DNA from: a phage
DNA length: 47,775 nucleotides
Sequence record: PZ445409.1
Reading direction: 5' to 3' (one strand)
Position numbers and translations under genes: made by a program
The notes under the pieces: model-generated
Seen by the model: only the letters and a program-made list of their open reading frames with translations
Told to the model about the DNA's origin: nothing
Database searches by the model: none
Shown: piece after piece, positions 1-47,775 of the stretch
How positions within the stretch are numbered: position 1 is the first letter of the stretch
Layout of the letters: each line of letters starts with the position of its first letter

Positions 1-1569
1 ATGATCATATGGGAAGATTTGACGGCGGCGCAAAAGCGAGCCATTAAAGAAATCAGTGAGCATTCATTCGAAAAGATGATCAGAATCTGGTTCCAGTTAT
101 TGCAGGGGCAAAAATTCCAGAGTAACTGGCATTTTAGCTTATTGTGCAGTGAGGTAGAGAAGATCATCAATGGAGAGTCGCAGAATGTGATTTTCAATAT
201 TACGCCAGGTAGCGGTAAGACTGAGATTTTCTCGATCCACATGTCACCCTACGCGTCATTGAAAAGCCGGAAGGTGAGAAATCTTAACCTTTCGTTTAGT
301 GATGGCCTTGTCCAGCAAAACAGCAACCGGATAAAGGAGATTATTGGTTCTCCTGAGTGGCAAGAGCTATGGCCAGGAAAACTGGCAAAGGCGAGCGCTA
401 AAGATCTGATAGTCACCGAAGGCGGCAAGGTTAAATTGCAAGTTAACTCACGTTCTATTGGCGGCCAGGTAACAGGTTTGCGTGGTGGCTATATGGACGA
501 TGGTTTTACTGGTATGCTGGTTCTTGACGATCCAGACAAGCCGGATGATATGCTTTCTAAGGTAAAGCGTGAGGCTATCCACATGCGGTTAAAAAACACA
601 GTGCGATCGCGTCGAATGAAAGACACAACTCCGATTGTTATGGTGCAACAGCGACTACACGTTAATGATTCCACCTGGTTTATGCTTAATGGCGGGATGG
701 GTGGTATTGAGTTTAAAGTCGTGAGCATTCCGGCGCTGGTTACGAAAGAATACCGCGAAACGCTTCCTGATTGGTTGAAGCCTGAATTTGATCGTGATGT
801 GCTATCAAGTAAGCCAGTGATGATAGATGGCGTTGCTCATTATTCATTTTGGCCTGCAAAGGAAAGCGCGGAGGAATTGCTTGCATTGCGCAATGCAGAT
901 CCTTACACGTTCGCCAGCCAATACCAACAGCAACCAATCGCGCTGGGCGGGAACGTGTTTAAAACAGAGTGGTTCCAGTATTACGGCAGCGGCGAAAAAT
1001 GCGCACTACCAAAACCTGATCGCTTTGAATACACATTTATTACTGGAGATACCGCGCAGAAGGCCGGAGAGCTTAACGACTATTCAGTTTTTTGTTATTG
1101 GGGGATGTATAAGAATCGCGTTTACTTCATTGATGGCATTCGCGGAAAGTGGGAAGCGCCGGATCTTGAATTAAATTTTATTGCCTTCGTTAACCAGTGC
1201 TGGAAGCGCAATAAGGAGTGTGGCAGCTTGCGACGTATCCACATTGAGGATAAGGCCAGCGGCACGGGTTTGATTCAGGGGGCCAAAAAGAAGATCCCGA
1301 TTGATATAAATCCCGTTCAGCGAAGCAATGACAAGGTGACGCGAGCAATGGACGCCGCGCCAGTAATGAGGGCCGGACGTGTGGCACTGCCAGAAAATCA
1401 CCCCATGCTGCCTGAGATACTAGCAGAGGTTGCAGCATTCACTTTTGATGATTCTCATCCCCATGATGATATTGTCGATAATATAGTTGATGCTGTTAAC
1501 GTCGAAATGAATTTGGCAGATGATCCGGTAGCAAGGATGAAAAAGCTGGCAGGTCTACGCAATAAATAG
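1..1569 (+). CDS. terL: terminase large subunit
   Basis: 522-aa ORF; N-terminal P-loop-like PGSGKT and acidic DDPDKPDD motifs; ATG at 1-3 overlaps the terS stop reconstituted across the window ends; hairpin+T-run follows. Confidence 0.85.
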   Translation: MIIWEDLTAAQKRAIKEISEHSFEKMIRIWFQLLQGQKFQSNWHFSLLCSEVEKIINGESQNVIFNITPGSGKTEIFSIHMSPYASLKSRKVRNLNLSFSDGLVQQNSNRIKEIIGSPEWQELWPGKLAKASAKDLIVTEGGKVKLQVNSRSIGGQVTGLRGGYMDDGFTGMLVLDDPDKPDDMLSKVKREAIHMRLKNTVRSRRMKDTTPIVMVQQRLHVNDSTWFMLNGGMGGIEFKVVSIPALVTKEYRETLPDWLKPEFDRDVLSSKPVMIDGVAHYSFWPAKESAEELLALRNADPYTFASQYQQQPIALGGNVFKTEWFQYYGSGEKCALPKPDRFEYTFITGDTAQKAGELNDYSVFCYWGMYKNRVYFIDGIRGKWEAPDLELNFIAFVNQCWKRNKECGSLRRIHIEDKASGTGLIQGAKKKIPIDINPVQRSNDKVTRAMDAAPVMRAGRVALPENHPMLPEILAEVAAFTFDDSHPHDDIVDNIVDAVNVEMNLADDPVARMKKLAGLRNK

Positions 1570-1598
1570 CACTAATTGCTAAAAAGTTATATAATCAA

Positions 1599-1623
1599 GG
1601 CTGGATTTTTCCAGCCTTTTTTA
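1599..1623 (+). terminator. intrinsic terminator after terL
   Basis: Hairpin ggctggatttttccagcc followed by T-run. Confidence 0.5.
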
Positions 1624-1639
1624 TTATGGAGATTTGACT

Positions 1640-2932
1640 ATGAGCGAAAAAACAAGGCTAGTTAAGGCCGATGGATACAACGAGATTTTCAAGGGTAGCA
1701 AGGGCAATGGGCGTGTGGAGTTGCCTTTCTTTATGCAAGGGTTCGAATACACCACGCACGCTGATTTTTACATTCGCGACGGCCTAGCAAAACGAATTAT
1801 CGACGTTGTTCCAGAAGAAATGGTGACACCTGGATTTAATATTGATGGCGTGGAAGATGAGGAGAGTTTTAGATCTTTGTGGGATGAGAAGCGACTAAAC
1901 GATAAAATCATTGATGCGCTTTGCTGGTCGCGTCTTTTTGGTGGCGCGGCAATCGTGGCAATCGTTCAGGATGGCAGGTCGTTAAAGTCACCTGCAGCGC
2001 CTGGTGCAATCCTTGAAGATGTTCGCGTTTACGATCGCTTTCAGGTTCGCGTAGAAAAGCGAGAAACTAATCCACGCAAGGTGCGATATGGTGAGCCATT
2101 AATTTACACCATTTCACCTGGTGCGGACTTGCCAGAATATCAGGTTCACTATTCGCGAGTCTGTATTATCGACGGTGAGCGGCTACCAAATCAGCGACGT
2201 CAGTCAAATGATGGTTGGGGTGAGTCAATCCTGAATAAGCGATTGGTTGAGGCTATTTGTGATTACAACTACTGCGAAAACTTAGCAACTCAATTGTTGC
2301 GACGTAAGCAACAGGCAGTATGGAAAGCTAAAGGACTTGCCGATCTTTGTGATGATGATGATGGTGTTAACGCCGCACGTTTGCGCCTTGCTCAAGTTGA
2401 TGATGAGGGTGGCGTAGGTCGTGCGATCGGCATTGATGCGGAAGATGAGGAATATGATGTTTTAAATTCTGATATTTCCGGCGTCGATTCATTCCTGGAA
2501 AAGAAGATGGATCGCATTGTATCTCTTTCCGGCATCCATGAAATCATCCTCAAAAACAAGAACGTTGGCGGTGTTAGCGCGAGCCAAAACACGGCGCTTG
2601 AAACCTTCTACAAGCTGATCGATCGAAAGCGAAAGGAAGAATACAAACCAATCCTTGAATTTCTGATCCCGTTCCTGATTCAAGAGGAAGAATGGAGTAT
2701 TCAGTTTGCGCCGTTAAGCGTTCCCAGTGAAAAGGACCAGGCCGAGATCTTGAACAAGAATATTGATTCTTTGAGCAAGGCTATTGACGGTCAATTCATG
2801 GATACAGAGGAGGCGCGCGACACATTGCGAGCCATTGCGCCTAACGTTAAACTAAAGGACGGAAATAACATTAAATTACCTGAGCAGGACGTAGAGCCGG
2901 AGCCAGGAACAACCGAGGGTAGCAATCAATGA
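1640..2932 (+). CDS. portal protein
   Basis: 430-aa ORF directly after terL; GGAG RBS 8 nt before ATG 1640 (track ORF 1634 starts at TTG); size and position typical of portal. Confidence 0.7.
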   Translation: MSEKTRLVKADGYNEIFKGSKGNGRVELPFFMQGFEYTTHADFYIRDGLAKRIIDVVPEEMVTPGFNIDGVEDEESFRSLWDEKRLNDKIIDALCWSRLFGGAAIVAIVQDGRSLKSPAAPGAILEDVRVYDRFQVRVEKRETNPRKVRYGEPLIYTISPGADLPEYQVHYSRVCIIDGERLPNQRRQSNDGWGESILNKRLVEAICDYNYCENLATQLLRRKQQAVWKAKGLADLCDDDDGVNAARLRLAQVDDEGGVGRAIGIDAEDEEYDVLNSDISGVDSFLEKKMDRIVSLSGIHEIILKNKNVGGVSASQNTALETFYKLIDRKRKEEYKPILEFLIPFLIQEEEWSIQFAPLSVPSEKDQAEILNKNIDSLSKAIDGQFMDTEEARDTLRAIAPNVKLKDGNNIKLPEQDVEPEPGTTEGSNQ

Positions 2933-3684
2933 TAGTGAAAGGCGTCGTTAAACAATGGCGCTTTCCTGAAGCAAGCGAGCGGCAATTGCGCCGCTCAATT
3001 CAGGAGGCGATAAGGGATCTTGTTGTGCTGATGCGCAGCAAAACAAAGGGGATGAAATTTGACGCGGACACCGAAGAAATCAACGCCGCAGAGGATGAGA
3101 TTAGTAGCTTCGCGTTAAAGCTAATAGCTGGCATCGCCGCATCACTTCCGGTTATCGGCCTTGCTGTTTATAAATTCAACGCAAAGCAATTTATTAACGT
3201 AGCGAAATCATCGGGAGGTAAGTCAAATTCCGCCGTTATCATCCTTATGGCTATTGGGGCCAATGCGAATGAGAGTTGGTATAGGACGCTATACGGTCAA
3301 TGGCATGACATGACGATCGCATCTCTTCAAAAACTATTTGGAAACATCGTGTCTGACTGGTCAGCCAATATTAGATCGGCAAACTTTCGCGGAATGAGAG
3401 ATAGTCAGGTTAATGAATTGGCTGGTAAGAGATTTGCAGTGTATAGCTCTTGGGGTAAGACAAGGGCTGAAAATATCATAGGCGCTTGGAATAGTAGACT
3501 CATGCGACAGCGTCTTTATGATGCAAAAGTAACTCATTATTTTTGGCATGGTATGCTTGATGACAGAGAGCGATTACAGCATGTACAATGGGAAGGTAAG
3601 CGCATTGCGCTAGATTCTGAACATGATTTTCCTGGTGAGCCTTTCGGTTGTCGTTGTTGGGCCATACCAGATTGGAACAGTTAA
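2929..3684 (+). CDS. minor head / head morphogenesis protein
   Basis: 251-aa ORF, ATGA overlap with portal stop; conserved position after portal. Confidence 0.55.
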   Translation: MIVKGVVKQWRFPEASERQLRRSIQEAIRDLVVLMRSKTKGMKFDADTEEINAAEDEISSFALKLIAGIAASLPVIGLAVYKFNAKQFINVAKSSGGKSNSAVIILMAIGANANESWYRTLYGQWHDMTIASLQKLFGNIVSDWSANIRSANFRGMRDSQVNELAGKRFAVYSSWGKTRAENIIGAWNSRLMRQRLYDAKVTHYFWHGMLDDRERLQHVQWEGKRIALDSEHDFPGEPFGCRCWAIPDWNS

Positions 3685-3694
3685 GAGGTATTAA

Positions 3695-4810
3695 ATGAAA
3701 GCAAAACAAAGATTTGATAGCGCCAAAGTAAAGGCGCACTTTGATGATAACGGTTTTTTAGTTGATCGCCCTATCGTGGCGCGAATTGGTTTACAAGTCT
3801 ATCAGACTCCTTTCGGTGAGCGCAGAGAATTTCGTCCTGCGTCCGAAGTATTCAAGGCCGACTCACTCGCCACCTTCGCAGGTAAGCCAGTCACGGTTGG
3901 TCACGTTACGGTAACTCCAGAAAACGCCGAAAAGGTTGTGGTTGGTTCTTGTGCTGGCGCTGGTGTGCCGAACGGGATCGGCGTAGAGGTTCCGTTAAGC
4001 ATTTACTCAAAACGAGCAATCGAAAGCGCGAAGAAGCGAGACACTGCTGAAATTTCAGTTGGTTATACATCGGTTGATATTGATAAACCAGGCTGGGGCA
4101 ATAATAAAACTGGTGAGTACGTTTTCGATGAGGATGTTAGCGAAGACTGGAAACCTGATTCTCCTGATTGGGTTAAGTTTGATGCAATCCAGACTGAAAT
4201 CAAGGTAAACCACATCGCTTTAGTTTTCCGAGGTCGAGCCGGTATTGCAAAATTAAACCTTGATAGCCAGCAAGATTTTCCGTATAGTGACGACGTTATT
4301 AACAACAAAGAGGATCAAATCATGACTGTAAAAATTAAACTGGATGGCGCTGTAGAATTTGATGTGCCGAAAGCAGTTGCGGATCACATTGAAACGCTTA
4401 AAGCTGATGCCAAAGCACAGAAAGAAAAGGCGGATGGCCTGGAAGCTGAGCGCGATGCGCTGCAAACCAAAGTAGATGGCATTCAGGATCAGATTGATGC
4501 CGCAGTCAAGAAGGCCAAAGAAGATGCCGAGCAATATGCTCAATTAGTGGCAGACGCTAAAGAGTTAGGCATCAAGTGCGACGGCCTTGATGCGAAAGCA
4601 ATCAAGGTTGCATACATCAAAGAAGTTATGGGTAATGACGTTTCTGATAAAGCTGACGCCTATATCGAAACAGCTTTCGACATCGCCAAAAACTCTGATA
4701 AAATGGCGGCACAGCGTAAGAGCATTAAAGGTGACTCTTTCGCTAATGAAAAACAGGATGACGCAGGTTGCAAGCTGAATCCTAACGCTCGTTTTGAGAA
4801 ACTGAAATAA
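3695..4810 (+). CDS. head scaffolding / prohead protease-like protein
   Basis: 371-aa ORF with AGAGG RBS; C-terminal half K/E/A/D-rich predicted coiled coil; lies between portal-associated and capsid genes. Confidence 0.5.
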   Translation: MKAKQRFDSAKVKAHFDDNGFLVDRPIVARIGLQVYQTPFGERREFRPASEVFKADSLATFAGKPVTVGHVTVTPENAEKVVVGSCAGAGVPNGIGVEVPLSIYSKRAIESAKKRDTAEISVGYTSVDIDKPGWGNNKTGEYVFDEDVSEDWKPDSPDWVKFDAIQTEIKVNHIALVFRGRAGIAKLNLDSQQDFPYSDDVINNKEDQIMTVKIKLDGAVEFDVPKAVADHIETLKADAKAQKEKADGLEAERDALQTKVDGIQDQIDAAVKKAKEDAEQYAQLVADAKELGIKCDGLDAKAIKVAYIKEVMGNDVSDKADAYIETAFDIAKNSDKMAAQRKSIKGDSFANEKQDDAGCKLNPNARFEKLK

Positions 4811-4822
4811 GGAGTAATTAAA

Positions 4823-5332
4823 ATGGCTAAAATTGGAGCAAGTTATTTTGACACTATGGCGCGCGCGCTTCCTGGTCAGGTATCCGACACGTCGGCATAT
4901 AACATCGACGGCGCTTGCGTCCTTGACAAGGAAGACGGCATCCCAATCCTGGTTGGCGTGGCTGTTAAGCTAAAAGGCGTTGACTCAATGGGTAATAAGC
5001 TGATCGACGCTATTTCTGGTGGTGGTGATGTTCCTTATGGCGTTGGCATCCGCTCGCACTTTCAAACTACGGCTGATAATGGTCGAATGGTTTATGAGGC
5101 TGGCGGCGGAATCAACGTTATGACTGAGGGCCGTGTCTGGATGATTGGCGATGATTCCGATAAAAGCAAAAAGCCAGAATATCGTGATCCTGTAAAAATT
5201 GATGAAAACTCTGGCAAGGTGAAAAGTGCTGGCGCTATCAATACAAACTGGGTTTACACTGGCGATAAAACCACTTTTGGAACTGGCAATAATATGTTGA
5301 CTTTGTTTGAAGTTCAGGTCTTCCCAAGCTAA
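4823..5332 (+). CDS. head accessory/decoration protein (paralog 1)
   Basis: 169-aa ORF, AAGGAG RBS; shares YNIDG...GVxIRS...GxVW motifs with the next ORF; hairpin+T-run terminator at 5339-5363. Confidence 0.4.
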   Translation: MAKIGASYFDTMARALPGQVSDTSAYNIDGACVLDKEDGIPILVGVAVKLKGVDSMGNKLIDAISGGGDVPYGVGIRSHFQTTADNGRMVYEAGGGINVMTEGRVWMIGDDSDKSKKPEYRDPVKIDENSGKVKSAGAINTNWVYTGDKTTFGTGNNMLTLFEVQVFPS

Positions 5333-5338
5333 AATCAA

Positions 5339-5363
5339 GGCGCTCGCTTGAGCGCCTTTTTTA
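5339..5363 (+). terminator. intrinsic terminator
   Basis: Hairpin ggcgctcgcttgagcgcc + TTTTTT. Confidence 0.6.
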
Positions 5364-5382
5364 TTATGTAAGGAGAAATGAA

Positions 5383-6165
5383 ATGGCTAAAGATTATTCA
5401 TCTGTCATGGGTCTTTCTTGCCCTGGTTGTTTGGTTGATTCTACTCGCTACAATATTGATGGTACTGGCGTTTGTGGTTCTGAATCGATCATTGCTGGAA
5501 AGGTTGTTTTCTTTAAAGAAAGAGTTGAAGGTTACAACATATTTGTTGATCACAAAGAGGGTGACGCTGTGGTTGCTGGTGTTGCTATAAGGAGCAATAT
5601 CACGACAACGGTTAACGAGGAAGACGGATACTCTGACTATAAGGAAGGAGATTCTATCAACATTTTAACAAGAGGGGTTGTATGGTGCTTAACTCAAACG
5701 ATTGAGTCTGCGCCTGAGCATGGCGATCTTGTTTATGTTAACAATGATGGTTTTGTAGCAAGTAGTGATGGGGATGAAATCGTCGATGGCTGGATTTTTA
5801 CTGGTGACTTTTACAAGTTTGATGAAACAATGAACATAGTCGGAGTCAGAATAACGCCGCTTCATCATAGAAAATACCTTCTTACTGGTGCGATTATTGA
5901 GGCCGAAAATGGTTACGTAGAGGGAACAGAAACAATTGACAACGTTCAGCTAAAAGTAACCGTTGTTCCAACATGGGCTGACGACAAAACGGGGCAGTGG
6001 ACGATTACAAACGAGCAAGATCCAAAGGTTGCAAGCGTTAGTCGCACTGGCCTTGTAGTTCCTACTGGGGTAGGCGGACATGTTAATGTTAACTGGACTG
6101 CAAACGACGGTTCTGGAGTTGCTGATCAGTTTGACATAGTGTTCAGTAAAACAGTAGGCACTTAA
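5383..6165 (+). CDS. head accessory/decoration protein (paralog 2, C-terminal extension)
   Basis: 260-aa ORF, AAGGAG RBS 7 nt upstream; N-terminal half paralogous to 4823-5332; C-terminal about 90 aa beta-rich, possibly Ig-like. Confidence 0.4.
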   Translation: MAKDYSSVMGLSCPGCLVDSTRYNIDGTGVCGSESIIAGKVVFFKERVEGYNIFVDHKEGDAVVAGVAIRSNITTTVNEEDGYSDYKEGDSINILTRGVVWCLTQTIESAPEHGDLVYVNNDGFVASSDGDEIVDGWIFTGDFYKFDETMNIVGVRITPLHHRKYLLTGAIIEAENGYVEGTETIDNVQLKVTVVPTWADDKTGQWTITNEQDPKVASVSRTGLVVPTGVGGHVNVNWTANDGSGVADQFDIVFSKTVGT

Positions 6166-6191
6166 TGAATACCACAAAATAGATTTGCACC

Positions 6192-6208
6192 TTTAACAAA
6201 AAGTGCTA
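6192..6208 (+). promoter_or_regulatory. inverted copy of conserved element upstream of capsid gene
   Basis: TTTAACAAAAAGTGCTA flanked by TTGCAC (6185-6190) and TATCAT (6207-6212) with 16-bp spacing; followed by hairpin+T-run 6215-6241. Confidence 0.45.
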
Positions 6209-6214
6209 TCATGA

Positions 6215-6241
6215 GGCTGTTACTTGTTAACAGCCTTTTTT
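6215..6241 (+). terminator. intrinsic terminator/attenuator immediately upstream of capsid gene
   Basis: Hairpin ggctgtta-cttg-ttaacagcc + TTTTTT, 16 nt before capsid ATG. Confidence 0.5.
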
Positions 6242-6256
6242 ATAGGAGAAAAAATC

Positions 6257-7231
6257 ATGACAAAGAAAAAATATGATGAGCTAGACGCTTCCATTGTGTC
6301 TAATCACCTGCAATTGCAAGGTGTTAAGGGTGATGCTTCCGACATGGGTATTTGGACTGCTCAGGAGTTGCACAAAATCCGATCCACTGCTTACGAAAAA
6401 GAGTATCCAGCGGGTTCTGCGCTTCGCGTCTTCCCTGTCACCAATGAACTGAGCGACACCGACAAAACTTTCGAGTATCAGACTTTTGATAAAGTTGGTT
6501 ACGCGAAAATTATTGCAGACTACACCGACGACCTGCCGACCGTTGACGCTCTTATGACTTCTGAGTTTGGCAAAGTGTTCCGCATGGGTAACGCTTTCCT
6601 GATCTCAATTGACGAAATCAAAGCAGGTCAGCGAACTGGTAAAAGCCTTTCTACTCGCAAGGCTAACGCAGCGCAGAATGCACATGATCAGCTTATTAAC
6701 TTCCTGGTTTTCAAAGGTTCCAAGCCTCATAAGATCGTTTCCGTTTTCGATCATCCAAACCTGACTAAAATCACGTCAAAAGGATGGCTGAGTAAAGACG
6801 GAAACACAAAGTTTCCAGAAGTTGCAAGCGATGAGCTGGAGACTGCAATCGAAACGATCGAGGAAGTAACCAAAGGTCAGCATCGCGCGACTAACATCCT
6901 GATTCCGCCGTCTATGCGTAAAGTCCTTACGGTTCGAATGGAAAATACCACTGAAAGCTATTTGGAATACTTCCAGAAGCAAAACGACGGTATCACCATC
7001 GACTCCATTGCAGAGCTTGAGGATATTGACGGCAAAGGCACTAAAGGCTGCCTGGTTTACGAAAAAGATCCAATGAACATGAGCATTGAGATCCCGGAGG
7101 CATTCAATATGCTGCCTGCACAGCCGAAAGATCTGCATTTTAAAGTTCCTTGTACTTCAAAGTGCACTGGCCTTACAATTTACCGTCCGTTTACGATGGT
7201 TCTAATTACTGGCTTGAAAAAGGCTGCGTAA
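6257..7231 (+). CDS. major capsid protein
   Basis: 324-aa ORF starting at ATG 6257 with AGGAG RBS (track ORF 6224 starts inside a hairpin); position after decoration genes; strong terminator 7243-7272. Confidence 0.7.
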   Translation: MTKKKYDELDASIVSNHLQLQGVKGDASDMGIWTAQELHKIRSTAYEKEYPAGSALRVFPVTNELSDTDKTFEYQTFDKVGYAKIIADYTDDLPTVDALMTSEFGKVFRMGNAFLISIDEIKAGQRTGKSLSTRKANAAQNAHDQLINFLVFKGSKPHKIVSVFDHPNLTKITSKGWLSKDGNTKFPEVASDELETAIETIEEVTKGQHRATNILIPPSMRKVLTVRMENTTESYLEYFQKQNDGITIDSIAELEDIDGKGTKGCLVYEKDPMNMSIEIPEAFNMLPAQPKDLHFKVPCTSKCTGLTIYRPFTMVLITGLKKAA

Positions 7232-7242
7232 TTAGATAACAT

Positions 7243-7272
7243 GGGGAGCCTTAATGGTTCCCCTTTTTTTTA
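7243..7272 (+). terminator. intrinsic terminator after capsid gene
   Basis: Hairpin ggggagccttaatggttcccc + T9. Confidence 0.7.
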
Positions 7273-7289
7273 TTTACGGAGTACACAAA

Positions 7290-7556
7290 ATGAGCAAAAC
7301 TTTAAAACTTAAAGTAACTGGCGTTTGCATGATTATTATGAACGGTAAGCGTTATCATCCTGGTGATGAAATTGAAATTGAATCCGAACGCATTAATGAT
7401 TCCGCAATTGAATACCTGATCGCTCGCGGAGATGTGGAAGTTAAAGACAATTCAGAAATTAACGAGCAAATCAAGGAGAAAGCGGAGAAGAAGCGCAAAA
7501 AAGATCCTACCGAGGGTAAGAGCCGCAAAGAGCTAGAGGATGGCGGCGAATATTAA
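7290..7556 (+). CDS. hypothetical protein (lysine-rich C-terminus)
   Basis: 88-aa ORF from ATG 7290 with GGAG RBS; track start 7254 lies inside the upstream terminator. Confidence 0.5.
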
Positions 7557-7602
7557 TAATTGGGGCGCTTATGCGCCCTTTGTCACATCTGGAGAAAACA
7601 AA

Positions 7603-8022
7603 ATGGTAGATGAATTTTACACAGACGCTGAAATCATGCAGCAAATCGTAAAGTTAGCGCCGCCAATGCAACAAGTTGATCCCGATTTAATTGTGGCATG
7701 GATTGAGCTTGCTAAAGAGTTTGTTTGCAAAAAACGGTTTAAAAACTCATACCCGAAAGCGGTTGCGCTTTACACTCTTCACCTTATGACCTTAGACGGG
7801 GCAATGAAACAGGAAGGTGAAAGCGTAGAAAGCTATTCCCGCCGCGTTGCCTCGTTCACTCTGACTGGTGAGTTTAGTCAGACGTTTGATCGAATTTCTT
7901 CCGATACAAGCGGAAAGCAGATCCGACAAACGCCGTGGGGCAAAATGTACGAAGTGTTAAACCGTAAGCACGGTGGCGGCTTTGGCCTTGTGACTGGATT
8001 GCGCCGGAGATGCTGCCGATGA
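7603..8022 (+). CDS. head-tail connector/adaptor protein (positional)
   Basis: 139-aa ORF from ATG 7603 with GGAG RBS; position between capsid and tail genes. Confidence 0.4.
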
Positions 8023-8390
8023 ACTACAATGAGATTGCAAGAATGGCTACGGCTGGGATTAACTTTTTCAGCGACGCTAACGGTATGTTTAAGTGCATCA
8101 CGCAGCAGGGCGGAGTTGAGATTATCGGCGGAGAGGAAGTTACCAAGCCGGAGATTTCAGTGATGATAAAGGGGCTTGTTAGATCCCCTAGAACTAGAGA
8201 GGTTGACGGTGAAACAATCCGAGTAACCGACAAGTTGGGGATATTCACCAATGAAACTGAGATCAAAAATGGTTATCAGATTGAAATTGATGGCGAACGT
8301 TATGTTGTCGTTGAAGCAAGACCAGTCAGGCAGACTAACATCACGGCAGCTTATCGTCCGATATTAAGGAGGATTGCTGTGCATGGCTGA
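8019..8390 (+). CDS. neck / head closure protein (positional)
   Basis: 123-aa ORF; ATGA overlap with upstream stop; GGAG RBS. Confidence 0.4.
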
Positions 8391-8826
8391 TAATTATAAG
8401 ATCAGAGAATTTCACGGTGATATAAGCAGGTGGATTGATTCAGTAAGCAGCGGCCTTGTTGATTGCGTTGAAATGTTCGCGACAAACGTCCACGAGGATC
8501 TTGTAAATCGCTCGCCAGTTGATACGGGGCGATATAAAGCTAACTGGCAGATAACAGCAAACAAGCCGCCGCTATATGCGCTCAACCAATACGATCGCGA
8601 TGGTAGTAAAACCATTGCAGAAGGCAAGCGAGCAATATATGCAATCATGCGTGGCGGTGGCGCGGTGCGGTCAATCTATTTTTCAAACATGCTTATTTAC
8701 GCCAACGCGCTTGAATACGGTCATTCAAAACAAGCGCCGTCCGGCGTACTTGGAATCGTGGCGGTAAAGCTGCGATCTTATATGGCTAAGGCAATAAAGG
8801 ATTCGAGGGCAAAAAATGCACTATGA
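8383..8826 (+). CDS. neck / tail completion protein (HK97 gp10-like position)
   Basis: 147-aa ORF from ATG 8383 with AAGGAGG RBS; overlaps upstream gene by 8 nt. Confidence 0.4.
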   Translation: MADNYKIREFHGDISRWIDSVSSGLVDCVEMFATNVHEDLVNRSPVDTGRYKANWQITANKPPLYALNQYDRDGSKTIAEGKRAIYAIMRGGGAVRSIYFSNMLIYANALEYGHSKQAPSGVLGIVAVKLRSYMAKAIKDSRAKNAL

Positions 8827-9217
8827 TTTAATGTTGGCGGCAAGAAAGGCGCTGGCGGCTGAATATGAATCACGATTCAAGATCTCCTATGAAAACGTTG
8901 ATTTTGTACCGCCTGGAGACGGTTCTATGTGGTTAAAATTTGACTACATGGAAGCAGACACGGATCGCATATCTCTTGATAGAAAATGTGTTTCTTATAT
9001 CGGCTTGGTTCAGGTTGGAATTGTCATTCCTCCTGGCGGTGGCACTGATAACGCTCGTTTGCTGGCTAAAGAGATTGCGAGATTTTTCTATGATGGTAGA
9101 ATGTTTGAAACTGGCTATATTAGCGAGGGGGCAAACGTCCACGCATTACTAAAAAGTGAAACAGGTTGGTTCTTACCGATCCGTTTCAGTGTTAGGCTTG
9201 ACAAAAAGGAGGAATAA
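8816..9217 (+). CDS. tail terminator-like protein (positional)
   Basis: 133-aa ORF overlapping upstream gene by 11 nt; immediately before major tail gene. Confidence 0.4.
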   Translation: MHYDLMLAARKALAAEYESRFKISYENVDFVPPGDGSMWLKFDYMEADTDRISLDRKCVSYIGLVQVGIVIPPGGGTDNARLLAKEIARFFYDGRMFETGYISEGANVHALLKSETGWFLPIRFSVRLDKKEE

Positions 9218-9219
9218 TC

Positions 9220-9882
9220 ATGCACTTGCCTAATGGTTCTCAAATTTTCATCGGCGTTAATATGGGTGAGCCAATTAGCGCGACTCAAATCACCAATGCT
9301 GATGATCCTGTTTTTACAGCTACAAACACTCAAAGCATCAAAAAAGGTGCTTATGTTCTTATTGAAACATCTTCTTGGGGCAAACTTGTTAGTCGAGTGC
9401 TTCGAGTTAAGGAAGTATCAGATAATGTAAGTGTTACTCTTGAAGGTGTTAGCACTAAAGATACAAACGTATTTCCAGAAGGAGAGAACACAGCAACTTT
9501 CCGAGAAGTGAAATCTTGGGTGGAGGTTCCTTGCGTACAGGATCTTGCGCAGGACGGCGGCGAGCAACAGTATTACACTTATCAGTGTTTGGCTGATGAC
9601 CAGGAGCAGCAGTTGCCGACCTACAAGAGCGCCGTTTCTCTTACCTATACTTTCGCGCATGAGTATGATAATCCGATTTATCCGATCTTGCGCGAGGCTG
9701 AGGAATCCGGCGACGTGACCGCCTTGCGTATGTACGTGCCGAAAGCTAAAGAGATGCGTTGTTGGGCTGGCGTATTGTCTTTTAATGACATTCCGCAAAC
9801 CACTATGAACGAAATGGAAACTGTTTCCCTTTCCGTATCTCTGAAAGGTCGATTCACGTTCTTACCTTCTGACGTTAAGTAA
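9220..9882 (+). CDS. major tail (tube) protein
   Basis: 220-aa ORF, AAGGAGG RBS; precedes chaperone G/GT and tape measure; terminator 9888-9909 downstream. Confidence 0.6.
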   Translation: MHLPNGSQIFIGVNMGEPISATQITNADDPVFTATNTQSIKKGAYVLIETSSWGKLVSRVLRVKEVSDNVSVTLEGVSTKDTNVFPEGENTATFREVKSWVEVPCVQDLAQDGGEQQYYTYQCLADDQEQQLPTYKSAVSLTYTFAHEYDNPIYPILREAEESGDVTALRMYVPKAKEMRCWAGVLSFNDIPQTTMNEMETVSLSVSLKGRFTFLPSDVK

Positions 9883-9887
9883 AACAA

Positions 9888-9909
9888 GGGGCGTTGCGCC
9901 CCTTTTTTC
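9888..9909 (+). terminator. intrinsic terminator after major tail gene
   Basis: Hairpin ggggcgttgcgcccc + TTTTTT. Confidence 0.65.
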
Positions 9910-9948
9910 ATTCCTGTAAAATCAATCTATCAAATAAATTAATTCCAC

Positions 9949-9966
9949 TTTTAACAAAAAGTGCTA
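9949..9966 (+). promoter_or_regulatory. inverted copy of conserved element abutting RBS of chaperone G
   Basis: TTTTAACAAAAAGTGCTA ends 2 nt before AAGGAG RBS; 15 nt before ATG. Confidence 0.45.
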
Positions 9967-9981
9967 TAAGGAGATCTTGAG

Positions 9982-10299
9982 ATGGCAAAGATGAAACTAA
10001 CGTTAGGCCCACTGCCTGATTTTAAACTGCCTGTTTCTTTCGTGCTTCCAAATGGTGATGAGCAAGTTATTGTTTTCACTGTGCGCCACAAGAAGGCAAG
10101 CGAGATTCACGAACGATACACGGCAGAAAAGCCGATGAGCGACGTAGAAATGATCACCTTCCTTGCTTCCGGTTGGGATCTGGAAGATGAATTTAACGAG
10201 GAAAACGTTGCTAAATTGCTGGATTATTACCCTTCTGCGTCATTATCGCTGACTGGTCATTATATGAAAGCACTTGCGGGGCAGCGGGTAAAAAACTAA
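9982..10299 (+). CDS. tail assembly chaperone (G)
   Basis: 105-aa ORF immediately before tape measure; ends at slippery heptamer A_AAA_AAC (10290-10296) then TAA. Confidence 0.7.
   Translation: MAKMKLTLGPLPDFKLPVSFVLPNGDEQVIVFTVRHKKASEIHERYTAEKPMSDVEMITFLASGWDLEDEFNEENVAKLLDYYPSASLSLTGHYMKALAGQRVKN
10290..10296 (+). other. -1 programmed ribosomal frameshift slippery heptamer A_AAA_AAC
   Basis: Heptamer sits 1 codon before the G stop codon; -1 frame continues open to 10616. Confidence 0.65.
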
Positions 10300-10616
10300 A
10301 GCGGGCGGTTTACCTGTTTTACCTCAAGCCGCCAACTGACGCACAATTAGAGGCCGTCGGCCTATCCCGTTCAGACTACGAAGGGGAGGAGCCGCCGGAG
10401 GTAATTTTTGATGAATCAATGTTTCAATCTTGGGATCTGTTTTGCGCTATGCAGACGCAATGGAGATCGACTAGCGGCAGTGTGTATGGGTTCGACTATA
10501 ACGTTTTGCCTATGCTTTTTGACATTTACAAGATTGAGGATCGGGAGATGGCGCTAAATGATTTGCGCATCATGGAACAAAAGGCGCTAGAAATGATTCA
10601 TTCAAACAAAACATAA
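10296..10616 (+). CDS. tail assembly chaperone frameshift extension (T part of G-T fusion)
   Basis: -1 frame is open from the slippery site to 10616 with no stops (checked codon by codon 10290-10421); classic G/GT arrangement. Confidence 0.6.
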   Translation, partial: LKRAVYLFYLKPPTDAQLEAVGLSRSDYEGEEPPEVIFDESMFQSWDLFCAMQTQWRSTSGSVYGFDYNVLPMLFDIYKIEDREMALNDLRIMEQKALEMIHSNKT

Positions 10617-10637
10617 GCGCCGCGAGGCGCTTTTTTA
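10617..10637 (+). terminator. intrinsic terminator after G/GT
   Basis: Hairpin gcgccgcgaggcgc + TTTTTT. Confidence 0.6.
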
Positions 10638-10655
10638 ATATCTGGAGGTTTTAAA

Positions 10656-13337
10656 ATGGCTGAAAAATACGCTGGCCTAACGCTAGGCGTTGACGTGTCG
10701 CAGGTCAACAATGCTGTTAAATCATTGCAGCAATTCAAGAAGGCAAACGACGACGCAAAAAAAAGCGTTAATGAATTTGTTGATTCTGAGGTTGTGGCGC
10801 GACAGCAAGCAAAACAGCTTGCCGAAGAACTGGCGCGCCAGAAAGCAGAATTTAAGAAAATCCAGGAGTCAATTGATCCCACCGCATCAAAGATGGATAA
10901 GCTGCGAAAGACAGCGACACAGCTTGATGCGCTATGGAAAAAGGGCGTTGTTCCTGATCAGACTTTTTTTGAGCTTGGGGCAATTCTTGAGACGCAGCAA
11001 AACAAGCTGATCGCAACCAAAAAAGCGATGACAGAGGAAGGCCGCGCGGCGCTTGAGGAATCAAAGAACAAGGCGCGTGCAGCGGAAGAGGCTAAAAAAT
11101 TCGTCCAGGCTTTGCGTGAGCAGGAAGAAGCAGCAGGAAAAAGCAAGTCTGAATTGCTGGAAATGAAAGCGGCACAGCTTGGAGTTAGCCAGGAGGCAGC
11201 ACCTTACATCGCAAGACTGAAAGAGCAGGAAAAGCAGATCCAAAAACTTGGGATTTCTACAGGCCAATACAATCAAGCAATGAAGCTATTGCCAATGCAG
11301 ATCACAGACGTGGTGACTTCACTTGCTTCTGGTATGCCTGTTTGGCTGGTTGCAATCCAGCAGGGCGGACAGATTAAGGATTCTTTTGGTGGCGCATCCA
11401 ATGCTTTAAAAGCGTTGCTATCTTTCCTTAATCCGGTAAACGTTGCGTTTGGCTTGCTTTCCGGCACGCTGGCAATTGCTGCATATAATGCCTACAAAAC
11501 ACAGACAGAGTTTGAGGCAATTAAAAAAACCGTTCAGGAAACAACTGGCTTGACTGGTGATTTTGCCGAAAAGATTGCTACCGGAATCCAGGAGCTTTCC
11601 GACAAGACAGGCGAAAGCGCCGAAGATCTGGCAAAGGCTTACATCACCACGAAAGACGGCGCGAGCGAGGCGATTAAAAAACTGGTTGACGTTGGCATGA
11701 CTTATGATGACGCAAAAAAGAAAGTCAACGAGTACAAAGGCGCATCTAGCTTTGTTGGCCTGAATAACGACATTGCAAACCACAAAAATAAAATCCTTGA
11801 GTTGGGCGAGTCGTGGTATGAAGTTTTGAAAGCGAAGCGTGATTACGCTTCCCCGTCCGGCGGCCTGTTAGGTAAAGAGCTTGGCTATGTTAATCCTATG
11901 CTTAAGTTTGCACTTAACACTTATGAAGACATTGGAAAGGTCGTAAAAGATGCTAATAAGGACATGGCTGAACGAGCGGAGCGCATCGACAAAGAAAACC
12001 TGGCCTTGAACAGAGTGAGAGCAGCACAGGAGGCTTTAAACAAAGCCATTGAAGATCAGAAGGGTGTTGCGCGTTCGGCTGATGAAGAACTGAAAAAGCG
12101 TGCGGCTGAAAACGTGGAGTTCAGACGCAAAGAGCTTGAGGAGATCAAGAAGCAGGAGCAGAAAAAGAAAGAGGCTAAAGGCGGAATAGTTCGCGGCCCG
12201 ACTGAGCAGCTTGATAAAGAGTTGTACGTTTTAAAAGCGCAACTGGAAACGCTTAAAGAGCATCGCACTGTTAATGATGTTATTTCTCGCCAGCGTAAAT
12301 CTTTATGGAGCATCGAAAAGCAGATCGAGATCCTGGAGGATGCGCAGAGTAAGCGTAAATTGACCGGAGCGGAACAGGCGCTACTAAATGAGCAAAAATC
12401 CGTTTTGGAAATGGCAAGGCAAAAGGCTGAATTAGGGGATCAGATTGTTTTGCAGGAGCGCAAAAACAAGCTGGAGCAAGATAGCATTAAGTTTATCCGT
12501 GAAACGCAGGCGGCTATTGATGTGCTTGGCCTTAAGCAACTTGGCTACACTGAAAAGCAGATCGAGCGTGAGCTAGAGTTACGCAAGCTGCGCACCGACT
12601 ACGAGGCGCAAGGAGGAAGCGTTAGCGATGAAGTTTTTCAGCAAATGGAGGCGAAACTTAAGCAGTATTATCAGACACAGGATGAGGTTCAAGGCAACTG
12701 GTTGGCAGGAGCAAAAAACGCATGGGAGCTATTCGCGGAAGATGCAAACAATGCCTATGGCAATGTTCAGCAGATCGCAAGCGAGGCGTTAAACGGCCTT
12801 ACAAACCAATTAGCGAATTTTATCGCTACTGGCAAGGCAAACTTTAAAGACTTCTCGACGGCTATCATCAAAATGATTATTCAGATGATCACGAAAATGG
12901 TTGTCTTTAATGCGTTATCTGGCCTGATGGGTGGTCAAACCTGGACGATGGGGAGCTTGCTTAAGAACATTGGCGGATTTGCTGGCGGTGGATACACTGG
13001 CGACGGCGGGAAGTATGAGCCAGCCGGAATTGTCCATAAAGGTGAATTTGTCATGACGAAGGAGGCGACGCAGCGTATCGGGGTAGGCAACTTGTACCGC
13101 ATGATGCGAGGCTATGCTAACGGCGGCGTTGTTGGTAGTTACGGCTATACTGGCGGTGGCGCTGTCACTGGTGGAGCACCTCAATTTAACATCGGTGGGA
13201 TTGATGTTAGCATCAATAACGGCAGCGATCCGAAGGGCATCGAAACTGGCGTTAAGATGATCTTTACTGATATGATTAGACGTTCCTGTATGCAGGGCGG
13301 GGAGGTTTACGAATTTGTTATGAGCAAGCGAGGTTGA
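10656..13337 (+). CDS. tail tape measure protein
   Basis: 893-aa ORF, GGAGG RBS; long coiled-coil-rich sequence with Gly-rich C-terminal region; follows G/GT chaperone. Confidence 0.85.
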   Translation: MAEKYAGLTLGVDVSQVNNAVKSLQQFKKANDDAKKSVNEFVDSEVVARQQAKQLAEELARQKAEFKKIQESIDPTASKMDKLRKTATQLDALWKKGVVPDQTFFELGAILETQQNKLIATKKAMTEEGRAALEESKNKARAAEEAKKFVQALREQEEAAGKSKSELLEMKAAQLGVSQEAAPYIARLKEQEKQIQKLGISTGQYNQAMKLLPMQITDVVTSLASGMPVWLVAIQQGGQIKDSFGGASNALKALLSFLNPVNVAFGLLSGTLAIAAYNAYKTQTEFEAIKKTVQETTGLTGDFAEKIATGIQELSDKTGESAEDLAKAYITTKDGASEAIKKLVDVGMTYDDAKKKVNEYKGASSFVGLNNDIANHKNKILELGESWYEVLKAKRDYASPSGGLLGKELGYVNPMLKFALNTYEDIGKVVKDANKDMAERAERIDKENLALNRVRAAQEALNKAIEDQKGVARSADEELKKRAAENVEFRRKELEEIKKQEQKKKEAKGGIVRGPTEQLDKELYVLKAQLETLKEHRTVNDVISRQRKSLWSIEKQIEILEDAQSKRKLTGAEQALLNEQKSVLEMARQKAELGDQIVLQERKNKLEQDSIKFIRETQAAIDVLGLKQLGYTEKQIERELELRKLRTDYEAQGGSVSDEVFQQMEAKLKQYYQTQDEVQGNWLAGAKNAWELFAEDANNAYGNVQQIASEALNGLTNQLANFIATGKANFKDFSTAIIKMIIQMITKMVVFNALSGLMGGQTWTMGSLLKNIGGFAGGGYTGDGGKYEPAGIVHKGEFVMTKEATQRIGVGNLYRMMRGYANGGVVGSYGYTGGGAVTGGAPQFNIGGIDVSINNGSDPKGIETGVKMIFTDMIRRSCMQGGEVYEFVMSKRG

Positions 13338-13339
13338 TA

Positions 13340-13690
13340 ATGAAACTGGATCAGTTTAAGTGGTGTACGCAGGTTCAGAACGGCGGCGGGTCCATGACGT
13401 CATCAAATAACGATCGAGAGATTGCATTCGGTAACGGATACACACAGGTAGCATCTGGAGGCTTTAACACAATCCGGCGAGAGTTTAGCATTGTTTACGC
13501 TGGGATTGATTACAGAGATGTTGTCAAGTTCCTGAATGAGCACAGGCTAAAACCTTTCTTGTGGATCATGCCAGATGGAAGCCCTGGATTGTTTAGGGTG
13601 AAAAGCGGTAGCGTCGGGCTTACTCCGTTGTCGCCAACCGTTCAGGAAGTAAAAGCCACTTTTACGGAACAATTTACATCAATGCAGTAA
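13340..13690 (+). CDS. minor tail protein (lambda M-like position)
   Basis: 116-aa ORF from ATG 13340 (track start 13334 is TTG); directly after tape measure. Confidence 0.5.
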   Translation: MKLDQFKWCTQVQNGGGSMTSSNNDREIAFGNGYTQVASGGFNTIRREFSIVYAGIDYRDVVKFLNEHRLKPFLWIMPDGSPGLFRVKSGSVGLTPLSPTVQEVKATFTEQFTSMQ

Positions 13691-13695
13691 TTTAA

Positions 13696-13719
13696 AGCCG
13701 CCTTTGTGCGGCTTTTTTC
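13696..13719 (+). terminator. intrinsic terminator
   Basis: Hairpin agccgcctttgtgcggct + TTTTTT. Confidence 0.6.
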
Positions 13720-13752
13720 TTGATGTTACAATGAGCAAAAAGGAGGTAGAAA

Positions 13753-14514
13753 ATGGCTAATAAAGAATCAGGTAGAGTTGAATTTGAGAACTGCCTACAA
13801 AGTTTGTACCCAGGCGAAATTATAACGCTTGTAGAGATTGACGGGACGAAGTTCGGAGCAAATATTTACCGATTTCACAATGAAAACATCTCTTATACTG
13901 CCGAAGAATTAATGCAAGCGCAGCAAACTGGAATCTTGCCGCCGAAAGATATTATTTTCCAGGGTGAGGTTTACGGAGCGCGGCCTTTCGGTGTGAGCGG
14001 GATTAACTTCACAAGTAGCGGCAGGGCAGATAAGCCTCAGCTTATAGTGTCAAACCTTGACAGCAGGGTTAGCGCCATGATCAGAAATTACAATGGCATG
14101 ATGCAAGCAAAGGTGACTTTCTGGATTACGGCAAAGGAATTTATAGGAGAAGGCGGAGCAATCAAAGATGGCGCTTACAGAAAATTGGTTTATTACATTG
14201 AGCGCCCAAGCCAGTATAATAGAGAGGTGGCGAAATTTGATCTGACATCGCCTTACGATATGGATGGAATCATGATACCGCCGCGCATCACTCAAAGCGT
14301 TTGCTATTGGGCGCAAAGGGGATGGTACAGGAGCGGAAAGGGTTGCTCTTATAACGGATCGGCAATGTTCGATAAAGACAATAAGCCAGTAACAGATCCA
14401 TCACAAGACTATTGCGCCGGAACTGTAACGGCTTGCAAATTGAGATTCGGTCAGAAAAACGAATTGGATTTCGGCGGTTGCGCGGTGGCGTCACTGCTAC
14501 GGAGGAATCAATAA
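13753..14514 (+). CDS. minor tail protein (lambda L-like)
   Basis: 253-aa ORF with AGGAGG RBS; C-terminal Cys cluster (CYWAQ...CSYNG...CAGTVTAC) reminiscent of the gpL Fe-S motif. Confidence 0.5.
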   Translation: MANKESGRVEFENCLQSLYPGEIITLVEIDGTKFGANIYRFHNENISYTAEELMQAQQTGILPPKDIIFQGEVYGARPFGVSGINFTSSGRADKPQLIVSNLDSRVSAMIRNYNGMMQAKVTFWITAKEFIGEGGAIKDGAYRKLVYYIERPSQYNREVAKFDLTSPYDMDGIMIPPRITQSVCYWAQRGWYRSGKGCSYNGSAMFDKDNKPVTDPSQDYCAGTVTACKLRFGQKNELDFGGCAVASLLRRNQ

Positions 14515-15245
14515 TGATTAGTGCAAAAGTTAAACTTGAAATAATGCAGCACGTTAAAGAGGAATACCCTAAAGAGGCTTGCGGCGTCATAACTCAAAAA
14601 TCACGGGTACAGAAATATCACCGCATAACCAACGTGCATGACGATCCAGAAAATCATTTTGAAATGGACGCCGTAGAATACGCTGAATCGCTCGACAAAG
14701 GCGAATTAATCGCGGTGGTGCATTCCCATTGCGGGGATGGTGCTAGCACGATACCGAGCGCGCACGACTCATGTATGTGCGATGAAATGGGTGTGTCGTG
14801 GATTATAGTGTCATGGCCAGAAGGTGATATGAGAATTGTCGAGCCGCAGGAGAGGCCGCTTATCGGTCGCCCGTGGTCGCTGGGGTCGTTCGATTGCTGG
14901 GGTCTTATCATGGCATGGCATAAACAGCACGGAGTAGTATTGAATGACTTCCGAAAGCCTTACGAGTGGTGGAAGTCAGAATATGGTGAAAATCTTTACC
15001 AGGATAATTATTTGAAAGAGGGATTTGTTGAAACTAACGAGCCTCCAAAACCTGGTGATATGGTGATTATGCAGCTATCATCGCCAGTCTGGAATCATGC
15101 GGGGATTTATTTGGGTAACAATCAGCTATTACATCATGCGTTTGGAAAGCTATCTCGCATTGACTTGTATTCTGGATGGTATCAGGAGCACACTGTAAAA
15201 ATTTGCCGACATAAGGATCTGAAATATGACATTGAAAGTAATTAA
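14514..15245 (+). CDS. tail assembly protein K-like (JAB/MPN + NlpC/P60)
   Basis: 243-aa ORF from ATG 14514 (TAATG overlap); HSHCGDG...S..HD JAB-like motif and DCWGL...H Cys-His pair. Confidence 0.6.
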   Translation: MISAKVKLEIMQHVKEEYPKEACGVITQKSRVQKYHRITNVHDDPENHFEMDAVEYAESLDKGELIAVVHSHCGDGASTIPSAHDSCMCDEMGVSWIIVSWPEGDMRIVEPQERPLIGRPWSLGSFDCWGLIMAWHKQHGVVLNDFRKPYEWWKSEYGENLYQDNYLKEGFVETNEPPKPGDMVIMQLSSPVWNHAGIYLGNNQLLHHAFGKLSRIDLYSGWYQEHTVKICRHKDLKYDIESN

Positions 15246-15822
15246 GCTATCTGGTTCCCTGGGGCGTAGATTTGGCGTCTTTCACAAAATGGCGGTTGAC
15301 TCATACCCCGAAGCAATACGCGCGTTATCTTCCCAGGTTGAAGGGTTCAAAGACTACATGCAAAGCGAAGTTGGATCGCGCATGAAGTATGCTATATTCG
15401 TTGACGGTAAAAACATTGGTCAGCATGATGAAAAATCATGGAAGTGCGCGCGAGAGGTTAGAATAGTTCCTGTTCCAACTGGTTCTAAGTCCGGCGGCCT
15501 GTTCAATGTTGTTTTTGGTGCTGTAATTATGGCTACTGCGTTCATTACTGGCGGTGCAAGCCTGGCGGCTATGGGCGCTTTTGCATCTTCCGCATTTATG
15601 ATGGGTGGTGCTATCGCGCTTGGCGGTGTCATGCAAATGATCTCTCCGCAGCAGGGCGGAATGAAACTGCAAAGCCAATCAGCAGAAAACAAGCCTTCTT
15701 ACGCTTTCGGCGGCGCAGTAAATACCACGGCGGCAGGTTATCCGGTTCCTTTGCCATATGGATATAGGACAGTAGGCGGAGCGATCTGGTCGGCTGGCAG
15801 CTACGCAGAAGATAAAGCATAA
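15226..15822 (+). CDS. tail assembly protein I-like
   Basis: 198-aa ORF overlapping K by 20 nt; Gly/Ala-rich hydrophobic C-terminal half; position before J. Confidence 0.5.
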   Translation: MTLKVIKLSGSLGRRFGVFHKMAVDSYPEAIRALSSQVEGFKDYMQSEVGSRMKYAIFVDGKNIGQHDEKSWKCAREVRIVPVPTGSKSGGLFNVVFGAVIMATAFITGGASLAAMGAFASSAFMMGGAIALGGVMQMISPQQGGMKLQSQSAENKPSYAFGGAVNTTAAGYPVPLPYGYRTVGGAIWSAGSYAEDKA

Positions 15823-15829
15823 AAAAATA

Positions 15830-15851
15830 CCCGCCTTGCGCGGGTTTTTTT
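15830..15851 (+). terminator. intrinsic terminator before J gene
   Basis: Hairpin cccgccttgcgcggg + T7. Confidence 0.6.
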
Positions 15852-15900
15852 GTGCATTTATAATGTGCAAACCAAGAAACAGCACAAAAGGTTAAAAGTC

Positions 15901-18900
15901 ATGGCTAAATATATGATAAGCGGCAGTAAGGGCGGAAGCAAAAAGCCATACGTGCCAAAAGAGATGGAAGATAACCTGATCTCGATAAACAAGATTAAAG
16001 TTTTGCTGGCTGTATCTGATGGCGAGTGCGATCCAGATTTCACGTTGCGTGATCTTTATCTTGATGATGTTCCGGTTATTGCCAGCGATGGCACTGTTAA
16101 CTATGAGGGTGTAACGGCTGAATATAGACCAGGCACACAGACGCAAGATTACATCCAGGGGTTTACTGACACATCAAGCGAGGTGACAGTTTCGCGAGAT
16201 ATTACAACAGACAATCCCTATATTATATCTGTAACAAATAAAAATCTTTCTGCAATCAGAATCAAGATTCTGATGCCAGTTGGCATAAAACAGGAGGATA
16301 ACGGCGATCTTGTTGGTGTAAGGGTTCAATATGCTGTAGATATGGCTGTTGATGGCGGTTCTTATAACGAGGTTATGAGAGATGTAATTGACGGCAAGAC
16401 AAGATCAGGGTATGACCGCAGCAGAAGGATTGATCTTCCTAAGTTTGATGAGCGCGTTTTAATCAGAGTCAAGCGACTGACTCCAGATAGCACATCTTCA
16501 AAGGTTACTGATAAAATCAAACTGCAAAGTTACGCTGAGGTTGTGGATGCAAAATTCCGTTATCCTCTGACTGGCCTTGTATTCGTAGAATTTGACAGCG
16601 AATTGTTTCCTACACAAATCCCTAACATTTCTATAAAAAAGAAATGGAAGATTATTAATGTGCCAAGCAACTACGATCCAATATCAAGAGAATATCACGG
16701 GTCATGGGATGGGACTTTTAAAAAAGCGTGGTCAAATAATCCTGCATGGGTTCTTTATGATCTGGTAACTAATCAGCGTTATGGACTTGACCAGCGAGAG
16801 TTAGGAATACAGATCGACAAGTGGAGCTTATACGAGGCTGGTGTTTACTGTGATCAGAAAGTTCCAGACGGTAAGGGCGGTACAGAGCCTCGCTACCTAT
16901 GCGATGTGGTGATCCAGAATCAGGTTGAGGCTTATCAGCTAATCCGTGACATTTGCTCAATCTTTCGCGGAATGAGCTTTTGGAATGGTGAGAGCTTATC
17001 AATCGTGATTGATAAGCCGCGCGATCCATCATACGTGTTTACTAATGAAAACGTCATCAACGGTGATTTTCAGTACACAACCGCAAGCGAAAAAAGCATG
17101 TACACGCAGTGTAACGTGACGTTTGACGACGAACAAAACATGTATCAGCAGGACGTAGAGGGGGTTTTTGATACTGAGGCGGCATTACGATTTGGATACA
17201 ATCCAACAAGCATTACAGCGATCGGGTGTACACGCAGGAGCGAAGCGAATCGTCGCGGTCGGTGGGTTTTGAAAACAAACCTTAGAAGCACTACTGTAAA
17301 CTTTGCTACCGGACTAGAGGGGATGATTCCATCAATAGGTGATGTGATTGCTATCGCTGATAATTTTCAGAGTAGCAACCTAACGTTAAACCTATCGGGC
17401 CGAGTGATGGAAGTTTCAGGATTGCAGGTTTTCGTTCCGTTTAAGGTTGATGCTCGTCCTGGTGATTTTATTATCATCAACAAGCCGGACGGCAAGCCAG
17501 TTAAGCGCACGATCTCAAAGGTTAGCGCAGACGGAAAAACCATTGAGTTAAATATTGGATTTGGTTTTGATGTTAAGCCTGATACTGTTTTTGCGATTGA
17601 CCGTACTGACCTTGCGTTGCAGCAATACGTTGTGACAACTATCAGCAAGGGTGATGACGAAAATGAGTTTACCTATTCAATAACGGCTGTAGAGTACGAT
17701 CCGAACAAATACGACGAGATTGATTATGGAGTAAACATTGATGACAGGCCGACTTCAATTGTTCAGCCTGACGTAATGGCAGCGCCTGAGAACGTGCAAA
17801 TCTCATCTTATTCTCGCGTCGTGCAGGGTGTCAGCGTTGAGACTATGGTTGTGTCGTGGGAAAAAGTGCCTTATGCGTCACTGTATGAAATGCAATGGCG
17901 AAAAGGTGATGGCAACTGGCTAAATACGCCGCGCACAGCGAACAAAGAGACGGAAGTAGAAGGGATTTATTCAGGGAACTATCAAGTAAGGGTCAGATCT
18001 GTTTCAGCTTCCGGCAGTACATCAGCATGGTCGAAGATTGCAACAGCTTCCCTGACTGGTAAAGTTGGCGAGCCAGGCGCGCCAGTTAACTTAACCGCAT
18101 CAGATAATGAAGTTTTCGGCATTCGTATTAAATGGGGCATGCCAGAAGGAAGCGGAGACACGGCCTACATTGAGCTTCACCAGTCGCCAGACGGAACGGT
18201 TGAAAACTCAAGCCTGTTAACGCTGATCCCATACCCGCAATATGAATACTGGCACAGTACACTACCAGCGGGTCAGGTTGTCTGGTATAGAATCCGCAGC
18301 GTTGACAGAATCGGCAACGTTTCTAGCTGGACTGATTTTGTTCGTGGCATGGCATCAGATGATGTTGAATCTGTTTTAGGAGATATTCTTGATAAGATTT
18401 TTGATAGCGAAGCAGGGCAAGAAATCAAGGAGAACGCCATCGAAAGCGCGAACAAGATCAAAGACCAGGCGCAGGCAATAATCCAGAACGCTTTGGCGAT
18501 TGACGCTAACTTGAAATGGACGCGAGTACAGAACGGAAAGCGAAAGGCTGAATATGGTCATGCTGTTCAGTTGATCGCAAATGAGACTGAGGCGCGAGTA
18601 ACTCAAATCGAAGAATTGAGGGCTTCAATTGATGGCGAGATAACATCAAGCATCAAGACAGTGCAGGAGGCAATCGCCACTGAATCAGAGACACGAGCAA
18701 CTCAAATTCAGCAGCTTGATTCTAAATTCACAAAAGAAATTGACGGCGTGCGCAAGGACACTTCTGCAAGCATTAGCGATGTAAGGCAGACAATCACTAA
18801 CGAGTCAGAAGCGCGAGCGCAAGCGGTACAACAGCTTGATGCAAAATTCACCAAAGAGATTAATGATCTCAATGATGCAATCAAGGTTGACGTTGAGGCC

Positions 18901-19479
18901 AGCATTTCAGAAGTGAGACAAGCTATCGCCAACGAGGAGGAAGCACGAGTACAAGCTGATCAGGCATTAACAGCACGATTTGGAGACGTTGAATCTGCAT
19001 TGGTTGAAAAGTTGGATTCTTGGGCGAGCGTTGATTCAGTTGGTGCTAAGTACGCTATGAAACTTGGCCTTACTTACAAAGGCCAGCAGTACAGCGCAGG
19101 AATGGTAATGCAGCTTTCGCAGGGTTCATCCGGTCTTATCTCGCAAATTTTGTTTGATGCGAACAGGTTCGCCATTATGACTAGCTCTACTGGAGGGACT
19201 TTCACTTTGCCTTTCGTGGTTGAGAATAATCAGGTTTTCATTAATAGTCTTTTGGTGAAGAACGGTTCAATCACTAATGCGATGATCGGTAATGTTATTC
19301 AGTCGAATAACTTTGTTGCTGATCAGCAGGGGTGGAGGCTTGATAAGAATGGGCGATTTGAGAACTACGGATCTACGTCTGGAGAAGGTGCAATGAAGTT
19401 GACCAATGAAACGATAAGCGTACGAGACGCAAACGGGCAATTGCGCGTTCAGATTGGCAGGCTGACTGGTACTTGGTAA
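15901..19479 (+). CDS. central tail fibre / host specificity protein (J-like)
   Basis: 1192-aa ORF from ATG 15901 (track start 15850 is an alternative start); largest tail-tip gene after the M-L-K-I set. Confidence 0.8.
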   Translation: MAKYMISGSKGGSKKPYVPKEMEDNLISINKIKVLLAVSDGECDPDFTLRDLYLDDVPVIASDGTVNYEGVTAEYRPGTQTQDYIQGFTDTSSEVTVSRDITTDNPYIISVTNKNLSAIRIKILMPVGIKQEDNGDLVGVRVQYAVDMAVDGGSYNEVMRDVIDGKTRSGYDRSRRIDLPKFDERVLIRVKRLTPDSTSSKVTDKIKLQSYAEVVDAKFRYPLTGLVFVEFDSELFPTQIPNISIKKKWKIINVPSNYDPISREYHGSWDGTFKKAWSNNPAWVLYDLVTNQRYGLDQRELGIQIDKWSLYEAGVYCDQKVPDGKGGTEPRYLCDVVIQNQVEAYQLIRDICSIFRGMSFWNGESLSIVIDKPRDPSYVFTNENVINGDFQYTTASEKSMYTQCNVTFDDEQNMYQQDVEGVFDTEAALRFGYNPTSITAIGCTRRSEANRRGRWVLKTNLRSTTVNFATGLEGMIPSIGDVIAIADNFQSSNLTLNLSGRVMEVSGLQVFVPFKVDARPGDFIIINKPDGKPVKRTISKVSADGKTIELNIGFGFDVKPDTVFAIDRTDLALQQYVVTTISKGDDENEFTYSITAVEYDPNKYDEIDYGVNIDDRPTSIVQPDVMAAPENVQISSYSRVVQGVSVETMVVSWEKVPYASLYEMQWRKGDGNWLNTPRTANKETEVEGIYSGNYQVRVRSVSASGSTSAWSKIATASLTGKVGEPGAPVNLTASDNEVFGIRIKWGMPEGSGDTAYIELHQSPDGTVENSSLLTLIPYPQYEYWHSTLPAGQVVWYRIRSVDRIGNVSSWTDFVRGMASDDVESVLGDILDKIFDSEAGQEIKENAIESANKIKDQAQAIIQNALAIDANLKWTRVQNGKRKAEYGHAVQLIANETEARVTQIEELRASIDGEITSSIKTVQEAIATESETRATQIQQLDSKFTKEIDGVRKDTSASISDVRQTITNESEARAQAVQQLDAKFTKEINDLNDAIKVDVEASISEVRQAIANEEEARVQADQALTARFGDVESALVEKLDSWASVDSVGAKYAMKLGLTYKGQQYSAGMVMQLSQGSSGLISQILFDANRFAIMTSSTGGTFTLPFVVENNQVFINSLLVKNGSITNAMIGNVIQSNNFVADQQGWRLDKNGRFENYGSTSGEGAMKLTNETISVRDANGQLRVQIGRLTGTW

Positions 19480-19522
19480 AATCAAGGCGGGGCGTTTGCC
19501 CCGCATTTGTGGAGGTTTAATA

Positions 19523-19834
19523 ATGGCTGAATATGGAATCTCAACATGGGATGCAAACGGAAAATATAATAACTACGGCATCAAGCCATCAGTTGTTATT
19601 GGAATGTTCTCACTTTCTACAGGGCAGGTTTCTGGTAGTTATACATTTAACGTGCCTTCTGGATACAAGCTATCATACGCAATATCCCTTGATGAAGGGA
19701 GCAGCGCCGGAGATAGGAGAAAAATCACAATAGCAGGCAATACAGTTACGATCTCAAATGCTGGATCATCAATAGGCGCTGACATATGGCCTACAACAAA
19801 ATGCGATGTTATTGTTTTTTTGGAGACTGCATAA
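19523..19834 (+). CDS. hypothetical tail-associated protein
   Basis: 104-aa ORF with GGAGG RBS; N-terminus (MAEYG..) resembles that of the next ORF. Confidence 0.5.
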   Translation: MAEYGISTWDANGKYNNYGIKPSVVIGMFSLSTGQVSGSYTFNVPSGYKLSYAISLDEGSSAGDRRKITIAGNTVTISNAGSSIGADIWPTTKCDVIVFLETA

Positions 19835-20428
19835 ATGGCGCAATACGGAGCAAGTTTAAAATTATCAAATGGGAATGTTTTTGTTACTCCTGATGCAAGT
19901 CCTTTGTGTCTTTATAGGCGCATGACGCTAACGTCAAATTACCAATCAGTGACAATTCCATCCGGTAAGCCTGTCATGTATTTTTCACGTGACGCTGACG
20001 GAATATCAATGGCGTTTAGAAATTCAGCAACGGAATTGTTAGTGGGGCCAGGTAATGGAGTTGGTTACATTTTTACTATATTTACACCTTCTCTTCCTAA
20101 GTATGGGATGGGTATCTGGAATGCAGAAGGGCAATTGATATTGACCAACGAATCAAGGATTTTAACAGATCTTGTTAAGGTTGGCACGCCTGGGAATCAA
20201 GGAGGAATATATATAGATCAGACTCTTACAGGTTCTTATGCAATTGCTCCTCAATTGCTTGGCGCTATTGTAGGGATGGGATCTGCATCAATTTATGCGG
20301 CAACAAAATATAACGGAAGCACGACAAGAATTTATGGTAAGGTAGCAGGTCAGCCGCCAGGCGCTCAAGGTTATATTAATCATGGAAATATAATAACAGC
20401 AATCAAGACTGATATTTACGACCAATAA
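19835..20428 (+). CDS. hypothetical tail-associated protein
   Basis: 197-aa ORF starting right at upstream stop; Gly-rich; followed by bidirectional terminator. Confidence 0.5.
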   Translation: MAQYGASLKLSNGNVFVTPDASPLCLYRRMTLTSNYQSVTIPSGKPVMYFSRDADGISMAFRNSATELLVGPGNGVGYIFTIFTPSLPKYGMGIWNAEGQLILTNESRILTDLVKVGTPGNQGGIYIDQTLTGSYAIAPQLLGAIVGMGSASIYAATKYNGSTTRIYGKVAGQPPGAQGYINHGNIITAIKTDIYDQ

Positions 20429-20452
20429 AAAAAGGGGCTTACGCCCCTTTAT
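20427..20452. terminator. bidirectional intrinsic terminator between tail genes and cor
   Basis: A-run, hairpin ggggcttacgcccc, T-run. Confidence 0.6.
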
Positions 20453-20457
20453 CATTG

Positions 20458-20685
20458 TTACAAACTGCAATCAGCGTTTTTGAAGTTATCGACGCTTACC
20501 CACTGAAAATTAAACGGATAGCCAGCCTTAACCAGAGTCTGATCACCAACTCTTTTAGCACCAAAAATAGCGACAGAATATTCCATTCCACTATTTTCAT
20601 AAGTGGCTGTGCATTCACGTTTAGGCATATTTGCGCAACCAGTCAGAGCAACGGCGGCAATTAAAACGGCGATTAATTTTTTCAT
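20458..20685 (-). CDS. cor: Cor-like superinfection exclusion lipoprotein
   Basis: 75-aa ORF from ATG 20685 (AAGGAG RBS 8 nt upstream; track start 20691 is TTG); signal peptide with lipobox LTGC; about 55-aa mature protein; placement after tail genes as in T1/phi80/N15. Confidence 0.6.
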   Translation of the reverse strand: MKKLIAVLIAAVALTGCANMPKRECTATYENSGMEYSVAIFGAKRVGDQTLVKAGYPFNFQWVSVDNFKNADCSL

Positions 20686-20716
20686 CTTCAATACTCCTTA
20701 GTTGTTGTTGACTGTA

Positions 20717-20758
20717 ACTATACACGATCCGACAAGCTGGGTTTAGCAAAAAGTGCTA
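20717..20758 (-). promoter_or_regulatory. phage promoter unit upstream of cor (variant element + TATAGT)
   Basis: Minus strand TAGCACTTTTTGCTAAAC then 18 nt then TATAGT; AAGGAG RBS and cor ATG follow. Confidence 0.5.
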
Positions 20759-21128
20759 CATGTTATTTTTTGTTTTCCGGTGTTATCGGATTTAAGACGG
20801 CGTAAATTTAGCGCAAATTTTAGCCAACATAATAACAATAAATAATCAATAAAATAGATATATACATATAAAATCAATAGTTTATTTATTTATGTATGTA
20901 TATTTGTTTTTTCTTGTTATCTGTGTTCCTTGTGGTTTTGGTTGTTTGTGGTGATTTTTCTTTCTGAGTATCTGTATGTGCCATCATTCATGTGTATGTA
21001 TATAATCCGGCGTATCTGAGAGAACAAGGGAACAAGAAAAATAACACATATTAATCATTAACTTACGAGTCAAATTTGTTTTATTGCCATATGAGAACGT
21101 TTAGAAAACAGAAAAAACAAATCACCTA
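20759..21128. repeat. AT-rich regulatory region A with alternating Pu/Py (GTATGTATAT) blocks and T/G-rich core
   Basis: Noncoding; shares TTCCG-GATAAC elements, GTATsTATAT blocks, T/G-rich core and GGGAACAAGAAAAA (21028-21041) with region B in the same orientation. Confidence 0.5.
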
Positions 21129-21156
21129 TTGACTAAACGCATCAAATAGCTAAAAT
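21129..21156 (+). promoter_or_regulatory. sigma70-like promoter (TTGACT-16-TAAAAT) for recombination operon
   Basis: -35 at 21129-21134, -10 at 21151-21156; GAGGA RBS and ATG 21186 downstream. Confidence 0.55.
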
Positions 21157-21185
21157 GCAGGCATACCAACCAATGAGGACGAATC

Positions 21186-22247
21186 ATGAATAAATTTATG
21201 GCTTACACCAGCGCAGAAATGAGCAACGAGCTTTATCACGATCCAGAAGCATGGACGGCTGAATATGTTAGCGGTTCAAGTCTGGCAGAGATTTACAGCA
21301 CTTGCCCTGCTGCGTGGAAGTTCAAGCCTCGCGACGATAAGAGCAAGGCGCTCATTTTCGGTACGCAGTCGCATACCAACTTCGAAAGCAAGGATCTATT
21401 TAATAAAACTTACCGCCGTGCACCAGCGCCGGAAGACTTCAAAGAGTTAATCACAAGTCAAACGGCATTAGCTGCAAAGCTGAAATCTTTTGGCCTGAAA
21501 GGGACAAGCGGAAAGGCTTACCCCGACCTTATCAAAATGATGGTTGATTGTGGCGAAGACCTTAACATCATGTGGTTAATCGACATGATCGCAGAAAGCC
21601 AGGCCAGAGCCGACGGCGTACAGTTAATCGACGCGAAAGATTACGATGCTTGCGTGGCAATGCGCCAGGTTCTGGAATCCATACCGGAACATAACGCCTG
21701 CATGAACAGCCCGACGGCACAGCGTGAATTGTCGTTATTCGGCGAAATCAACGGCGTAAAAGTTAAAGTTCGATGTGATCACGTTGACGTAGTGAAAAAC
21801 GTCACCGCCACGCTGATTGATGGTTATGACGAAAAAGGTCAGCCAATTTGCCGCGATATTATCTATCCAGAAGCGGTTGTTATCACTGACTACAAAACAA
21901 CAATGAGCGCAAATCCGATGGAGTTTATGCGACTGGCTTACAACCACGGCTATTATCTGAAAATGGCGCTGCAACATGATTTATTCAGGAAGGCATATCC
22001 AGACGAGAAGCGCCCTGTAGTTATGCGCCTGTTAGCCCAGGAGAAGAAAGAGCCTTATTTGCCGTTGGCTTTCCGCATGAACAGCGAGCAATTGAAGATA
22101 GGCCGAGTCCAGTATGTTAGCGTGATCCAACAGTTTGCTATGTGCCAGCATCATGACGTATGGCCTGCGTATGCAAACGGTGAGCCGGAAGTTTGCTTGG
22201 ATACGCCTGAATTTGTGCGCCGACAGTTCAAGCAGTATCTGATTTAA
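21186..22247 (+). CDS. PD-(D/E)XK recombination exonuclease (RecE/YqaJ-like)
   Basis: 353-aa ORF, GAGGA RBS; D...VITDYKT nuclease-core-like motif; first gene after sigma70-like promoter 21129-21156; followed by Erf and SSB. Confidence 0.55.
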   Translation: MNKFMAYTSAEMSNELYHDPEAWTAEYVSGSSLAEIYSTCPAAWKFKPRDDKSKALIFGTQSHTNFESKDLFNKTYRRAPAPEDFKELITSQTALAAKLKSFGLKGTSGKAYPDLIKMMVDCGEDLNIMWLIDMIAESQARADGVQLIDAKDYDACVAMRQVLESIPEHNACMNSPTAQRELSLFGEINGVKVKVRCDHVDVVKNVTATLIDGYDEKGQPICRDIIYPEAVVITDYKTTMSANPMEFMRLAYNHGYYLKMALQHDLFRKAYPDEKRPVVMRLLAQEKKEPYLPLAFRMNSEQLKIGRVQYVSVIQQFAMCQHHDVWPAYANGEPEVCLDTPEFVRRQFKQYLI

Positions 22248-22323
22248 ACCGCACAAATAGCTAAACAAATGATTAGCGCGGTGTTATAATTCGCCGCGCA
22301 GGTTAACAAATAATGGATTAATT

Positions 22324-22977
22324 ATGCAGCTATCAGAGAAATTCGATCTTGTACTTCCGGCGCTACACAAAGCGCGTTCAATGTTTGTGAAGGTTAAAAA
22401 AGACCGACAAAACAGCCATCTGAAAAACCGTTACGCCACACTTGACGCTGTACTTGATGCAATAACTCCAGCGTTGATGGATAACGACCTAATGCTAATG
22501 CAGGACGGCAGCCGCATCGAAAATAACACGCTGCGAGTCGAAACAACAGTAATGCACACATCAGGTCAGTGGGTGAAATATTTCTTTGACATCCCAATTG
22601 TGAAGAATGATCCGCAAGGCGTAGGTTCTGCTTTCACCTATGGGCGACGTTATGCGGCGGCGGCAGCGTTCGGTTTAAGCCAGGCTGACGACGATGCGCA
22701 AATCGCTGTTAAGTCTGCGAACGACTGGAAACGCGATCTTGATAAATGTGAGTCAGTACCTGAATTGCAGGAAACATTCAAGAAAGCATGGAGCGCAAGC
22801 GATCCAGCAAGTAAACAGGTCGTTAAGGAACACTACGAGAAACGCAAAGCAGAAATCGAAATCGGCGGCGCGCGCGGTTTTAATCCAGCGCAACCAAAAA
22901 AGAATCTTGCAAGTGATTCCGTTGACACCGCAAAACATGAGCAAGTACAATCGGCTAACATCACCGATTTTGAATAA
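22324..22977 (+). CDS. Erf-family single-strand annealing protein
   Basis: 217-aa ORF; [18 protein letters not shown] motif typical of ERF proteins; between exonuclease and SSB. Confidence 0.65.
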
Positions 22978-23018
22978 AAACGGGGCGCTTGCGCCCCATT
23001 TTCATAGGAGAAAACAAA

Positions 23019-23465
23019 ATGCACGTAGTCACAGGAACGATCAGAAAAGAGCCATACACAAAAGAAGGACAAAGCAACTCCGGCGCTTACAAGATGTATA
23101 TTGTGGAATTGTCGGAGTCTATTAAAGACAGACAGAGTGGTGAACGGATATATTCAAACTATAGCGCAACGTTCTTCGCATCAAGCGATGCAATGCGTCA
23201 TTGGTATGATAACGCGTTGCAGGTTGGTAAAGTCGTTTCCATCTCTGCGGAAGTTCTACGCATCAACCAGCGCGAGCATAACGGTAACAACTATGTAACG
23301 TTGCAGATGGAACAACCACGACTGGTATTCAGCCAGCGCACCGAAGGACAGCAGCAACAGCAGAATCAAGGTGGATGGGGGCAACCGCAACAGCAGCATC
23401 CTCGCCAGCAACCACAGCAAAGCAATCAGCCGCCAATGAATTTTGACGACGACATTCCATTCTGA
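23019..23465 (+). CDS. ssb: single-stranded DNA-binding protein
   Basis: 148-aa ORF, AGGAG RBS; Gln/Gly-rich linker and acidic C-terminal tail ending DDDIPF, hallmark of SSB. Confidence 0.8.
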   Translation: MHVVTGTIRKEPYTKEGQSNSGAYKMYIVELSESIKDRQSGERIYSNYSATFFASSDAMRHWYDNALQVGKVVSISAEVLRINQREHNGNNYVTLQMEQPRLVFSQRTEGQQQQQNQGGWGQPQQQHPRQQPQQSNQPPMNFDDDIPF

Positions 23466-23499
23466 TAACAAAAGCCCCGCATATGCGGGGCATTTTTTT
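23466..23499. terminator. bidirectional intrinsic terminator between ssb and tail-fibre module
   Basis: A-run, hairpin gccccgcatatgcggggc, T7. Confidence 0.65.
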
Positions 23500-24193
23500 A
23501 GTCTAACGTGGTTGGTTTGTTTACCAGTGCCGCTACAACCGCTTTTAGCTCGTCAATTTCTTTTCTCATCTCCTCATTTTCCGCTTTCAGATTCTTGACG
23601 TGGTGAATCAGTGGAACAGTGAGGCGGTCATACATAACGCCTTCCGCCACCATGCCATTACTTGAAGCAATGGCAGGATCTTCTCCTTCTTGCAGCGGTC
23701 GCCAGTGAACGTACTCCGGCGCAACCTCTCCAACTTCCTCTGCAATCAGTCCGTACCATCCCCAATCTTTACGGTCGCTTTCACAAGTTGACCGATACCA
23801 CACAGGACGCATTTCAAGCATCAGATCCGCATATTCATCAATAACCGATTCTACGCTGCGCTTATAACGAGAAGAGGAAGTGGAGCGTAAAACTTGCGAA
23901 ACTCCAGCATTTGGATCAAGCCATAAGTTTGCTGATTGAGCGGTTGTGTTGAGTCTAAACAAATAAAATGCCTCGTTACCAGTCAGGGGGTAAAAACTGC
24001 CACTATACCTTCCGCTTTCCAACTCGGATGATAGATCAGTTTGTTTTAGATACGGTTTCAATTTATTTTCAACATCAGTAGTTGATGCTTTTCCGGCAAC
24101 ATCCTGTTTTAGTGTCGAAACATCCTGATTTATCGTAGAAACATCATTTTTTAGCTTCGTTATATCACTAGGTATAACAGTTACTGTAGCCAT
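23498..24193 (-). CDS. tail fibre-like protein with C-terminal intramolecular chaperone (S74-like) domain
   Basis: 231-aa ORF, AAGGAG RBS; C-terminus has SDRKDWGWYGLIAEEVGEVAPEYV segment and coiled coil typical of auto-cleaving fibre chaperone domains. Confidence 0.55.
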   Translation of the reverse strand: MATVTVIPSDITKLKNDVSTINQDVSTLKQDVAGKASTTDVENKLKPYLKQTDLSSELESGRYSGSFYPLTGNEAFYLFRLNTTAQSANLWLDPNAGVSQVLRSTSSSRYKRSVESVIDEYADLMLEMRPVWYRSTCESDRKDWGWYGLIAEEVGEVAPEYVHWRPLQEGEDPAIASSNGMVAEGVMYDRLTVPLIHHVKNLKAENEEMRKEIDELKAVVAALVNKPTTLD

Positions 24194-24205
24194 TTTCCTA
24201 ACTCC

Positions 24206-24484
24206 TTAAGCCCATTCTCTAATAGGCTGATCTAACTCAACCACGTAGTCGTTAAAAATTACGGCATCAAACTTATCATCAATGATTCGCACATTGACGA
24301 AATAGCCGTCGTTCTTTTGCGCAATCTCCTCGCCATCGTCAGATCGTGCAATTACTGTGTAAGTAGTGCCGATTACATCAAGCATGATAGCGTTTTGAAG
24401 CTCATCATTATCATGCCATTCGATTTCGTCCAGAAAGGCGGAAAACTCCGCCTTGTCTACAAATTTCAGTGTTAAATCGCGCAT
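24206..24484 (-). CDS. hypothetical small protein (fibre-associated)
   Basis: 92-aa ORF from ATG 24484 with TAATG overlap to tail fibre stop (track start 24625 lies inside the fibre gene). Confidence 0.45.
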   Translation of the reverse strand: MRDLTLKFVDKAEFSAFLDEIEWHDNDELQNAIMLDVIGTTYTVIARSDDGEEIAQKNDGYFVNVRIIDDKFDAVIFNDYVVELDQPIREWA

Positions 24485-26451
24485 TATACAATTTCCCCTA
24501 ATTGATGATCTGTTAATTCTTTGTGCCAAATACGCAAGTTCTTGACGTGTCCGAAAAGATGGAGTTCGCCTGTACTTGTTTGTCCGCCAATCCTTATAGT
24601 AGCCGTTGATACTATATATCTCCATTCCGTTTTTGTTTCGCTTGATATTCTGGCATTACTTACACAACAAGTATTGTAATCACTCTTTACTCTCATTCCT
24701 ATGATCATCTTTTTTAGTTTCGCATTCTCGTTAACCCTTCTGTTTGATTTACCTATATCGCAATAAGGGAATCCATCAGCATCGCCTTCGGCAGACCCGA
24801 AAGCAAGAATAATTCCCGCACCAGATTGATGACCTCCAGTATCGAAAACACGAGGCGCAGCATTTGGCGTTCTACTCCAGTTTTTATGAGCCTCCACAAG
24901 AACTGTAAACGGCAAATTGTAAAGGTTGTTTTTTATTGGCACTGTAACCATATCGCTTGCCCTTGTAACTGGCTTATCGCCAGTTACAATTAAAGACGAA
25001 GCAGATGATCCGTTTTCAACTTGGGCGGTAGCTAGAGTCATAAATTGACCTGCGGTAACATCCTGACCTTCCCTTGCTGCCATCTCAACGCGAGCATACA
25101 TCTTTATATCTTCTGGTGCTTTATATGTACCCTGGAATAATACCCATCCACCTGATTCCTGCTTCACATCATACGTCAACTTATTTCCTCCAGTCACATC
25201 AAGAGTGACAAGATCTAACATCACGTCAGCTATAAATGTGTTTCCCTGCCCATCAGGATTTAGCTTGGAGAATCGCAATCTTAACCTAACTGGTGAAGAA
25301 TATTCCTCGCCGATTCTTGCGCGTATTGAGATAGTACCATACTCACCATTCGCAACATCCACTACGCGAGATACACCAGTTGAAATTGCTGTAATCGGTA
25401 CAGTATCTTGACTTTCTTTATAAGTAAATTTAGCGGAAGTTATACCAAATTCATCTGTAGAATTAGCGGATACGTCCAACCTATTTAAGTTTCTATTCCA
25501 TTTGTCCGGTGAATTGCTATTACTGAAGTTGTTTGTTCTCTGCCCTTCAATCAGCAATCCATCTCTTTCAAAACGTGGTTCATCAATTGCTGCAACGGTA
25601 AGAATACCTGATTTGTTAATGTATGTTGCAGTTGATGCACGTTTAAATTTGACAATCTTGTCGCCCGGCATCGTGATCTCATCGTCACCTATGACAATCT
25701 TTTTGTATGACGGCGAGAATCCGGTAATCATATCCAGGGAATCATTAAATGGTATCCACACGTCCGGCAACGGTTGCAATAAGTCTTTGTAAGGTTCTGC
25801 GGCCTGCTTTGCGTATTCCTCCGCTTGATCTCGCGCACTTTCAGCTCCTGCCTTTGCAGTTTTCGCAGCGTCACGCGCGGATTCAGCGCCAGACTTTGCT
25901 GCTTCAGCGCCAGTCTTTGCAGTGTTTGCAGCGTCGCGCGCGGATTCAGCGGCAGCCTTTGCAGTATCAGCGCCTTTCTTGCTATTCGCTGCATTTGTTG
26001 CGCTTGTCTTCGCGCTATTCTCGCTGGTTTTAGCTGCCTGCTGGCTTGCTGCTGCTGCGTCAGCATTTGTCTTTACGTCTTCTTGGATCTTCTGTAGCTT
26101 ATCCCAATCAAAATCCTTGATGATCTCAATAAATCCAGCAAGCTCCGACTCTTTCCCCATGTAGTAGCGCAATGTTTCCGCTACGTCTTGCGCCAGGCCA
26201 TCAACAGTTAACGAGTCATGAAGCAAGATTATGTAGTCTGAACGGGGAACAACAGCACCACCAGTGGTGATTGCTCGAATGCTAGTATCGTTGACCACTT
26301 CGGTGATAACTGCGGCCTGTAGCGGCTGTGTCAGAAAAATAATGGTTGCGCCGGAACGGATCAGCGTTAACTGCTCACGCCAGTTCGTCCCGTAGCCAGT
26401 TATATAGCCTTGAGCGTCCATTGACGCTTGACCTTTGCGATAAATTGCCAT
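24484..26451 (-). CDS. side (L-shaped-like) tail fibre protein
   Basis: 655-aa ORF from ATG 26451 with AGGAGA RBS; Ala/Lys/Glu-rich coiled-coil segment after a conserved-looking N-terminal domain; beta-rich distal part. Confidence 0.65.
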   Translation of the reverse strand: MAIYRKGQASMDAQGYITGYGTNWREQLTLIRSGATIIFLTQPLQAAVITEVVNDTSIRAITTGGAVVPRSDYIILLHDSLTVDGLAQDVAETLRYYMGKESELAGFIEIIKDFDWDKLQKIQEDVKTNADAAAASQQAAKTSENSAKTSATNAANSKKGADTAKAAAESARDAANTAKTGAEAAKSGAESARDAAKTAKAGAESARDQAEEYAKQAAEPYKDLLQPLPDVWIPFNDSLDMITGFSPSYKKIVIGDDEITMPGDKIVKFKRASTATYINKSGILTVAAIDEPRFERDGLLIEGQRTNNFSNSNSPDKWNRNLNRLDVSANSTDEFGITSAKFTYKESQDTVPITAISTGVSRVVDVANGEYGTISIRARIGEEYSSPVRLRLRFSKLNPDGQGNTFIADVMLDLVTLDVTGGNKLTYDVKQESGGWVLFQGTYKAPEDIKMYARVEMAAREGQDVTAGQFMTLATAQVENGSSASSLIVTGDKPVTRASDMVTVPIKNNLYNLPFTVLVEAHKNWSRTPNAAPRVFDTGGHQSGAGIILAFGSAEGDADGFPYCDIGKSNRRVNENAKLKKMIIGMRVKSDYNTCCVSNARISSETKTEWRYIVSTATIRIGGQTSTGELHLFGHVKNLRIWHKELTDHQLGEIV

Positions 26452-26469
26452 CTGTAATTTTCTCCTGTA

Positions 26470-26488
26470 TAGCACTTTTTGCTAATGA
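26470..26488 (-). promoter_or_regulatory. inverted copy of conserved element abutting RBS of side tail fibre gene
   Basis: Coding (minus) strand reads TCATTAGCAAAAAGTGCTA then tACAGGAGA RBS then ATG at 26451. Confidence 0.45.
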
Positions 26489-26516
26489 CAACATTGAGAA
26501 TAGCAGTTTTGCAGGC

Positions 26517-26541
26517 AAAAAAAAACCCCGCATAAGCGGGG
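26517..26541 (-). terminator. intrinsic terminator (minus strand) after primase
   Basis: Plus strand A9 + ccccgcataagcgggg; on minus strand hairpin then T-run. Confidence 0.6.
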
Positions 26542-26557
26542 TAATACTAGCGGAGTT

Positions 26558-27487
26558 TTATAGCAGTGATTCGGGCTTGTAGAGTTTTCTTTCTACGCCC
26601 TGTTTAAAATTATCGTTAACAGGCATCATTATGTCAAGACCTCTTTCCTCTGCCGCGATTATCACATCACGATCATCTTTCCGGCAGACTACGCGCATTC
26701 TTCTTTCTCCTTTATATCTATGCGCAACCATTTCAAGATTTGAAGGAGTAAAGCAGGCCCACACCTCTTGACCAGTTGATAAATGAACATGCTGGGAATC
26801 AACCCAATCAAGGCACAAATATATCGTCTTATCTGTGCTACCTGTTTTAACAACAGACCCGCGCGTGTAGTCGCGAGCTAAAAACCAATCCTTTCCATCC
26901 TCATCAATGAAAAGCACGTTACACATTTCATCATCCAGCCCGTCATCATGCACCAGGTGACAAGGTAGCGCGTGAATGTATCGACCATCCTTGACGCCGC
27001 AATCATAATGACAACCTTCCGGCGGATATATCCCCTCATAAACGCTTAAAGGTGTGCGATCGAATTTTAATGTTTTTGCCATCACTTTTTCGCAGCATTC
27101 ATGACTTGCCTGTTTCCCGAACGAGTAACCAGAAGAACGCGAAGCGCGTTTGTTTGCTCTGATCCTGTAATCCTGCGGCACTTTTCCGAGGAAGCGACCC
27201 AAAATGTTGATGGCCTCGCTGTAAGGTTCGCCAGTTAATTTCATTAACCAACCGATCCCCGTGTCGTTACCGCACACGTTGCAGATCGCGCCGCCGTCGC
27301 CCTCTTCATTTAGCTTATCAGTCCATCTAAAACGATCCTTACCGCCGCAGTGTGGGCAAGGCTGATGCTTTTTGTTGAAAACATCGCTATGCAGTCCGCA
27401 AATGCTTTGTAGTGCTTCACGCCATAACCCCTTCATATATGGCAAAACATCTTCTTTCTGATAGGTCATAAAGTTTTCAGTATTCAT
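26558..27487 (-). CDS. DNA primase (zinc-ribbon + TOPRIM-like)
   Basis: 310-aa ORF from ATG 27487 with GAGG RBS after a terminator hairpin; CPHCGG...CNVCG zinc-binding motif and acidic IDEDG cluster. Confidence 0.55.
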   Translation of the reverse strand: MNTENFMTYQKEDVLPYMKGLWREALQSICGLHSDVFNKKHQPCPHCGGKDRFRWTDKLNEEGDGGAICNVCGNDTGIGWLMKLTGEPYSEAINILGRFLGKVPQDYRIRANKRASRSSGYSFGKQASHECCEKVMAKTLKFDRTPLSVYEGIYPPEGCHYDCGVKDGRYIHALPCHLVHDDGLDDEMCNVLFIDEDGKDWFLARDYTRGSVVKTGSTDKTIYLCLDWVDSQHVHLSTGQEVWACFTPSNLEMVAHRYKGERRMRVVCRKDDRDVIIAAEERGLDIMMPVNDNFKQGVERKLYKPESLL

Positions 27488-27542
27488 GGCAAACCTCAAT
27501 AAAAAAGCCCAGCAAATATTATCATTTCGCTGGGCCTTATCA

Positions 27543-28019
27543 TTAGCTATTCGTGCTGTTATCACCTTTGTAGAATCTTCCGCCTGGTTCGTAGTCTGAA
27601 TTTTTGACTACGCGCAACATTTCGTATTTGTCGCAACGGGTAGTAAGAGGCTTGCCGTTAGAATCAAACCGCAGATCTGGACGACAAAACGAGGCGCGGT
27701 ATCCTTTGCATCCATTATATTTGTAGTCGTTATGCACCTTTTGTGCTCCAGCGGCTGAAATCATACCACGCTTTCGCCATTGGTTAACAACTTGCTGAGA
27801 TACGCGCAGACGTCGAGCCATAGCAGGAACGCCGCCGTAATACTCGATCAGAATGTCAAGGCGAGATTTCAGGCTTGCTTTTACCTCATCTCGCAGGATA
27901 AGAAATCCGGTTCGATGTTTTCGTGGCTTTTTGTCTTTACCTCGTCGCGTTCCGTTGTTACCGTTAATAGTGCGCTTGTCGATCTCACCAGTAGACACTG
28001 CAATTCGTGCATCTTTCAT
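27543..28019 (-). CDS. XRE/Cro-like HTH DNA-binding protein
   Basis: 158-aa ORF with GAGGTGA RBS; helix-turn-helix GGVPAMARRLRVSQQVVNQWRKRG; Cys-rich C-terminal part; inverted copy of the conserved 19-bp element in its 5-prime UTR. Confidence 0.55.
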   Translation of the reverse strand: MKDARIAVSTGEIDKRTINGNNGTRRGKDKKPRKHRTGFLILRDEVKASLKSRLDILIEYYGGVPAMARRLRVSQQVVNQWRKRGMISAAGAQKVHNDYKYNGCKGYRASFCRPDLRFDSNGKPLTTRCDKYEMLRVVKNSDYEPGGRFYKGDNSTNS

Positions 28020-28031
28020 CTAGTCACCTCA

Positions 28032-28074
28032 TAGCATTTTTTGTTAAAACAGTTTATTGTAATGAGTCTATTAT
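28032..28074 (+). promoter_or_regulatory. phage promoter unit (19-bp element + 18-bp spacer + TATTAT)
   Basis: TAGCATTTTTTGTTAAAAC at 28032-28050, hexamer 28069-28074; 32 nt before helicase ATG. Confidence 0.6.
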
Positions 28075-28106
28075 ATACTCCAAATGGCATTTTTTAAAGG
28101 TTTAAG

Positions 28107-30104
28107 ATGATTCCAAATATCGAAAAACAAATATCAGCGTTAGGCGAGGCAGTAATAAAAAGCATCCAAGAGCGATTCACGGTTGGCAATATAGTGCCTT
28201 ATCCTTATCAGTGCGTTGCGTATGCCGAGATCGCAAAGCGCATGAAAAACTATGAGCATCCTTTCTTTGTTAAGGCTTCTGTGTCGGCTGGTAAAACATT
28301 GATGTTTGCGATGGTTGCGGCGCAATGCCGCAAGATGGGATTGAAAATGATGGTCCTTGCTCGCCAGGCTGAAATTGTTGATCAGGATTCAGAAGAGATC
28401 AGCAATCTTGGCGTGCCAAACTCAATCTATTGCGCCGGACTGAAAACAAAAAGCGCATACTTTCCGATCGTAGTCGGTTCTGAGGGCACTGTAGTAAACG
28501 GATTGTTTAAGTCGTTAGGTGATTATGTTCCGCACGTTATCGGTATTGATGAATGTCACCAGGTGGATTGGGAGGATCTCGCTGATGCGATAGAAAATAA
28601 TGAATCTTACCAGCAGATGACCACTAAGAAGGATTTGCCTGTACTGATTGGAGAAGAACAGCAATTTGATTCCAATGGCGATCCAATGTTCGGAACAGGG
28701 CGCACACAGTACACCGTAATAATCATGGAAATGATGCGCAGGTGTCGCGAGGCATACGGGCACGAATTGCGAATATTCGGTATGACTGGATCTGAGTTTC
28801 GCGGCGTGGTTCCAATACTGGTTGAAGATAAGAACAAAAAGGGATTCTGGCGTGAGCAGGTGACTAACATAGACACAAACTACTTAATCAAATTTGGTTC
28901 GGTAGTGCCAACAAATTTCGGCGACGTAGGCGACCTGGGGTATGACCTTTCAGAGTTCGAAGCCAGTAGCGAGGATGGCGTTTCAGACTTTGACGCTAAA
29001 ACATTGCGCAAGATGGAAGAAAAGATCCATCAAGACGCAACAATGACACAGAAAATCATGGCTAAAGTCCATGAGATATGCAAAGACAGGAACGGAGTTT
29101 TAGTTACATGCGCAGGGGAAAGGCACTGCAAGGAGGCAGCCGCCGCACTGCCGCCAGGCGTTGAATACAGGATCATAACTGGCAAGACTGGAGATAATCA
29201 GCGTAAAGAGTGGCTGAGGGAGGCATACGAGGGAAAAGTAAAATACATCTTCCAGGTACAGGCGCTTACCACTGGCGTTAACGTTCCGTTTTGGGATACT
29301 TCTGTAATACTGAGAAAGATAGGATCTCTAACATTGCTAATCCAGCTTTTGGGGCGCGGTATGCGACTGCTTAAGCAATGGCACATTGAGCAGGGATTCA
29401 AGAAAAAAGATCATCTTGTATTGGATTTTGCCGGTACTATGGATGAGTTAGGGGATTTGTATTTCGATCCAATCCTTGAGCAAGCGCAATTCCAAAAGAG
29501 ATTTACAAACGGGAAAGAGCCTAAGACTTGTCCGATATGTGGAACGCTAAACAGCTTTTACGCTCGCCGATGTATGCACGTAGACGATAACGGGAAGAGA
29601 TGCGAGCATTTTTGGACTTACAGAATTTGCGAGGACCAGGTAGATCCGAGAACGAAAAAGATAATCAAGCGCGGTTGCGGAACAAAAAACGACGTAGTGG
29701 CGAGAGTATGCCGTTGTTGCGATATTTCTCTTGTCGATCCTAACGAGAAGTTAAGCGGCAAGCACTACACCAAAAACGATTGGTGCAACGTTAAATCTTT
29801 CCGCGTTGATATGACGAAAAACCAGAAAGGAATTGTTTTTTGCTATGAGCTTGAGGCCAACGGCGACACGTTCAAGGCATACGAAAGATTTTTCCCTGAG
29901 TCAGAAAGCAACATTTGCCGGACGATATGGAGAAAAATAGCATTGCAGCACATACCGGATCGCAAGATTGCTGGTATGGTGGCGAGCTATAGAAATGCGC
30001 GTAAAATAATGTCATACGCTCATCACATCATGCCTCCTGTACGCGTAACGCATCGCAAAAACGGCAAAGGTGAGGATAACATTGCAAAACGGGAGTTTGT
30101 TTAA
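28107..30104 (+). CDS. superfamily 2 helicase
   Basis: 665-aa ORF; Walker A SAGKT, DECH box (VIGIDECHQ), C-terminal Cys-rich zinc-finger-like region; driven by promoter unit 28032-28074. Confidence 0.7.
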   Translation: MIPNIEKQISALGEAVIKSIQERFTVGNIVPYPYQCVAYAEIAKRMKNYEHPFFVKASVSAGKTLMFAMVAAQCRKMGLKMMVLARQAEIVDQDSEEISNLGVPNSIYCAGLKTKSAYFPIVVGSEGTVVNGLFKSLGDYVPHVIGIDECHQVDWEDLADAIENNESYQQMTTKKDLPVLIGEEQQFDSNGDPMFGTGRTQYTVIIMEMMRRCREAYGHELRIFGMTGSEFRGVVPILVEDKNKKGFWREQVTNIDTNYLIKFGSVVPTNFGDVGDLGYDLSEFEASSEDGVSDFDAKTLRKMEEKIHQDATMTQKIMAKVHEICKDRNGVLVTCAGERHCKEAAAALPPGVEYRIITGKTGDNQRKEWLREAYEGKVKYIFQVQALTTGVNVPFWDTSVILRKIGSLTLLIQLLGRGMRLLKQWHIEQGFKKKDHLVLDFAGTMDELGDLYFDPILEQAQFQKRFTNGKEPKTCPICGTLNSFYARRCMHVDDNGKRCEHFWTYRICEDQVDPRTKKIIKRGCGTKNDVVARVCRCCDISLVDPNEKLSGKHYTKNDWCNVKSFRVDMTKNQKGIVFCYELEANGDTFKAYERFFPESESNICRTIWRKIALQHIPDRKIAGMVASYRNARKIMSYAHHIMPPVRVTHRKNGKGEDNIAKREFV

Positions 30105-30523
30105 TGGCTATAACTGATAAAGGCGATTATCTTGAGTTTTACGAAAGGGATCCAACCGACACGAGAAGGGAAGTTAATCACCAGATAGATAGTTTTCAGT
30201 GGTTGACTTATGCTCATCCTTATTTGCTGGCGTGGCATACGGTAAACGAGAATGAGAAGTCTAAAGCAACGGCGATGATTGATCAGCAGTCCGGCTTGGT
30301 TAAGGGAGTAAGCGATTTCATCATCCTGATTGGTTTAAACGGAAAATATCCCTTTGCGGCGATTGAGATCAAACGAGTGAATAAATCAGGCAAGGGGAAA
30401 GCATCACCAGTCAGCGATGAACAAAAGGCTTTTTTGCGTCGCGTTCGCAGCTTAGGAGGATTCGCTGCGGTAGCCTACGGATTCAATCAGTTTAAGTTGG
30501 CTATTGAATACATGCTTAAATAG
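30104..30523 (+). CDS. VRR-NUC domain nuclease
   Basis: 139-aa ORF, TAATG overlap with helicase; PD-(D/E)XK-like DFIIL...EIKR...QKAFL. Confidence 0.6.
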   Translation: MAITDKGDYLEFYERDPTDTRREVNHQIDSFQWLTYAHPYLLAWHTVNENEKSKATAMIDQQSGLVKGVSDFIILIGLNGKYPFAAIEIKRVNKSGKGKASPVSDEQKAFLRRVRSLGGFAAVAYGFNQFKLAIEYMLK

Positions 30524-30563
30524 CACTTTTTGTTAAAACTGGCGCGATGGATTGCGCCATAAT
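30521..30563 (+). promoter_or_regulatory. phage promoter unit (element + spacer + CATAAT)
   Basis: TAGCACTTTTTGTTAAAAC begins with VRR-NUC stop TAG; hexamer 30558-30563; upstream of dam. Confidence 0.6.
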
Positions 30564-30603
30564 TCAATAACACGAGATGGCTTTTAATAGCGGAGAAATG
30601 AAA

Positions 30604-31329
30604 ATGGCTAAAGATATTTTAGATAAAGACACCCATGACGCATTCGTTAGCTTTGAGCAGTTGGAGAGAGAAACGTTTATAGGGAATGCCCTTACAACTG
30701 GAGGCCATTACCAGGCAGTAAAGCCAAATCAATATTATAAGGTAAGTGGCAACCGATACGCTGGAAGCACCACGCCGGACGTTGTGCGCGATATGTGGAG
30801 CACGCCTCAAGAGATTGTGGAGTGGATGGAATCAGAATTTGGTGAATACGATCTCGACGCGGCAGCAAGCCAGGAAAACGCAGTTTGCGAGAAGTTCTAT
30901 AGCAAGGAAACAAACTGCTTAAAGCGTTGGCGGGGTAGCAACAAGCACGTATGGCTTAACCCGCCGTACAGCAACCCAACTCCATTTATCAAGAAAGCAA
31001 TTGAGCAAATGGAGCACAACAACCAAATTGATGTTTTGTTGCCAGCCGACAACTCTACAGCATGGTTTTATGATGCGCAGAAAAACGCGGCTGAAATCAT
31101 CTGGATCACTGGCGAGGTTTACGAAGAGGGTGGAGTAGAATACTCCCGCACCGGAAGAATCGCCTTTGTGTCTGGATTGACTGGCGAGCCTGTACAGGGC
31201 AACAACAAGGGGGGCGTGATTTTTGTCATGCGAAAACTTAAAGAAGGCGAGGAGCAGAAAACGCGATACGTTAAGATCAGCGATATTTGCCCTTCTGTAA
31301 CCGAACGCCGCGCGCGCAAACGGAGCTAA
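30604..31329 (+). CDS. dam: DNA N6-adenine methyltransferase (Dam-like)
   Basis: 241-aa ORF from ATG 30604 (GGAG RBS 9 nt upstream; track start 30577); NPPY motif (WLNPPYSN); phage Dam family. Confidence 0.75.
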   Translation: MAKDILDKDTHDAFVSFEQLERETFIGNALTTGGHYQAVKPNQYYKVSGNRYAGSTTPDVVRDMWSTPQEIVEWMESEFGEYDLDAAASQENAVCEKFYSKETNCLKRWRGSNKHVWLNPPYSNPTPFIKKAIEQMEHNNQIDVLLPADNSTAWFYDAQKNAAEIIWITGEVYEEGGVEYSRTGRIAFVSGLTGEPVQGNNKGGVIFVMRKLKEGEEQKTRYVKISDICPSVTERRARKRS

Positions 31330-31333
31330 CACG

Positions 31334-31591
31334 ATGAAAAAAGAGAGAAGCGTTTATTTAAATGAAACTGGCGAATGGTTGTTATTTCGCGCTATGGTGT
31401 GCGATGCACTTGATAAAAATCCTAACGTGAAAAAGATGATTGATTGCGATCCGTGGGAATTTTCAAGCGCATTAGATATGAGCTTTGAGGAGACAAGAAA
31501 ACTCCCGCTTGAAAAATGGCACGAACAAATCAGAAATGACATGCAAGAGTTTGTTGATTCGTGGAATTTTCAGCACGGAATGATCCACTAA
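31334..31591 (+). CDS. hypothetical protein
   Basis: 85-aa ORF with GGAG RBS; its TAA stop is directly followed by promoter unit 31592-31634. Confidence 0.5.
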   Translation: MKKERSVYLNETGEWLLFRAMVCDALDKNPNVKKMIDCDPWEFSSALDMSFEETRKLPLEKWHEQIRNDMQEFVDSWNFQHGMIH

Positions 31592-31634
31592 TAGCACTTT
31601 TTGTTAAAACGCCCGGCCTAGTGTCGGGCATAAT
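31592..31634 (+). promoter_or_regulatory. phage promoter unit (element + spacer + CATAAT)
   Basis: Element directly after TAA stop; 18-bp spacer gcccggcctagtgtcggg identical to the minus-strand unit at 34810-34852. Confidence 0.6.
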
Positions 31635-31667
31635 TATTTCAACGAAGCAAACATGAGGAAATAAAAA

Positions 31668-31847
31668 ATGGTGGTATTCGATAAACGCGCTTTTAATCTT
31701 GCTCAAGAAGTAGCAAAAGGTTCAGTTGATGGCGGTTCAAAGGAAGGGTTCCAGTTTGATTGGGAGATCGCAATGTTTTTACTGAAAGTTGCATACGGTC
31801 ACGCGCCAATTGAACAAGCGGAGGCATATTATAAGCATGAAGGTTGA
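31668..31847 (+). CDS. hypothetical small protein (59 aa, not in ORF track)
   Basis: ATG 31668 with GAGGA RBS about 35 nt after the promoter hexamer; translated by hand, no internal stops; stop TGA 31845-31847 overlaps next ATG. Confidence 0.4.
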   Translation: MVVFDKRAFNLAQEVAKGSVDGGSKEGFQFDWEIAMFLLKVAYGHAPIEQAEAYYKHEG

Positions 31848-32079
31848 GCAAGGGAGAGAGGCGGTATGGAATCACGCTAAAGAATGCGGTATTGCCGACG
31901 ATATAAAGAAGATCGCGCAATACTTTGATATTGCAGATGTGAGCATAATTAGCGGTGATAAGATGACTTTCCTCAAGGAAAGGCCGCGAAAAATGGTAAG
32001 AGTTCCAGCAGTTCCAACAAAAATTGATTTCAAAGAGGCAATGGCTAAAATCCGAGAGCCTCGCAAATATTATAAATGA
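31837..32079 (+). CDS. hypothetical protein
   Basis: 80-aa ORF from ATG 31837 overlapping upstream ORF (track start 31789). Confidence 0.4.
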   Translation: MKVEQGREAVWNHAKECGIADDIKKIAQYFDIADVSIISGDKMTFLKERPRKMVRVPAVPTKIDFKEAMAKIREPRKYYK

Positions 32080-32173
32080 GGATAGTTATCATGTGGCGCT
32101 TGTTTGTTCTACCGTTACACGTTATCATCGCTGTTACAGTTATGTACCATATAGTAATGAGATAGGTAGCAGA

Positions 32174-33289
32174 ATGAAAAATGTAAAAATTACAGATGAG
32201 CAATTCAAGATCGAACGGGCGGCAGGTAAGACATATAAACAGATCGCTCAAGAGTACGGAATGAATGTGAGAAGCGTCGAGCGTCGCGCGGCGCGTCTTG
32301 CAAAGCAAGGACAGTTATCGACCATTGGAGCGCCTGGTTTTGGTGTTCATGGTGAGTCAGTAATGACCGACAAAGAAGGCAACATAATCCTCAAGTGGAC
32401 CAAAACCAGCAAGGACAAAGAGCAATTAGAAGCATTGATGCGCGCAGCAATGGAGGCGTTTAGCGAGGAAGTGCCGCGATTAGATCCAGTTCCATTGCAG
32501 GAGCGTGACTATAATGAAACGCTTTCATTGTATCCGATCTTTGACATGCACTTAGGCGCTATGGCCCATAAGCACGAATGCGGCGAAAATTGGGATACTG
32601 CGACGGCGGAGCGCGTTATGAATAACTTTATCGACTATGCTTTGATGTGCGCACCTGACAGTGAAAAGGCTGTTATCCTGATTGGTGGCGACATGCTTCA
32701 TAGCGATGGCCTGGAGGCTGTGACCCCTGCAAGCGGTCACGTACTTGATCAAGATAGCCGATATGCAAAATTGGTTTACGTTGCAATACGTGCAATGCGC
32801 CGCGCAATTAATAAAATGCTGTTAAAGCATAAACATGTTGAGGTCCAGATCGTTGAGGGCAATCACGACCAATCAGGAATGATTTGGCTACGCGCAGCAA
32901 TGGCGGCAGCATATGATAACGAGCCGCGCGTTTACGTTGATGTTTCTCCTCGCGTTGTTCACCACACGCAATACGGAAAAACTTTCCTTGCGTACCATCA
33001 CGGGCACACAGTGCGTAAACCGGAGACTTTGCTAATGATGTGCGCGTCAGATTGGCGGGAGGACTTCGGAAACTCAAAAACGATGTATGCGCACGTAGGG
33101 CACTGGCATCACCAGACCGTGACGGAAACGTCGCTTGGGATCGTGGAGGTACATAGCACCCTGGCGGCAAAAGACGCATACGCCGCGCGCGGTGGCTGGA
33201 GATCTCGACGCCGTGCAGCGGTTATCATTTACGACAAAGAGCATGGAGAAGTTGGGCGATTTGTTCACTATCCAGAAATGATGAATTGA
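32174..33289 (+). CDS. HTH domain fused to calcineurin-like metallophosphoesterase
   Basis: 371-aa ORF from ATG 32174; N-terminal sigma-70-region-4/resolvase-type HTH (KTYKQIAQEYGMNVRSVERRAARL); phosphoesterase motifs DMH, GGDMLHSDG, GNHD, GHWHH. Confidence 0.6.
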   Translation: MKNVKITDEQFKIERAAGKTYKQIAQEYGMNVRSVERRAARLAKQGQLSTIGAPGFGVHGESVMTDKEGNIILKWTKTSKDKEQLEALMRAAMEAFSEEVPRLDPVPLQERDYNETLSLYPIFDMHLGAMAHKHECGENWDTATAERVMNNFIDYALMCAPDSEKAVILIGGDMLHSDGLEAVTPASGHVLDQDSRYAKLVYVAIRAMRRAINKMLLKHKHVEVQIVEGNHDQSGMIWLRAAMAAAYDNEPRVYVDVSPRVVHHTQYGKTFLAYHHGHTVRKPETLLMMCASDWREDFGNSKTMYAHVGHWHHQTVTETSLGIVEVHSTLAAKDAYAARGGWRSRRRAAVIIYDKEHGEVGRFVHYPEMMN

Positions 33290-33335
33290 TGAATTTTTAT
33301 TTAAATCAATGACAAATTAAATCAAAAACTTGCAA

Positions 33336-33365
33336 AGGGGCGGCGTTTGTCGCCTCTTTTTTTTG
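33336..33365 (+). terminator. intrinsic terminator before lysis cassette
   Basis: Imperfect hairpin aggggcggcgtttgtcgcctct + T8. Confidence 0.5.
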
Positions 33366-33435
33366 TTTAAATTTTTATCATGTGCGTTTATTATGCGGTT
33401 AATATATTGACTTTAATTAATATGGAGCATTAAAA

Positions 33436-33651
33436 ATGAAAGATTTTATTAACGCAGCTACAGCCGGATCTGGCGGTTCATCTATCGCAAGCGCCGCTAC
33501 AGGTCAGTTAACCATTGCTATTGCCAGCTTTGTTTTAATGGCTGCATTCGGTGCGTGGGGTGCTTACCTTCGCTGGCGTGATAGTAAAAAATTCCACGAG
33601 GCGATCGAAAAAGGTGATATTCAAAAAGCTATTGAAATCAGGGGCAAGTAA
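33436..33651 (+). CDS. holin
   Basis: 71-aa ORF, GGAG RBS; Gly/Ala-rich hydrophobic segment then charged C-terminus; immediately upstream of endolysin with TAATG overlap. Confidence 0.55.
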
Positions 33652-34142
33652 TGAGCATCAAGAACAGGGTGGCGGCGGCGGCCTTTGGCGTTGCGGTTGC
33701 CTTGACTTCTCCACTTCTTGAAGAGATCGAAGGGGTAAGATACAAGCCATACAAAGATATTGCGGGAGTATGGACGGTTTGCGCAGGAATCACCGGACCA
33801 GATGTTATCCTGGGGAAAACGTACACTAAAAAAGAGTGTGATGCTTTGTTGGCTAAGCATATCCAGGTTGCTAAAAAGGAAGTTGACAAGCAGGTTAAGG
33901 TTGACATTCCTGATAGTATGCGTGCAGCAATGTACTCATTCACTTACAATGCAGGTGTGGGAGCTTTCAGAAATTCAACAATGCTGAAACTCATCAACCA
34001 GGGGAAATTAAACGAGGCTTGCGATCAGCTTTATCGTTGGACGTATTACCATAACCCCAAAACAGGAAAGCGCGAGAAGTCTAAAGGCTTACTTAACAGG
34101 CGCAAGGTCGAATACAAATATTGCACAATGGATCTGAAATGA
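33651..34142 (+). CDS. SAR endolysin (T4 lysozyme-like muramidase)
   Basis: 163-aa ORF; weakly hydrophobic Ala/Gly-rich N-terminal signal-anchor-release segment; E..D..T catalytic spacing (EEIEG..YKD..GVWT). Confidence 0.7.
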
Positions 34143-34534
34143 TGAAGAAATTTTTATTTACACCAATCGCAATGGCGGTGATCTTGTCTGGATGTTCAAG
34201 CGTTACGCCACTGACCGGATTAATCGGCAGTAAGCCGGAAATAACAGCACAGGCTGGCGCGGAGAACGTGAAGCAGACAGTTGGCATTACAGCAAAGCAG
34301 GACGCCAGCACAAAACAGGAAACCACAATAAAGGAATCTGCGGTTGACAAGGTGGACACGTCCAGCAAGAAGGATTTCACAACATCAACCATTCAGGCCA
34401 ATACCATCAAGGCAGACAAAATTCAGGTCGTGCAGGGTAATAACGGCAGATGGTACGATCCAATAATCATATGCATGGTTGTGTTCATTGTGCTGATTTG
34501 TCTTTACTGGAGGGAAAAGAAAAAGGAGGCTTAA
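34139..34534 (+). CDS. unimolecular spanin (u-spanin)
   Basis: 131-aa ORF overlapping endolysin stop; N-terminal lipoprotein signal with lipobox LSGC plus C-terminal transmembrane helix ([16 protein letters not shown]); T1 gp11-like architecture. Confidence 0.7.
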
Positions 34535-34550
34535 TGCCTCCTTTATTTTT
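34525..34550. terminator. bidirectional intrinsic terminator after spanin / after 34549-34773
   Basis: A-run, hairpin ggaggcttaatgcctcc, T-run; convergent genes on both sides. Confidence 0.65.
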
Positions 34551-34773
34551 ATGCGTCGGGCCACATATGAGTTTCGTTTGTTGGCTTGTTCGATTCGTCG
34601 TACTGCCTTACTTCAATGCTGCAAGTGTCGCCGTACAGTTCTGCAATCTTGCGCTCATTTTCAACCGCCGATTGCTCACTCCATCCAAAATCCCTGTCGT
34701 AAATTGTCGGTATTTCAGCAGAAGATCCGTTGTCATGATTATATACGCGAACTACTAAAAACTTGCTGGACAT
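34549..34773 (-). CDS. hypothetical protein
   Basis: 74-aa ORF with AAAGG RBS; first gene after promoter unit 34810-34852; ends at bidirectional terminator. Confidence 0.5.
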   Translation of the reverse strand: MSSKFLVVRVYNHDNGSSAEIPTIYDRDFGWSEQSAVENERKIAELYGDTCSIEVRQYDESNKPTNETHMWPDA

Positions 34774-34809
34774 AATTTTACCTTTTGGTTGTTTCGTTTC
34801 GATGAAACA

Positions 34810-34852
34810 AATATACCCGACACTAGGCCGGGCGTTTTAACAAAAAATGCTA
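34810..34852 (-). promoter_or_regulatory. phage promoter unit (element + TATATT)
   Basis: Minus strand TAGCATTTTTTGTTAAAAC + gcccggcctagtgtcggg + TATATT; inverted near-identical copy of 31592-31628. Confidence 0.6.
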
Positions 34853-35044
34853 TTCCATACGCTTTACCGTAACCAGTAATACACCATCATCATTGCATAA
34901 AACATGTTCAGTGGTGCTAAAAGCGCGCATATCTGAATAAAGTAGCGTAAGTAAAGCATGAATAAAATCCTCATGTGATATTGAATTTACGGCGCAGTGC
35001 TTCAAGATCTTGTCTATTAGCTTTTGCCTGGAACAATTCATCAT
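34850..35044 (-). CDS. hypothetical small ORF (alternative frame)
   Basis: 64-aa ORF whose TAG stop is the TAG of the conserved promoter element (as for several other genes); overlaps 3-prime end of 34971-35366 by 74 nt in another frame. Confidence 0.25.
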   Translation of the reverse strand: MMNCSRQKLIDKILKHCAVNSISHEDFIHALLTLLYSDMRAFSTTEHVLCNDDGVLLVTVKRME

Positions 35045-35366
35045 CGCCCATCTCCCCTATTCTCGCCATATCCCTGATCCAGTCGTTGCGCATACCATCC
35101 AGGCTATACAATTCGAATCCGAAAGGCCGCTTTGACGATCCTTTGGACCAGTATTTTCCGCAGACCCCATCTATATAACCAGCCGTCATCATTCTTGCGC
35201 AAAATTCCTTAGATGCAAGGCTGGCGAACATTCGCGGCGTAAGTCCGGCGGCCCGTGCGAGCCGCTCACATTCTCTATGCTGATAGATAAATTTGGCTAT
35301 GTGCTGCCTGTTAAACCAGTCGTATGACTCACACCATTTATACAGATCAAGCAAAAACATAATCAT
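34971..35366 (-). CDS. hypothetical protein
   Basis: 131-aa ORF; ATG overlaps stop of upstream ATPase gene (ATGA), indicating translational coupling. Confidence 0.5.
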   Translation of the reverse strand: MIMFLLDLYKWCESYDWFNRQHIAKFIYQHRECERLARAAGLTPRMFASLASKEFCARMMTAGYIDGVCGKYWSKGSSKRPFGFELYSLDGMRNDWIRDMARIGEMGDDELFQAKANRQDLEALRRKFNIT

Positions 35367-36946
35367 CCCAGCAGTATTGGATTGACAAAAATAACACCAT
35401 TAATCACACAAACATAATTTCTTTCTTCCAGCATTGGCAGCAAGTGCCCTTCTATCCTCTTCATTACGCCAGCCTGACCAACGAAAGGTTTTACCTTTCT
35501 CGCTGATTCGTACAGGGCGCGAATATTCAGGATCCCTTTGTTAGCCTTGCCGTGTCTAGTGATCAATTCAATCAATTTACCCATTTCAGCATCATCACCA
35601 GCATAACCAGAAGCATTGGCGGCGCTAATGTATGTTTTGCTCAATTCCTGAAACATGATCAGCGCCTCTTGCATTGTTTCCACGTCGATCTCTTTCGACT
35701 TCTGCGGGTATCCGGCAGGATTAAACCAGTTGCGGATAACATGCAGGACGGAAGCAAGCCTGATCACCTGTTTATCCATTTTACCCAGCGCACCGCGTAA
35801 CATTGTATGAGAATACTTTCCGCCGTCTGCAAGATGCGGTTCCATATCCTGGCGAGCAATGTTGAGCACTCGCATAGCTGAACGGCTTATTTTCAGCGAT
35901 ATATTTGATTCGCTCATGATGTTATGCACCAATTGATAATATTGGGCCTTCAATTCAGGATCCACCGCCTCATAGGTAGAATCACCATTTTCATCAATGA
36001 ATGAGCGACGGCCTAAGAATGATTCCTCACGGACCAACAAAAAGCGCTCACTCACACCGATACCGCGCGATCCAGCGTCCATGATTCCGCTTATCGTTTC
36101 ATCCTGGGCTATAACGCTCATACATCCAAGCGCGCGAAAACTCATGTTATTGTCAGCATTAGCACGGGCAATTGATACGTGACCATTATCCCACGCCTTA
36201 AGCACTAGCTCGCTGTTAGTCTTCCTTTCGCTATTGGCATAGGTCAAGCCTAACAGGCTGTTAATACTTGTTGCTTCGTCAGATATTACGGCAAAGTTAC
36301 CTTGCTTGTTGTTGATTTTCGCCAAGCCTTCTGGAGTGGTATCTGAAACAGGGAAAGTTATATCACACATCTTTTCCAGCTTCTCCTCCAGATCCTCTTT
36401 TTCCTGGTATAGAGATTCCATATCAGCGCCTGATCTTTCGCTTTTCATCTCCTTTGCAAGACCTGCCAACTTTGCCTGTATTTTCTTTCTTTCCTTGCGG
36501 CGTTGCTCGTTGATCTTCTCAACTTCCGCAATCATCGGAGCAATAGCCATACTGTTGATCGCAGATTTACCAGTTGACGGCGGCTGGCTTGTAACTACGT
36601 AAAGCGCAGTCGGCTGATCTGTTCCGTGGTAGTCAACTGTGAATCGACCAAGCATAGCGGCAGAAATACATCCGATAAAGTGCATGTAGGCCGATGATTC
36701 AGGGAATTGAACAGATCTCGCAAGATTGCGCGCCAGCTTACCAACTACATCAACATCATTCCCAAGTGAAATAACAGGGTAGCGGTCGTTACCGCCGTTA
36801 ATATCTTCCACCTGGCCCCAATAGCTTGAAGATTGGCGGTATCCGTTGGCCTGAATGGATACACGAACAGGGGAAATACCTTGAGATTCGGCGGTTTCAA
36901 TGATTTGTTTCGGTGATAACTGACTTGTTTCAAATGAAAAATTCAT
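35363..36946 (-). CDS. P-loop NTPase (DUF3987/primase-helicase-associated-like)
   Basis: 527-aa ORF with AGGAG RBS; deviant Walker A (QPPSTGKS), central charged coiled-coil segment; driven by promoter unit 36974-37016. Confidence 0.5.
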   Translation of the reverse strand: MNFSFETSQLSPKQIIETAESQGISPVRVSIQANGYRQSSSYWGQVEDINGGNDRYPVISLGNDVDVVGKLARNLARSVQFPESSAYMHFIGCISAAMLGRFTVDYHGTDQPTALYVVTSQPPSTGKSAINSMAIAPMIAEVEKINEQRRKERKKIQAKLAGLAKEMKSERSGADMESLYQEKEDLEEKLEKMCDITFPVSDTTPEGLAKINNKQGNFAVISDEATSINSLLGLTYANSERKTNSELVLKAWDNGHVSIARANADNNMSFRALGCMSVIAQDETISGIMDAGSRGIGVSERFLLVREESFLGRRSFIDENGDSTYEAVDPELKAQYYQLVHNIMSESNISLKISRSAMRVLNIARQDMEPHLADGGKYSHTMLRGALGKMDKQVIRLASVLHVIRNWFNPAGYPQKSKEIDVETMQEALIMFQELSKTYISAANASGYAGDDAEMGKLIELITRHGKANKGILNIRALYESARKVKPFVGQAGVMKRIEGHLLPMLEERNYVCVINGVIFVNPILLG

Positions 36947-36973
36947 TAAATCGACTCCTATTTGGTGCGGTGT

Positions 36974-37016
36974 ATGTTACCGCACCAATACTACCCTTAT
37001 TTGTCAAAAAGTGCTA
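36974..37016 (-). promoter_or_regulatory. phage promoter unit (variant element + TAACAT)
   Basis: Minus strand TAGCACTTTTTGACAAATA + 18 nt + TAACAT; upstream of ATPase gene. Confidence 0.5.
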
Positions 37017-37025
37017 TTTGATCCG

Positions 37026-37235
37026 CTAGATTGCAACCAGTAGGCGATCTGGCTGGCGGTCGCTGTAGCATTCTCCGGTTACATCATCCTTAAAAGTGAA
37101 GTAAAGCGACTTGTGATATGAATACCCAATCAGCCAACCTTCCGCAGTTCTCTTTATTGGCCTGACAATATCGCCAGGCTTGAAAGTTGCAGTTGTGGCG
37201 TGAGTTACTTTATATCGGTATTCACTGCGGATCAT
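37026..37235 (-). CDS. hypothetical protein
   Basis: 69-aa ORF; ATGA overlap with upstream gene. Confidence 0.5.
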   Translation of the reverse strand: MIRSEYRYKVTHATTATFKPGDIVRPIKRTAEGWLIGYSYHKSLYFTFKDDVTGECYSDRQPDRLLVAI

Positions 37236-37618
37236 GAATATTTGGCCTCAAAAAGATAAGAGTAACCAGCAGAGAATCCGACCTCCTCGCGGTAGAGCGT
37301 CCATCGGTCGCCGTCCTCATCGAAGACGTAACCAGCAACTGATCCAAGAACGCGACCCTGTTCGACCTGGTAACGCTTTCCAGCTTTAAAACTTTTTTTG
37401 GTTTTCACCCGGTGATCAACAAACGTACATAGAATCGTCTTTGCCTTGATAGTGCGGTATTCGTCCTGGTTGGCTGATTCCCACTTCGCGCCCTTAGCCA
37501 GCGCCTTAACCTGAAATTCCTCCACCTCGATCACGTCGTCGCTGCCAGCTACTTTTGTGTAAACAGTTTTATAGCGACAGTTCATCAATTTGTTGTCGGA
37601 ATTGCGGATAACTTTCAT
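37232..37618 (-). CDS. hypothetical protein
   Basis: 128-aa ORF with GGAG RBS; first gene after promoter unit 37651-37693. Confidence 0.5.
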   Translation of the reverse strand: MKVIRNSDNKLMNCRYKTVYTKVAGSDDVIEVEEFQVKALAKGAKWESANQDEYRTIKAKTILCTFVDHRVKTKKSFKAGKRYQVEQGRVLGSVAGYVFDEDGDRWTLYREEVGFSAGYSYLFEAKYS

Positions 37619-37650
37619 TTGATTTTCTCCAGTTGTTTTCGTTGAAACGC

Positions 37651-37693
37651 ATTATGCCCGACTCAAGGTAGGGCGTTTTAACAAAAAGTGCTA
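37651..37693 (-). promoter_or_regulatory. phage promoter unit (element + CATAAT)
   Basis: Minus strand element starts with methyltransferase-like gene stop TAG; hexamer at 37656-37651. Confidence 0.6.
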
Positions 37694-38377
37694 TTTTGAG
37701 TTTGCCTCAAATACGGCGCGAGCAAATCCTCGCGGAGTGAGGGAGCGTAGTTGCTTTGTTCTGGCAGACTTACCTCCTAAAAACTTCCAACCCCAAAAGA
37801 ACATTACTCCCTCATCATTGCGTAACGGCTTGCGTTCCGGTTCGGTAAATCCGTTGCCGCACCAGATAGCCGTCCTTTTTGTGTAGCCATCCTTTAGCGG
37901 CATCTTGGGGTGAAAAGATCCATCGGATTCGTCCAGGTAGTTACCAAAATCGCGCGGATTGAAATAAAAATCAGGCTTGCGCCATAGCGTTGATAGTCGG
38001 CCTACAGGATTCTCAGCCATCCAGGGAACACCGAAATGATTCCCGACAGTTTCAACCATGATTGCATTTTTGAGCGCGATCTGAATATCATCATCGCTTC
38101 GCACGTGCTTGCTTCCTGATTGGGCAAACATGGTGCAGTCTGGAAATCCAAATACAATATCTGGTTTTGGAATATCCATCTTACTGATTCTTTCAATGAA
38201 ATTTTCATCAATCCACATATTAACATAATGCAGATTTTCATTCTTCATCTTGATGAAATATTCGCCGTGATTTCCCTCATCAGCGTTAAAGCAATAGCAT
38301 TGATAGCCAGCCTTCGCATATTCAAGCAGCATGATTCCAGATCCATCAAACATTGAGTAAGCAACTTTATTTCCCAT
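37691..38377 (-). CDS. DNA C5-cytosine methyltransferase-like protein lacking a target-recognition domain
   Basis: 228-aa ORF from ATG 38377 (track start 38437 is TTG); motif I SMFDGSG, motif IV-like DIVFGFPDC, motif VI-like MAENPVG, motif X-like RSLTPRGFARA; no region long enough for a TRD; TAG stop is first triplet of promoter element. Confidence 0.55.
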   Translation of the reverse strand: MGNKVAYSMFDGSGIMLLEYAKAGYQCYCFNADEGNHGEYFIKMKNENLHYVNMWIDENFIERISKMDIPKPDIVFGFPDCTMFAQSGSKHVRSDDDIQIALKNAIMVETVGNHFGVPWMAENPVGRLSTLWRKPDFYFNPRDFGNYLDESDGSFHPKMPLKDGYTKRTAIWCGNGFTEPERKPLRNDEGVMFFWGWKFLGGKSARTKQLRSLTPRGFARAVFEANSK

Positions 38378-38894
38378 GATTTTTATGATACCCCAATTCA
38401 TTCTCGGCTTTACGTTTTGCGGCAACAGCATCCCCAAAACTGGAGAAACAACCTATATAAATCCTACTTCCTCGCTTTCCGCTTCCAACCCTTACAACCC
38501 ATTTGCCATGTTTATTTTTATGCACACCTGGTATGCCACTTGTATTGTTTTTCTGCTTTGATGTGTTTCGCATATTTCCTTTGTGATCTTTTAACTCAAA
38601 GTTTATTGCTCTGTTATCAGTCGTAATGTGATTTAAGTGATCAACCTCCATTCCTTCCGGTATAGGCCCATAGTGCATTTCATAGCATATTCTATGAACT
38701 TTCAGGTTGTAACGTTTTCCGTTTACAGTAAGTGCGGTTTCTAAATATCTGCCACCACTACCCAAAGAGCCAACCTCATTACCAGCATTGCAAGCATTCC
38801 ATTGTTTAACTCTTGATTGGTGAATATCTTTTCTTTCTTTCCAGAACAGCTTTCCAGTTTCTGGATTGTATGTAAAGTAATCGTGCCAATTCAT
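38367..38894 (-). CDS. HNH homing endonuclease with AP2-like DNA-binding domain
   Basis: 175-aa ORF with GAGGTGA RBS; HNH motif EVDHLNHITTDNRAIN; C-terminal GVHKNKHGKWVVRVGSGKRGSRIYIGCFSSF AP2-type fold signature; 3-prime end overlaps start of methyltransferase-like gene. Confidence 0.7.
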   Translation of the reverse strand: MNWHDYFTYNPETGKLFWKERKDIHQSRVKQWNACNAGNEVGSLGSGGRYLETALTVNGKRYNLKVHRICYEMHYGPIPEGMEVDHLNHITTDNRAINFELKDHKGNMRNTSKQKNNTSGIPGVHKNKHGKWVVRVGSGKRGSRIYIGCFSSFGDAVAAKRKAENELGYHKNHGK

Positions 38895-38902
38895 TCATCA
38901 CC

Positions 38903-39127
38903 TCAAAACGGAAAACAGCGAGGACAGCTAGGATCGAAATCGCATCCACAATCATTAACAATCATAGTTGGATCTGCAAATATTGCGCTTGATTCAAGAT
39001 TCATATCCATATCACCTAGCGCCTCATCAAGAGTCTTAATTTTATATGCCACTTCAAGCGCCGCCTCTTTATTTAGTCCAGCATCTTCTGCCATTTGAAG
39101 TCGCTCAAAAAAACCGTCTTGACTCAT
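38903..39127 (-). CDS. hypothetical acidic protein with C-terminal Cys cluster
   Basis: 74-aa ORF; ATG overlaps stop of upstream small membrane ORF; ends CGCDFDPSCPRCFPF. Confidence 0.5.
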   Translation of the reverse strand: MSQDGFFERLQMAEDAGLNKEAALEVAYKIKTLDEALGDMDMNLESSAIFADPTMIVNDCGCDFDPSCPRCFPF

Positions 39128-39240
39128 CGCATAATCCCCTTAATAACAGCCAAGATAATAGCCAGGCCAGCAGCAGTAACCAAAAATCCAACCGCGCCAA
39201 TAATCGAATAAAAAAAGAAATCAATAGCTTTATCTATCAT
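39124..39240 (-). CDS. small membrane protein (38 aa, not in ORF track)
   Basis: ATG 39240 with GAGGTGG RBS right after a minus-strand terminator; single hydrophobic helix; TGA overlaps next ATG. Confidence 0.4.
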   Translation of the reverse strand: MIDKAIDFFFYSIIGAVGFLVTAAGLAIILAVIKGIMR

Positions 39241-39282
39241 TTTCCACCTCATTTAAAAGGCGGCAAAACGCCGCCAGATTAA

Positions 39283-39510
39283 TTAAAGAGCGCGCCAACT
39301 TTGAATATAGAAATCGTTTTCTTCCAGTAATTCTTTTACCTGATCTTTATTGTATTTGCGCACCTTGCCGCCTGGATGGATACCAATAAGATAGCCGCCT
39401 TTGCCCTCGGTGATAGTGATTTGGCTAATTCCGCAGGACTTATCAAGTTTTACAGCCACGCGGTGATGAGCGTCAATAGTTGCCATAATGTTTAAAACTT
39501 TTGCTTTCAT
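39283..39510 (-). CDS. hypothetical protein
   Basis: 75-aa ORF with GAGGA RBS. Confidence 0.5.
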   Translation of the reverse strand: MKAKVLNIMATIDAHHRVAVKLDKSCGISQITITEGKGGYLIGIHPGGKVRKYNKDQVKELLEENDFYIQSWRAL

Positions 39511-39618
39511 TTAAATATCCTCAATTGAAATATGAATGACGTGGTGCTCTTTTTCCGTCGCCGCCGTAATGGTCATTTGCAACCGCCACCATCCAAGCGT
39601 TTTTGAAAATAAATAGCC

Positions 39619-39831
39619 TCATTTCTTATTTTTCAGCTTAAATTTATGACCTGGAAGACCAGCGCCAATATACCCATCGTTGTATTCCATCAAATAAAGG
39701 TGAATACCATTATCTGAAATTACATGAGGATCTTCTTTGAGATTTCCCATTAGTGGATATTCTTTTTCGCGCGTAAATTTCCAAATTGAGTTATAAGTTT
39801 CTACGCATTTAAGTTTTAATTGCTTTGCCAT
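39619..39831 (-). CDS. hypothetical protein
   Basis: 70-aa ORF; TAATG overlap with upstream gene. Confidence 0.5.
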   Translation of the reverse strand: MAKQLKLKCVETYNSIWKFTREKEYPLMGNLKEDPHVISDNGIHLYLMEYNDGYIGAGLPGHKFKLKNKK

Positions 39832-40028
39832 TAGATGATCTCCATGTATGTTTCAAAGCCATTTAACTTGAACAGGCCGTTTTCACACTTGCGCACGTTC
39901 CAGGTTAGGCCGGAGTGGTACGCTTCCATATCTTCAAGGTCAATGGTGATTTCAGCACCTTTCTTAAACAGACCTTTCTCATGAGACTTGTCGCGCTTGA
40001 TAACCTTAACGTCAACCTGCGTTTCCAT
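39831..40028 (-). CDS. hypothetical protein
   Basis: 65-aa ORF from ATG 40028 with GAGGA RBS 7 nt upstream (track start 40034 is TTG); first gene after promoter unit 40060-40102. Confidence 0.5.
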   Translation of the reverse strand: METQVDVKVIKRDKSHEKGLFKKGAEITIDLEDMEAYHSGLTWNVRKCENGLFKLNGFETYMEII

Positions 40029-40059
40029 TTTCAATTCCTCGTTCGTTGTCGATGCGTGT

Positions 40060-40102
40060 AATGTACAGGAATGCGAGGATTGAGTTTTAACAAAAAGTGC
40101 TA
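40060..40102 (-). promoter_or_regulatory. phage promoter unit (element + TACATT)
   Basis: Minus strand element 1 nt after TAA stop; hexamer followed by conserved ACACGCATC leader. Confidence 0.6.
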
Positions 40103-40103
40103 T

Positions 40104-40370
40104 TTAGTCCAGGAATTCGATTTCACGCTCTCCAGTTAACGGATCTACAAGCCAGAAGCCGAGCGCCTCACCGTAAACACCGCCATAGAATCCAAGCGCC
40201 GCCAGATCTTCACCTTTAACGAATGCCAGGTTTCCGCTGCGGCTTACGTGAGACACGTTAACGATAACCGGAAAGGTGCGATCCTTAAATGCAGGCATCA
40301 GGGCGTAACATCCTTTATTGAGCAAACGTGCTTTGCGCTTTACTGGAATAGGTGCATTGATACGTGCCAT
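40104..40370 (-). CDS. hypothetical protein
   Basis: 88-aa ORF with GGAGA RBS; ATGA overlap with upstream gene; stop directly followed by promoter element. Confidence 0.5.
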   Translation of the reverse strand: MARINAPIPVKRKARLLNKGCYALMPAFKDRTFPVIVNVSHVSRSGNLAFVKGEDLAALGFYGGVYGEALGFWLVDPLTGEREIEFLD

Positions 40371-40582
40371 CAGTTGATTCTCCCATACAGATCACAGACT
40401 TCGTTGATAAAATTGCTTTGCGCCCCTTTGTTGTCACGCTCAAGAATTGCGCGGCATTCAAACTTATGATTATGCACGATGACTACAACCATGTTTTCAG
40501 GCATTGAGCGGTTATAGCGTTGCGCATCACTGATTGAAACATCCATACCCATCTCACGGGCTTTCTTGATCACATCCAACAT
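40370..40582 (-). CDS. hypothetical protein (paralog of 40570-40836)
   Basis: 70-aa ORF from ATG 40582 with AGGAG RBS; C-terminal ..NKGAQSNFINEVC resembles ..IKGRADFINDVC of the upstream gene. Confidence 0.5.
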   Translation of the reverse strand: MLDVIKKAREMGMDVSISDAQRYNRSMPENMVVVIVHNHKFECRAILERDNKGAQSNFINEVCDLYGRIN

Positions 40583-40836
40583 TTTTTCTTCTCCTGCAAT
40601 AAGCAAACATCATTGATAAAATCAGCGCGGCCTTTAATGTTGCTGATGTGGAAAGTCTTTTCAGCGTACAGGCCATCACCTTCAATCACGATCATTACGC
40701 GAGTCGGTTTATTCACGGGCGCACATGAAAAGAGTGGGCGCACCGGAAGAAATTTAGTAGTCACATCCAGGTTATCCCTGGCCGCCCTGCAAAATGCCTC
40801 CGCCAGATCTAAATCATTTTCGGTAATCACCGCCAT
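40570..40836 (-). CDS. hypothetical protein (paralog of 40370-40582)
   Basis: 88-aa ORF; TAATG overlap with upstream gene. Confidence 0.5.
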   Translation of the reverse strand: MAVITENDLDLAEAFCRAARDNLDVTTKFLPVRPLFSCAPVNKPTRVMIVIEGDGLYAEKTFHISNIKGRADFINDVCLLQEKKKCWM

Positions 40837-41108
40837 TACTTCTTGATCTCCTCACTGATAAATTTCAGCACCCGGCGCAAGAAAACTTCGTTGTTGATAG
40901 TCGCTGGCAATTCTTCTTTCACCTCTTGCGGCAGATAGATATTGCCGTGCCAGGTCAAGCAATCGTAGTTGATACGATAAGAGCAAAGCCACTCGCAATC
41001 GTTATCTGCTTCCCAAATGCAGAGTTGCAGAACATCTCCTAAGTTCTCAACAGTCAGATCCAGACCGTGACGCTTAGCGAAATTGAAAGTGGTTTTGCTG
41101 ATGTTCAT
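40836..41108 (-). CDS. hypothetical protein (first gene of leftward operon)
   Basis: 90-aa ORF with AGGAG RBS, 30 nt after promoter hexamer at 41144-41149. Confidence 0.5.
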   Translation of the reverse strand: MNISKTTFNFAKRHGLDLTVENLGDVLQLCIWEADNDCEWLCSYRINYDCLTWHGNIYLPQEVKEELPATINNEVFLRRVLKFISEEIKK

Positions 41109-41143
41109 TTGCTATCTCCTGAGCGGTTTGTTTTGATGTGTGT

Positions 41144-41186
41144 AATGTACCCGATCAGGTGGCCTGAGTTTTAACAAAAAGTGCGA
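41144..41186 (-). promoter_or_regulatory. phage promoter unit (variant element + TACATT), first leftward promoter
   Basis: Minus strand TCGCACTTTTTGTTAAAAC + 18 nt + TACATT + ACACACATC leader; AGGAG RBS; ATG 41108. Confidence 0.6.
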
Positions 41187-41218
41187 TTTGACGGTTAGCG
41201 CCAGGATTGTGATAGAAA

Positions 41219-41306
41219 TAATCAAAAGTAATCATTCGTAATCAAATCACGTCAAAATGATGATTGCCTTTGCAAATTTGATGAGAAAAGTAATCACGTT
41301 TAATCA
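41219..41306. repeat. 10-bp-phased GTAATCA/TAATCA iteron-like repeats
   Basis: TAATCA at 41219, 41229, 41239 and at 41291, 41301 (exact 10-bp spacing within each set); partial inverted copy TGATTG at 41261. Confidence 0.5.
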
Positions 41307-41726
41307 TTGGTTGCAGTGGAGATAGTGAAACCTTCCCCTCTTGCCTCACTTTTCCGCCTGGCTGTCAGTGGTTGTTATGTTCCGTTTTCGCCTGTTCTTT
41401 TGTTGACCTTCCGCAAAATACGATAACAAAAAATAACAAACAATACCTATATAATACATTGAAAAATAAGGATTATTTATTTATATGTATCTATATATTC
41501 TCTTTTGTTATCTTGGTTATTGTGGTATTTGGTGGGGGTATATAGTTTTTGTGTATCTATATGTGTGTATGGGTATGTAGGGGCATATATATCTATATGG
41601 CACTTTCCGCGATAAAACTTCGATAACAAGCAATGATAACATTGATTTATAAGGAAAAATAACGCCCATATTGTTATTGTGCCACCATATAAAATTGATA
41701 AAACACGCGGGAACAAGAAAAAACAG
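41307..41726. repeat. AT-rich regulatory region B, paralogous to region A
   Basis: TTCCGC..CGATAAC at 41409-41427 and 41605-41627; GTATCTATAT blocks at 41487, 41553, 41589; T/G-rich core 41499-41545; GGGAACAAGAAAAA at 41709-41722. Confidence 0.5.
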
Positions 41727-41755
41727 TTGACACATTAAATAGCATTATTGATAAT
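41727..41755 (+). promoter_or_regulatory. near-consensus sigma70 promoter (TTGACA-17-GATAAT with TG) for rightward operon
   Basis: -35 at 41727-41732, extended -10 TGATAAT at 41749-41755; preceded by GGGAACAAGAAAAA element. Confidence 0.6.
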
Positions 41756-41783
41756 GCCCACACCTAACAACCAGGAGGTAGAA

Positions 41784-42248
41784 ATGAGCGAGCAATCATT
41801 CACTGACACGCTGCGCCGTGCCGCTATTATGCTTGCCAATGGCGAGGAAGAGACGATCAAGATTCCTGACGCGTATTTGCAGGTCCACATGTTCGGCAAG
41901 AAGTCGGCAAGCAATCCGGCGGCCTACATTCGCCAGATCATGAGTCGAGTGCCAGAAGTCGCCGAGCGGGGGCGTGTATCCGTTACACGTGGCGTTTACG
42001 GGCCGGAAGATGAAAACTTCGGTAGCACTTTCTACGAGGTGCGGATTGTTGAAGGCCGTCGCAAGGTTTACAACAAAGAGGCACTGGAAAGGGCAGTGCG
42101 CCAGGCTAAGCGCAAGGTTGCAGAGGCGATCATTGATATGTCACCAAACCTGGCAAACTATGCGCCGGAAGAGTATGAAACATTATCAAAGGCCGTCGCT
42201 GACTTTCACGCGATGATCAAAAAAACTTTCCTGGAGGATGAGCAATGA
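41784..42248 (+). CDS. hypothetical protein (first gene of rightward operon)
   Basis: 154-aa ORF from ATG 41784 with AGGAGG RBS, downstream of near-consensus sigma70 promoter 41727-41755. Confidence 0.55.
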   Translation: MSEQSFTDTLRRAAIMLANGEEETIKIPDAYLQVHMFGKKSASNPAAYIRQIMSRVPEVAERGRVSVTRGVYGPEDENFGSTFYEVRIVEGRRKVYNKEALERAVRQAKRKVAEAIIDMSPNLANYAPEEYETLSKAVADFHAMIKKTFLEDEQ

Positions 42249-42505
42249 AAAAGGCATTAATCGGCGTTTTGGTGGCAATGACACTCCTGACCGGATGCGA
42301 AAAGGCATCAGAATCAACGGTTGTCGTAGGCGTGGAGTCAGATTTCAAAGTCGGTCGCCTGTTCACTGTTGACGGATGCACAGCATACAGATTCTATGAT
42401 AACGGTCGCGCGATCTATTACACCAGTTGCAAAGGCGCAACGGATAGCACGTACAACAGCGGAAAGAACGTAATGCACCAGCAAGTCACAACAGATATTA
42501 AATAG
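42245..42505 (+). CDS. putative lipoprotein
   Basis: 86-aa ORF, ATGA overlap; signal peptide with lipobox LLTGC; small Cys-containing mature domain. Confidence 0.6.
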   Translation: MKKALIGVLVAMTLLTGCEKASESTVVVGVESDFKVGRLFTVDGCTAYRFYDNGRAIYYTSCKGATDSTYNSGKNVMHQQVTTDIK

Positions 42506-42545
42506 CACTTTTTGCAAAAACAGATTGTCGGGCTTGCGGTATAGT
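42503..42545 (+). promoter_or_regulatory. phage promoter unit (variant element + TATAGT)
   Basis: TAGCACTTTTTGCAAAAAC begins with lipoprotein stop TAG; hexamer 42540-42545. Confidence 0.55.
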
Positions 42546-42576
42546 AAGCCCATCAACAACAAACGAGGATTAAATC

Positions 42577-42840
42577 ATGGCTAACAAGATCGAATTTTTT
42601 AAAGCGGTAGACATTATTGATGGCGCGCCTAGCTTCTTTGCCATCCATTCTATTGACGGCAAGGATATTGGGTACAACGTTATCCGTCGAGATGGAATCT
42701 CAAAACTTAGTGACCTGGTAGGTCATGTTGTGGCAAACGGGAAATGTGCATGGCCCGATTCGCCACGAGAGCCACGCCGCCGCGACATGGTAGAGCCTGT
42801 TCTGCTTTACACGCTGGTAGTAGAAGGAGAAAATAAATGA
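42577..42840 (+). CDS. hypothetical protein
   Basis: 87-aa ORF with GAGGA RBS after promoter unit 42503-42545. Confidence 0.5.
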   Translation: MANKIEFFKAVDIIDGAPSFFAIHSIDGKDIGYNVIRRDGISKLSDLVGHVVANGKCAWPDSPREPRRRDMVEPVLLYTLVVEGENK

Positions 42841-43022
42841 TTTGGTTACTTGCTTTTTTGGTTGTTTTTCTTTACATTTCAGGCTTGTTTACGTTCCGCG
42901 CGTTGGTGAAATATTCTTACACGACAGACAAAGACGATAAAATCGTTCTCGCTTTCTGGTTTGTTTGGGTGTGGTTAGCAATTTACGAGATCATCAGAGA
43001 CAAACAGAAATTTGAGTGGTGA
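42837..43022 (+). CDS. small membrane protein
   Basis: 61-aa ORF, ATGA overlap; two hydrophobic helices. Confidence 0.5.
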   Translation: MIWLLAFLVVFLYISGLFTFRALVKYSYTTDKDDKIVLAFWFVWVWLAIYEIIRDKQKFEW

Positions 43023-43081
43023 TTCTTGCTATGGCGCATTCATGCAGTGCGCCATGTTGAGAAAACCTAAAGGGGGAAATG

Positions 43082-43213
43082 ATGCGTAACTTTGAAAAAA
43101 TCATTACCAAAAAGAAGCGTCGCGGGTACGATGAGCATGTGGAGCTTGTGAAAAAGCAACGCAAGAAGCGCGGGAAAAAATTTAATGCGATTTTTCGCTA
43201 TGGAGATCATTAA
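43082..43213 (+). CDS. hypothetical small basic protein (not in ORF track)
   Basis: 43-aa Lys/Arg-rich ORF with AAGGGGG RBS; translated by hand. Confidence 0.35.
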   Translation: MRNFEKIITKKKRRGYDEHVELVKKQRKKRGKKFNAIFRYGDH

Positions 43214-43215
43214 TC

Positions 43216-43806
43216 ATGAAACGAGACATTATCATCCTTAATGGGCCGCCAGGTTGCGGGAAGGACACTATTGCAGCTTACCTAACGGGCCATCGTTACC
43301 CTGCTGTCAAGGCGTCATTCAAACAGCCGATGTTCGATATTGCTTTTTCTATGCTGGGCGTGTACCGATACGATGAATTTATGGACCTGTACAACGACCG
43401 AGAGCAAAAAGAAAAGCCTCAAGTTATCTTAGGCGGCAAGTCACCTCGACAATTCATGATCTGGATTAGCGAGGATGTAATGAAGCCAGTTTTTGGGGAT
43501 CACTATTTCGGGCGTCGAATGGTTGAAGAGATTCACGAGATGTACCGAGATTTGGCGGTTGTGATCAGTGATGGCGGATTCCCCGAAGAAATCAAGCCGC
43601 TGGTTAAGGCAGGGCATGAAGTGCATATTTGCCGATTGCATCGCGACGGCTTCACGTTTGCTGGCGATTCGAGAGACTACATTGACCTGAGCGGTTATCA
43701 CTATCGAATCCATCACTATGATTTCCACTTGCAGGACGGTAAGCCGGAGCTGGCTGTAAGCGAGATCGTCAATGCAGTCAAATGGAAGCACACACAGATT
43801 AAATAG
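43216..43806 (+). CDS. P-loop kinase, deoxynucleoside monophosphate kinase-like
   Basis: 196-aa ORF; N-terminal ILNGPPGCGKDT P-loop as in phage dNMP kinases; TAG stop is first triplet of promoter element 43804-43846. Confidence 0.5.
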   Translation: MKRDIIILNGPPGCGKDTIAAYLTGHRYPAVKASFKQPMFDIAFSMLGVYRYDEFMDLYNDREQKEKPQVILGGKSPRQFMIWISEDVMKPVFGDHYFGRRMVEEIHEMYRDLAVVISDGGFPEEIKPLVKAGHEVHICRLHRDGFTFAGDSRDYIDLSGYHYRIHHYDFHLQDGKPELAVSEIVNAVKWKHTQIK

Positions 43807-43846
43807 CACGAATTGCTAAACGCGGGGTTATCGGCCCCGCTATAAT
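43804..43846 (+). promoter_or_regulatory. phage promoter unit (variant element + TATAAT)
   Basis: TAGCACGAATTGCTAAAC begins with kinase stop TAG; hairpin gcggggttatcggccccgc; hexamer 43841-43846. Confidence 0.55.
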
Positions 43847-43876
43847 GCTCACATCAACAATCAAGAGGAAATCACA

Positions 43877-44257
43877 ATGGTTAACATCAGAAAAATTCGC
43901 GTCGGCACTAAATTCTTAGTTACTTACGCAATTCCAGATAGCGGAATGAAGAAGGGCCAGATTGTTAAGGTTGATAGCAAAAGGTTCGGAATCCCTGGTA
44001 TCAATGGCTATCTAATCAATAAAGATCTTGGATTCGACGGCTTCGCTATCCGTGCGCTTGAGGGTATTGTTGCAACTCTTAAACGAATTACTAATCATCG
44101 CGGCTGCCCAATCAAGACGATTAAAGCGCCAATAAATTACGGCAAACTGGATAATCGTCGAATCCGCCGCCTGGCGCGTAACGCGTTAAAATTCCGTGGC
44201 GTAGGCGATGATTTCTACTATGGATACAAGAGGATTGCGCGCAATGCTGGGAAATAA
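43877..44257 (+). CDS. hypothetical protein
   Basis: 126-aa basic ORF with AGAGGA RBS after promoter unit. Confidence 0.5.
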   Translation: MVNIRKIRVGTKFLVTYAIPDSGMKKGQIVKVDSKRFGIPGINGYLINKDLGFDGFAIRALEGIVATLKRITNHRGCPIKTIKAPINYGKLDNRRIRRLARNALKFRGVGDDFYYGYKRIARNAGK

Positions 44258-44356
44258 CAATAAAGCAACGAATCCTAAGCCACCTTTTGATTTTCATTCC
44301 GCAATGATTGCGGTATTATCAATGCTACTTTTTCTTTATAGCATGAGGGCGCTACT

Positions 44357-44620
44357 ATGGTTTTTAACGCATTGAAACGACTGTTTAAGCCGGAATACCG
44401 GATCGTTGCTTGCACAGAATGCAAGATTTATTATCTGCAACGCCGCCGCGTTATTAGTGGGGATTGGGAATATCTGACGGATGATGCTTTCGGCTTTTGG
44501 GCTATGGAGTTCAATAGCTACAGCGAAGCGCTCGAATACGCTAAAAAGTTGCACAAGTTCAGACCTTACAAGCTGCGTTTGCTGGTTGTCAAAAAGTGCG
44601 ACGTATGGGATCACGAATGA
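44357..44620 (+). CDS. hypothetical protein
   Basis: 87-aa ORF with GAGGG RBS; hairpin then TATTAT 38 nt upstream. Confidence 0.5.
   Translation: MVFNALKRLFKPEYRIVACTECKIYYLQRRRVISGDWEYLTDDAFGFWAMEFNSYSEALEYAKKLHKFRPYKLRLLVVKKCDVWDHE
44586..44601 (+). promoter_or_regulatory. inverted copy of conserved element 15 nt before ATG 44617
   Basis: TTGTCAAAAAGTGCGA lies inside the 3-prime end of ORF 44357-44620. Confidence 0.35.
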
Positions 44621-44793
44621 AAAGAGTAATTATCACCTTTATTGCCCTTATCGCTGGTTCCCACTTGGCATATGGGTATAGCGGCATTGTTGAGTCAATC
44701 GGCGGAATGATTATCTTCCTAGCTGGCGCATGTTACGGCTACGGCGATGGATTTAAAAACGGCAAGCGTTACATCCTGACCGGGAAGAAATAA
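44617..44793 (+). CDS. small membrane protein
   Basis: 58-aa ORF from ATG 44617 (ATGA overlap); two Gly-rich hydrophobic helices. Confidence 0.45.
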   Translation: MKRVIITFIALIAGSHLAYGYSGIVESIGGMIIFLAGACYGYGDGFKNGKRYILTGKK

Positions 44794-44835
44794 TGTTTAA
44801 TCGCGCCGCTTCGGTGGCGCTAAAAGGAGGAAAAA

Positions 44836-45123
44836 ATGGCTAAAAGCAATCGTAAGATGTTGATTAACGCATTCGAAAAGGCAGCGCTTGAGCGTGGCTG
44901 GAATGACTCATTTCACACGGCAAACTGTATCCGCCGTTACGGATTCAAGAGTTGTCGCTCATGGGCGCGAGAAATGGCTTCATGGTATGATCTTGATGCG
45001 CATTACCTTGATATGGATTGCGCCCTGGTTGAAATGATTGAGCAGGCAGCACTAGAGAATCGACCATTAACGCAATATGATTTTGACGATTTTGTGCGCG
45101 ATGAAATCTATTACATGAGCTAA
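44836..45123 (+). CDS. hypothetical protein
   Basis: 95-aa ORF with AAGGAGG RBS preceded by a UUCG-tetraloop hairpin (44803-44820). Confidence 0.5.
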   Translation: MAKSNRKMLINAFEKAALERGWNDSFHTANCIRRYGFKSCRSWAREMASWYDLDAHYLDMDCALVEMIEQAALENRPLTQYDFDDFVRDEIYYMS

Positions 45124-45166
45124 TAGCACTTTTTGTTAAAACTTCCGCAAGGGCATTTGGTAAAGT
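45124..45166 (+). promoter_or_regulatory. phage promoter unit (element + TAAAGT)
   Basis: TAGCACTTTTTGTTAAAAC directly after TAA stop; hexamer 45161-45166. Confidence 0.5.
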
Positions 45167-45198
45167 GCCCTTATTGAAGCGAAACAGAGGAAAGCGCA

Positions 45199-45411
45199 AT
45201 GAAAATTAAAATCACCAAAATCGACACCATCAACGGCGACGGATCAATCACTCTTGAGCAATGCGGTTTGGTTGTTGGTGATGTGCTGGAGGTTGACGGT
45301 CATTTCAGCGACGGATCTTATTGTGTTATTGCGCCGCGTAACAGCGAGTTTATCAAGGCTGGCGACAATATTAGTGTTAACCATGACGAATGCGAGGTAG
45401 TAGAAGAATGA
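45199..45411 (+). CDS. hypothetical small acidic protein
   Basis: 70-aa ORF, about 14 Asp/Glu vs 5 Lys/Arg; after promoter unit 45124-45166. Confidence 0.5.
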   Translation: MKIKITKIDTINGDGSITLEQCGLVVGDVLEVDGHFSDGSYCVIAPRNSEFIKAGDNISVNHDECEVVEE

Positions 45412-45671
45412 TCACGATTAACCTGTCAGAGCAGCAAGCGCGCGTTATGTTAGCGGCCTTTGGCTGGCGAGATGATGACGGCATCCAGGCAACTGTTAAA
45501 ATTCCTGAGACGGTAGCGCGTGAAGTTTTTAACCAGATTGAACACGCATTTGTTCCTGTTGGCACTGATCAGGCAGAAACAGCGGCTTGGTTCGGAGAGA
45601 ACGGATACAGAGATCAGCAAGTCGAAAACTGGAAGCGCATAAACGAGACTATGGAGGAATCAGGTTTATGA
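45408..45671 (+). CDS. hypothetical protein
   Basis: 87-aa ORF from ATG 45408 (ATGA overlap). Confidence 0.5.
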   Translation: MITINLSEQQARVMLAAFGWRDDDGIQATVKIPETVAREVFNQIEHAFVPVGTDQAETAAWFGENGYRDQQVENWKRINETMEESGL

Positions 45672-45982
45672 TTTACATTCACTACTACCAAATCGGAACT
45701 AACGAGAACAAAAAAGAGCATCGTTTCATCCACGATGATTTGGACAAGGCAAAGGCACAGCAACAGGTTTTAGGCGGCGTCATTCAGGCTTTTGAGCCTA
45801 TAGAAGATATTGAGTACCGCGAGCATTTAAAAGATGTTGTTATTGATGAGATCTCTTGCTTGATTGATGATATGACAAATCACGGCCCTGGTTCCACGTG
45901 GGAAGACGCAGGATCTGTAACGTGGGACAAGGCCAAAATTAAGACGCTAAACAACTTTCGAGAGATTCTCGACGGTTTTTAA
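45668..45982 (+). CDS. hypothetical protein
   Basis: 104-aa ORF from ATG 45668 (ATGA overlap). Confidence 0.5.
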   Translation: MIYIHYYQIGTNENKKEHRFIHDDLDKAKAQQQVLGGVIQAFEPIEDIEYREHLKDVVIDEISCLIDDMTNHGPGSTWEDAGSVTWDKAKIKTLNNFREILDGF

Positions 45983-46052
45983 TTAAAAACGCATAGCCGT
46001 TAGAGCGCCTCAATCGCATTCTAACGAGCTATTTTTCTGGTAAGGTGATTTA

Positions 46053-46181
46053 ATGGATGAGTACAAACAACCTTCGCAGTGGTGCAAAGAGAAGCAAGAA
46101 GAGGCGCTGGAGCGCGGAGATGTGGAAGAAGCTATGAACTATTTCAAACTTGCGGAAGAATGGAAGGGGAGAGGATACTGA
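46053..46181 (+). CDS. hypothetical small protein (42 aa, not in ORF track)
   Basis: ATG 46053 with AAGGTG RBS; stop TGA shares its A with next ATG. Confidence 0.35.
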   Translation: MDEYKQPSQWCKEKQEEALERGDVEEAMNYFKLAEEWKGRGY

Positions 46182-46411
46182 TGTTCGGCATGAATGAGGC
46201 GCAATTCAACGCAGCTAAACGCCAGGCTAAAAAGTGCGGCGAGGCGATGAAAGCTGATGTGGAAAAGCGCGGGAAGTATGTTGATGAAGTAATGAAGGGC
46301 ATCATTGCAGAACACTACCAGCCAATCGCGCCAATGTTGACGATCACTCAATTCATTTGGCTATGTGGTTACTTGCGTGGACGTTGGGGGAACGCTTTCG
46401 ACAGGGAATGA
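46181..46411 (+). CDS. hypothetical protein
   Basis: 76-aa ORF from ATG 46181 (in frame with track ORF 46079-46411). Confidence 0.45.
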   Translation: MFGMNEAQFNAAKRQAKKCGEAMKADVEKRGKYVDEVMKGIIAEHYQPIAPMLTITQFIWLCGYLRGRWGNAFDRE

Positions 46412-46440
46412 TTGACAACTCTTTCCTGATTGGTTAGCAT
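46412..46440 (+). promoter_or_regulatory. sigma70-like promoter (TTGACA-17-TAGCAT)
   Basis: -35 at 46412-46417, -10 at 46435-46440; followed by 130-nt structured leader. Confidence 0.5.
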
Positions 46441-46573
46441 GGCGTCGTTTACATAAGAGCGGCTTAGTCCGAACGCGTGACGCGATAGTCACACAACAAC
46501 GGCGATATGCAGGAGGTTTTTGCAATGCAAAATAATCCGTAAGACGTATCGCCTTTTTTAATGGAGATTCAAA

Positions 46574-46807
46574 ATGATCAAATACAAATTAACCGTTTCT
46601 TTCCGTGATACCGTTATTCATCCTTTCTACAATAGCTTTGTTAACAGCTTTACAGTAGAAGTTACAGAGGATCAGCTAGACGGTGACGAAACTTGCATTT
46701 CTATTGGAAATGTTGCTTACCCGATTCACAACATTACCAGCATTAAGCGTGAGGTTGTCGCTGATGAATTACAAAGTGAAGATGAAGATCCGGCGAATGG
46801 GGCGTAA
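46574..46807 (+). CDS. hypothetical acidic protein
   Basis: 77-aa ORF with GGAG RBS downstream of sigma70-like promoter and leader hairpin; acidic C-terminus. Confidence 0.5.
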   Translation: MIKYKLTVSFRDTVIHPFYNSFVNSFTVEVTEDQLDGDETCISIGNVAYPIHNITSIKREVVADELQSEDEDPANGA

Positions 46808-46949
46808 TTGCCAATCATGCAAACAGGAATATGAATGCGTAGTTGATGCTCTTGATGAACTGGAAGCAGTAGCAAAAGCAAAAGAGCAATCGGGCGCTAA
46901 TCCTGAAACACATCAATTTTCAATTAACCTTGTGAGGGCTTTACAATGA
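46764..46949 (+). CDS. hypothetical small protein (start uncertain)
   Basis: 61-aa ORF in frame with track ORF 46683-46949; GAGG RBS before ATG 46764; overlaps upstream gene; CxxC...C motif. Confidence 0.35.
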   Translation: MNYKVKMKIRRMGRNCQSCKQEYECVVDALDELEAVAKAKEQSGANPETHQFSINLVRALQ

Positions 46950-47170
46950 TCGCATTATCTTTCTGCATTGGTTTTATCATGGCTATCATTATCTTTTCCG
47001 TTGTCATGCGCTTTGCTTATAAGTTCGTTATTAATAAAGGCTGGTACGCTTCTGCAATCTGGAGCGAAAAACAAAAGAAATGGCTTGTACGTGGTCAATA
47101 CCTGATGATCGGAAGCAAGATCCTAAATTCCATTCGAGCCAAAGATGGAAAAGTAAAATATACAGCTTAA
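46946..47170 (+). CDS. small membrane protein
   Basis: 74-aa ORF, ATGA overlap; N-terminal hydrophobic helix; followed by terminator 47177-47199. Confidence 0.5.
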   Translation: MIALSFCIGFIMAIIIFSVVMRFAYKFVINKGWYASAIWSEKQKKWLVRGQYLMIGSKILNSIRAKDGKVKYTA

Positions 47171-47176
47171 AAATTA

Positions 47177-47199
47177 CCCGCCGCACGGCGGGTTTTTTA
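47177..47199 (+). terminator. intrinsic terminator before terS
   Basis: Hairpin cccgccgcacggcggg + TTTTTT. Confidence 0.65.
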
Positions 47200-47248
47200 T
47201 TGCCCGTTGTCTGGTATAATCAGGCATCTAACCAAAGGAGGATTAATA

Positions 47249-47775
47249 ATGGCTAAAAATGTTGAGCCTGCTGTAAAGGCATTAAATTTCAAAGAGTTAT
47301 ACAATAAAACTTATGGCGATATTGTCACGCTAAACAACCGCCACAAGTACACGCCGGAACAGGTTTTTGATATGGCGATCCGCTATTTCACTTGGGCCGA
47401 AGAGAATCACATCCAGGCGGCTGAAACTGCTTCCTTTCAGGGTGACGTGTACGAGAGCAGAGTTTACAAGCCTCGCGTTTTCACGGTAAACGGATTCAGC
47501 TTGTATCTCGGCGTTACTGAGGCGGCTGTAAGCAAGTGGCGTAAAGAGCCTGGATTCTGCGATGTGATGGAGTTTGTTGATAAAGTAATTTACGAGCAAA
47601 AATTCCAGCTTGCGGCAAATAACATGATTAACGCTGGATTTATCGGTAAAGAGATCGGAGTGGAGAAGCCAGCAACAGTGAGCGTTGAAGCGAGCGCGGC
47701 AGCTAATGCAAGCATTGACGCAGTAACTGCCGATGAGGTGAAAGAGGCTGTGATTGATATTCTGGAGCAACTTTA
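47249..47775 (+). CDS. terS: terminase small subunit (3-prime end completed by nt 1 of window)
   Basis: ATG 47249 with AAGGAGG RBS; open to window end (175 codons + TA); HTH-like FSLYLGVTEAAVSKWRK; final TA plus nt 1 gives TAA overlapping terL ATG. Confidence 0.7.
   Translation, partial: MAKNVEPAVKALNFKELYNKTYGDIVTLNNRHKYTPEQVFDMAIRYFTWAEENHIQAAETASFQGDVYESRVYKPRVFTVNGFSLYLGVTEAAVSKWRKEPGFCDVMEFVDKVIYEQKFQLAANNMINAGFIGKEIGVEKPATVSVEASAAANASIDAVTADEVKEAVIDILEQL

What the first reader, a model, noticed from the sequence alone, without database searches (positions are those of the whole stretch)
41219..41306. GTAATCA iteron-like repeats at exact 10-bp phasing
TAATCA occurs at 41219, 41229, 41239 and again at 41291, 41301, each set spaced exactly one helical turn apart (three preceded by G), with a partial inverted copy (TGATTG) between the sets. 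Same-face phased repeats are typical of cooperative binding sites for replication initiators or repressors.
Basis: seen in the sequence. Interest (0 to 1): 0.5.

Follow-up and report, generated by a model that had tools for sequence, protein, structure and literature searches.

The report
Candidate T1-like phage packaging-start repeats
The phased TAATCA repeats are real and non-random, and they lie where T1-like phages begin packaging their DNA, so they are more likely the docking site of the small terminase (a pac site) than a replication origin or repressor operator.

Summary
Observation confirmed. TAATCA sits at 41219/41229/41239 and 41291/41301. The first three form the only exact hexamer triple at 10-bp spacing in the 47.8-kb genome (0.02 expected).

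The window is a complete, circularly permuted genome of a T1-like coliphage (Drexlerviridae, Warwickvirus). The array lies in the 675-bp divergent early intergenic region.

This is the region where T1-family genome ends have been placed:
- T1 record position 1, the start of its 2.8-kb terminal repeat.
- The restriction-mapped pac site of phage TLS.
- The PhageTerm terminus of phage MSK.
- The openings of three GenBank records. One of them, XY3, carries a near-identical array with all five TAATCA copies and opens 18 bp downstream of it (41324|41325).

The array and this TerS variant (a P22 gp3 homologue) occur in exactly the same 60 of 50,697 phage records. Sister clades keep TerL at about 92% identity, but their TerS is about 72% identical and they carry a different repeat array. 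TerS variability peaks in the second helix of a predicted helix-turn-helix.

The array contains no promoter, DnaA/IHF/CRP consensus, P22-type pac or RNA family match.

Best reading (about 0.5): a pac recognition array for TerS, with packaging proceeding rightward. Rivals: an early-promoter operator, or origin iterons. Binding and cleavage are untested.

The parts
41219..41244 (+). Repeat set 1: three TAATCA cores at exact 10-bp spacing (ATAATCA, GTAATCA, GTAATCA), each separated by an A-rich or 3-4-nt spacer.
   Evidence: It is the only 10/10-spaced hexamer triple in the genome. It is present in all 60 related records at 95.7-98.6% identity.
41209..41215 (+). Degenerate fourth copy in phase, 10 bp upstream of set 1. 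It reads GTGATAG here and GTAATCG in IMG/VR contig 3300045988_025133.
   Evidence: loci L004/L088.
41259..41267 (+). ATGATTGCC: an inverted, one-mismatch copy (TGATTG) between the two sets. TGATTG is the orientation and form repeated in T1, TLS, L015 and L044.
41291..41306 (+). Repeat set 2: GTAATCA and TTAATCA 10 bp apart, and 62 bp (about 6 helical turns) from the matching pair in set 1.
   Evidence: family D3.
41309..41332 (+). Conserved block GGTTGCAGTGGAGATA|GTGAAACC directly downstream of the array. The inferred packaging cut is at 41324|41325.
   Evidence: The XY3 record carries a near-identical array with all five TAATCA copies and opens exactly here. PHB17 opens at the homologous GGGGAATC|GTGAAACC, and haarsle opens about 6 nt upstream.
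41171..41188 (-). T1-family 21-nt intergenic element (ATCGCACTTTTTGTTAAAA on the - strand). It marks the left edge of the array module and the probable upstream element of the leftward early promoter.
   Evidence: 16 copies in the window against 0.11 expected. The element was described for phage TLS (PMC11447400). A recombination breakpoint falls here.
47249..47775 (+). terS, the small terminase gene (175 aa; its stop codon wraps onto window position 1). It is the proposed reader of the array, 5.9 kb downstream.
   Evidence: Pfam GP3_package; P22 gp3 3P9A, E 1.7e-15. The same 60 records carry this TerS and the array.
41727..41755 (+). Rightward early promoter TTGACA-17-GATAAT (11 of 12 matches) ahead of the first rightward gene (ATG at 41784). 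It is context only and is not part of the array.

Best explanation
The TAATCA array (about 41209-41306) is the recognition part of the phage's pac site. The proposed mechanism has three steps:
1. Several helix-turn-helix domains of the oligomeric small terminase (TerS, a P22 gp3 homologue) dock on the same face of an A-tract-bent stretch of concatemeric DNA.
2. TerS positions the large terminase to make the first cut a few tens of bp away. The best estimate is 41324|41325, in the conserved GGAGATA|GTGAAACC block.
3. Headful packaging then runs rightward through the early genes, terS and terL.

Shown here: the repeats, their non-randomness, their conservation, their position relative to reported termini in relatives, and their co-occurrence with one TerS variant.

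Inferred: that TerS is the binding protein, that the cut is at this point in this phage, and the direction of packaging.
For: 1. Location.
- The array lies in the intergenic region homologous to the one holding T1 record position 1, the start of the annotated 2,800-bp terminal repeat.
- It is also homologous to the region holding TLS position 1, a pac site mapped with restriction fragments (PMC11447400).
- The PhageTerm forward terminus of phage MSK, 36,862, falls in the same region (PMC8421802).
- Measured from the conserved 21-nt element, the six termini or record openings lie at +84 to +148 nt. That corresponds to window 41272-41336, against 41219-41306 for the array.

2. Record openings. 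XY3 carries a near-identical array with all five TAATCA copies and is opened 18 bp downstream of it. PHB17, from another genus, is opened at the homologous nucleotide, and haarsle about 6 nt away.

3. Co-occurrence. Exactly the same 60 accessions hold the array at 95% identity or more and this TerS at 98% or more. No intermediate TerS exists: the next band is 60-80% identity, and the next homologue among 5.8 billion proteins is 77% identical.

4. TerS diverges with the array while TerL does not.
- Phages with TATTCC/GGAATA-type arrays have TerL at 92-93% aa identity but TerS at 71-72%.
- Their left-flank gene is 92-96% identical, so the array does not travel with the left promoter or gene.
- One IMG/VR mosaic keeps the array, terS and terL at 94.5% nt identity while its portal and head genes are 76% identical.

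5. TerS structure. TerS has a predicted helix-turn-helix (helices 80-87 and 91-99, pLDDT about 87). Its most variable internal positions across 84 homologues are residues 89 and 91-95, at the start of the second helix, between invariant flanks.

6. Other genera. Each carries its own phased short repeats at the same place, often built on TGATT(G/A): 49 observed against 13 expected over 14 of the 15 loci examined, the 15th having no detectable 21-nt element.

7. Bending. The A-tracts are 10-bp phased, consistent with bent DNA.

8. Precedent. The TerS review PMC9611059 describes pac sites as either a 22-bp asymmetric sequence (P22) or multiple TerS contacts flanking the cut (SPP1).
Against: - No binding, cleavage or read-end data exist for this phage.
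- The T1 and TLS positions come from restriction mapping refined by weak similarity, so they are good only to about +/-100 bp.
- How XY3, PHB17 and haarsle were opened is undocumented. The agreement of three records could reflect a shared convention rather than physical ends.
- The 60/60 co-occurrence is confounded by phylogeny, because all 60 records are Warwickvirus.
- Several small ORFs of unknown function (45199-45411 and 46574-47256) co-vary just as well as terS does.
- Substitutions among relatives do hit the hexamers (CAATCA in tiwna, TAATCG in tonnikala), so purifying selection on the cores is not demonstrated.
- The site is 5.9 kb from terS, whereas in P22, Sf6, SPP1 and P1 the pac site lies in or next to the terS gene.
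- Sequence-specific pac binding by P22-type TerS has been hard to show in vitro (PMC9611059).
Confidence: 0.5

Rival explanations
1. The array is an operator or activator array. An early phage-encoded (or host) transcription factor binds it cooperatively to switch the divergent early promoters. These are the leftward promoter with the 21-nt element at 41171-41188 and the rightward promoters further right.
For: - The array lies in the main divergent regulatory region, 30-120 bp upstream of the leftward 21-nt promoter-like element.
- Same-face direct repeats upstream of a promoter suit an activator or a looping repressor.
- A second family of phased boxes (ATAACAA at 41423 and 41433) sits just upstream of a consensus TATAAT at 41449, so this region clearly uses phased boxes for something.
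- Several unannotated small early ORFs co-vary with the array.
Against: - No promoter scoring at least 9 of 12 overlaps the array. The best hand-found candidate is 8 of 12 (and reading).
- The array does not travel with the left gene or promoter. L007-L012 keep that gene at 92-96% identity with a different array, and L083 keeps the array with a different left gene.
- It does not travel with the right-hand box module or the first right gene either. That gene is 28% identical in tuinn, tonnikala and vB_EcoS-95, which keep the array.
- No neighbouring ORF has a recognised DNA-binding domain.
- No host-factor consensus is present: no IHF, CRP or DnaA site, and the best Fur match is 13 of 19.
Confidence: 0.2
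2. The repeats are iterons of the phage replication origin. A so far unidentified initiator binds them and opens the AT-rich stretch further right (41440-41600).
For: - The T1-family origin is unknown (PMC11447400 and PMC7718038).
- The intergenic region combines phased direct repeats with a strongly AT-rich, TATATA-rich block, and it sits at the switch point of divergent transcription.
Against: - The units are 10 bp with 6-7-bp cores, not the usual 17-22-bp iterons at about two-turn spacing.
- The AT-rich block is about 135 bp away and is separated from the array by a G/C-rich conserved block.
- That block plus its own ATAACA boxes is exchanged independently of the array within the genus. The breakpoint lies at about 41376-41396.
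- There are no DnaA boxes or IHF sites.
- No initiator-like gene was found among the flanking ORFs.
- This reading does not explain why genome termini map here.
Confidence: 0.12
3. The array has no dedicated binding protein. It is a recently duplicated, intrinsically bent A-tract spacer, conserved only because the Warwickvirus genomes are young and about 97% identical.
For: - Identity within the array (95.7-98.6%) is no higher than in its flanks, and two of the few substitutions fall inside hexamers.
- Diversity within the genus is too low to show selection.
Against: - The arrangement has a chance expectation of 0.02 per genome.
- Non-homologous phased repeat arrays occupy the same slot in at least six other genera. 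This argues for a recurring functional requirement rather than an accident.
Confidence: 0.08

Closest known systems
SPP1 pac site (pacL / pacC / pacR), bound by the small terminase G1P
   Same: - Headful (pac) phage.
- Several short, helically phased TerS contact boxes on bent DNA lie on both sides of, or next to, the first cut.
- Packaging is unidirectional from the cut.
[quoted passage not shown] The remaining details are from my own knowledge of Chai et al. 1995.
   Different: - The SPP1 TerS belongs to a different sequence family.
- The SPP1 pac site lies at the start of the terS gene, whereas here the array is 5.9 kb upstream of terS.
- The box sequences are unrelated.
- Binding is not shown here.
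P1 pac site (hexamer TGATCA/G, four copies on one side and three on the other side of the cut)
   Same: Two clusters of a repeated hexamer (here three or four copies plus two of TGATTA, read on the - strand) are separated by a spacer of about 46 bp. This resemblance is recalled from Sternberg and Coulby 1987-1990 and was not tested here.
   Different: - The P1 hexamers contain GATC and are regulated by Dam methylation. The array here has no GATC between 41154 and 41800.
- In P1 the cut lies between the clusters. Here the best-supported cut is just outside set 2.
- The P1 PacA/PacB proteins are unrelated to this TerS.
P22 pac site and gp3 small terminase
   Same: - The TerS here is a true homologue of P22 gp3: Pfam PF16677, phmmer E 1.7e-15 against 3P9A, and Foldseek probability 1.0.
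- Both phages package by the headful mechanism.
   Different: - P22 uses a single 22-bp asymmetric sequence inside gene 3.
- No P22-like pac sequence exists in this genome: one match with 2 mismatches against 5.8 expected, and it is not in terS.
- The candidate site here is a repeat array far from terS.
Phage lambda cosB (R1-R3 gpNu1 sites plus an IHF site)
   Same: Repeated small-terminase binding sites lie next to the nicking site and work through DNA bending (from my own knowledge).
   Different: - Lambda is a cos phage, not a pac phage.
- Its R sites are 16 bp long.
- An IHF site is needed in lambda, and none is found here.
T1 and TLS pac assignments in the literature
   Same: The same homologous intergenic region is involved. 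The GenBank T1 record starts there, and the TLS pac site was mapped there.
   Different: The TLS paper assigned pac to a single AGATTT by weak similarity to P22 and reported no iteron-like repeats in the genome. The phased arrays, their genus specificity and their link to the TerS helix-turn-helix are not described in the papers I could read.

Membership tests
pac site of a headful-packaging phage (TerS recognition plus first cut) | Coincides with the physical end of the first-headful virion DNA. | tested here: inconclusive
   No reads or virion DNA are available for this phage. Indirect evidence: six termini or record openings in relatives map to window 41272-41336. One of these, XY3, carries a near-identical array with all five TAATCA copies and opens at 41324|41325. 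How those records were opened is not documented.
pac site of a headful-packaging phage (TerS recognition plus first cut) | The phage packages by the headful mechanism and encodes a TerS/TerL pair. | tested here: met
   TerS (47249-47775) and TerL (1-1569) were identified. Headful pac packaging has been reported for T1, TLS, MSK, Warwickvirus-like and Tlsvirus phages.
pac site of a headful-packaging phage (TerS recognition plus first cut) | The site co-varies with its cognate TerS. | tested here: met
   The same 60 accessions carry the array and this TerS. Sister clades with other arrays have TerS at 71-72% identity against TerL at 92-93%. The result is confounded by phylogeny, and other small ORFs co-vary as well.
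pac site of a headful-packaging phage (TerS recognition plus first cut) | Bound specifically by TerS, and necessary and sufficient in cis for packaging initiation. | not testable with these tools
   Needs EMSA or footprinting, plasmid transduction and mutagenesis.
P22-type pac (single 22-bp asymmetric sequence inside terS) | A sequence related to AAGATTTATCTG located inside the terS gene. | tested here: not met
   There is one match with 2 mismatches, at 40932, which is not in terS. 5.8 such matches are expected by chance.
Iterons of a replication origin | Direct repeats of about 17-22 bp at roughly two-turn spacing, bound by a linked initiator gene. | tested here: not met
   The units are 10 bp with 6-7-bp cores. 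No initiator-like family was found among 24 flanking ORFs in Pfam or PHROGs.
Iterons of a replication origin | An adjoining AT-rich unwinding element, often with DnaA or IHF sites. | tested here: inconclusive
   An AT-rich block exists at about 41440-41600. However, it is 135 bp away, it lies beyond a G/C-rich block, and it is exchanged independently of the array. No DnaA or IHF consensus is present.
Repressor operator array | Sites overlap or flank the -35/-10 elements of the regulated promoter, are usually dyad-symmetric, and have a cognate regulator gene nearby. | tested here: not met
   No promoter-like site scoring at least 9 of 12 lies within 41190-41340. The repeats are direct, not palindromic. 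No helix-turn-helix regulator was recognised next to the array.

The most novel reading that the evidence does not exclude
T1-family phages mark their packaging start with genus-specific arrays of helically phased short repeats placed 6-9 kb upstream of terS. Each array is read by a hypervariable recognition helix in an otherwise conserved P22-gp3-type small terminase. Nature would then have supplied a graded series of matched TerS-helix and pac-array pairs: TAATCA, TATTCC/GGAATA, TTGCA and TGATTG types. Swapping these pairs could show how a ring-shaped TerS reads DNA sequence, which the TerS literature still treats as unresolved.
Probability: 0.3. Interest if true: 0.6.

Novelty: new member of a known kind. 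Interest (0 to 1): 0.4.

Why it matters
- T1 is one of the classic coliphages and a notorious laboratory contaminant. Its pac site was cloned in the 1980s, but in the papers I could read it has never been defined at sequence level. The 2024 TLS re-annotation still assigns it by a 6-nt resemblance to P22.
- A concrete fragment of about 120 bp (41200-41335), with five mutable hexamers and a predicted cut, makes the T1-family pac site directly testable.
- The fragment would be useful for building T1-based transducing or packaging vectors, and for opening Drexlerviridae genome records in a consistent way.
- If the link to the variable TerS helix holds, the family offers natural specificity variants for the open question of how small terminases recognise DNA.
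- If the operator or origin reading is right instead, the array would be the first cis-element defined for T1 early regulation or replication.

Tried and rejected
- Host-factor sites. There is no IHF (WATCAANNNNTTR), DnaA box or CRP site in 41100-41800. The best Fur-box match is 13 of 19. Rejected.
- Promoter inside the array. The scan found only the rightward promoter at 41727 and one at 41803. By hand, the best leftward candidate is TTGATT-16-GATTAT, 8 of 12. Too weak to rely on.
- Non-coding RNA. The Rfam E-value scan of 41000-41900 gave only chance hits far below gathering scores, and no terminator was found.
- P22-type pac sequence. Absent.
- Selection on the hexamers within the genus. 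Diversity is too low (about 97% identity), and substitutions fall both inside and outside the cores. Uninformative.
- Metagenome and IMG/VR scans with the flanking pattern GGAGATAGTGAAACCTTCC. These gave only five more true relatives. The other hits were unrelated chance matches.
- Nearest divergent TerS (P0002, 77% identity). Its contig ends just short of the intergenic region, so no intermediate array could be read.
- Literature. Roberts et al. 2004 (T1 genome) and Wietzorrek et al. 2006 (Rtp) are not held. I therefore could not check how T1 position 1 was fixed. Papers on SU57, KanT1, 7WV, SH6, phiC119 and Rogue1 gave no terminus coordinates.
- First rightward gene (41784-42248) as the binding protein. 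Rejected, because it is only 28% identical in three phages that keep the array.

Full report
**What the window is.**
The window is 97.5% identical over the tested stretch to Escherichia phage tiwna and its relatives (Drexlerviridae, Tempevirinae, Warwickvirus). It is a complete, circularly permuted genome opened at the ATG of the large terminase. TerL occupies 1-1569, and the small terminase gene terS runs from 47249 to the last base, with its stop codon overlapping position 1.

The finding lies in the single large non-coding region of the genome, 41109-41783. Leftward early genes start at 41108 on the - strand. Rightward genes start at 41784 behind a strong sigma-70 promoter, TTGACA-17-GATAAT at 41727-41755.

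**The observation.**
- TAATCA starts at 41219, 41229, 41239, 41291 and 41301, and three copies are preceded by G.
- TGATTG, a one-mismatch inverted copy, is at 41261.
- The hexamer is ordinary in frequency: 46 copies on both strands against 34.7 expected.
- The arrangement is not ordinary. The triple is the only exact hexamer triple at 10/10-bp spacing in 47,775 bp, and 200 dinucleotide-preserving shuffles gave 0.02 per genome.
- The real unit is about 21 nt, AAAAGTAATCAnnnKTAATCA, present twice 62 bp apart. A degenerate in-phase copy at 41209 is intact (GTAATCG) in one relative.
- AAA tracts across 41171-41330 rank 4th to 32nd of 4,766 windows for 10-bp periodicity. The stretch is therefore probably intrinsically bent.

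**What flanks the array.**
Immediately to the left, at 41171-41188 on the - strand, is a copy of the T1-family 21-nt element ATAGCACnnnTTGnTAAAA. The window holds 16 copies against 0.11 expected. The element was described for phage TLS as lying about 76 nt upstream of start codons, with unknown function (PMC11447400). Here it sits 63-80 nt upstream of the first leftward gene, so it is the likely upstream part of the leftward promoter.

Immediately to the right of the array is a conserved block, GGTTGCAGTGGAGATAGTGAAACC (41309-41332). Further right there is a second, unrelated family of 10-bp-phased boxes (ATAACAA at 41423 and 41433) just upstream of a consensus TATAAT, followed by an AT-rich block with three TATCTATAT repeats.

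**Relatives.**
The 141-bp stretch 41195-41335 is found at 95.7-98.6% identity in 60 of 50,697 phage records and at no lower identity. Loci fetched through the conserved left gene show that other Drexlerviridae genera share the 21-nt element and the downstream G-rich block. Between those two blocks, however, each carries its own short phased repeats:
- TATTCC x2 plus GGAATA x2 and a TTAATCA..TGATTAA palindrome (haarsle type).
- GGAATA x2 and GATGTGATTGTTGC x2 (T1).
- TAGACCGATTGGTC x2 and a run of TGATT (TLS).
- Five TCGTCA/TTGTCA/TAATCA copies at 10-11 bp (L014).
- Three TTGATT at exactly 10 bp, in the opposite orientation (L015).
- TTGCA/TGCAA repeats (PHB17, MSK).

TGATT/AATCA is loosely shared across these arrays. 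There are 49 copies against 13 expected in the 150 nt right of the element, summed over 14 of the 15 loci examined (one had no detectable element). That count picked the best element per locus, so it is somewhat favourable.

**Genome ends map here.**
- The T1 RefSeq record starts in this region and annotates 1-2800 as the terminal repeat.
- The TLS record also starts here. Its authors mapped pac with a submolar 6-kb HindIII fragment and an EcoRV sub-fragment, then picked AGATTT by resemblance to P22.
- For the Rtp-like phage MSK, PhageTerm gave a forward terminus at 36,862 (P = 1.6e-9). That position is again in this region.
- Three GenBank records are opened here. XY3 is a Warwickvirus with a near-identical array containing all five TAATCA copies, and it opens at GGGGAGATA|GTGAAACC, which is window 41324|41325. 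PHB17, from another genus, opens at the homologous GGGGAATC|GTGAAACC. haarsle opens about 6 nt upstream.
- Measured from the end of the 21-nt element, the six points are +84, +119, +126, +136, +146 and +148 nt. That is window 41272-41336, against 41219-41306 for the array.

The T1 and TLS points are coarse. I could not find how the three records were opened. Three independent openings within 7 aligned nucleotides in 50-kb genomes are hard to explain except by real ends or a shared convention.

**Link to the small terminase.**
- TerS is a homologue of P22 gp3 (Pfam PF16677; phmmer E 1.7e-15 against 3P9A; Foldseek probability 1.0).
- The 60 records with TerS at 98% identity or more are the same 60 accessions that carry the array.
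- There is a gap below them. The next TerS band is 60-80% identity, and the next homologue among 5.8 billion proteins is 77% identical.
- In haarsle-type phages TerL is 92-93% identical to the window's, but TerS is only 71-72% identical and the array differs. Their left-flank gene is 92-96% identical.
- Breakpoints bracket the array. To the left of 41190 the sequence is shared with other clades, or replaced while the array stays (L083). To the right of about 41376-41396, two alternative modules occur within the genus.
- One IMG/VR mosaic keeps the array, the early operon, terS and terL at 94.5% nt identity, but has portal and head genes at 76%.
- The AlphaFold model (mean pLDDT 70, about 87 in the core) has helices 80-87 and 91-99 separated by a G-V/T turn, with a classic helix-turn-helix pattern (FSLYLGVTEAAVSKWRK). 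Over 84 homologues the most variable internal positions are 89 and 91-95, between invariant flanks.
- From memory, and not checked here: a P22 specificity-altering (HT) change lies in the aligned helix of gp3.

**Caveats.**
- All 60 records belong to one genus, so co-occurrence is confounded by descent.
- Small ORFs at 45199-45411 and 46574-47256 co-vary equally well and have no known domains.

**What the array is not.**
- No promoter scoring at least 9 of 12 lies in it.
- It has no IHF, DnaA or CRP consensus, and the best Fur match is only 13 of 19.
- There is no P22-type pac sequence anywhere relevant in the genome.
- There is no Rfam family match and no terminator.
- Its 10-bp units with 6-7-bp cores do not look like origin iterons.
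- The AT-rich block is 135 bp away and is exchanged independently of the array.

**Verdict.**
The repeats are real, non-random and conserved. The best-supported reading, at about 0.5, is the recognition array of the T1-family pac site. TerS helix-turn-helix domains would dock on one face of bent DNA, TerL would cut about 18 bp downstream (41324|41325), and packaging would run rightward. This follows the logic of the multi-contact SPP1 pac site (PMC9611059) and, from memory, the hexamer clusters of P1 pac.

An early-promoter operator or activator array (about 0.2) and origin iterons (about 0.12) remain possible. A chance or structural origin is unlikely (about 0.08). It is a new member of a known kind rather than a new kind of element. 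Its main value is that it turns the long-undefined T1 pac site into a short, testable fragment.

Noticed in passing
window 1566, 6191, 9949, 20741, 26469, 28031, 30520, 31591, 34835, 36999, 37676, 40085, 41169, 42502, 43803, 45123: There are 16 copies of the T1-family 21-nt element ATAGCACnnnTTGnTAAAA against 0.11 expected. Its function is stated as unknown in the TLS paper. Three copies (6191, 9949, 20741) are on the - strand inside the + strand structural gene block, which does not fit the published statement that all copies point in the direction of transcription.
   Followed up: partly
window 41415-41455: A second, unrelated 10-bp-phased repeat (ATAACAA at 41423 and 41433) ends about 10 bp upstream of a consensus TATAAT (41449-41454) that has no -35 element. 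Other genera have different phased boxes in the same slot: AAATTACGCC x2 in T1 and GAACA boxes in TLS. It looks like an activator-dependent promoter or the true origin boxes.
   Followed up: partly
window 41483-41598: Three copies of TATCTATAT lie in a TATA-rich block (41483, 41549, 41585). An AT-rich block of this kind is conserved in position across Drexlerviridae genera. It may be an unwinding element or a cluster of -10-like sequences.
   Followed up: no
window 41190 and about 41376-41396: Sharp recombination breakpoints lie on both sides of the array module. The left gene with its 21-nt element, and the right-hand box/AT-rich/first-gene module, are each exchanged between lineages independently of the array.
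   Followed up: yes
window 1-1569 and 47249-47775: The window is a whole circularly permuted genome opened at the terL ATG. The terS stop codon (TAA) overlaps the terL start across the window junction.
   Followed up: yes
L053/L089 (IMGVR_UViG_3300045988_032316): This is a mosaic relative. Its early operon, terS and terL are 94.5% identical in nucleotides to the window, while everything from the portal gene onward is about 76% identical. The breakpoint is at the end of terL (window about 1524-1559).
   Followed up: partly
GenBank MG0656xx records: Between 12 and 22 records labelled 'Campylobacter phage A1xx', with host Campylobacter jejuni, are T1-like coliphage sequences at 82-92% identity to this family. 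They are probably contaminants or mislabelled records.
   Followed up: no
L002 103-123 (T1 record): T1 carries a second copy of the 21-nt element inside the intergenic region, about 100 nt right of its record start. It is followed by its own phased repeats: CGATTA x2, AAATTACGCC x2, and CGATTAACAC x3 further right.
   Followed up: no
window 38367-38894 (-): By eye, this 175-aa ORF has HNH and AP2-like motifs (EVDHLNH..., GIPGVH...KWVVRV), which suggests a homing endonuclease inserted beside the Dam methylase gene. This was not checked with a profile search.
   Followed up: no
window 47249-47773 (TerS residues 26-33): TerS has a second hypervariable internal patch at residues 26-33 (VTLNNRHK), just before the first long helix. 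It may also contribute to DNA or TerL specificity.
   Followed up: no

What the first reader, a model, noticed from the sequence alone, without database searches (positions are those of the whole stretch)
42245..42505. Second lipoprotein gene (early operon) in addition to Cor: candidate receptor-masking or superinfection-exclusion factor
Besides Cor (20458-20685, lipobox LTGC), the rightward early operon encodes an 86-aa lipoprotein (lipobox LLTGC) followed by several small membrane proteins (42837-43022, 44617-44793, 46946-47170; plus a 38-aa membrane peptide at 39124-39240 on the other strand). Early-expressed lipoproteins in T5-like (Llp) and T1-like (Cor) phages block the phage receptor. 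Two distinct lipoproteins suggest protection against more than one receptor or phage type.
Basis: partly seen in the sequence, partly recalled or inferred. Interest (0 to 1): 0.45.

Follow-up and report, generated by a model that had tools for sequence, protein, structure and literature searches.

The report
Early phage lipoprotein of unknown function
The gene is real and encodes a small exported lipoprotein of a large, uncharacterised phage family (DUF4884); it is unrelated to the known receptor-blocking lipoproteins and does not track the phage's receptor, so its job in the cell envelope is still open.

Summary
The 86-aa ORF at 42245-42505 (+) is a real, well-conserved gene. It has a textbook lipoprotein signal (MKK, hydrophobic stretch, LTGC), a strong ribosome-binding site, and an ATGA overlap with the upstream gene. 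The window is phage PeterMerian (Bas05, FhuA-dependent); the protein is bas05_0063, annotated "hypothetical".

It belongs to Pfam DUF4884. This is a large phage-borne family: 1,224 clusters at 50% identity, in phages of Escherichia, Serratia, Pseudomonas, Xanthomonas and Pantoea and in gut metagenome phage contigs. Almost all members are roughly 75-120-aa lipoproteins with the core LFTxDGCTVYRFxD...YFTNCxG. Two cysteines covary and pair in the model, which points to a periplasmic disulfide.

It is not a Cor/Llp/Rtp45 relative:
- Only the signal peptide aligns with them, and no fold match was found.
- It lies 21 kb from the receptor-binding locus.
- The same allele occurs in FhuA- and BtuB-dependent phages.

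It is the second gene of a two-gene unit behind a conserved near-consensus sigma-70 promoter, so early expression is plausible. My best guess is a periplasmic binder of a conserved envelope component that gives receptor-independent exclusion or host takeover. No test here addresses that function.

The window has three lipoproteins, not two: Cor, the u-spanin and this one.

The parts
41727..41755 (+). Sigma-70-type promoter-like site TTGACA-17-GATAAT (11/12) preceded by an A-tract. It heads the two-gene unit.
   Evidence: The same element sits at the same distance from the start codon in tiwna and JLBYU10, and a TTGACA-18-GATAAT in damhaus.
41784..42248 (+). First gene of the unit, a DUF7174 protein of 154 aa from ATG 41784. 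The mechanical ORF begins at TTG 41748, inside the promoter.
   Evidence: Pfam PF23796, 99 bits. The tiwna annotation uses the equivalent ATG. The family is in 234 Drexlerviridae-type records.
42245..42505 (+). DUF4884 lipoprotein gene (bas05_0063), 86 aa. Signal peptide is residues 1-17 (42245-42295) and lipobox LTGC is 42287-42298. The lipidated Cys18 codon is 42296-42298. The disulfide pair is Cys45 (42377-42379) and Cys62 (42428-42430).
42505..42545 (+). Copy of the genome-wide repeated intergenic element GCACTTTTTGYWAAAAC (42505-42521), followed by inverted repeat GGGCTT/AAGCCC around a TATAGT (42540-42545). It marks the end of the two-gene unit and the start of the next one, and it is also a mosaic junction.
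   Evidence: Megablast breakpoints fall at window positions ~42501 and ~42521.
20458..20691 (-). Cor, the true receptor-blocking lipoprotein of this phage. Listed for comparison; it is not part of the unit.
   Evidence: NCBIfam NF047972, 71 bits against a cutoff of 31. PHROG 1119. It has its own copy of the repeated element at 20740-20756.
34142..34534 (+). Third lipoprotein of the window: a unimolecular spanin with lipobox ILSGC and a C-terminal transmembrane segment. Listed for comparison.
   Evidence: PHROG 1804 Rz-like spanin, E 1.4e-47.

Best explanation
The gene encodes a precursor that is exported by Sec, lipidated at Cys18 and cleaved by signal peptidase II. With Glu at +2 it is most probably sorted by Lol to the inner leaflet of the outer membrane.

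The mature protein is about 68 aa. It is a small antiparallel beta-meander on a short tether, clamped by a Cys45-Cys62 disulfide, so it works in the periplasm. It is made from a host-type promoter as the second gene of the first rightward transcription unit, which suggests expression at the very start of infection.

The central hairpins are conserved in phages of very different hosts and tail types, and the allele does not follow the phage's terminal receptor. I therefore infer that it binds a conserved component of the cell envelope rather than FhuA. The likely effect is to make the infected cell refractory to further phage or colicin attack at a step other than recognition of this phage's receptor, or otherwise to condition the envelope for the infection.

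Shown here: the gene is real, it carries a lipoprotein signal, it belongs to DUF4884, the two cysteines covary, it is not related to Cor/Llp/Rtp45, its allele is uncoupled from the receptor, and a promoter lies upstream.

Inferred: outer-membrane sorting, early timing, and binding to a conserved envelope target.

Guessed: that the outcome is exclusion or takeover.
For: Lipoprotein signal and translational coupling.

Family:
- All 37 close homologues carry PF16225.
- The exhaustive profile search finds 1,224 clusters at E <= 1e-3; nearly all of the 150 listed are roughly 75-120-aa proteins with a lipobox.
- Homologues in Pseudomonas phage Dolphis, Serratia phage MTx and Xanthomonas jumbo phage BUDD are also lipoproteins.

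Disulfide:
- Cys45 and Cys62 are both present in at least 158 sequences. Both are replaced together (I/R, V/A, I/A) in about 21, and no genuine single losses were seen.
- In the AF2 model (pLDDT 79.9) they are cross-strand partners of hairpin 45-52/55-62.

Selection: dN/dS is 0.07-0.10 between close alleles.

Promoter: TTGACA-17-GATAAT, conserved in relatives.

Contexts elsewhere are always early or replication regions of phages. These are the prophage early-left region near the integrase, a position next to rIIA/rIIB, and a position between primase-helicase and methylase.

Uncoupling from the receptor.

Accessory nature: the slot after DUF7174 holds unrelated non-secreted proteins in damhaus, TLS and a Klebsiella phage.
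Against: - No experiment or homology ties any DUF4884 member to a function. The literature search found only annotation tables.
- No conserved neighbour gives a hint.
- No structural relative was found.
- Phages of the same host carry two alleles only about 45% identical in the mature part, plus chimeras with swapped C-terminal tails. That fits a variable partner better than a strictly conserved one.
- Lys at +3 is conserved in 83% of one aligned set of homologues and 59% of a broader one. It could be a sorting or function signal that I cannot interpret, so outer- versus inner-membrane location is uncertain.
- The Pfam score of this protein (24.8 bits) is below the gathering cutoff of 30.
Confidence: 0.4

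Rival explanations
1. It is a Cor/Llp-like receptor jammer for a second outer-membrane protein. It would bind the periplasmic face of another phage receptor (for example BtuB, LptD, TolC or an OmpA-type porin) and allosterically close it to competitor phages.
For: - It has the same size class, lipid anchor, disulfide-stabilised beta-rich build and likely early expression as Llp, Cor and Rtp45 (PMC9586334, PMC12685063).
- The mature part is exchanged as a module at the lipobox, and the tail is swapped independently. That is typical of specificity-determining proteins.
Against: - There is no sequence or fold relation to Cor, Rtp45 or any PDB entry.
- It is not at the RBP locus.
- The most conserved part of the protein is shared with phages of Pseudomonas and Xanthomonas and with gut metagenome phage contigs, whose receptors differ.
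- BtuB-using phages that carry their own RBP-linked exclusion gene have the same allele as this FhuA phage.
Confidence: 0.2
2. It is a helper for the phage's own cycle rather than a competition factor. It would bind a periplasmic or envelope component (peptidoglycan enzymes, Lpp/Pal/Tol, the envelope-stress sensor RcsF, proteases) to stabilise the infected envelope, tune lysis timing or prevent stress responses.
For: - The conserved core across very different hosts suggests a universal diderm target.
- It occurs in early regions next to other membrane-directed early genes such as rIIA/rIIB.
- It is absent from complete E. coli genomes at the DNA level and from plasmids at the protein level, so it does not look like a lysogen-expressed moron in E. 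coli.
Against: - The gene is dispensable. Relatives carry unrelated cytoplasmic proteins in the same slot.
- The allelic diversity within one host is not expected for a housekeeping helper.
Confidence: 0.2
3. It is a counter-defence protein that neutralises an envelope-located or membrane-anchored host defence or abortive-infection sensor from the periplasmic side.
For: It is an accessory gene in a variable slot, probably expressed early, with alleles that recombine. This is the usual signature of arms-race genes.
Against: - There is no hit in PADLOC models.
- No association with any defence-related neighbour was seen.
- Most known defence sensors are cytoplasmic and out of reach of a periplasmic lipoprotein.
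Confidence: 0.1
4. It is a chance ORF or a decaying remnant with no function.
For: It is small, annotated only as hypothetical, and missing from many Drexlerviridae (for example no hit in T1 itself).
Against: - dN/dS is 0.07-0.10 at dS about 0.5.
- It is in 119 phage records and 1,224 clusters.
- It has an SD sequence, translational coupling and covarying cysteines.
- Lipoprotein-signal ORFs are 45-fold over shuffles.
Confidence: 0.01

Closest known systems
Cor (T1, phi80, N15, HK022; NCBIfam NF047972, PHROG 1119). A copy is present in this window at 20458-20691 (-).
   Same: It is a small phage lipoprotein with a signal peptidase II signal, a mature part of about 58-68 aa, cysteines for a disulfide, a periplasmic site of action, and no role in virion formation.
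   Different: - There is no homology beyond the signal peptide.
- Cor sits next to J/RBP and tracks FhuA use, which DUF4884 does not.
- Cor's cysteines lie near the two ends of the mature chain, as in Llp. Here the disulfide clamps one internal hairpin.
- Cor has its own copy of the phage's repeated promoter-like element, whereas DUF4884 is behind a sigma-70 consensus promoter.
Llp of phage T5 (PDB 8A60; PMC9586334)
   Same: It is an early-expressed 61-aa periplasmic lipoprotein that acts by binding a host envelope protein.
   Different: - Llp is encoded directly downstream of the RBP pb5 and jams the FhuA plug.
- The disulfide topology differs: Cys11-Cys58 constrains the termini in Llp.
Rtp45 of phage Rtp (LptDE-binding exclusion lipoprotein, PDB 9RPS; PMC12685063)
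   Same: It is a ~6-kDa lipoprotein of a Drexlerviridae phage that binds an essential, conserved outer-membrane machine from the periplasm. This is a precedent for targets other than TonB-dependent transporters.
   Different: - Rtp carries both Rtp45 (at the RBP locus, 27687-27917) and a DUF4884 homologue, rtp3 (1120-1383). They are therefore separate functions.
- Only the signal peptide aligns.
T4 Sp (spackle) and Imm, P22 SieA, Streptococcus phage TP-J34 Ltp: exclusion at the DNA-entry step
   Same: These are envelope-located phage proteins made early (or from the prophage) that block superinfection independently of receptor recognition. This is the functional class I consider most likely. 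That assessment rests on my own knowledge of these systems.
   Different: No sequence relation was detected in any library searched. Sp is a soluble periplasmic protein, Imm and SieA are inner-membrane proteins, and Ltp is from a Gram-positive host.
Pfam DUF4884 (PF16225), PHROG 6360
   Same: This is the family the protein belongs to: lipoproteins of about 90 aa with the LFTxDGCTVYRF...YFTNC core.
   Different: The family has no assigned function. The Pfam model covers only 49 positions, and this protein scores 24.8 bits against a cutoff of 30.

Membership tests
Bacterial lipoprotein precursor (signal peptidase II substrate) | Positively charged n-region, uncharged hydrophobic h-region, lipobox [LVI][ASTVI][GAS]C within about 15-30 residues of the start | tested here: met
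   The sequence is MKK / ALIGVLVAMTL / L-T-G-C18. Only 3 such ORFs occur in the window, against 0.07 in shuffles.
Bacterial lipoprotein precursor (signal peptidase II substrate) | Actual diacylglyceryl modification and globomycin-sensitive cleavage | not testable with these tools
   This needs labelling or globomycin experiments.
Pfam DUF4884 (PF16225) | Score at or above the Pfam gathering threshold (30 bits) | tested here: not met
   The score is 24.8 bits, E 1.9e-5, over residues 32-61. The precomputed Pfam hits (listed at E <= 1e-5, a laxer criterion than the gathering score) nevertheless assign PF16225.11 to every homologue, including 98%-identical ones, and UniRef names the cluster DUF4884.
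Pfam DUF4884 (PF16225) | Shared conserved core and reciprocal profile similarity with family members | tested here: met
   A profile of the close homologues retrieves 1,224 clusters with the same core. A wider profile scores this protein 101.9 bits. Invariant or near-invariant positions are L39, F40, G44, C45, Y48, R49, F50, D52, Y58 and C62.
Cor / Llp-type receptor-blocking exclusion lipoproteins | Sequence homology to Cor (NF047972 / PHROG 1119) or Llp | tested here: not met
   hhalign aligns only the 23 signal-peptide columns. NCBIfam and PHROG give no Cor hit for this protein.
Cor / Llp-type receptor-blocking exclusion lipoproteins | Gene adjacent to the receptor-binding protein / J locus | tested here: not met
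   The gene is at 42245, whereas J/RBP/Cor are at about 15850-20691. In Rtp the corresponding positions are 1120 and 27687.
Cor / Llp-type receptor-blocking exclusion lipoproteins | Allele covaries with the phage's terminal receptor | tested here: not met
   Alleles at least 90% identical occur in BtuB phages (Bas04, Bas06) and FhuA phages (Bas05, Bas07). BabyEgg has Cor at 98.7% but DUF4884 at 42%. Eleven phages have the allele at >=89% identity and no Cor above about 56%.
Cor / Llp-type receptor-blocking exclusion lipoproteins | Expression alone blocks adsorption of the cognate phage | not testable with these tools
   This needs plating and adsorption assays.
Rtp45-type LptDE-binding exclusion lipoprotein | Sequence or fold similarity to Rtp45 | tested here: not met
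   hhalign aligns only 20 signal-peptide columns, probability 45%. The PDB fold searches gave no significant match of any kind.
Spanins (o-spanin / u-spanin) | Lipoprotein encoded in the lysis cassette, embedded in or next to an i-spanin gene or carrying a C-terminal transmembrane segment | tested here: not met
   It has no C-terminal TM segment and is not near the holin/endolysin genes. The window's spanin is 34142-34534.

The most novel reading that the evidence does not exclude
DUF4884 proteins would be a third class of phage exclusion lipoproteins, independent of the phage's own receptor. They would be made in the first minutes of infection by phages of many Gram-negative lineages. They would dock from the periplasm onto a conserved envelope machine (for instance Lpt, Bam, Tol-Pal or the TonB system) and so close the cell to whole groups of competing phages and colicins at once. 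The variable tether and C-terminal hairpin would tune the interaction.
Probability: 0.2. Interest if true: 0.7.

Novelty: new member of a known kind. Interest (0 to 1): 0.35.

Why it matters
DUF4884 is one of the larger phage-borne families of exported proteins without any assigned function, with more than 1,200 clusters at 50% identity. Members occur in virulent siphoviruses, myoviruses, jumbo phages and prophages.

The member studied here sits in a phage of the public BASEL collection (Bas05). That phage has a defined receptor and close relatives that carry a different allele or a different gene in the same slot, so the function is directly testable with existing strains.

If the protein turns out to block infection or condition the envelope through a conserved target, it would broaden the picture of how virulent phages protect an infected cell. 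At present that picture rests on receptor-specific lipoproteins encoded next to the receptor-binding protein. If it does nothing measurable, the finding is an ordinary accessory gene.

Tried and rejected
1. Homology to Cor, Rtp45 or Llp. Only signal peptides align. NCBIfam hits are all signal-peptide matches far below cutoff.

2. Fold relatives.
- The first AF2 model (20 sequences, pLDDT 63) was too poor to use.
- A PDB sequence search found nothing.

3. A TonB-box mimic. Residues 23-29, ESTVVVG, resemble the ETxVV(T)A boxes of TonB-dependent transporters. I rejected this because those positions are not conserved in the family.

4. A conserved gene neighbour.
- None was found across 48 loci.
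- The DUF7174 partner is confined to Drexlerviridae.

5. Presence elsewhere in E. coli. There was no match in 5,426 complete genomes at the DNA level or in 72,556 plasmids at the protein level.

6. Defence-system models (PADLOC): no hit.

7. Literature. 'DUF4884' occurs in two papers, both only in tables. Nothing was found on a second lipoprotein in T1-like phages. The Rtp genome paper is not held.

8. The genome-contig scan needed a narrow pattern and returned only 7 loci, so it says little about spread in bacteria.

9. Longer 'fusion' members in the representative library look like over-extended start codons in GC-rich genomes, so I did not use them.
Full report
**What is there**

The ORF at 42245-42505 (+) exists as described. 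It encodes MKKALIGVLVAMTLLTGCEKASESTVVVGVESDFKVGRLFTVDGCTAYRFYDNGRAIYYTSCKGATDSTYNSGKNVMHQQVTTDIK. It has a two-lysine n-region, an uncharged 11-residue hydrophobic stretch and the lipobox L-T-G-C18. GGAGGA lies 7 nt before the ATG, and the ATG overlaps the stop codon of the upstream gene as ATGA.

A rule-based scan of all possible starts in the window finds only three genes with such a signal. These are Cor (20458-20691, minus strand), a unimolecular spanin (34142-34534, lipobox ILSGC plus a C-terminal membrane segment, PHROG 1804) and this gene. Sixty dinucleotide shuffles of the window gave a mean of 0.07 such ORFs.

**Where the window comes from**

- The DNA is a Warwickvirus (Drexlerviridae, Tempevirinae), closest to atuna, tiwna and vB_EcoS-95 over this stretch.
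- An exact-sequence look-up identifies the protein as QXV84062.1, [quoted passage not shown], on a 47,775-bp contig. That is the length of the window.
- The BASEL supplementary table lists PeterMerian (Bas05) as a 47,775-bp Warwickvirus whose terminal receptor is FhuA.
- The record itself is not in the searchable phage collection.

**Family**

- Pfam gives DUF4884 (PF16225) at 24.8 bits, below the 30-bit cutoff. PHROGs gives family 6360, function unknown.
- All 37 close relatives in the large protein collection carry a precomputed PF16225 hit. Several GenBank records call the protein "DUF4884 domain-containing protein".
- tblastn finds it in 119 phage records. These are Warwickvirus, Hanrivervirus, Rtp (gene rtp3, 1120-1383), the JeanPiccard group, a Pseudomonas phage, Pantoea, Serratia and Erwinia phages, and a 199-kb Xanthomonas phage.
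- The Pseudomonas, Serratia and Xanthomonas homologues each have their own lipobox.
- An exhaustive profile search of 1.84 billion representatives returns 1,224 clusters at E <= 1e-3 and 231 at E <= 1e-10.
- Nearly all of the 150 listed are roughly 75-120-aa proteins with an N-terminal lipobox and the core F-x-V-x-(K/R)-L-F-T-x-D-G-C-T-V-Y-R-F-x-D ... Y-F-T-N-C-x-G.

**Disulfide and fold**

Across the retrieved sequences, Cys45 and Cys62 are both present in at least 158. In about 21 both are replaced together (I/R, V/A, I/A). The few apparent single losses were register errors of my pattern.

An AlphaFold2 model built on 89 diverse homologues has mean pLDDT 79.9, and about 90 over residues 21-60. 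It shows six antiparallel strands in a meander. Cys45 and Cys62 are the cross-strand partners at the open end of hairpin 45-52/55-62. Many relatives have a second pair, C-G-K-x-C, around the last turn; this protein lacks it. A structural disulfide implies an oxidising compartment, which fits export.

The fold has no significant relative:
- Foldseek against 350,542 PDB chains gave a best E of 0.75.
- A profile search of PDB sequences found nothing.

**Selection and mosaicism**

Between close alleles dN/dS is 0.07-0.10 at dS about 0.5. Between distant ones it is about 0.2. The gene is therefore maintained by purifying selection.

Phages of the same host carry two main alleles. One is the 86-aa form found here. 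The other is a 90-aa form about 45% identical.

A DNA alignment shows three recombination patterns:
- JLBYU10 is nearly identical to the window through the upstream gene and the signal peptide, and diverges immediately after the Cys-Glu codons.
- PGN590 has a different upstream gene but the same mature part.
- A metagenomic relative (L014) has the window-type core joined to the JLBYU10-type C-terminal tail.

Megablast breakpoints fall at the same places, at window positions ~42300, ~42501 and ~42521. The mature domain and its tail thus behave as exchangeable modules.

**Transcription context**

The region 41109-41783 is a long AT-rich divergent control region. A near-consensus host-type promoter, TTGACA-17-GATAAT, lies at 41727-41755 behind an A-tract. 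It ends 28 nt before the ATG at 41784 of the upstream gene, a DUF7174 protein (Pfam, 99 bits).

The same element is at the same distance in tiwna and JLBYU10. Damhaus has TTGACA-18-GATAAT. By eye, similar but weaker -35/-10-like hexamers are visible upstream in TLS, a Klebsiella phage and Rtp; the pattern search did not flag them.

Immediately after the lipoprotein stop codon comes a copy of a repeated element, GCACTTTTTGYWAAAAC. It occurs 14 times in the window against 1.0 expected and is always oriented with the local genes. It is followed by about 18 nt (often a GC-rich inverted repeat), a TATAAT-like hexamer, a Shine-Dalgarno sequence and a start codon. Cor has its own copy at 20740-20756.

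The DUF7174/DUF4884 pair is therefore a two-gene unit between a sigma-70 consensus promoter and the first of these elements. I infer early transcription by unmodified host polymerase. No expression data were available.

**Is it a Cor/Llp-type receptor blocker?**

I tested the features that define that class.

(a) Homology.
- The gene at 20458-20691 is Cor by NCBIfam (NF047972, 71 bits, cutoff 31) and PHROG 1119. The 42245 gene is not.
- Profile comparison with Cor and with Rtp45 aligns only 23 and 20 signal-peptide columns.

(b) Position.
- Characterised exclusion lipoproteins of small siphoviruses and T5 are encoded at the receptor-binding locus next to J or pb5 (PMC11990801; PMC12685063; PMC9586334).
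- This gene is 21 kb away.
- Rtp has both Rtp45 at that locus and a DUF4884 gene at the other end of the genome.

(c) Receptor tracking.
- The allele is 97.7% identical in FritzSarasin and 90.7% in KarlJaspers, both BtuB users. It is 90.7% identical in JakobBernoulli, a FhuA user like this phage.
- Of 21 phages with this allele at >= 88% identity, 10 have a window-type Cor. The other 11 have none above about 56% identity.
- BabyEgg, SLUR29, B1.2 and morffagbaw have a window-type Cor (85-99%) but the other DUF4884 allele (42-47%).

(d) Disulfide topology. Cor and Llp have cysteines near both ends of the mature chain (Cys11-Cys58 in Llp). Here the bond clamps an internal hairpin.

Masking of this phage's own receptor is therefore not its job; Cor does that. 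Masking of some other receptor cannot be tested here.

**Other context**

- No gene is consistently next to DUF4884 across 48 loci from phage genomes, IMG/VR contigs and bacterial genomes. Neighbours in the Pseudomonas, Serratia and Xanthomonas phages have no shared Pfam family.
- DUF7174 is found in 234 phage records, about twice as many as DUF4884.
- In damhaus (which has a window-type Cor), TLS and a Klebsiella phage, the gene after DUF7174 encodes an unrelated small protein without a signal peptide. The position is a variable accessory slot.
- In Pseudomonas genomes the gene lies in prophage early-left regions, among exonuclease, SSB and methylase genes and a few genes from the integrase.
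- In an 80-kb phage contig it follows rIIA/rIIB. In gut-metagenome phage contigs it lies between a primase-helicase and a methylase.
- It is absent from 5,426 complete E. coli genomes at the DNA level and from 72,556 plasmids at the protein level. PADLOC models give nothing.
- The literature holds no functional statement on DUF4884.

**What it most likely does**

The following are shown:
- It is a real gene with a lipoprotein signal.
- It is a member of DUF4884.
- It has a covarying, modelled disulfide.
- It is unrelated to known exclusion lipoproteins.
- Its allele is uncoupled from the receptor.
- It is an accessory gene in a variable slot.
- A host-type promoter lies upstream.

The following are inferred:
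- Export, lipidation and Lol sorting to the outer membrane. Glu at +2 is not the E. coli inner-membrane retention signal, by my knowledge of the +2 rule. The conserved Lys at +3 leaves some doubt.
- Early expression.
- Action by binding a periplasm-exposed partner.

The central hairpins are conserved from coliphages to phages of Pseudomonas and Xanthomonas and to gut-metagenome phage contigs. I therefore favour a conserved envelope component as the target. The variable tether and C-terminal hairpin would tune the interaction.

The biological outcome I consider most likely is receptor-independent protection of the infected cell, by blocking entry of other phages or colicins, or else conditioning of the envelope. 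My rough weights are:
- about 0.4 for an exclusion or takeover role of this kind;
- 0.2 for jamming of a second specific receptor;
- 0.2 for a helper role in the phage's own cycle;
- 0.1 for counter-defence;
- the remainder unknown.

One specific idea was that residues 23-29 (ESTVVVG) mimic a TonB box. I dropped it because those positions are not conserved.

**Verdict**

Its analogy is not supported, and for the phage's own receptor it is contradicted.

The gene is a new member of a known but uncharacterised family and is already annotated as hypothetical or DUF4884 in public records. Its interest is moderate. The family is large, phage-specific and functionally blank, and this member sits in a publicly available phage with well-characterised relatives. 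That makes the question easy to test, but nothing here is surprising to a specialist.

Noticed in passing
window 1569, 6190, 9948, 20740, 26472, 28034, 30523, 31594, 34834, 37675, 40084, 41168, 42505, 45126 (17-nt sites); degenerate copy at 43806: A repeated intergenic element, (a)ATAGCACTTTTTGTTAAAAC, has 14 copies at <=3 mismatches against 1.0 expected. It is always oriented with the local genes. It is followed by about 18 nt (often a GC-rich inverted repeat), then a TATAAT-like hexamer, about 25 nt, an SD sequence and a start codon. The TTGTTA-to-(-10) spacing is 22 nt, which is not a canonical sigma-70 geometry. It could be a phage-specific promoter class, or a combined terminator and promoter. 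The copy after the lipoprotein gene is conserved in tiwna, JLBYU10, PGN590 and an IMG/VR relative.
   Followed up: partly
window 34142-34534 (+): This is a third lipoprotein gene. It is a unimolecular spanin with lipobox ILSGC and a C-terminal transmembrane segment (PHROG 1804, E 1.4e-47), like T1 gp11.
   Followed up: partly
window 41109-41783: This is an unusually long (~670 bp) AT-rich divergent non-coding region between the leftward and rightward blocks of small genes. It contains short direct repeats (AAAGTAATCA x3 at 41214-41306; ATAACAA-type repeats at 41415-41449 and 41615-41663) and a run of TATATA/TGTGTA-rich sequence at 41440-41600. It may be a control region, an origin or a packaging-related site.
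   Followed up: no
window 41784-42248 (+) and loci L050-L052: The DUF7174 protein is the conserved first gene behind the sigma-70 promoter in 234 Drexlerviridae-type records. The gene directly after it is a variable slot: DUF4884 lipoprotein alleles in some phages, and unrelated ~60-82-aa cytoplasmic-looking proteins in damhaus, TLS and a Klebsiella phage.
   Followed up: partly
window 42296-42304 and 42440-42505; alignment A5: Recombination junctions fall exactly at the lipobox cysteine and again before the C-terminal hairpin of the lipoprotein. This produces chimeric proteins, for example the IMG/VR contig in L014 and protein P0012.
   Followed up: partly
window 38367-38894 (-): A 175-aa ORF has an HNH/AP2-like sequence (…VHRICYEMHYGPIPEGMEVDHLNHITTDNR…). 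It is probably a homing endonuclease inserted in the leftward block. I recognised it by eye only.
   Followed up: no
phage records MG0656xx ('Campylobacter phage A16a, A112a, C4 …'): Several records labelled Campylobacter jejuni phages carry near-identical Warwickvirus/Hanrivervirus genes (DUF4884 at 85-90%, Cor at 90%). They look like coliphage sequences deposited under a Campylobacter host label.
   Followed up: no
L056 6072-7267 (JGI 3300033120 contig, 80 kb): In an unrelated large phage contig the DUF4884 gene lies directly downstream of rIIA-like and rIIB genes, which are membrane-associated early genes of T4-type phages.
   Followed up: no

What the first reader, a model, noticed from the sequence alone, without database searches (positions are those of the whole stretch)
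43216..43806. dNMP-kinase-like P-loop protein in the early operon of a phage that also encodes Dam and a C5-methyltransferase-like protein
The N-terminus ILNGPPGCGKDT matches the GxxGxGKDT P-loop of phage deoxynucleoside monophosphate kinases (T4 gp1-type), which in T4 phosphorylate noncanonical dNMPs. With the Dam methyltransferase (30604-31329) and the TRD-less methyltransferase-like gene, this raises the possibility of nucleotide-pool remodelling or DNA modification used against host restriction.
Basis: partly seen in the sequence, partly recalled or inferred. Interest (0 to 1): 0.4.

Follow-up and report, generated by a model that had tools for sequence, protein, structure and literature searches.

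The report
T1-type phage dNMP kinase gene
This is the ordinary, already annotated deoxynucleotide-monophosphate kinase of a T1-like coliphage, most likely used to recycle nucleotides from degraded host DNA, and nothing in the genome links it to unusual DNA modification.

The parts
43216..43806 (+). Coding sequence of the 196-aa T1-type deoxynucleoside monophosphate kinase (orthologue of T1 gp62, TLS Gp14 and KarlJaspers bas06_0076)
43202..43205 (+). Shine-Dalgarno-like GGAG, 10 nt upstream of the ATG
   Evidence: Read directly from the sequence.
43243..43269 (+). P-loop GPPGCGKDT (residues 10-18). K16, D17 and T18 are equivalent to gp1 K14, D15 and T16.
   Evidence: G15, K16, D17 and T18 are invariant in 24 of 24 homologues.
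43399..43473 (+). Helical dNMP-binding region containing R62 (equivalent to gp1 R68), R78 (R132), M81 (M135) and E86 (T140)
   Evidence: hhalign residue map and column composition. gp1 residue roles come from Table 2 of PMC10653934.
43570..43590 (+). DGGFPEE motif (residues 119-125). D119 and E125 are equivalent to the gp1 base-contact residues D175 and E181. G121 replaces gp1 R177.
   Evidence: DGGF occurs in 237 of 266 family members against 1 of 84 in the gp1 clade.
43663..43680 (+). Lid motif GDSRDY (residues 150-155) with invariant R153, the candidate replacement for the missing R177
   Evidence: D151, S152, R153 and Y155 are invariant. DSR occurs in 259 of 266 family members against 0 of 84 in the gp1 clade. 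The functional role is an inference.
41727..41755 (+). Best sigma-70-like promoter match (TTGACA-17-GATAAT, 11 of 12) at the head of the rightward block of small genes that contains the kinase
   Evidence: This is a consensus match only, and the number of such matches in the region is no higher than in shuffled sequence.

Best explanation
The gene encodes a soluble P-loop deoxynucleoside-5'-monophosphate kinase (DNK) of the T1-type subfamily. It uses ATP to convert dNMPs to dNDPs, and host nucleoside-diphosphate kinase then makes dNTPs. T1-like phages have no DNA polymerase and no de novo nucleotide synthesis genes. They are reported to degrade the host chromosome and reuse its nucleotides, so the kinase most likely speeds re-entry of host-derived canonical dNMPs into the dNTP pool for phage replication.

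Shown here: the ORF, its family, its fold, conservation of most gp1 dNMP- and ATP-binding residues, and 82% identity to a DNK with reported in vivo activity. Inferred: broad specificity for canonical dNMPs, the salvage role, early expression, and the idea that lid arginine R153 substitutes for the missing gp1 Arg177. A known side effect of such kinases is that they trigger the Kongming (KomABC) defence by helping make dITP.
For: Family: phrog_139 'deoxynucleoside monophosphate kinase', E 3.6e-51, over the same profile span that T4 gp1 matches at E 1.8e-65.

Profile homology: 97.5% probability and E 6.6e-12 against the gp1 clade, and 95.3% against T5 Dnk over the N-terminal part.

Residues (with gp1 roles from PMC10653934 Table 2): the equivalents of K14/D15/T16, R68, R132, M135, D175 and E181 are invariant or nearly so.

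Context in other phages is nucleotide metabolism: thymidylate synthase and RNR in a Vequintavirus, dUTPase in a Chaseviridae phage.

Literature: TLS Gp14 and the KanT1 orthologue are annotated as dNMP kinase, and T1 and TLS are stated to degrade host DNA and reuse its nucleotides (PMC11447400 and PMC13164509). The Kongming preprint reports that the DNKs of KarlJaspers and Klebsiella phage VAC2 are toxic with KomABC. It also reports that Rao1 DNK phosphorylates dAMP, dGMP, dCMP and dTMP, and that its K15A mutant is inactive (10.1101/2024.12.20.629578). The window protein is 82% identical to the only P-loop candidate in KarlJaspers and 43% identical to the VAC2 protein.
Against: No enzyme assay exists for this exact protein, and substrate range is extrapolated. 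The protein does not match Pfam DNMK PF21448, even at E<=1. Three residues invariant in gp1 are not conserved: R11 corresponds to G13, K37 to F40, and R177 to an invariant G121. Specificity or mechanism could therefore differ from T4 and T5. I could not establish whether the biochemically assayed Rao1 DNK belongs to this subfamily. Equating 'the KarlJaspers DNK' with bas06_0076 is my inference from its being the only candidate in that genome. In Rao1, deleting dnk lowered dATP only modestly and had no fitness cost, so the salvage benefit may be small or conditional. In Weberviruses and some metagenomic contigs the domain is coupled or fused to a PNKP-type phosphatase, which salvage alone does not explain.
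Confidence: 0.82

Rival explanations
1. It is the 5'-kinase half of a split polynucleotide kinase-phosphatase. Together with the HAD 3'-phosphatase that relatives encode, it would heal 5'-OH/3'-P breaks in DNA or RNA made by host nucleases, as T4 Pnkp does.
For: Relatives encode a PNKP-type HAD phosphatase that has no kinase domain (PF25109). That phosphatase is translationally coupled to this gene in Weberviruses and fused N-terminally to this domain in P0138 and P0145, the same domain order as mammalian PNKP (my knowledge). In Chaseviridae the gene abuts a DNA ligase. Some GenBank records label the neighbourhood 'polynucleotide kinase'.
Confidence: 0.06
2. One reading: the kinase exists to phosphorylate a non-canonical dNMP, as T4 gp1 does for hydroxymethyl-dCMP, feeding a DNA hypermodification that protects the phage from restriction.
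For: It is homologous to T4 gp1. The substrate-site residues differ from both T4 and T5 (G121, E86). The close relative FritzSarasin (kinase 96.4% identical) is unusually restriction-resistant for unknown reasons (PMC8594841).
Against: No enzyme that could make a modified dNMP was found among the larger window ORFs scanned or in annotated relatives. Many small early ORFs remain unassigned. The two methyltransferases act on DNA after replication (established knowledge). The kinase is present across Drexlerviridae, most of which are reported as very sensitive to all RM types. The related DNK that was assayed acts on the canonical dNMPs.
Confidence: 0.03
3. It is a P-loop kinase for some other small molecule (for example phosphomevalonate-kinase-like), or a non-catalytic ATP-binding regulator.
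Against: The gp1 match is the best and longest (172 residues). Profile homology to gp1 and T5 is significant. The conserved residues are those that bind a nucleotide phosphate, sugar and base in gp1. E. coli lacks a mevalonate pathway (established knowledge). The invariant catalytic K16, D17 and T18 and several invariant arginines argue against a non-catalytic role.
Confidence: 0.05

Closest known systems
DNKs of Drexlerviridae phages KarlJaspers (Bas06) and vB_KpnS-VAC2, reported triggers of the Kongming defence (bioRxiv 10.1101/2024.12.20.629578)
   Same: Same subfamily. The window protein is 82% identical to KarlJaspers bas06_0076 and 43% identical to the VAC2 protein, over full length. They share the GKDT, DGGF and DSR motifs, and the KarlJaspers gene sits in the same syntenic position.
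   Different: The window phage lacks the HAD 'pnk' phosphatase that both of those phages carry. The window protein itself has not been tested.
Bacteriophage T5 deoxynucleoside monophosphate kinase (Dnk, T5.043)
   Same: It has the GxxGxGKDT P-loop, an SF-x-KP helix start and an F-P-x-E motif after the conserved Asp (DVRFPNE against DGGFPEE). hhalign gives 95.3% probability over residues 2-71. T5 Dnk acts on the four canonical dNMPs in a phage with unmodified DNA (as cited in PMC10653934), which makes it the best functional analogy.
   Different: T5 Dnk is 250 aa, passes Pfam DNMK (43 bits), and keeps the Arg177-equivalent and the D-x-H-x-S-E lid. T5 also makes nucleotides de novo and carries the Dmp 5'-nucleotidase. 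This phage has neither in the window.
Bacteriophage T4 gp1 dNMP kinase (PDB 1DEK/1DEL; Pfam PF21448)
   Different: Identity is only 16%. The window protein is 45 residues shorter and gives no Pfam DNMK hit. R11, K37, R177 and T140 correspond to G, F, G and E. The lid motif is DSR rather than D-x-H-x-T-E. T4 gp1 serves a hydroxymethyl-dCMP pathway that has no counterpart here.
T4 polynucleotide kinase-phosphatase (PseT/Pnkp)
   Same: Both have a P-loop kinase fold of the adenylate-kinase class. Relatives of this phage carry a phosphatase of the PNKP HAD type next to, or fused with, the kinase.
   Different: PNK kinase domains are much weaker fold matches than gp1. The gp1-type dNMP-binding residues are conserved here. 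The phosphatase is a separate gene in relatives and is absent from this window.

Membership tests
Phage dNMP kinase superfamily (PHROG 139; T4 gp1 / T5 Dnk-like) | Significant match to the family profile over the kinase core | tested here: met
   phrog_139 at E 3.6e-51, profile positions 81-261. T4 gp1 matches positions 83-261 at E 1.8e-65.
Phage dNMP kinase superfamily (PHROG 139; T4 gp1 / T5 Dnk-like) | Walker A with the unusual G-K-D-T ending | tested here: met
   GPPGCGKDT at residues 10-18. K, D and T are invariant in 24 of 24 homologues, and GKDT occurs in 236 of 266 family members.
Phage dNMP kinase superfamily (PHROG 139; T4 gp1 / T5 Dnk-like) | gp1-like two-domain fold (P-loop sheet plus helical dNMP-binding domain) | tested here: met
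Phage dNMP kinase superfamily (PHROG 139; T4 gp1 / T5 Dnk-like) | Residues that bind the dNMP phosphate, sugar and base in 1DEK (R68, R132, M135, D175, E181) | tested here: met
   R62, R78, M81, D119 and E125 are invariant or at least 95% conserved. Residue roles come from PMC10653934 Table 2.
Phage dNMP kinase superfamily (PHROG 139; T4 gp1 / T5 Dnk-like) | ATP-dependent phosphorylation of dNMPs to dNDPs | not testable with these tools
   Indirect evidence only. An 82%-identical orthologue (KarlJaspers) and a 43%-identical one (VAC2) are reported to trigger Kongming, which requires DNK activity.
Pfam DNMK (PF21448; strict T4 gp1 / T5 Dnk clade) | Score above the Pfam gathering threshold | tested here: not met
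   PF21448 does not appear even at E<=1. All 84 gp1 homologues carry it, and T5 Dnk scores 43.4 bits against a cutoff of 27.1.
Pfam DNMK (PF21448; strict T4 gp1 / T5 Dnk clade) | D-x-R-[QF]-x-x-E motif with the invariant Arg177 | tested here: not met
   The window has DGGFPEE, and G121 is invariant. The motif occurs in 2 of 266 family members against 82 of 84 in the gp1 clade.
Pfam DNMK (PF21448; strict T4 gp1 / T5 Dnk clade) | Lid motif D-x-H-x-[ST]-E | tested here: not met
   0 of 266 family members have it, against 78 of 84 in the gp1 clade. The family has G-D-S-R instead, in 259 of 266.
Polynucleotide 5'-kinase / 3'-phosphatase (T4 Pnkp type) | Kinase domain structurally closest to PNK kinase domains | tested here: not met
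Polynucleotide 5'-kinase / 3'-phosphatase (T4 Pnkp type) | Covalently or genetically linked 3'-phosphatase and a sealing ligase | tested here: not met
   There is no phosphatase homologue anywhere in the window (tblastn). No ligase is annotated in close relatives. The linkage does exist in other Drexlerviridae and in fusions.
T4-type nucleotide hypermodification pathway | An enzyme that produces a non-canonical dNMP for the kinase to act on (such as dCMP or dUMP hydroxymethylase, PurZ, or deazaguanine genes) | tested here: not met
   None was found among the window ORFs scanned with Pfam and PHROGs or in the annotation of near-identical genomes. Small hypothetical ORFs remain unassigned.

The most novel reading that the evidence does not exclude
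The T1-type DNK subfamily may not be merely a salvage enzyme. Its rearranged substrate site (arginine moved from the D-x-R strand motif to the DSR lid, and Glu in place of gp1 Thr140) would give it a specificity that includes a non-canonical dNMP. In Warwickviruses such as FritzSarasin and this phage, that would feed an as yet undetected DNA modification and explain their unexplained resistance to restriction. A milder variant: the kinase, the PNKP-type phosphatase and, in some relatives, an SSB-like DDIPW tail form a replisome-docked dNMP-homeostasis module that also tunes exposure to Kongming-type immunity.
Probability: 0.04. Interest if true: 0.6.

Novelty: already known. Interest (0 to 1): 0.15.

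Why it matters
As found, it matters little. It is a conserved and already annotated accessory gene of T1-like phages, and public records hold copies 99.5% identical. Its practical relevance comes from recent work showing that phage dNMP kinases trigger the Kongming abortive-infection system. A phage carrying this gene, and lacking any Dmp-like phosphatase, would therefore be predicted to be sensitive to Kongming-bearing hosts, which is useful when choosing therapeutic or laboratory phages. Two corrections to common annotation emerge. The T1-type kinase is a distinct subfamily that Pfam DNMK does not capture. The neighbouring 'polynucleotide kinase' of Drexlerviridae is only a phosphatase.

Tried and rejected
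1. Pfam scan of the protein returned only sub-threshold P-loop matches.
2. PDB sequence searches with the single sequence and with a 24-sequence profile found only P-loop matches and did not find 1DEK. Fold and profile-profile methods were needed.
3. hhalign of the family profile against the single gp1 sequence linked only residues 4-78 at 85% probability. It improved to 97.5% over 141 columns once a gp1-clade profile was built.
4. I tested whether the relatives' 'polynucleotide kinase' supplies a true kinase. It does not: it is a HAD phosphatase only.
5. I tested whether that phosphatase is a homologue of T5 Dmp, the anti-Kongming 5'-nucleotidase. Only the generic HAD motif I aligns (pairwise E 0.018), and T5 Dmp has no Pfam hit. 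I rejected this as unsupported.
6. I looked at the genomic context of the phosphatase-kinase fusions for a ligase or nucleotide-metabolism genes. One contig was too short, and the other showed a Dam-family methylase and a PAPS-reductase-like gene but no ligase. This was uninformative.
7. I could not identify phage Rao1, whose DNK was assayed in vitro, from the text of two papers or among the 60 closest phage records.
8. The promoter and terminator scan around the gene gave no more matches than shuffled sequence.

Full report
**Observation.** The ORF is real. An ATG at 43216 is preceded by GGAG at 43202-43205 and by the stop codon of a 44-codon upstream ORF. The frame runs 196 codons to TAG at 43804-43806. 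The protein is strongly conserved. It has 444 matches at E<=1e-3 in the 5.8-billion-protein collection. It has 3,965 cluster representatives in the exhaustive profile search, of which 2,894 are at E<=1e-10. Homologues occur in 1,462 phage records.

**What the window is.** Megablast places the window in the T1-like phages: Drexlerviridae, subfamily Tempevirinae, genus Warwickvirus. Identity is 95-97% to phages such as JLBYU26, tonijn, Sip and MikeNSara. The kinase gene is 99.5% identical at protein level to those of tonijn, Sip, NorthRox, Poky and B1.2. It is 96.4% identical to that of the BASEL phage FritzSarasin. Those records label it variously as 'hypothetical protein', 'ATP-binding protein', 'P-loop NTPase', 'dNMP kinase' or 'deoxynucleoside monophosphate kinase'. 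According to the Sin4 annotation, the orthologue in phage T1 is gp62. The TLS re-annotation paper calls the TLS orthologue (Gp14) a dNMP kinase, and the KanT1 paper does the same (PMC11447400 and PMC13164509).

**What the protein is.**
- Pfam gives only sub-threshold P-loop matches.
- PDB sequence searches, with the single sequence or with a profile, find only P-loops.
- PHROGs assigns the protein to phrog_139, 'deoxynucleoside monophosphate kinase', at E 3.6e-51. The authentic T4 gp1, taken from NC_000866, matches the same span of the same profile at E 1.8e-65.
- An AlphaFold2 model built on a 24-sequence alignment is confident (mean pLDDT 91, pTM 0.83).
- Foldseek against predicted viral structures returns mostly proteins annotated as dNMP kinases.
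- A profile of the gp1 clade (17 sequences, all carrying Pfam PF21448) aligns to the family profile with 97.5% probability and E 6.6e-12 over 141 columns.
- T5 Dnk, taken from NC_005859, joins the gp1 clade at 99% probability and this family at 95.3% over the N-terminal 70 residues.

**Active-site comparison.** I used the functional residues of 1DEK tabulated in PMC10653934 and the hhalign register.

| gp1 residue (role in Table 2) | Equivalent in this family | Status |
|---|---|---|
| K14, D15, T16 (ATP/phosphate binding) | K16, D17, T18 | conserved |
| R68, R132 (dNMP phosphate binding) | R62, R78 | conserved |
| M135 (dNMP sugar binding) | M81 | conserved |
| D175, E181 (base interactions) | D119, E125 | conserved |
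| R11 (ATP/phosphate binding) | G13 | not conserved |
| K37 (dNMP phosphate binding) | F40 (the family has its own invariant K36) | not conserved |
| T140 (base interactions) | invariant E86 | not conserved |
| R177 (invariant in the gp1 clade) | invariant G121 | not conserved |

A motif census makes the split reciprocal.

| Motif | This family (266) | gp1 clade (84) |
|---|---|---|
| DGGF | 237 | 1 |
| DSR lid | 259 | 0 |
| D-x-R-[QFY]-x-x-E | 2 | 82 |
| D-x-H-x-[ST]-E lid | 0 | 78 |

I infer, but cannot show, that lid arginine R153 takes over the role of gp1 R177. The protein is therefore a member of the dNMP-kinase superfamily, but of a distinct T1-type subfamily that Pfam DNMK does not capture.

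**Functional evidence from the literature.** The Kongming preprint (10.1101/2024.12.20.629578) makes four relevant reports. First, phage DNKs trigger the KomABC defence by helping convert dAMP or dIMP into dITP. [quoted passage not shown] Third, the DNK of phage Rao1 phosphorylates dAMP, dGMP, dCMP and dTMP in vitro, and its P-loop K15A mutant is inactive. Fourth, deleting Rao1 dnk lowers dATP modestly without a fitness cost.

KarlJaspers is a Hanrivervirus of the same subfamily as the window phage. Its only P-loop candidate, bas06_0076, is syntenic with the window gene and 82% identical over full length. The VAC2 protein is 43% identical. Both keep the DGGF and DSR motifs. This is indirect but strong evidence that the subfamily is an active dNMP kinase. 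I could not determine whether Rao1's enzyme belongs to it.

**Most likely role.** T1-like phages lack a DNA polymerase (stated for T1 and TLS in PMC11447400). Neither my scans of the window nor the annotations of relatives show RNR, thymidylate synthase or dUTPase. T1 and TLS are reported to degrade the host chromosome and reuse its nucleotides. A dNMP kinase acting on canonical dNMPs fits this lifestyle, as T5 Dnk does. In larger phages the homologue sits among nucleotide-metabolism genes: thymidylate synthase and RNR in Vequintavirus JohannBauhin, and dUTPase in the Chaseviridae phage PYps3T.

Dam is confirmed (PF05869, E 2.2e-58). A second methyltransferase-like gene lies at 37691-38437 on the minus strand. 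It matches phrog_757 but no Pfam family, and its orthologue is annotated as a Dcm-like C5 methyltransferase in KarlJaspers. Both act on DNA after replication and need no dedicated nucleotide kinase. No enzyme that could generate a non-canonical dNMP was found. [quoted passage not shown] It found no pattern linking methyltransferases or other genomic features to resistance (PMC8594841). Because the kinase is nearly universal in the family, it cannot be the basis of a general protective hypermodification. A small residual possibility remains: FritzSarasin, a close relative, is unusually restriction-resistant for unknown reasons.

**The polynucleotide-kinase rival.** This deserved attention. The 'polynucleotide kinase' annotated about 1.5 kb upstream in relatives is only a PNKP-type HAD phosphatase with no P-loop. 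It is translationally coupled to the kinase in Weberviruses. It is also fused to the kinase domain in two metagenomic proteins. Against the rival are four points. The fold ranking favours gp1. The gp1-type dNMP ligands are conserved. The phosphatase is absent from this window, and no ligase is present. Finally, there are the Kongming data. The phosphatase is not detectably a homologue of T5 Dmp beyond the HAD motif. Why it is coupled to the kinase remains unexplained.

**Verdict.** The DNA-modification interpretation is not supported. Interest is low.

Noticed in passing
Homologues P0060, P0087, P0095, P0100, P0101, P0109 (phage JulesPiccard), P0111, P0112, P0116, P0118, P0119, P0120, P0126; not in the window copy: Thirteen of 266 family members carry an acidic C-terminal extension ending D-[DEG]-[IL]-P-W. 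From memory, this resembles the DDDIPF tip of E. coli SSB, so it could be a docking tail for SSB-binding replisome or repair proteins. The window protein ends WKHTQIK and lacks it.
   Followed up: partly
L001:1922-2632, L002:2292-3002, L003:3013-3501, L013:45960-46499; absent from the window: The gene annotated 'polynucleotide kinase' or 'kinase-phosphatase' (T1 gp64 type) across Drexlerviridae contains only a PNKP-type HAD phosphatase domain (PF25109) and no kinase P-loop. It is translationally coupled to the dNMP kinase in Weberviruses and fused N-terminally to it in P0138 and P0145. tblastn finds no copy in this window.
   Followed up: partly
window 41748-42505 (+): A DUF7174 protein (166 aa, PF23796, E 2e-28) and a small DUF4884-like protein (86 aa, below the Pfam cutoff) open the rightward operon. 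In this region several relatives carry other small ORFs and the HAD phosphatase, so the early region looks mosaic.
   Followed up: no
window 43821-43846 (+): A GC-rich hairpin (predicted -14.2 kcal/mol) follows the kinase stop codon. It has no T-run and directly abuts a perfect TATAAT hexamer. The consensus terminator and promoter scan did not flag it.
   Followed up: no
window 37691-38437 (-): A 248-aa protein matches phrog_757 'DNA methyltransferase' (E 9.7e-78) but no Pfam family at E<=0.01. Its KarlJaspers orthologue is annotated as a Dcm-like C5 cytosine methyltransferase. It is immediately downstream of, and overlaps, an HNH endonuclease gene at 38367-38894 (-).
   Followed up: partly
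Phage collection hits to window 42000-45000 and 28000-47775: Twenty records named 'Campylobacter phage' (one listed is 35 kb, host Campylobacter jejuni) match this E. coli T1-like sequence by megablast and carry the kinase. They may be contaminant or mis-assigned assemblies.
   Followed up: no
L004:2736-3260 (Yersinia phage PYps3T ORF050): A gene annotated 'deoxynucleoside monophosphate kinase' in this Chaseviridae record instead matches a PHROG labelled HNH endonuclease (phrog_1985, E 5.5e-58). The true family member is ORF052, so this is probably a mis-annotation.
   Followed up: partly
BFVD hits A0A7S6HV70 (Escherichia phage JEP1, 518 aa) and A0A6J5RPH7 (297 aa): One structural neighbour of the kinase is annotated as containing a DOD-type homing endonuclease domain. 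Another is annotated as nucleoside 2-deoxyribosyltransferase, which may indicate a fusion.
   Followed up: no

What the first reader, a model, noticed from the sequence alone, without database searches (positions are those of the whole stretch)
45199..45411. Small strongly acidic early proteins: candidate DNA mimics or anti-restriction factors
ORF 45199-45411 (70 aa, about 14 Asp/Glu versus 5 Lys/Arg) and ORF 46574-46807 (77 aa, acidic C-terminus), plus 38903-39127 on the minus strand, are small acidic proteins in early operons. This composition and size class is typical of Ocr/ArdA-like DNA mimics and some anti-CRISPR or anti-restriction proteins. No sequence homology can be asserted from the window alone.
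Basis: inference. Interest (0 to 1): 0.4.

Follow-up and report, generated by a model that had tools for sequence, protein, structure and literature searches.

The report
Acidic SH3-like accessory protein, T1-like phage

Summary
ORF 45199-45411 (70 aa, 14 D/E vs 5 K/R, pI 4.3), ORF 46574-46807 and ORF 38903-39127(-) exist and are the three most acidic of 26 small non-structural genes. The window is almost certainly the complete genome of coliphage PeterMerian (Bas05, Drexlerviridae).

The anti-restriction reading fails a published test. Bas10 and Bas11 carry the gene and have seven EcoKI sites, and EcoKI restricts them 10^4-10^5-fold. Types II and III also restrict them. Bas05 itself has no EcoKI sites (about 6 expected).

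The best reading is a dispensable accessory protein-binding module that may dock onto a basic surface of an unknown host or phage protein, as the SH3-like DNA mimic CarS does. T1 has an unrelated acidic protein in the same slot, and Braunvirinae have none. The finding is ordinary but uncharacterised, so interest is low to moderate.

The parts
45121..45143 (+). Copy of the Drexlerviridae intergenic 21-mer box (aaATAGCACnnnTTGnTAAAA; here ctAATAGCACTTTTTGTTAAAACT). It sits where a -35 element would be.
   Evidence: The 17-mer core occurs 13 times in the window against 0.41 expected. The same element is published for phage TLS with function unknown (PMC11447400). It is conserved upstream of the ORF in Bas08, grams, ESCO41 and IMG/VR contigs.
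45149..45172 (+). 10-bp inverted repeat (AAGGGCATTT / AAGTGCCCTT) that encloses the -10-like hexamer TAAAGT (45161-45166). The hexamer lies exactly 17 nt after the box.
   Evidence: Fold of 45124-45215: -24.7 kcal/mol, z = -3.3. The arms differ but remain complementary in ESCO41, Shelby and the IMG/VR loci. A -10-like hexamer follows the box at 17 nt in 9 copies and at 16 nt in 1 of the 10 gene-proximal copies examined. Promoter function is inferred, not shown.
45173..45198 (+). Conserved leader (ATTGAAGCGAAAC) and ribosome-binding site GAGGA (45187-45191).
   Evidence: The leader motif CATCAACAACAAAC / ATCGAAACGAAC recurs downstream of other copies of the box. The RBS can be read directly in the sequence.
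45199..45411 (+). CDS for a 70-aa acidic SH3-like small beta-barrel protein (PHROG 5684); this is the gene of the finding.
45408..45671 (+). Downstream gene overlapping by 4 nt (ATGA). It encodes an 87-aa DUF7180 protein (PF23805), also acidic.
   Evidence: Pfam E 1.7e-30. Homologues follow the ORF in Bas08, grams and Bas10, and follow the unrelated ST61 in T1. The gene is absent from this position in Shelby and ESCO41.
45668..45982 (+). Third gene of the unit (104 aa, MIYIH... type, PHROG 11192), followed by terminator-like hairpins.
   Evidence: PHROG 11192, E 2.5e-37. A homologue directly follows the ORF in ESCO41 and Shelby. A terminator-like site lies at 45958-45972.
46574..46807 (+). Second ORF of the finding: 77 aa, a beta-barrel core (residues 1-62) plus a disordered acidic tail (63-77) that overlaps the next gene by 44 nt.
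38903..39127 (-). Third ORF of the finding: 74 aa with an acidic N-terminal part and a C-terminal CxC...CxxC motif (PHROG 9323).
   Evidence: PHROG 9323, E 1.1e-36. Found in 449 phage records. The N-terminal 46 aa match T1 ST6 at 61% identity. No PDB or Pfam match. Structure not predicted.

Best explanation
ORF 45199-45411 encodes a dispensable accessory protein found only in T1-like phages (Drexlerviridae). It folds as a single acidic SH3-like beta-barrel of 70 residues. It is the first gene of a short transcription unit that starts at one of the phage's repeated 21-mer promoter-like modules, and its stop codon overlaps the start of whichever gene follows (ATGA). The most likely mode of action is stoichiometric protein binding. 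The conserved acidic residues (D14, D28, E31, E50, D56, E64) and the invariant acidic C-terminus (E-x-V-V-E-E) would dock onto a basic, probably nucleic-acid-binding, surface of a host or phage protein and block or redirect it. The SH3-like operator-DNA mimic CarS works this way. The protein is not an extended B-DNA mimic of the Ocr/ArdA type and does not protect the phage from type I, II or III restriction. Shown or computed: the gene is real, the family is conserved, the fold prediction, the conserved charge pattern, and the restriction sensitivity of carriers. Inferred: promoter function, protein binding, and a basic target. Unknown: the identity of the target.
Confidence: 0.45

Rival explanations
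1. One reading: an Ocr/ArdA-like DNA mimic that blocks type I (or other) restriction-modification enzymes.
For: The protein is small and acidic (pI 4.3) and sits in a non-structural block. Its acidity is conserved.
Confidence: 0.04
2. An inhibitor of a defence or DNA-end-processing system that the BASEL panel did not test (BREX, CRISPR-Cas, RecBCD, retrons, Gabija and others), or conversely a protein that such systems sense, as CapRel senses Gp54.
For: It is a small, dispensable, acidic protein in a slot that is variable across the family and filled by a non-homologous acidic protein in T1. That pattern is typical of counter-defence loci (established knowledge). The authors of PMC11578894 propose the same for the neighbouring SH3-like Gp54.
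Against: There is no homology to any known anti-defence protein. The sequence is highly conserved, with dN/dS 0-0.15 and the same length in every locus examined, rather than diversifying. No escape-mutant or screening literature mentions it.
Confidence: 0.22
3. A phage-internal role: a partner, chaperone or regulator of the co-transcribed proteins, or a cofactor that adapts host RNA polymerase to the 21-mer promoter class (by analogy with the T4 AsiA/MotA system).
For: The gene is always first behind a 21-mer module and is translationally coupled (ATGA) to the next gene. The promoter class has a -10-like hexamer but the box replaces a canonical -35, which suggests an accessory factor. The TLS authors list the function of the repeat as an open question. 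Strong purifying selection fits a housekeeping phage role.
Against: The coupled downstream gene is not constant: it can be DUF7180, the MIYIH type or another type. Braunvirinae have the DUF7180 gene, and the 21-mer module was not examined there, but they lack this ORF, and T1 has an unrelated protein in its place. The ORF is itself expressed from such a module, so it cannot be the initiating factor.
Confidence: 0.15
4. It is not a functional protein: a chance ORF or a decaying remnant.
For: None beyond its small size and the lack of annotation.
Against: It occurs in 402 phage records with the same length in every locus read, and has zero non-synonymous against 0.15 synonymous substitutions per site versus JLBYU26. 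It also has a good RBS, a confident fold prediction and position-specific conservation.
Confidence: 0.01

Closest known systems
CarS / CarS1 antirepressor of Myxococcus xanthus (SH3-like operator-DNA mimic; PMC2926617)
   Same: Both are monomer-sized, five-stranded SH3-like beta-barrels with nearly the same charge make-up. CarS1 has 16 D/E, 4 K/R and pI 4.1; ORF 45199 has 14 D/E, 5 K/R and pI 4.3. Acidic residues are conserved in loops that form the ligand face of SH3 domains.
Gp54 of phage Bas11 (PDB 9axb/9erv), the activator of the CapRel-SJ46 defence (PMC11578894)
   Same: It is a small (66 aa), non-essential, SH3-like beta-barrel protein of unknown primary function, encoded in the small-gene blocks of Drexlerviridae and expressed from the same type of 21-mer module.
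   Different: It is not homologous (hhalign probability 0.4%). The true Gp54 homologue of this window is a different gene, at 39831-40034(-). Gp54 is a six-stranded barrel and only mildly acidic (net -2, pI 5.6 for the window's copy).
T7 Ocr (gp0.3) and ArdA
   Same: They are small, acidic, early-expressed proteins of mobile elements.
   Different: Ocr and ArdA are elongated dimers that imitate long stretches of B-DNA, and Ocr is all-helical (established knowledge). ORF 45199 is a compact beta-barrel with half the charge density, has no sequence match, and its carriers are fully sensitive to EcoKI.
T1 ST61 (YP_003884.1)
   Same: It occupies the same genomic slot, behind the same promoter-like module, with the same 4-nt overlap onto the DUF7180 gene. 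It has the same size (69 aa), similar or greater acidity (17 D/E vs 3 K/R, pI 4.05) and an acidic C-terminus.
   Different: No sequence similarity is detectable by tblastn or profile comparison. Its structure was not predicted here, so I cannot say whether it is a functional analogue.

Membership tests
Ocr (T7 gp0.3 family) | Sequence membership in the Ocr family | tested here: not met
   The Pfam scan at E <= 1 returns only a sub-threshold DUF5666 match. The PDB phmmer search at E <= 10 returns only DPH3 at E 0.59.
Ocr (T7 gp0.3 family) | Elongated all-helical dimer that mimics bent B-DNA | tested here: not met
Ocr (T7 gp0.3 family) | Protects the phage from type I restriction | tested here: not met
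   Published plating data: Bas10 and Bas11 carry the gene, have 7 EcoKI sites and plate at 4e-6 to 2e-4 on EcoKI. This tests the Bas10 and Bas11 alleles, not the identical allele.
ArdA | Sequence membership in the ArdA family, and the ArdA fold | tested here: not met
   No Pfam, NCBIfam or PDB hit. The fold is a single 70-aa SH3-like barrel, and no ArdA structure is among the listed matches.
CarS-like SH3 DNA mimic | SH3-like five-stranded barrel that is highly acidic (pI about 4-5) | tested here: met
   The CarS1 values come from PMC2926617. The fold here is predicted, not solved.
CarS-like SH3 DNA mimic | Solvent-exposed hydrophobic pocket rimmed by acidic residues that binds a DNA-recognition helix | not testable with these tools
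Only the linear map of conserved acidic positions could be made.
CarS-like SH3 DNA mimic | Sequence homology to CarS | tested here: not met
   No CarS chain was found in the PDB sequence search at E <= 10.
Gp54-Bas11 family (CapRel trigger) | Sequence homology to Gp54 | tested here: not met
   hhalign probability is 0.4%. In the pooled PDB search only ORF 39831-40034(-) matches 9axb, at E 1.7e-15.
AbrB/SpoVT swapped-hairpin regulators (label in record OK272483) | AbrB/MazE-type domain, a swapped-hairpin barrel that binds DNA | tested here: not met
Methyltransferase type 11 (label in MN781674, NC_047938, MZ571833) | SAM-dependent methyltransferase domain (a domain well over 70 aa; established knowledge) | tested here: not met
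   The protein has 70 aa and no methyltransferase Pfam or NCBIfam hit. The label is an annotation artefact.
DUF5666 (PF18914) | Score above the Pfam gathering threshold (27 bits) | tested here: not met
   The score is 19.7 bits, E 1.1e-3, over residues 6-41 only.
PHROG 5684 (phage protein family, unknown function) | Full-length match to the family profile | tested here: met
   E 1.6e-28 over residues 1-70 against profile positions 1-75 of 75.

The most novel reading that the evidence does not exclude
The PHROG 5684 family, and the unrelated acidic ST61 that replaces it in T1, may be a new class of SH3-like local nucleic-acid mimics. In this reading, T1-like phages use them to neutralise a host DNA- or RNA-binding protein that the BASEL panel did not test. 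Candidates include RecBCD (for which I know of no inhibitor in T1-like phages), BREX, or a nucleoid or transcription factor. That would make it the first phage counterpart of the CarS mechanism.
Probability: 0.15. Interest if true: 0.6.

Novelty: new member of a known kind. Interest (0 to 1): 0.27.

Why it matters
T1-like phages are among the most frequently isolated coliphages and Klebsiella phages and are used in therapy collections. Even so, their block of small presumed-early genes is almost entirely unannotated, and how they shut off the host and degrade its DNA remains an open question (PMC11447400). This work gives one of those genes a confident fold class, a conserved charge signature, an operon context and accessory status. 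It also removes an attractive but wrong functional label, along with three wrong database labels. If the protein does sequester a host nucleic-acid-binding protein, it would extend the CarS type of SH3-based mimicry to phages. It would also join Gp54 as a second small beta-barrel effector of Drexlerviridae. As it stands, this is an ordinary uncharacterised accessory gene.

Tried and rejected
1. Ocr/ArdA homology: Pfam, NCBIfam, PADLOC and PDB sequence searches found nothing. PADLOC covers defence proteins rather than anti-defence proteins, so its silence carries little weight.

2. Zinc site formed by the three cysteines C22, C42 and C65: rejected. Only C22 is kept in distant relatives, while C42 becomes S, A or L and C65 becomes Y or F.

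3. EF-hand or dockerin-like Ca2+ loop in DTINGDGSITLE: this explains the profile hits to large repetitive proteins, but the loop is not conserved in distant family members. I treated it as a spurious or lineage-specific resemblance.

4. Identity with the CapRel trigger Gp54: rejected. A different gene in the window is the homologue.

5. Remote homology between ORF 45199 and T1 ST61: none found.

6. An obligate partnership with the DUF7180 gene: rejected, because the downstream gene differs between genera.

7. Paralogues in the window: none found.

8. The search for related loci with the divergent alignment failed because no stretch was conserved enough. A single distant member worked instead.

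9. My first crude gene caller mis-called several small genes, so I replaced it with a list guided by the annotation of relatives.

10. Literature searches for Drexlerviridae anti-defence, early transcription and small proteins found nothing on this gene.

11. A cross-phage correlation of gene presence with type I sensitivity is limited, because most Tempevirinae of the BASEL set have 0-1 type I sites.

Full report
**What the window is.** The window is a T1-like coliphage genome presented from the large terminase gene (1-1569) to the small terminase gene (about 47250-47775). Its last 4 kb are 97% identical to Escherichia phage JLBYU26 and 96-97% identical to many Warwickvirus phages (Drexlerviridae, Tempevirinae). 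The window has a length of 47,775 bp and GC 0.447. It has no EcoKI sites, one EcoRI palindrome (counted as 2), no EcoRV sites and 20 EcoP1_I sites. All of these values equal the entries for phage PeterMerian (Bas05, MZ501101) in S5 Table of the BASEL paper. The window is therefore almost certainly that complete genome. The record itself seems to be absent from the searchable phage collection.

**Checking the observation.** The three ORFs exist as described.
- ORF 45199-45411 encodes 70 aa with 7 D + 7 E against 4 K + 1 R (net -9, pI 4.34).
- ORF 46574-46807 encodes 77 aa (net -9, pI 4.27).
- ORF 38903-39127(-) encodes 74 aa (net -10, pI 4.05).

I built a gene list guided by the annotation of close relatives. 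On that list the three ORFs are the three most acidic of the 26 small genes in the two non-structural blocks. They form the end of a continuum, because the next three genes follow at -0.09 net charge per residue. Their charge density is about half that of T7 Ocr and close to that of Ugi (both reference sequences were recalled from memory).

ORF 45199 is clearly a gene:
- It has a GAGGA ribosome-binding site.
- tblastn finds it in 402 phage records, essentially all Drexlerviridae of E. coli, Klebsiella, Shigella and Salmonella.
- It forms 37 close clusters in a 5.8-billion-protein database, and it has about a dozen distant small relatives among 1.84 billion representatives.
- The gene is exactly 213 nt in Warwick-, Tls-, Hanriver-, Henuseptima-, Nouzilly- and Webervirus.
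- Against JLBYU26 it has dS 0.15 and dN 0. dN/dS is 0.03 against Bas08 and 0.12 against Bas10.

The other two ORFs are also conserved, in 101 and 449 phage records. The word 'early' rests only on position.

**What the protein is.** No curated family claims it. Pfam gives only a sub-threshold DUF5666 match (19.7 bits against a 27-bit cut-off). NCBIfam and PADLOC give nothing. PHROGs places it full-length in family 5684, of unknown function. Public records call it 'AbrB family regulator-like' or 'methyltransferase type 11', and neither label survives testing.

**Conserved features.** An alignment that includes relatives down to about 30% identity shows several conserved features:
- invariant glycines G23 and G27;
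- a conserved T-L-x-E-C-G-F/L-x-x-G-D segment;
- a second G-D at positions 55-56;
- a conserved C-terminus, E-(C/Y/F)-(E/K)-V-(V/I)-E-E.

Acidic residues are kept at specific positions in at least 70% of members (D14, D28, E31, E50, D56, E64, E69, E70). K2, K4 and R47 are conserved basic residues. Net charge across the family is -3 to -12 and pI is 4.1-4.9. Of the three cysteines that looked striking among close relatives, only C22 survives in distant ones, so a metal site is unlikely. The profile's hits to very large repetitive proteins come from a DxNGDG-like loop that the family itself does not conserve.

**Context.** Seventy-five bases upstream of the ATG lies a copy of a motif, CACTTTTTGTTAAAACT, that occurs 13 times in the window against 0.41 expected. 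In the gene-proximal copies it is followed at 17 nt (16 nt in one copy) by a -10-like hexamer (CATAAT, TATAGT, TACATT; here TAAAGT at 45161-45166). The 17-nt spacer is often a GC-rich inverted repeat. A conserved leader (CATCAACAACAAAC type), an RBS and the start codon come next. The motif therefore sits where a -35 element would be.

The same element was described in phage TLS as 18 intergenic 21-mers (aaATAGCACnnnTTGnTAAAA) upstream of start codons. Its function was left as an explicit open question (PMC11447400). Upstream of ORF 45199 the spacer forms a 10-bp inverted repeat (z = -3.3), and its arms differ yet stay complementary in other genera.

The ORF is thus the first gene of a short unit (45199-45982), and its stop overlaps the next start (ATGA). 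The next gene is a DUF7180 protein in Warwick-, Tls-, Hanriver- and Henuseptimavirus. It is a MIYIH-type protein in Nouzilly- and Webervirus, and something else again in an IMG/VR contig. There is therefore no fixed partner.

In T1 the same slot, behind the same module and overlapping the DUF7180 homologue ST60, holds ST61. ST61 is a 69-aa protein with no detectable similarity to ours, but it has 17 D/E against 3 K/R and an acidic C-terminus. In Braunvirinae (Bas01, Bas02) the slot is empty. Webervirus Shelby has an extra divergent paralogue that is also acidic. The window has no paralogue. This is the pattern of a dispensable accessory gene.

**Testing the anti-restriction idea.** The BASEL study measured plating of Drexlerviridae on cells carrying type I (EcoKI, EcoCFT_I), type II (EcoRI, EcoRV) and type III (EcoCFT_II, EcoP1_I) systems. 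[quoted passage not shown]

I confirmed by profile search that Bas10 and Bas11 carry the gene (E 1e-35 and 1e-33; Bas10 is 86% identical) and that Bas01 and Bas02 do not. The per-phage results are as follows:
- Bas10 has 7 EcoKI and 5 EcoCFT_I sites. It plates at 4e-5 to 2e-4 on EcoKI, 5e-3 to 1e-2 on EcoCFT_I, about 1e-6 to 3e-5 on EcoRI, at most about 4e-6 on EcoRV, and 2.5e-4 to 5e-3 on type III systems.
- Bas11 plates at 4e-6 to 8e-5 on EcoKI.
- Bas01, which lacks the gene and has 3 EcoKI sites, plates at about 1e-4.
- Bas08 has a copy 97% identical to ours. It gave no plaques on EcoRI or EcoRV, but it has a single EcoKI site, so it is uninformative for type I.

The window itself has no EcoKI site where shuffles predict 5.97 +/- 2.55, and no EcoRV site. 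Its reported resistance is therefore explained by site avoidance. An effective inhibitor would make such avoidance unnecessary. Together with the fold and the lack of homology, this makes an Ocr/ArdA-type function very unlikely. The caveat is that the type I test used the Bas10 and Bas11 alleles.

**Most likely mechanism.** SH3-like small barrels are protein-binding modules. Two precedents make an acidic one in this setting interpretable.
- CarS1 of Myxococcus xanthus is an SH3-like monomer with 16 D/E, 4 K/R and pI 4.1. It binds the DNA-recognition helix of a repressor in a hydrophobic pocket rimmed by acidic residues, and so acts as a local operator-DNA mimic (PMC2926617).
- Gp54 of Bas11 is a non-essential 66-aa SH3-like barrel of Drexlerviridae. 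It binds the CapRel-SJ46 immunity protein, and its authors suspect an anti-defence role (PMC11578894).

I therefore propose that ORF 45199 makes a stoichiometric binder whose conserved acidic positions and C-terminal tail engage a basic surface of a host or phage protein. My estimates are:
- about 0.98 that the gene is real;
- about 0.85 that the fold is SH3-like;
- about 0.85-0.9 that it is not a type I-III anti-restriction factor;
- about 0.45 for the acidic protein-binding mechanism;
- about 0.2 that the target is a defence or DNA-end-processing system.

The main rivals are a phage-internal role, such as a cofactor for the co-transcribed proteins or for the 21-mer promoter class, and a role against untested defences.

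ORF 38903-39127(-) belongs to PHROG 9323. Its N-terminal 46 residues are conserved as far as T1 ST6, and its C-terminus carries a CxC...CxxC motif that is not conserved in T1. Neither ORF matches a known DNA mimic or any solved structure by sequence. Both are uncharacterised accessory proteins. The restriction data argue against an effective anti-RM role for any gene of these phages.

**Verdict.** The object is an uncharacterised but ordinary accessory gene family, already catalogued as PHROG 5684. Its predicted fold is SH3-like, which makes it a new member of the known kind 'small beta-barrel phage accessory proteins'. Interest is low to moderate.

Noticed in passing
window 1-47775: The window matches the published descriptors of Escherichia phage PeterMerian (Bas05, MZ501101): 47,775 bp, GC 0.447, EcoKI 0, EcoRI 2, EcoRV 0, EcoP1_I 20. 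The record itself was not among the phage-collection hits, where the best match was JLBYU26 at 97%.
   Followed up: yes
window 39831-40034 (-): This gene is the homologue of Gp54 of Bas11 (PDB 9axb/9erv; E 1.7e-15), the SH3-like barrel that directly activates the CapRel-SJ46 toxin-antitoxin defence. [quoted passage not shown] The conserved leader and RBS suggest the true start is the ATG at 40028 (METQVDV...), not the TTG at 40034.
   Followed up: partly
window 6189, 9947, 20739, 28035, 30524, 31595, 32010, 34833, 37674, 40083, 41167, 42506, 45127 (plus a degenerate copy at 43807): A repeated box, CACTTTTTGTTAAAACT, occurs 13 times against 0.41 expected. It is the 21-mer described in phage TLS with unknown function (PMC11447400). 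I add three points. A -10-like hexamer lies 17 nt after the box (16 nt in one copy), so the box replaces the -35. The spacer is often a promoter-specific GC-rich inverted repeat. A conserved leader follows (CATCAACAACAAAC type). Together these suggest a phage-specific promoter class that needs an accessory factor.
   Followed up: partly
window 6189-6205 (-) and 9947-9963 (-): Two copies of the box lie in reverse orientation inside the + strand structural operon, immediately upstream of the major capsid gene (6224) and of the gene at 9982. No -10 hexamer or gene follows them on their own strand.
   Followed up: no
L007 (phage T1) 6607-6816, gene ST61: T1 fills the slot of ORF 45199 with an unrelated 69-aa protein that is even more acidic (17 D/E vs 3 K/R, pI 4.05). 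It sits behind the same module and overlaps the DUF7180 homologue ST60 by 4 nt. It may be a functional analogue.
   Followed up: partly
window 41109-41747: This 639-nt AT-rich divergent intergenic region lies between the two small-gene blocks. It carries several short repeat families: GTATCTATAT x3, GATAACAA/TTGTTATC at least 6 times in both orientations, and GTAATCA x4. A near-consensus sigma70 promoter lies at 41727-41755. It could be a regulatory hub or a replication origin.
   Followed up: no
whole window: Recognition sites are strongly depleted: EcoKI 0 (5.97 +/- 2.55 expected from shuffles), EcoRV 0 and EcoRI 1. This explains the 'highly resistant' phenotype reported for Bas05 without any inhibitor.
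   Followed up: yes
window 46764-46807: The acidic, predicted-disordered tail of ORF 46574-46807 overlaps the start of the next gene (46764-46949) by 44 nt in another frame. This is an unusually long overlap for this genome.
   Followed up: no
public records OK272483, MN781674, NC_047938, MZ571833 (L001, L002): Several small genes of this block carry implausible product names in public records: 'AbrB family regulator-like', 'methyltransferase type 11', '26S protease regulatory subunit 7', 'cytochrome C'' and 'Ellis van Creveld protein 2 like'. The two names given to ORF 45199 were tested here and rejected.
   Followed up: partly
L004 (Klebsiella phage Shelby) 1961-2233, gene Shelby_018: This is a divergent 90-aa paralogue of the ORF 45199 family (E 8e-11 to the family profile). 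It is also acidic (18 D/E vs 7 K/R) and ends in ...EGEYKVIEE. It lies two genes upstream of the orthologue, so the family has duplicated in Webervirus.
   Followed up: partly
window 38367-38894 (-) and 37691-38437 (-): ORF 38903-39127(-) sits directly upstream of an HNH-type endonuclease-like ORF (175 aa). That ORF overlaps a DNA methyltransferase-like ORF (248 aa) in a region of low GC (0.39). This reading comes from the translations and from neighbouring annotations. No domain search was run on them.
   Followed up: no

Follow-up and report, generated by a model that had tools for sequence, protein, structure and literature searches.

A conserved structured RNA region upstream of the small terminase gene of T1-like phages: a candidate non-coding RNA and operon leader

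Described RNA elements and the phage locus

T1 is a classic coliphage, and members of the Drexlerviridae rank high among the enterobacterial phages that are isolated most often. A literature search on RNAs and on transcription control or antitermination of T1-like phages (T1, Drexlerviridae) found nothing, and none of the T1-like records examined contains an annotated non-coding RNA. The element described here was found in 47,775 nucleotides of phage DNA (PZ445409.1), referred to in their entirety as the window. It comprises a promoter, a transcribed part with three hairpins (H1, H2 and H3) and, in this lineage, a predicted intrinsic terminator. The leader-peptide attenuators of trp, his and leu display the same succession of promoter, structured leader and intrinsic terminator before the first gene; the element differs from them by the lack of a conserved leader ORF and of a conserved covarying antiterminator. 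T4 encodes stable structured RNAs, species 1 and 2 (rnaC/rnaD), with its tRNA cluster. An association of a structured phage RNA with tRNA genes also occurs here, as the element heads a tRNA operon in phages of the phiEB49, ESCO41 and LF82-10 type; in the window, however, no tRNA follows and the 3' end is set by the predicted terminator, and the T4 RNAs are not known to be related to the element in sequence. In phage λ, the nut site consists of boxA plus boxB, the latter with a GAAAA or GAAGA loop, and serves antitermination by N. Element and nut both belong to the 5' leader of an operon and both combine a conserved linear sequence with a 5-bp hairpin whose loop, small and rich in purines, has boxB-like dimensions, but the transcribed (plus) strand of the element contains no boxA-like sequence, the H2 loop is neither GAAAA nor GAAGA, and no arginine-rich N-like protein was identified.

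HK022 put RNA is defined by its suppression of downstream terminators, which needs no further factor and works through the zinc-binding domain of β'. The put RNAs of HK022 form a promoter-proximal module of about 50-70 nt with two stem-loops of conserved structure and with terminators downstream (PMC9378689), and in these respects they resemble the element, which nevertheless is not homologous to them, is present in one copy instead of two and has an extra conserved distal hairpin. Another related arrangement is the PR'-6S RNA-tR' unit of λ and the Stx phages, in which, as outlined in PMC7547250, the small RNA StxS arises by early termination of the late transcript. Measured against this outline, the element likewise combines a constitutive-looking σ70 promoter with an intrinsic terminator within about 110 nt, upstream of late or packaging genes, and would yield a short terminated RNA as by-product or product, with read-through resulting in downstream expression. 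The element differs from the unit so outlined in that its short RNA carries three covarying hairpins and invariant loop motifs and in that its terminator is missing in many members of the T1-like family; the small terminase gene of the window, moreover, has its own promoter. Neither a Q-like protein nor a conserved σ-dependent pause element was found for the element.

Nearly all of a T1-like phage genome, in circularly permuted form, is contained in the window. A megablast search with positions 46000-47300 gave 100 phage records, the best being those of the Escherichia phages atuna, vB_Eco-B1.2 and vB_EcoS-95, which match this segment over its full length with 99% identity. Phage Sip, an annotated close relative, belongs to the genus Warwickvirus (Drexlerviridae, Tempevirinae). 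The element occupies the 162-nt gap between a conserved upstream gene (46181-46411, stop codon 46409-46411), which encodes a 76-aa protein of the function-unknown family phrog_303, and three small genes on the plus strand (46574-47170), located at 46574-46807, 46797-46949 (a CxxC protein, phrog_2919) and 46946-47170 (DUF7299). The short transcription unit is closed by a strong canonical intrinsic terminator on the plus strand (47176-47199), a feature that the annotations of phage Sip and T1 also contain. Directly after this terminator, an extended -10 promoter on the same strand, TGGTATAAT, serves the gene of the small terminase (TerS), which starts at 47249; the large terminase is most likely encoded by the 522-codon ORF at 1-1569, which continues the reading direction of TerS. 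No terminator lies between the upstream early genes and the element, and the promoter scan revealed no promoter-like site between 46560 and 46574. From the promoter of the element, the three small genes can be reached only by read-through of H3. Searches of the flanking proteins against PHROGs and Pfam yielded only function-unknown families and DUF7299.

The promoter and the conserved hairpins

A σ70-type promoter at 46412-46440 on the plus strand begins right behind the stop codon of the upstream gene. Its -35 box (TTGACA, 46412-46417) and -10 box (TAGCAT, 46435-46440) are separated by a 17-nt spacer carrying the conserved sequence CTGATTGG at 46426-46433. This promoter had been pointed out in an earlier note on the DNA and is borne out by the comparison of homologues, all of which keep TTGAC, TAnnnT and a spacing of 17-18 nt, spacer indels notwithstanding. 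Within the window, the promoter pattern is unique; CTGATTGG is over-represented, mostly inside genes, and a scan for promoter-like sites gave 14, with 14.8 expected from shuffles. Taken singly, neither the promoter nor the hairpins rise above chance; they are considered real because they are conserved or covary in the homologues. Some lineages have a DNA dyad on either side of the -10 region. From the distance to the -10 element we infer a transcription start at about 46447.

The comparison drew on about 30 distinct relatives. A sensitive blastn search with 46380-46620 returned 130 phage records, with an identity of 60-90% in 70 cases, and twelve of these sequences were aligned (A1). Relatives from IMG/VR were added by a DNA pattern scan, in which 34 of the 45 returned loci were chance matches. 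A second alignment (A2) contained 15 distinct sequences and was restricted to the transcribed part, and a third (A3) contained 25 distinct sequences from Warwick-, Hanriver-, Henuseptima- and Tlsvirus, T1, phiEB49, ESCO41-like and LF82-10-like phages and Klebsiella phage K50. In A2, standard pairs make up 98.9% of the three helices and 8 of the 18 pairs change on both sides. None of 500 shuffles reached these values, and the pairing dropped to 21-59% when the 3' partners were slid by 1-3 columns. In A3, 98.2% of H1 and H2 are paired, with compensatory changes in all but one of the 9 pairs. A model-based alignment of 27 further distinct matches gave 97.8% pairing for the same two hairpins, a value that leans toward the structure as the sequences were fitted to the model. 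The G·U pairs that occur fit an RNA of the plus strand only. Indels of 1, 2, 4 and 17 nt within the element exclude a coding frame, including that of a 54-codon ORF on the minus strand. Comparison of the homologues thus shows the region to be non-coding, with a conserved promoter, a conserved RNA structure and a syntenic position occupied by a single copy.

The transcribed part starts with a single-stranded 5' segment, CGUUUACAUAAGAG (46446-46459, plus strand), with the family consensus CGU-N-N-AC-R-N-A-M-GAG, in which the G, U, A and C positions are invariant among the 25 distinct sequences. A long-range pairing of GUUUAC in this segment with GUAAGAC in the H3 loop was considered and rejected, since no compensation accompanies the substitutions that JohannLB, Jahat and Pocis76 carry at the 5' side. 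The segment is followed by hairpin H1 (46460-46471, plus strand; CGGC-UUAG-UCCG), which has only 3 bp and a C·U mismatch in the window and 4-6 bp in the relatives. The H1 loop is not conserved, and the stem displays compensatory changes in all four pairs, with 96.9% of the cells paired among 25 sequences, a result with which alignment A5 agrees. The linker AACG(C) between H1 and H2 (46472-46476, plus strand) has invariant A, A and G in A3, and at least 90% of the A3 sequences share its C.

H2 (46477-46492, plus strand; GUGAC-GCGAUA-GUCAC) consists of a 5-bp stem and a loop, which is 5-6 nt long in the family and follows the consensus (G/A)CG(R)(U)(A/U). Four of the five pairs show compensatory changes, 99.2% of the cells are paired, and G·U pairs occur. 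The stem GUGAC/GUCAC of the window is replaced by GUGGC/GCCAC in Hanrivervirus, by GUGAG/CUCAC in T1, by GUAGC/GCUAC in JohannLBurckhardt and several IMG/VR contigs, and by GCAUC/GAUGC in phiEB49 and LF82-10; GCAGC/GCUGC, GCGGC/GUCGC and CCAG/CUGG were also found. The same sequence had been interpreted in the earlier note as a palindromic operator. The palindrome exists, and its exact GTGAC-GTCAC pattern occurs once in the window (four matches at up to one mismatch, 0.67 expected). The compensatory substitutions, and G·U pairs that would turn into C·A mismatches if the other strand folded, identify it as an RNA helix and not as a DNA operator, and its loop is conserved. A kissing interaction between the H2 loop and the CCGUAA-containing loop of the last hairpin was considered and set aside, as it would comprise 3-5 bp at most and is inconsistent between lineages. 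An A/C-rich single-stranded linker, ACAACAAC (46493-46500, plus strand), connects H2 to H3; at its position, T1, Tls and phiEB49-type phages have 20-150 nt of additional hairpins.

H3 (46501-46553, plus strand) has a basal stem of 9 bp, formed by GGCGATATG (46501-46509) and CGTATCGCC (46545-46553) and including one U·G pair. The earlier note had described it as a 7-bp stem closed by T6; stem and T6 are present, and the fold sets the length at 9 bp. With a free energy of -19.7 kcal/mol and a pairing probability of 0.99 in the full RNA, H3 is predicted to be stable; the z-score of the whole-region fold is only -1.35. Most of the covariation in A2 falls in H3. Among 15 sequences, five of the nine basal pairs display compensatory changes and 98.5% of the cells are paired; at three positions, A-U is exchanged for C-G or G-C, A-U for G-C, and C-G for U-A. 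At the eighth pair, 13 of the 15 sequences have U·G, which on the opposite strand would be C·A, and this identifies the plus-strand transcript as the molecule that folds. The 3' side of the internal loop contains the conserved motif CCGUAAGA (46537-46544, plus strand), and in all lineages examined C(C/U)(G/A)UAA is found on the 3' side of the last loop.

H3 and the U6 tract that follows it (46554-46559, plus strand) constitute a predicted intrinsic terminator. Conservation of the U-tract extends over Warwick-, Hanriver- and Henuseptimavirus, Klebsiella K50 and IMG/VR relatives; it is absent from Pocis76, T1, Tls and phiEB49-type phages. A long last hairpin with a free energy between -11 and -20 kcal/mol, followed by U5-8, characterizes the group that has the tract, designated type A (the three genera, Klebsiella K50 and several IMG/VR contigs). 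In the full RNA, H3 reaches a pairing probability of 0.84 or more in 13 of the 15 sequences, of 0.71 in Pocis76 and of 0.04 in the locus L038. A terminator, as had been proposed from the window alone, is plausible here, with its 9-bp stem, GC-rich base and U6; it is conserved in type A only, not in T1, Tls and phiEB49. According to the predicted fold, the branched interior of 37 nt may render it inefficient.

Distribution of the element and its two kinds of 3' end

Searches were performed with two covariance models, one of the whole element (R1) and one of its 5' domain (R2). R1 detected a single copy in the window, with 103.7 bits, and a single copy in T1 at 7617-7701, in the syntenic gap between ST58 and ST57 and behind a TTGACC-18-TAGTAT promoter. 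Further homologues came from IMG/VR loci anchored on TerS and from the GenBank entries of Tls, Sazh, Klebsiella K50PH164C1, phiEB49, ETEP102 and LF82-10. With R2, 30 of 36 sources yielded exactly one match each, without exception on the strand of TerS; where a locus had been anchored on TerS, the match lay about 0.5-1.2 kb upstream of this gene. With the filters off, the element was recovered in three of the six remaining loci. The family consensus derived from these sequences reads, from 5' to 3', a TTGAC-(17-18 nt)-TAnnnT promoter, the linear segment given above, H1 with 4-6 bp, AACG, H2 with 5 bp, an A/C-rich linker with or without extra hairpins, and a last hairpin with C(C/U)(G/A)UAA at the end of its loop.

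The 3' ends of the element are of two kinds. Type A has the U-tract. Pocis76, T1, Tls and the Rogunavirinae lack it; their last hairpin consists of a 5-bp stem and a CCGUAA loop and is situated 10-20 nt before a ribosome-binding site. tRNA genes directly 3' of the element specify Arg and Val in phiEB49, Trp and Arg in Sd1-like phages, Arg in ESCO41 and ETEP102, and Ser in LF82-10 and L071. In the tRNA-flanked lineages, processing by RNase P would create a separate RNA. With neither a U-tract nor a tRNA behind the last hairpin, the RNA of T1 and Tls would persist as a 5' untranslated region unless it is processed, and a purely cis-acting leader would fit equally well. The existence of two kinds of 3' end makes termination a lineage-specific addition; the conserved function must lie in the RNA itself. 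The flanking genes vary as well: a different gene follows the element in A16a and BEK7, and both flanks differ in L034 and L038. Independence of the RNA from its downstream cargo argues against a regulator tailored to the gene at 46574.

Comparisons with known RNAs were negative. No match above the gathering score was found in the window with Rfam 15, leader families such as Leu_leader included, and at E values up to 10 the segment 46300-46700 yielded only an irrelevant match on the minus strand. A lax Rfam scan of five divergent variants recovered only the downstream tRNAs. ARAGORN found no tRNA in the window or in T1, which speaks against a tRNA or tmRNA identity; a BLAST link of the element to 'tRNA-Ser' in LF82-10 proved to be merely a 9-nt overlap with the true tRNA that follows it. 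A blastn search for mimicry of host RNAs gave no match among 5,426 E. coli genomes. As in small RNAs of the Hfq type, the element has its own promoter and a predicted intrinsic terminator with a U-tail in the window and in type A, but not in T1 and Tls. Its conserved single-stranded segments are short, and their sequences change from one subfamily to another (UUUACAUAAGAG versus UAGACAGACGAG), unlike what is expected of a seed for a conserved host mRNA.

The RNA family is previously undescribed and unannotated in the records examined; in kind, it is a phage structured leader or small RNA. It is present as a single, covariation-rich copy from Warwickvirus to T1, Tls, Rtp/phiEB49-like and Klebsiella phages. 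In annotations of such genomes, the intergenic gap before the three small pre-terminase genes deserves to be read as an RNA gene or leader.

Proposed function and alternative explanations

The observations described above are best accommodated if the region is the gene of a conserved structured non-coding RNA that is at the same time the leader of a short operon, an interpretation based on sequence comparison that we consider probable, though only just so. According to this model, the host σ70 RNA polymerase would initiate at the 46412-46440 promoter and synthesize an RNA of about 113 nt (about 46447-46559), composed of the 5' segment, H1, H2, the A/C-rich linker and H3 with the invariant CCGUAAG. 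In this lineage, H3 and U6 would stop some of the polymerases, and the RNA would be released as a discrete small RNA. Other polymerases, together with those reading through from the upstream early genes, would express the three small genes up to the 47176 terminator. The invariant loops and linkers would provide recognition surfaces for a putative partner, which may be a protein, the RNA polymerase or another RNA. Such an RNA would offer a handle on the packaging and late-gene switch of these phages, or on an RNA-based manipulation of the host.

In another model, the element acts in cis by modifying RNA polymerase, as do λ nut and HK022 put. The RNA would remain attached to the transcribing polymerase, either unaided or helped by a small phage protein or by host Nus factors, through candidate contacts in the 5' linear motif and in the boxB-sized H2 with its GNR(N)A-like loop of 5-6 nt, and the polymerase would become resistant to H3, to the 47176 terminator and possibly to many intrinsic terminators of the late region. 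The position of the element agrees with this model, since it lies as a single copy directly after a conserved promoter, heads the packaging and late block and is independent of what follows, be it tRNAs or ORFs. The conserved loops and linear motifs suggest recognition beyond mere folding. Another point in its favour is the number of intrinsic terminators, with eight strong ones separating late genes in the 1-16 kb region of the window and at least 13 annotated in the late region of T1. Like the element, put is promoter-proximal; it is an RNA of about 70 nt built of two stem-loops (PMC9378689). Arguing against this model is the absence of homology in sequence or structure to HK022, in whose whole genome neither R1 nor R2 found a significant match. 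To this are added the missing boxA and the failure to find a candidate for an N-like protein among the flanking proteins with PHROGs and Pfam. Furthermore, an extended -10 promoter for TerS itself stands right behind the 47176 terminator, and at some other late genes TATAAT-like sequences come after the terminator; a global antiterminator is therefore not required. Finally, the last hairpin with CCGUAA is conserved at distances of up to 150 nt from H2, which resembles an RNA of several domains more than a nut or put site. We regard the nut- or put-like function as possible but unlikely. Its more specific form, a new elongation regulator of the put or nut kind that is unrelated to them in sequence, lets polymerase pass terminators and leaves the self-terminated 113-nt RNA as its 'off' product, appears a shade less likely still.

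A third explanation, a factor-dependent attenuator, applies to the type-A lineages only. As long as H1 sequesters GCCG, H3 would terminate transcription; a factor bound to the 5' segment that opens H1 would allow GCCG to pair with CGGC around H2, which would weaken the terminator and increase the expression of the three downstream genes. GCCG:CGGC is the only candidate antiterminator that emerged from folds of transcripts ending before the 3' arm of H3. When this arm is withheld, the 3' arm of H1 pairs with the 5' arm of H3 with a probability of 0.4-0.8 in most of the 15 homologues. Substitutions in BEK7, L062 and L026 keep the alternative helix possible through G·U pairs, and the U-tract is conserved in type A. 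The alternative helix, however, is a GC helix of about 4 bp that is nearly invariant and lacks covariation, and in the window it is reduced to 3 bp and a mismatch. In the full RNA, H3 dominates with pairing probabilities of 0.9-1.0. The GCCG:CGGC relation is missing in T1, Tls and the Rogunavirinae in spite of their conserved H1, H2 and last hairpin, so that attenuation cannot be the ancestral function. Another pairing, that of the 3' arm of H3 with GCGAUA of the H2 loop, is present in the window but was rejected, as relatives have GCGGUU or ACGAUU instead. The transcription attenuation to which the earlier note had likened the locus is thus not supported in its classical form, given a GCGATA repeat (H2 loop and 5' arm of H3) that is not conserved, a GCCG:CGGC helix of 4 bp free of covariation and a U-tract limited to certain lineages. 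Taken together, these data make the factor-dependent attenuator doubtful.

It is very improbable that the hairpins act as DNA, whether in single-stranded form at an origin of replication or a priming site, or as a signal for packaging. Hairpins of single-stranded DNA also tolerate G·T wobble, and packaging genes are nearby. A conserved promoter of fixed internal spacing directly upstream and a U-tract or tRNA genes directly downstream nevertheless point to a transcript. In the T1 record, the 2.8-kb terminal repeat is at the left end, 7.6 kb away from the element; T1 packaging presumably starts at a pac site at this end. The GC skew, which was inspected for signs of a replication origin, follows only gene orientation and has no feature at the element.

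Least credible of all, and hardly to be entertained, is the combination of translation-coupled leader-peptide attenuation with a repressor-bound DNA operator, along the lines of the earlier note, for although a 5-codon ORF preceded by AGGAGG lies in a hairpin, an exact 5-bp dyad is found downstream of the promoter and some lineages have a dyad around the -10 box, the former dyad evolves as an RNA helix with compensatory changes and G·U wobble and the ORF is located inside the terminator loop, not upstream of an antiterminator. AGGAGG (46511-46516) and the mini-ORF (ATG CAA AAT AAT CCG TAA, 46525-46542) are indeed there, as stated in that note, and lie on the plus strand (46511-46542), 8 nt apart; a leader peptide is very unlikely. 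Both are inside a 17-nt apical insertion of H3 that is confined to Warwickvirus, JLBYU41 and Pocis76, and 10 of the 15 distinct sequences carry GGUUUUUACC instead. The lineage-specific apical region of H3 (46512-46538, plus strand) folds in the window into GGA/UCC plus UUUUGC-AAU-GCAAAA, and this fold places the A and the U of the AUG in a 3-nt loop and its G in the stem. The insertion of Pocis76 is equal in size but folds into another hairpin (CAG-UUUCA-CUG) and is devoid of an ATG. Absence from most homologues, lack of the ATG in Pocis76 and sequestration of the AUG indicate that the mini-ORF with its AGGAGG is very probably fortuitous, a part of the H3 insertion, and in annotations the mini-ORF upstream of the three pre-terminase genes should not be counted as a gene. 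The only amino-acid change seen in it, the replacement of AAT by TAT (N to Y) in JLBYU41, partners a U-to-A change across the apical stem and hence compensates the RNA structure.

tRNA genes and a recurrent motif 3' of the element

The conserved structured RNA is followed immediately by inserted tRNA genes (Arg, Val, Trp, Ser) in several lineages of T1-like phages, so that the element there forms the head of a tRNA operon. This arrangement is found in phiEB49 (positions 689-842 of the homologous locus), ETEP102 (650-727), LF82-10 (751-838) and two further homologous loci, L077 (2518-2672) and L084 (2280-2357). Between the last hairpin and the next RBS or tRNA a short AUUCA motif recurs. It lies just 3' of that hairpin in T1, LF82-10, ETEP102, L084 and the loci L066 and L038, with CAAUUCAAGAGG, AAAUUCAGGAAGG, CCAUUCAGGAG and CUCAUUCAAAGC as instances, and may be a processing site.

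Sequences within and around the promoter

The 17-nt spacer of the element's promoter contains a copy of the octamer CTGATTGG (46426-46433), which occurs 11 times in the window compared with an expectation of 1.67; none of 100 shuffled sequences contained 11 or more copies. The spacer copy is retained as CTGA[TGC][TC]GG across most of the homologous promoters, with phiEB49 as the exception. The remaining ten copies, at window positions 767, 4164, 15675, 19942, 28644, 30326, 32678, 32869, 37126 and 38116, are mostly intragenic.

In some lineages a DNA dyad joins the bases directly following the -35 element to the +1 region: TTGACGGCGT...ACGCCGTGAA in Tls (about 503-550 of its locus), AACGATT...AATCGTT in G29-2 (631-680) and GGCGCT...AGCGCC in the locus L026 (10416-10460). 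The dyad could be an operator surrounding the -10 element or could form a hairpin in RNA produced by read-through from the upstream gene; it is inconsistent among the phages and weak in the window.

In T1, a second promoter, TTGACT...TATAAT (in the region 30347-30424 of the T1 locus), precedes ST29, the gene for exonuclease VIII. The sequence 3' of this promoter, CGTAAACGAAGGAG, resembles the conserved 5' motif of the element, CGUAAACAUAAGAG. The likeness may be a coincidence or may reflect a common initial-transcribed signal.

Terminators and promoters of the late region

A strong, bidirectional-looking terminator, ACCCGCCG-CACG-GCGGGT followed by T6, is located 5' of the small terminase gene, and directly 3' of it lies the extended -10 promoter TGGTATAAT that precedes this gene (window 47176-47235). 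Eight strong canonical intrinsic terminators on the + strand, at window positions 1597, 5337, 6213, 7243, 9886, 10615, 13694 and 15829, occur between late structural genes, all of them within 16 kb; the T1 annotation exhibits the same pattern of intrinsic terminators between late genes. A similar layout, a terminator followed by TATAAT, is repeated between late genes, as at window 15829-15870.
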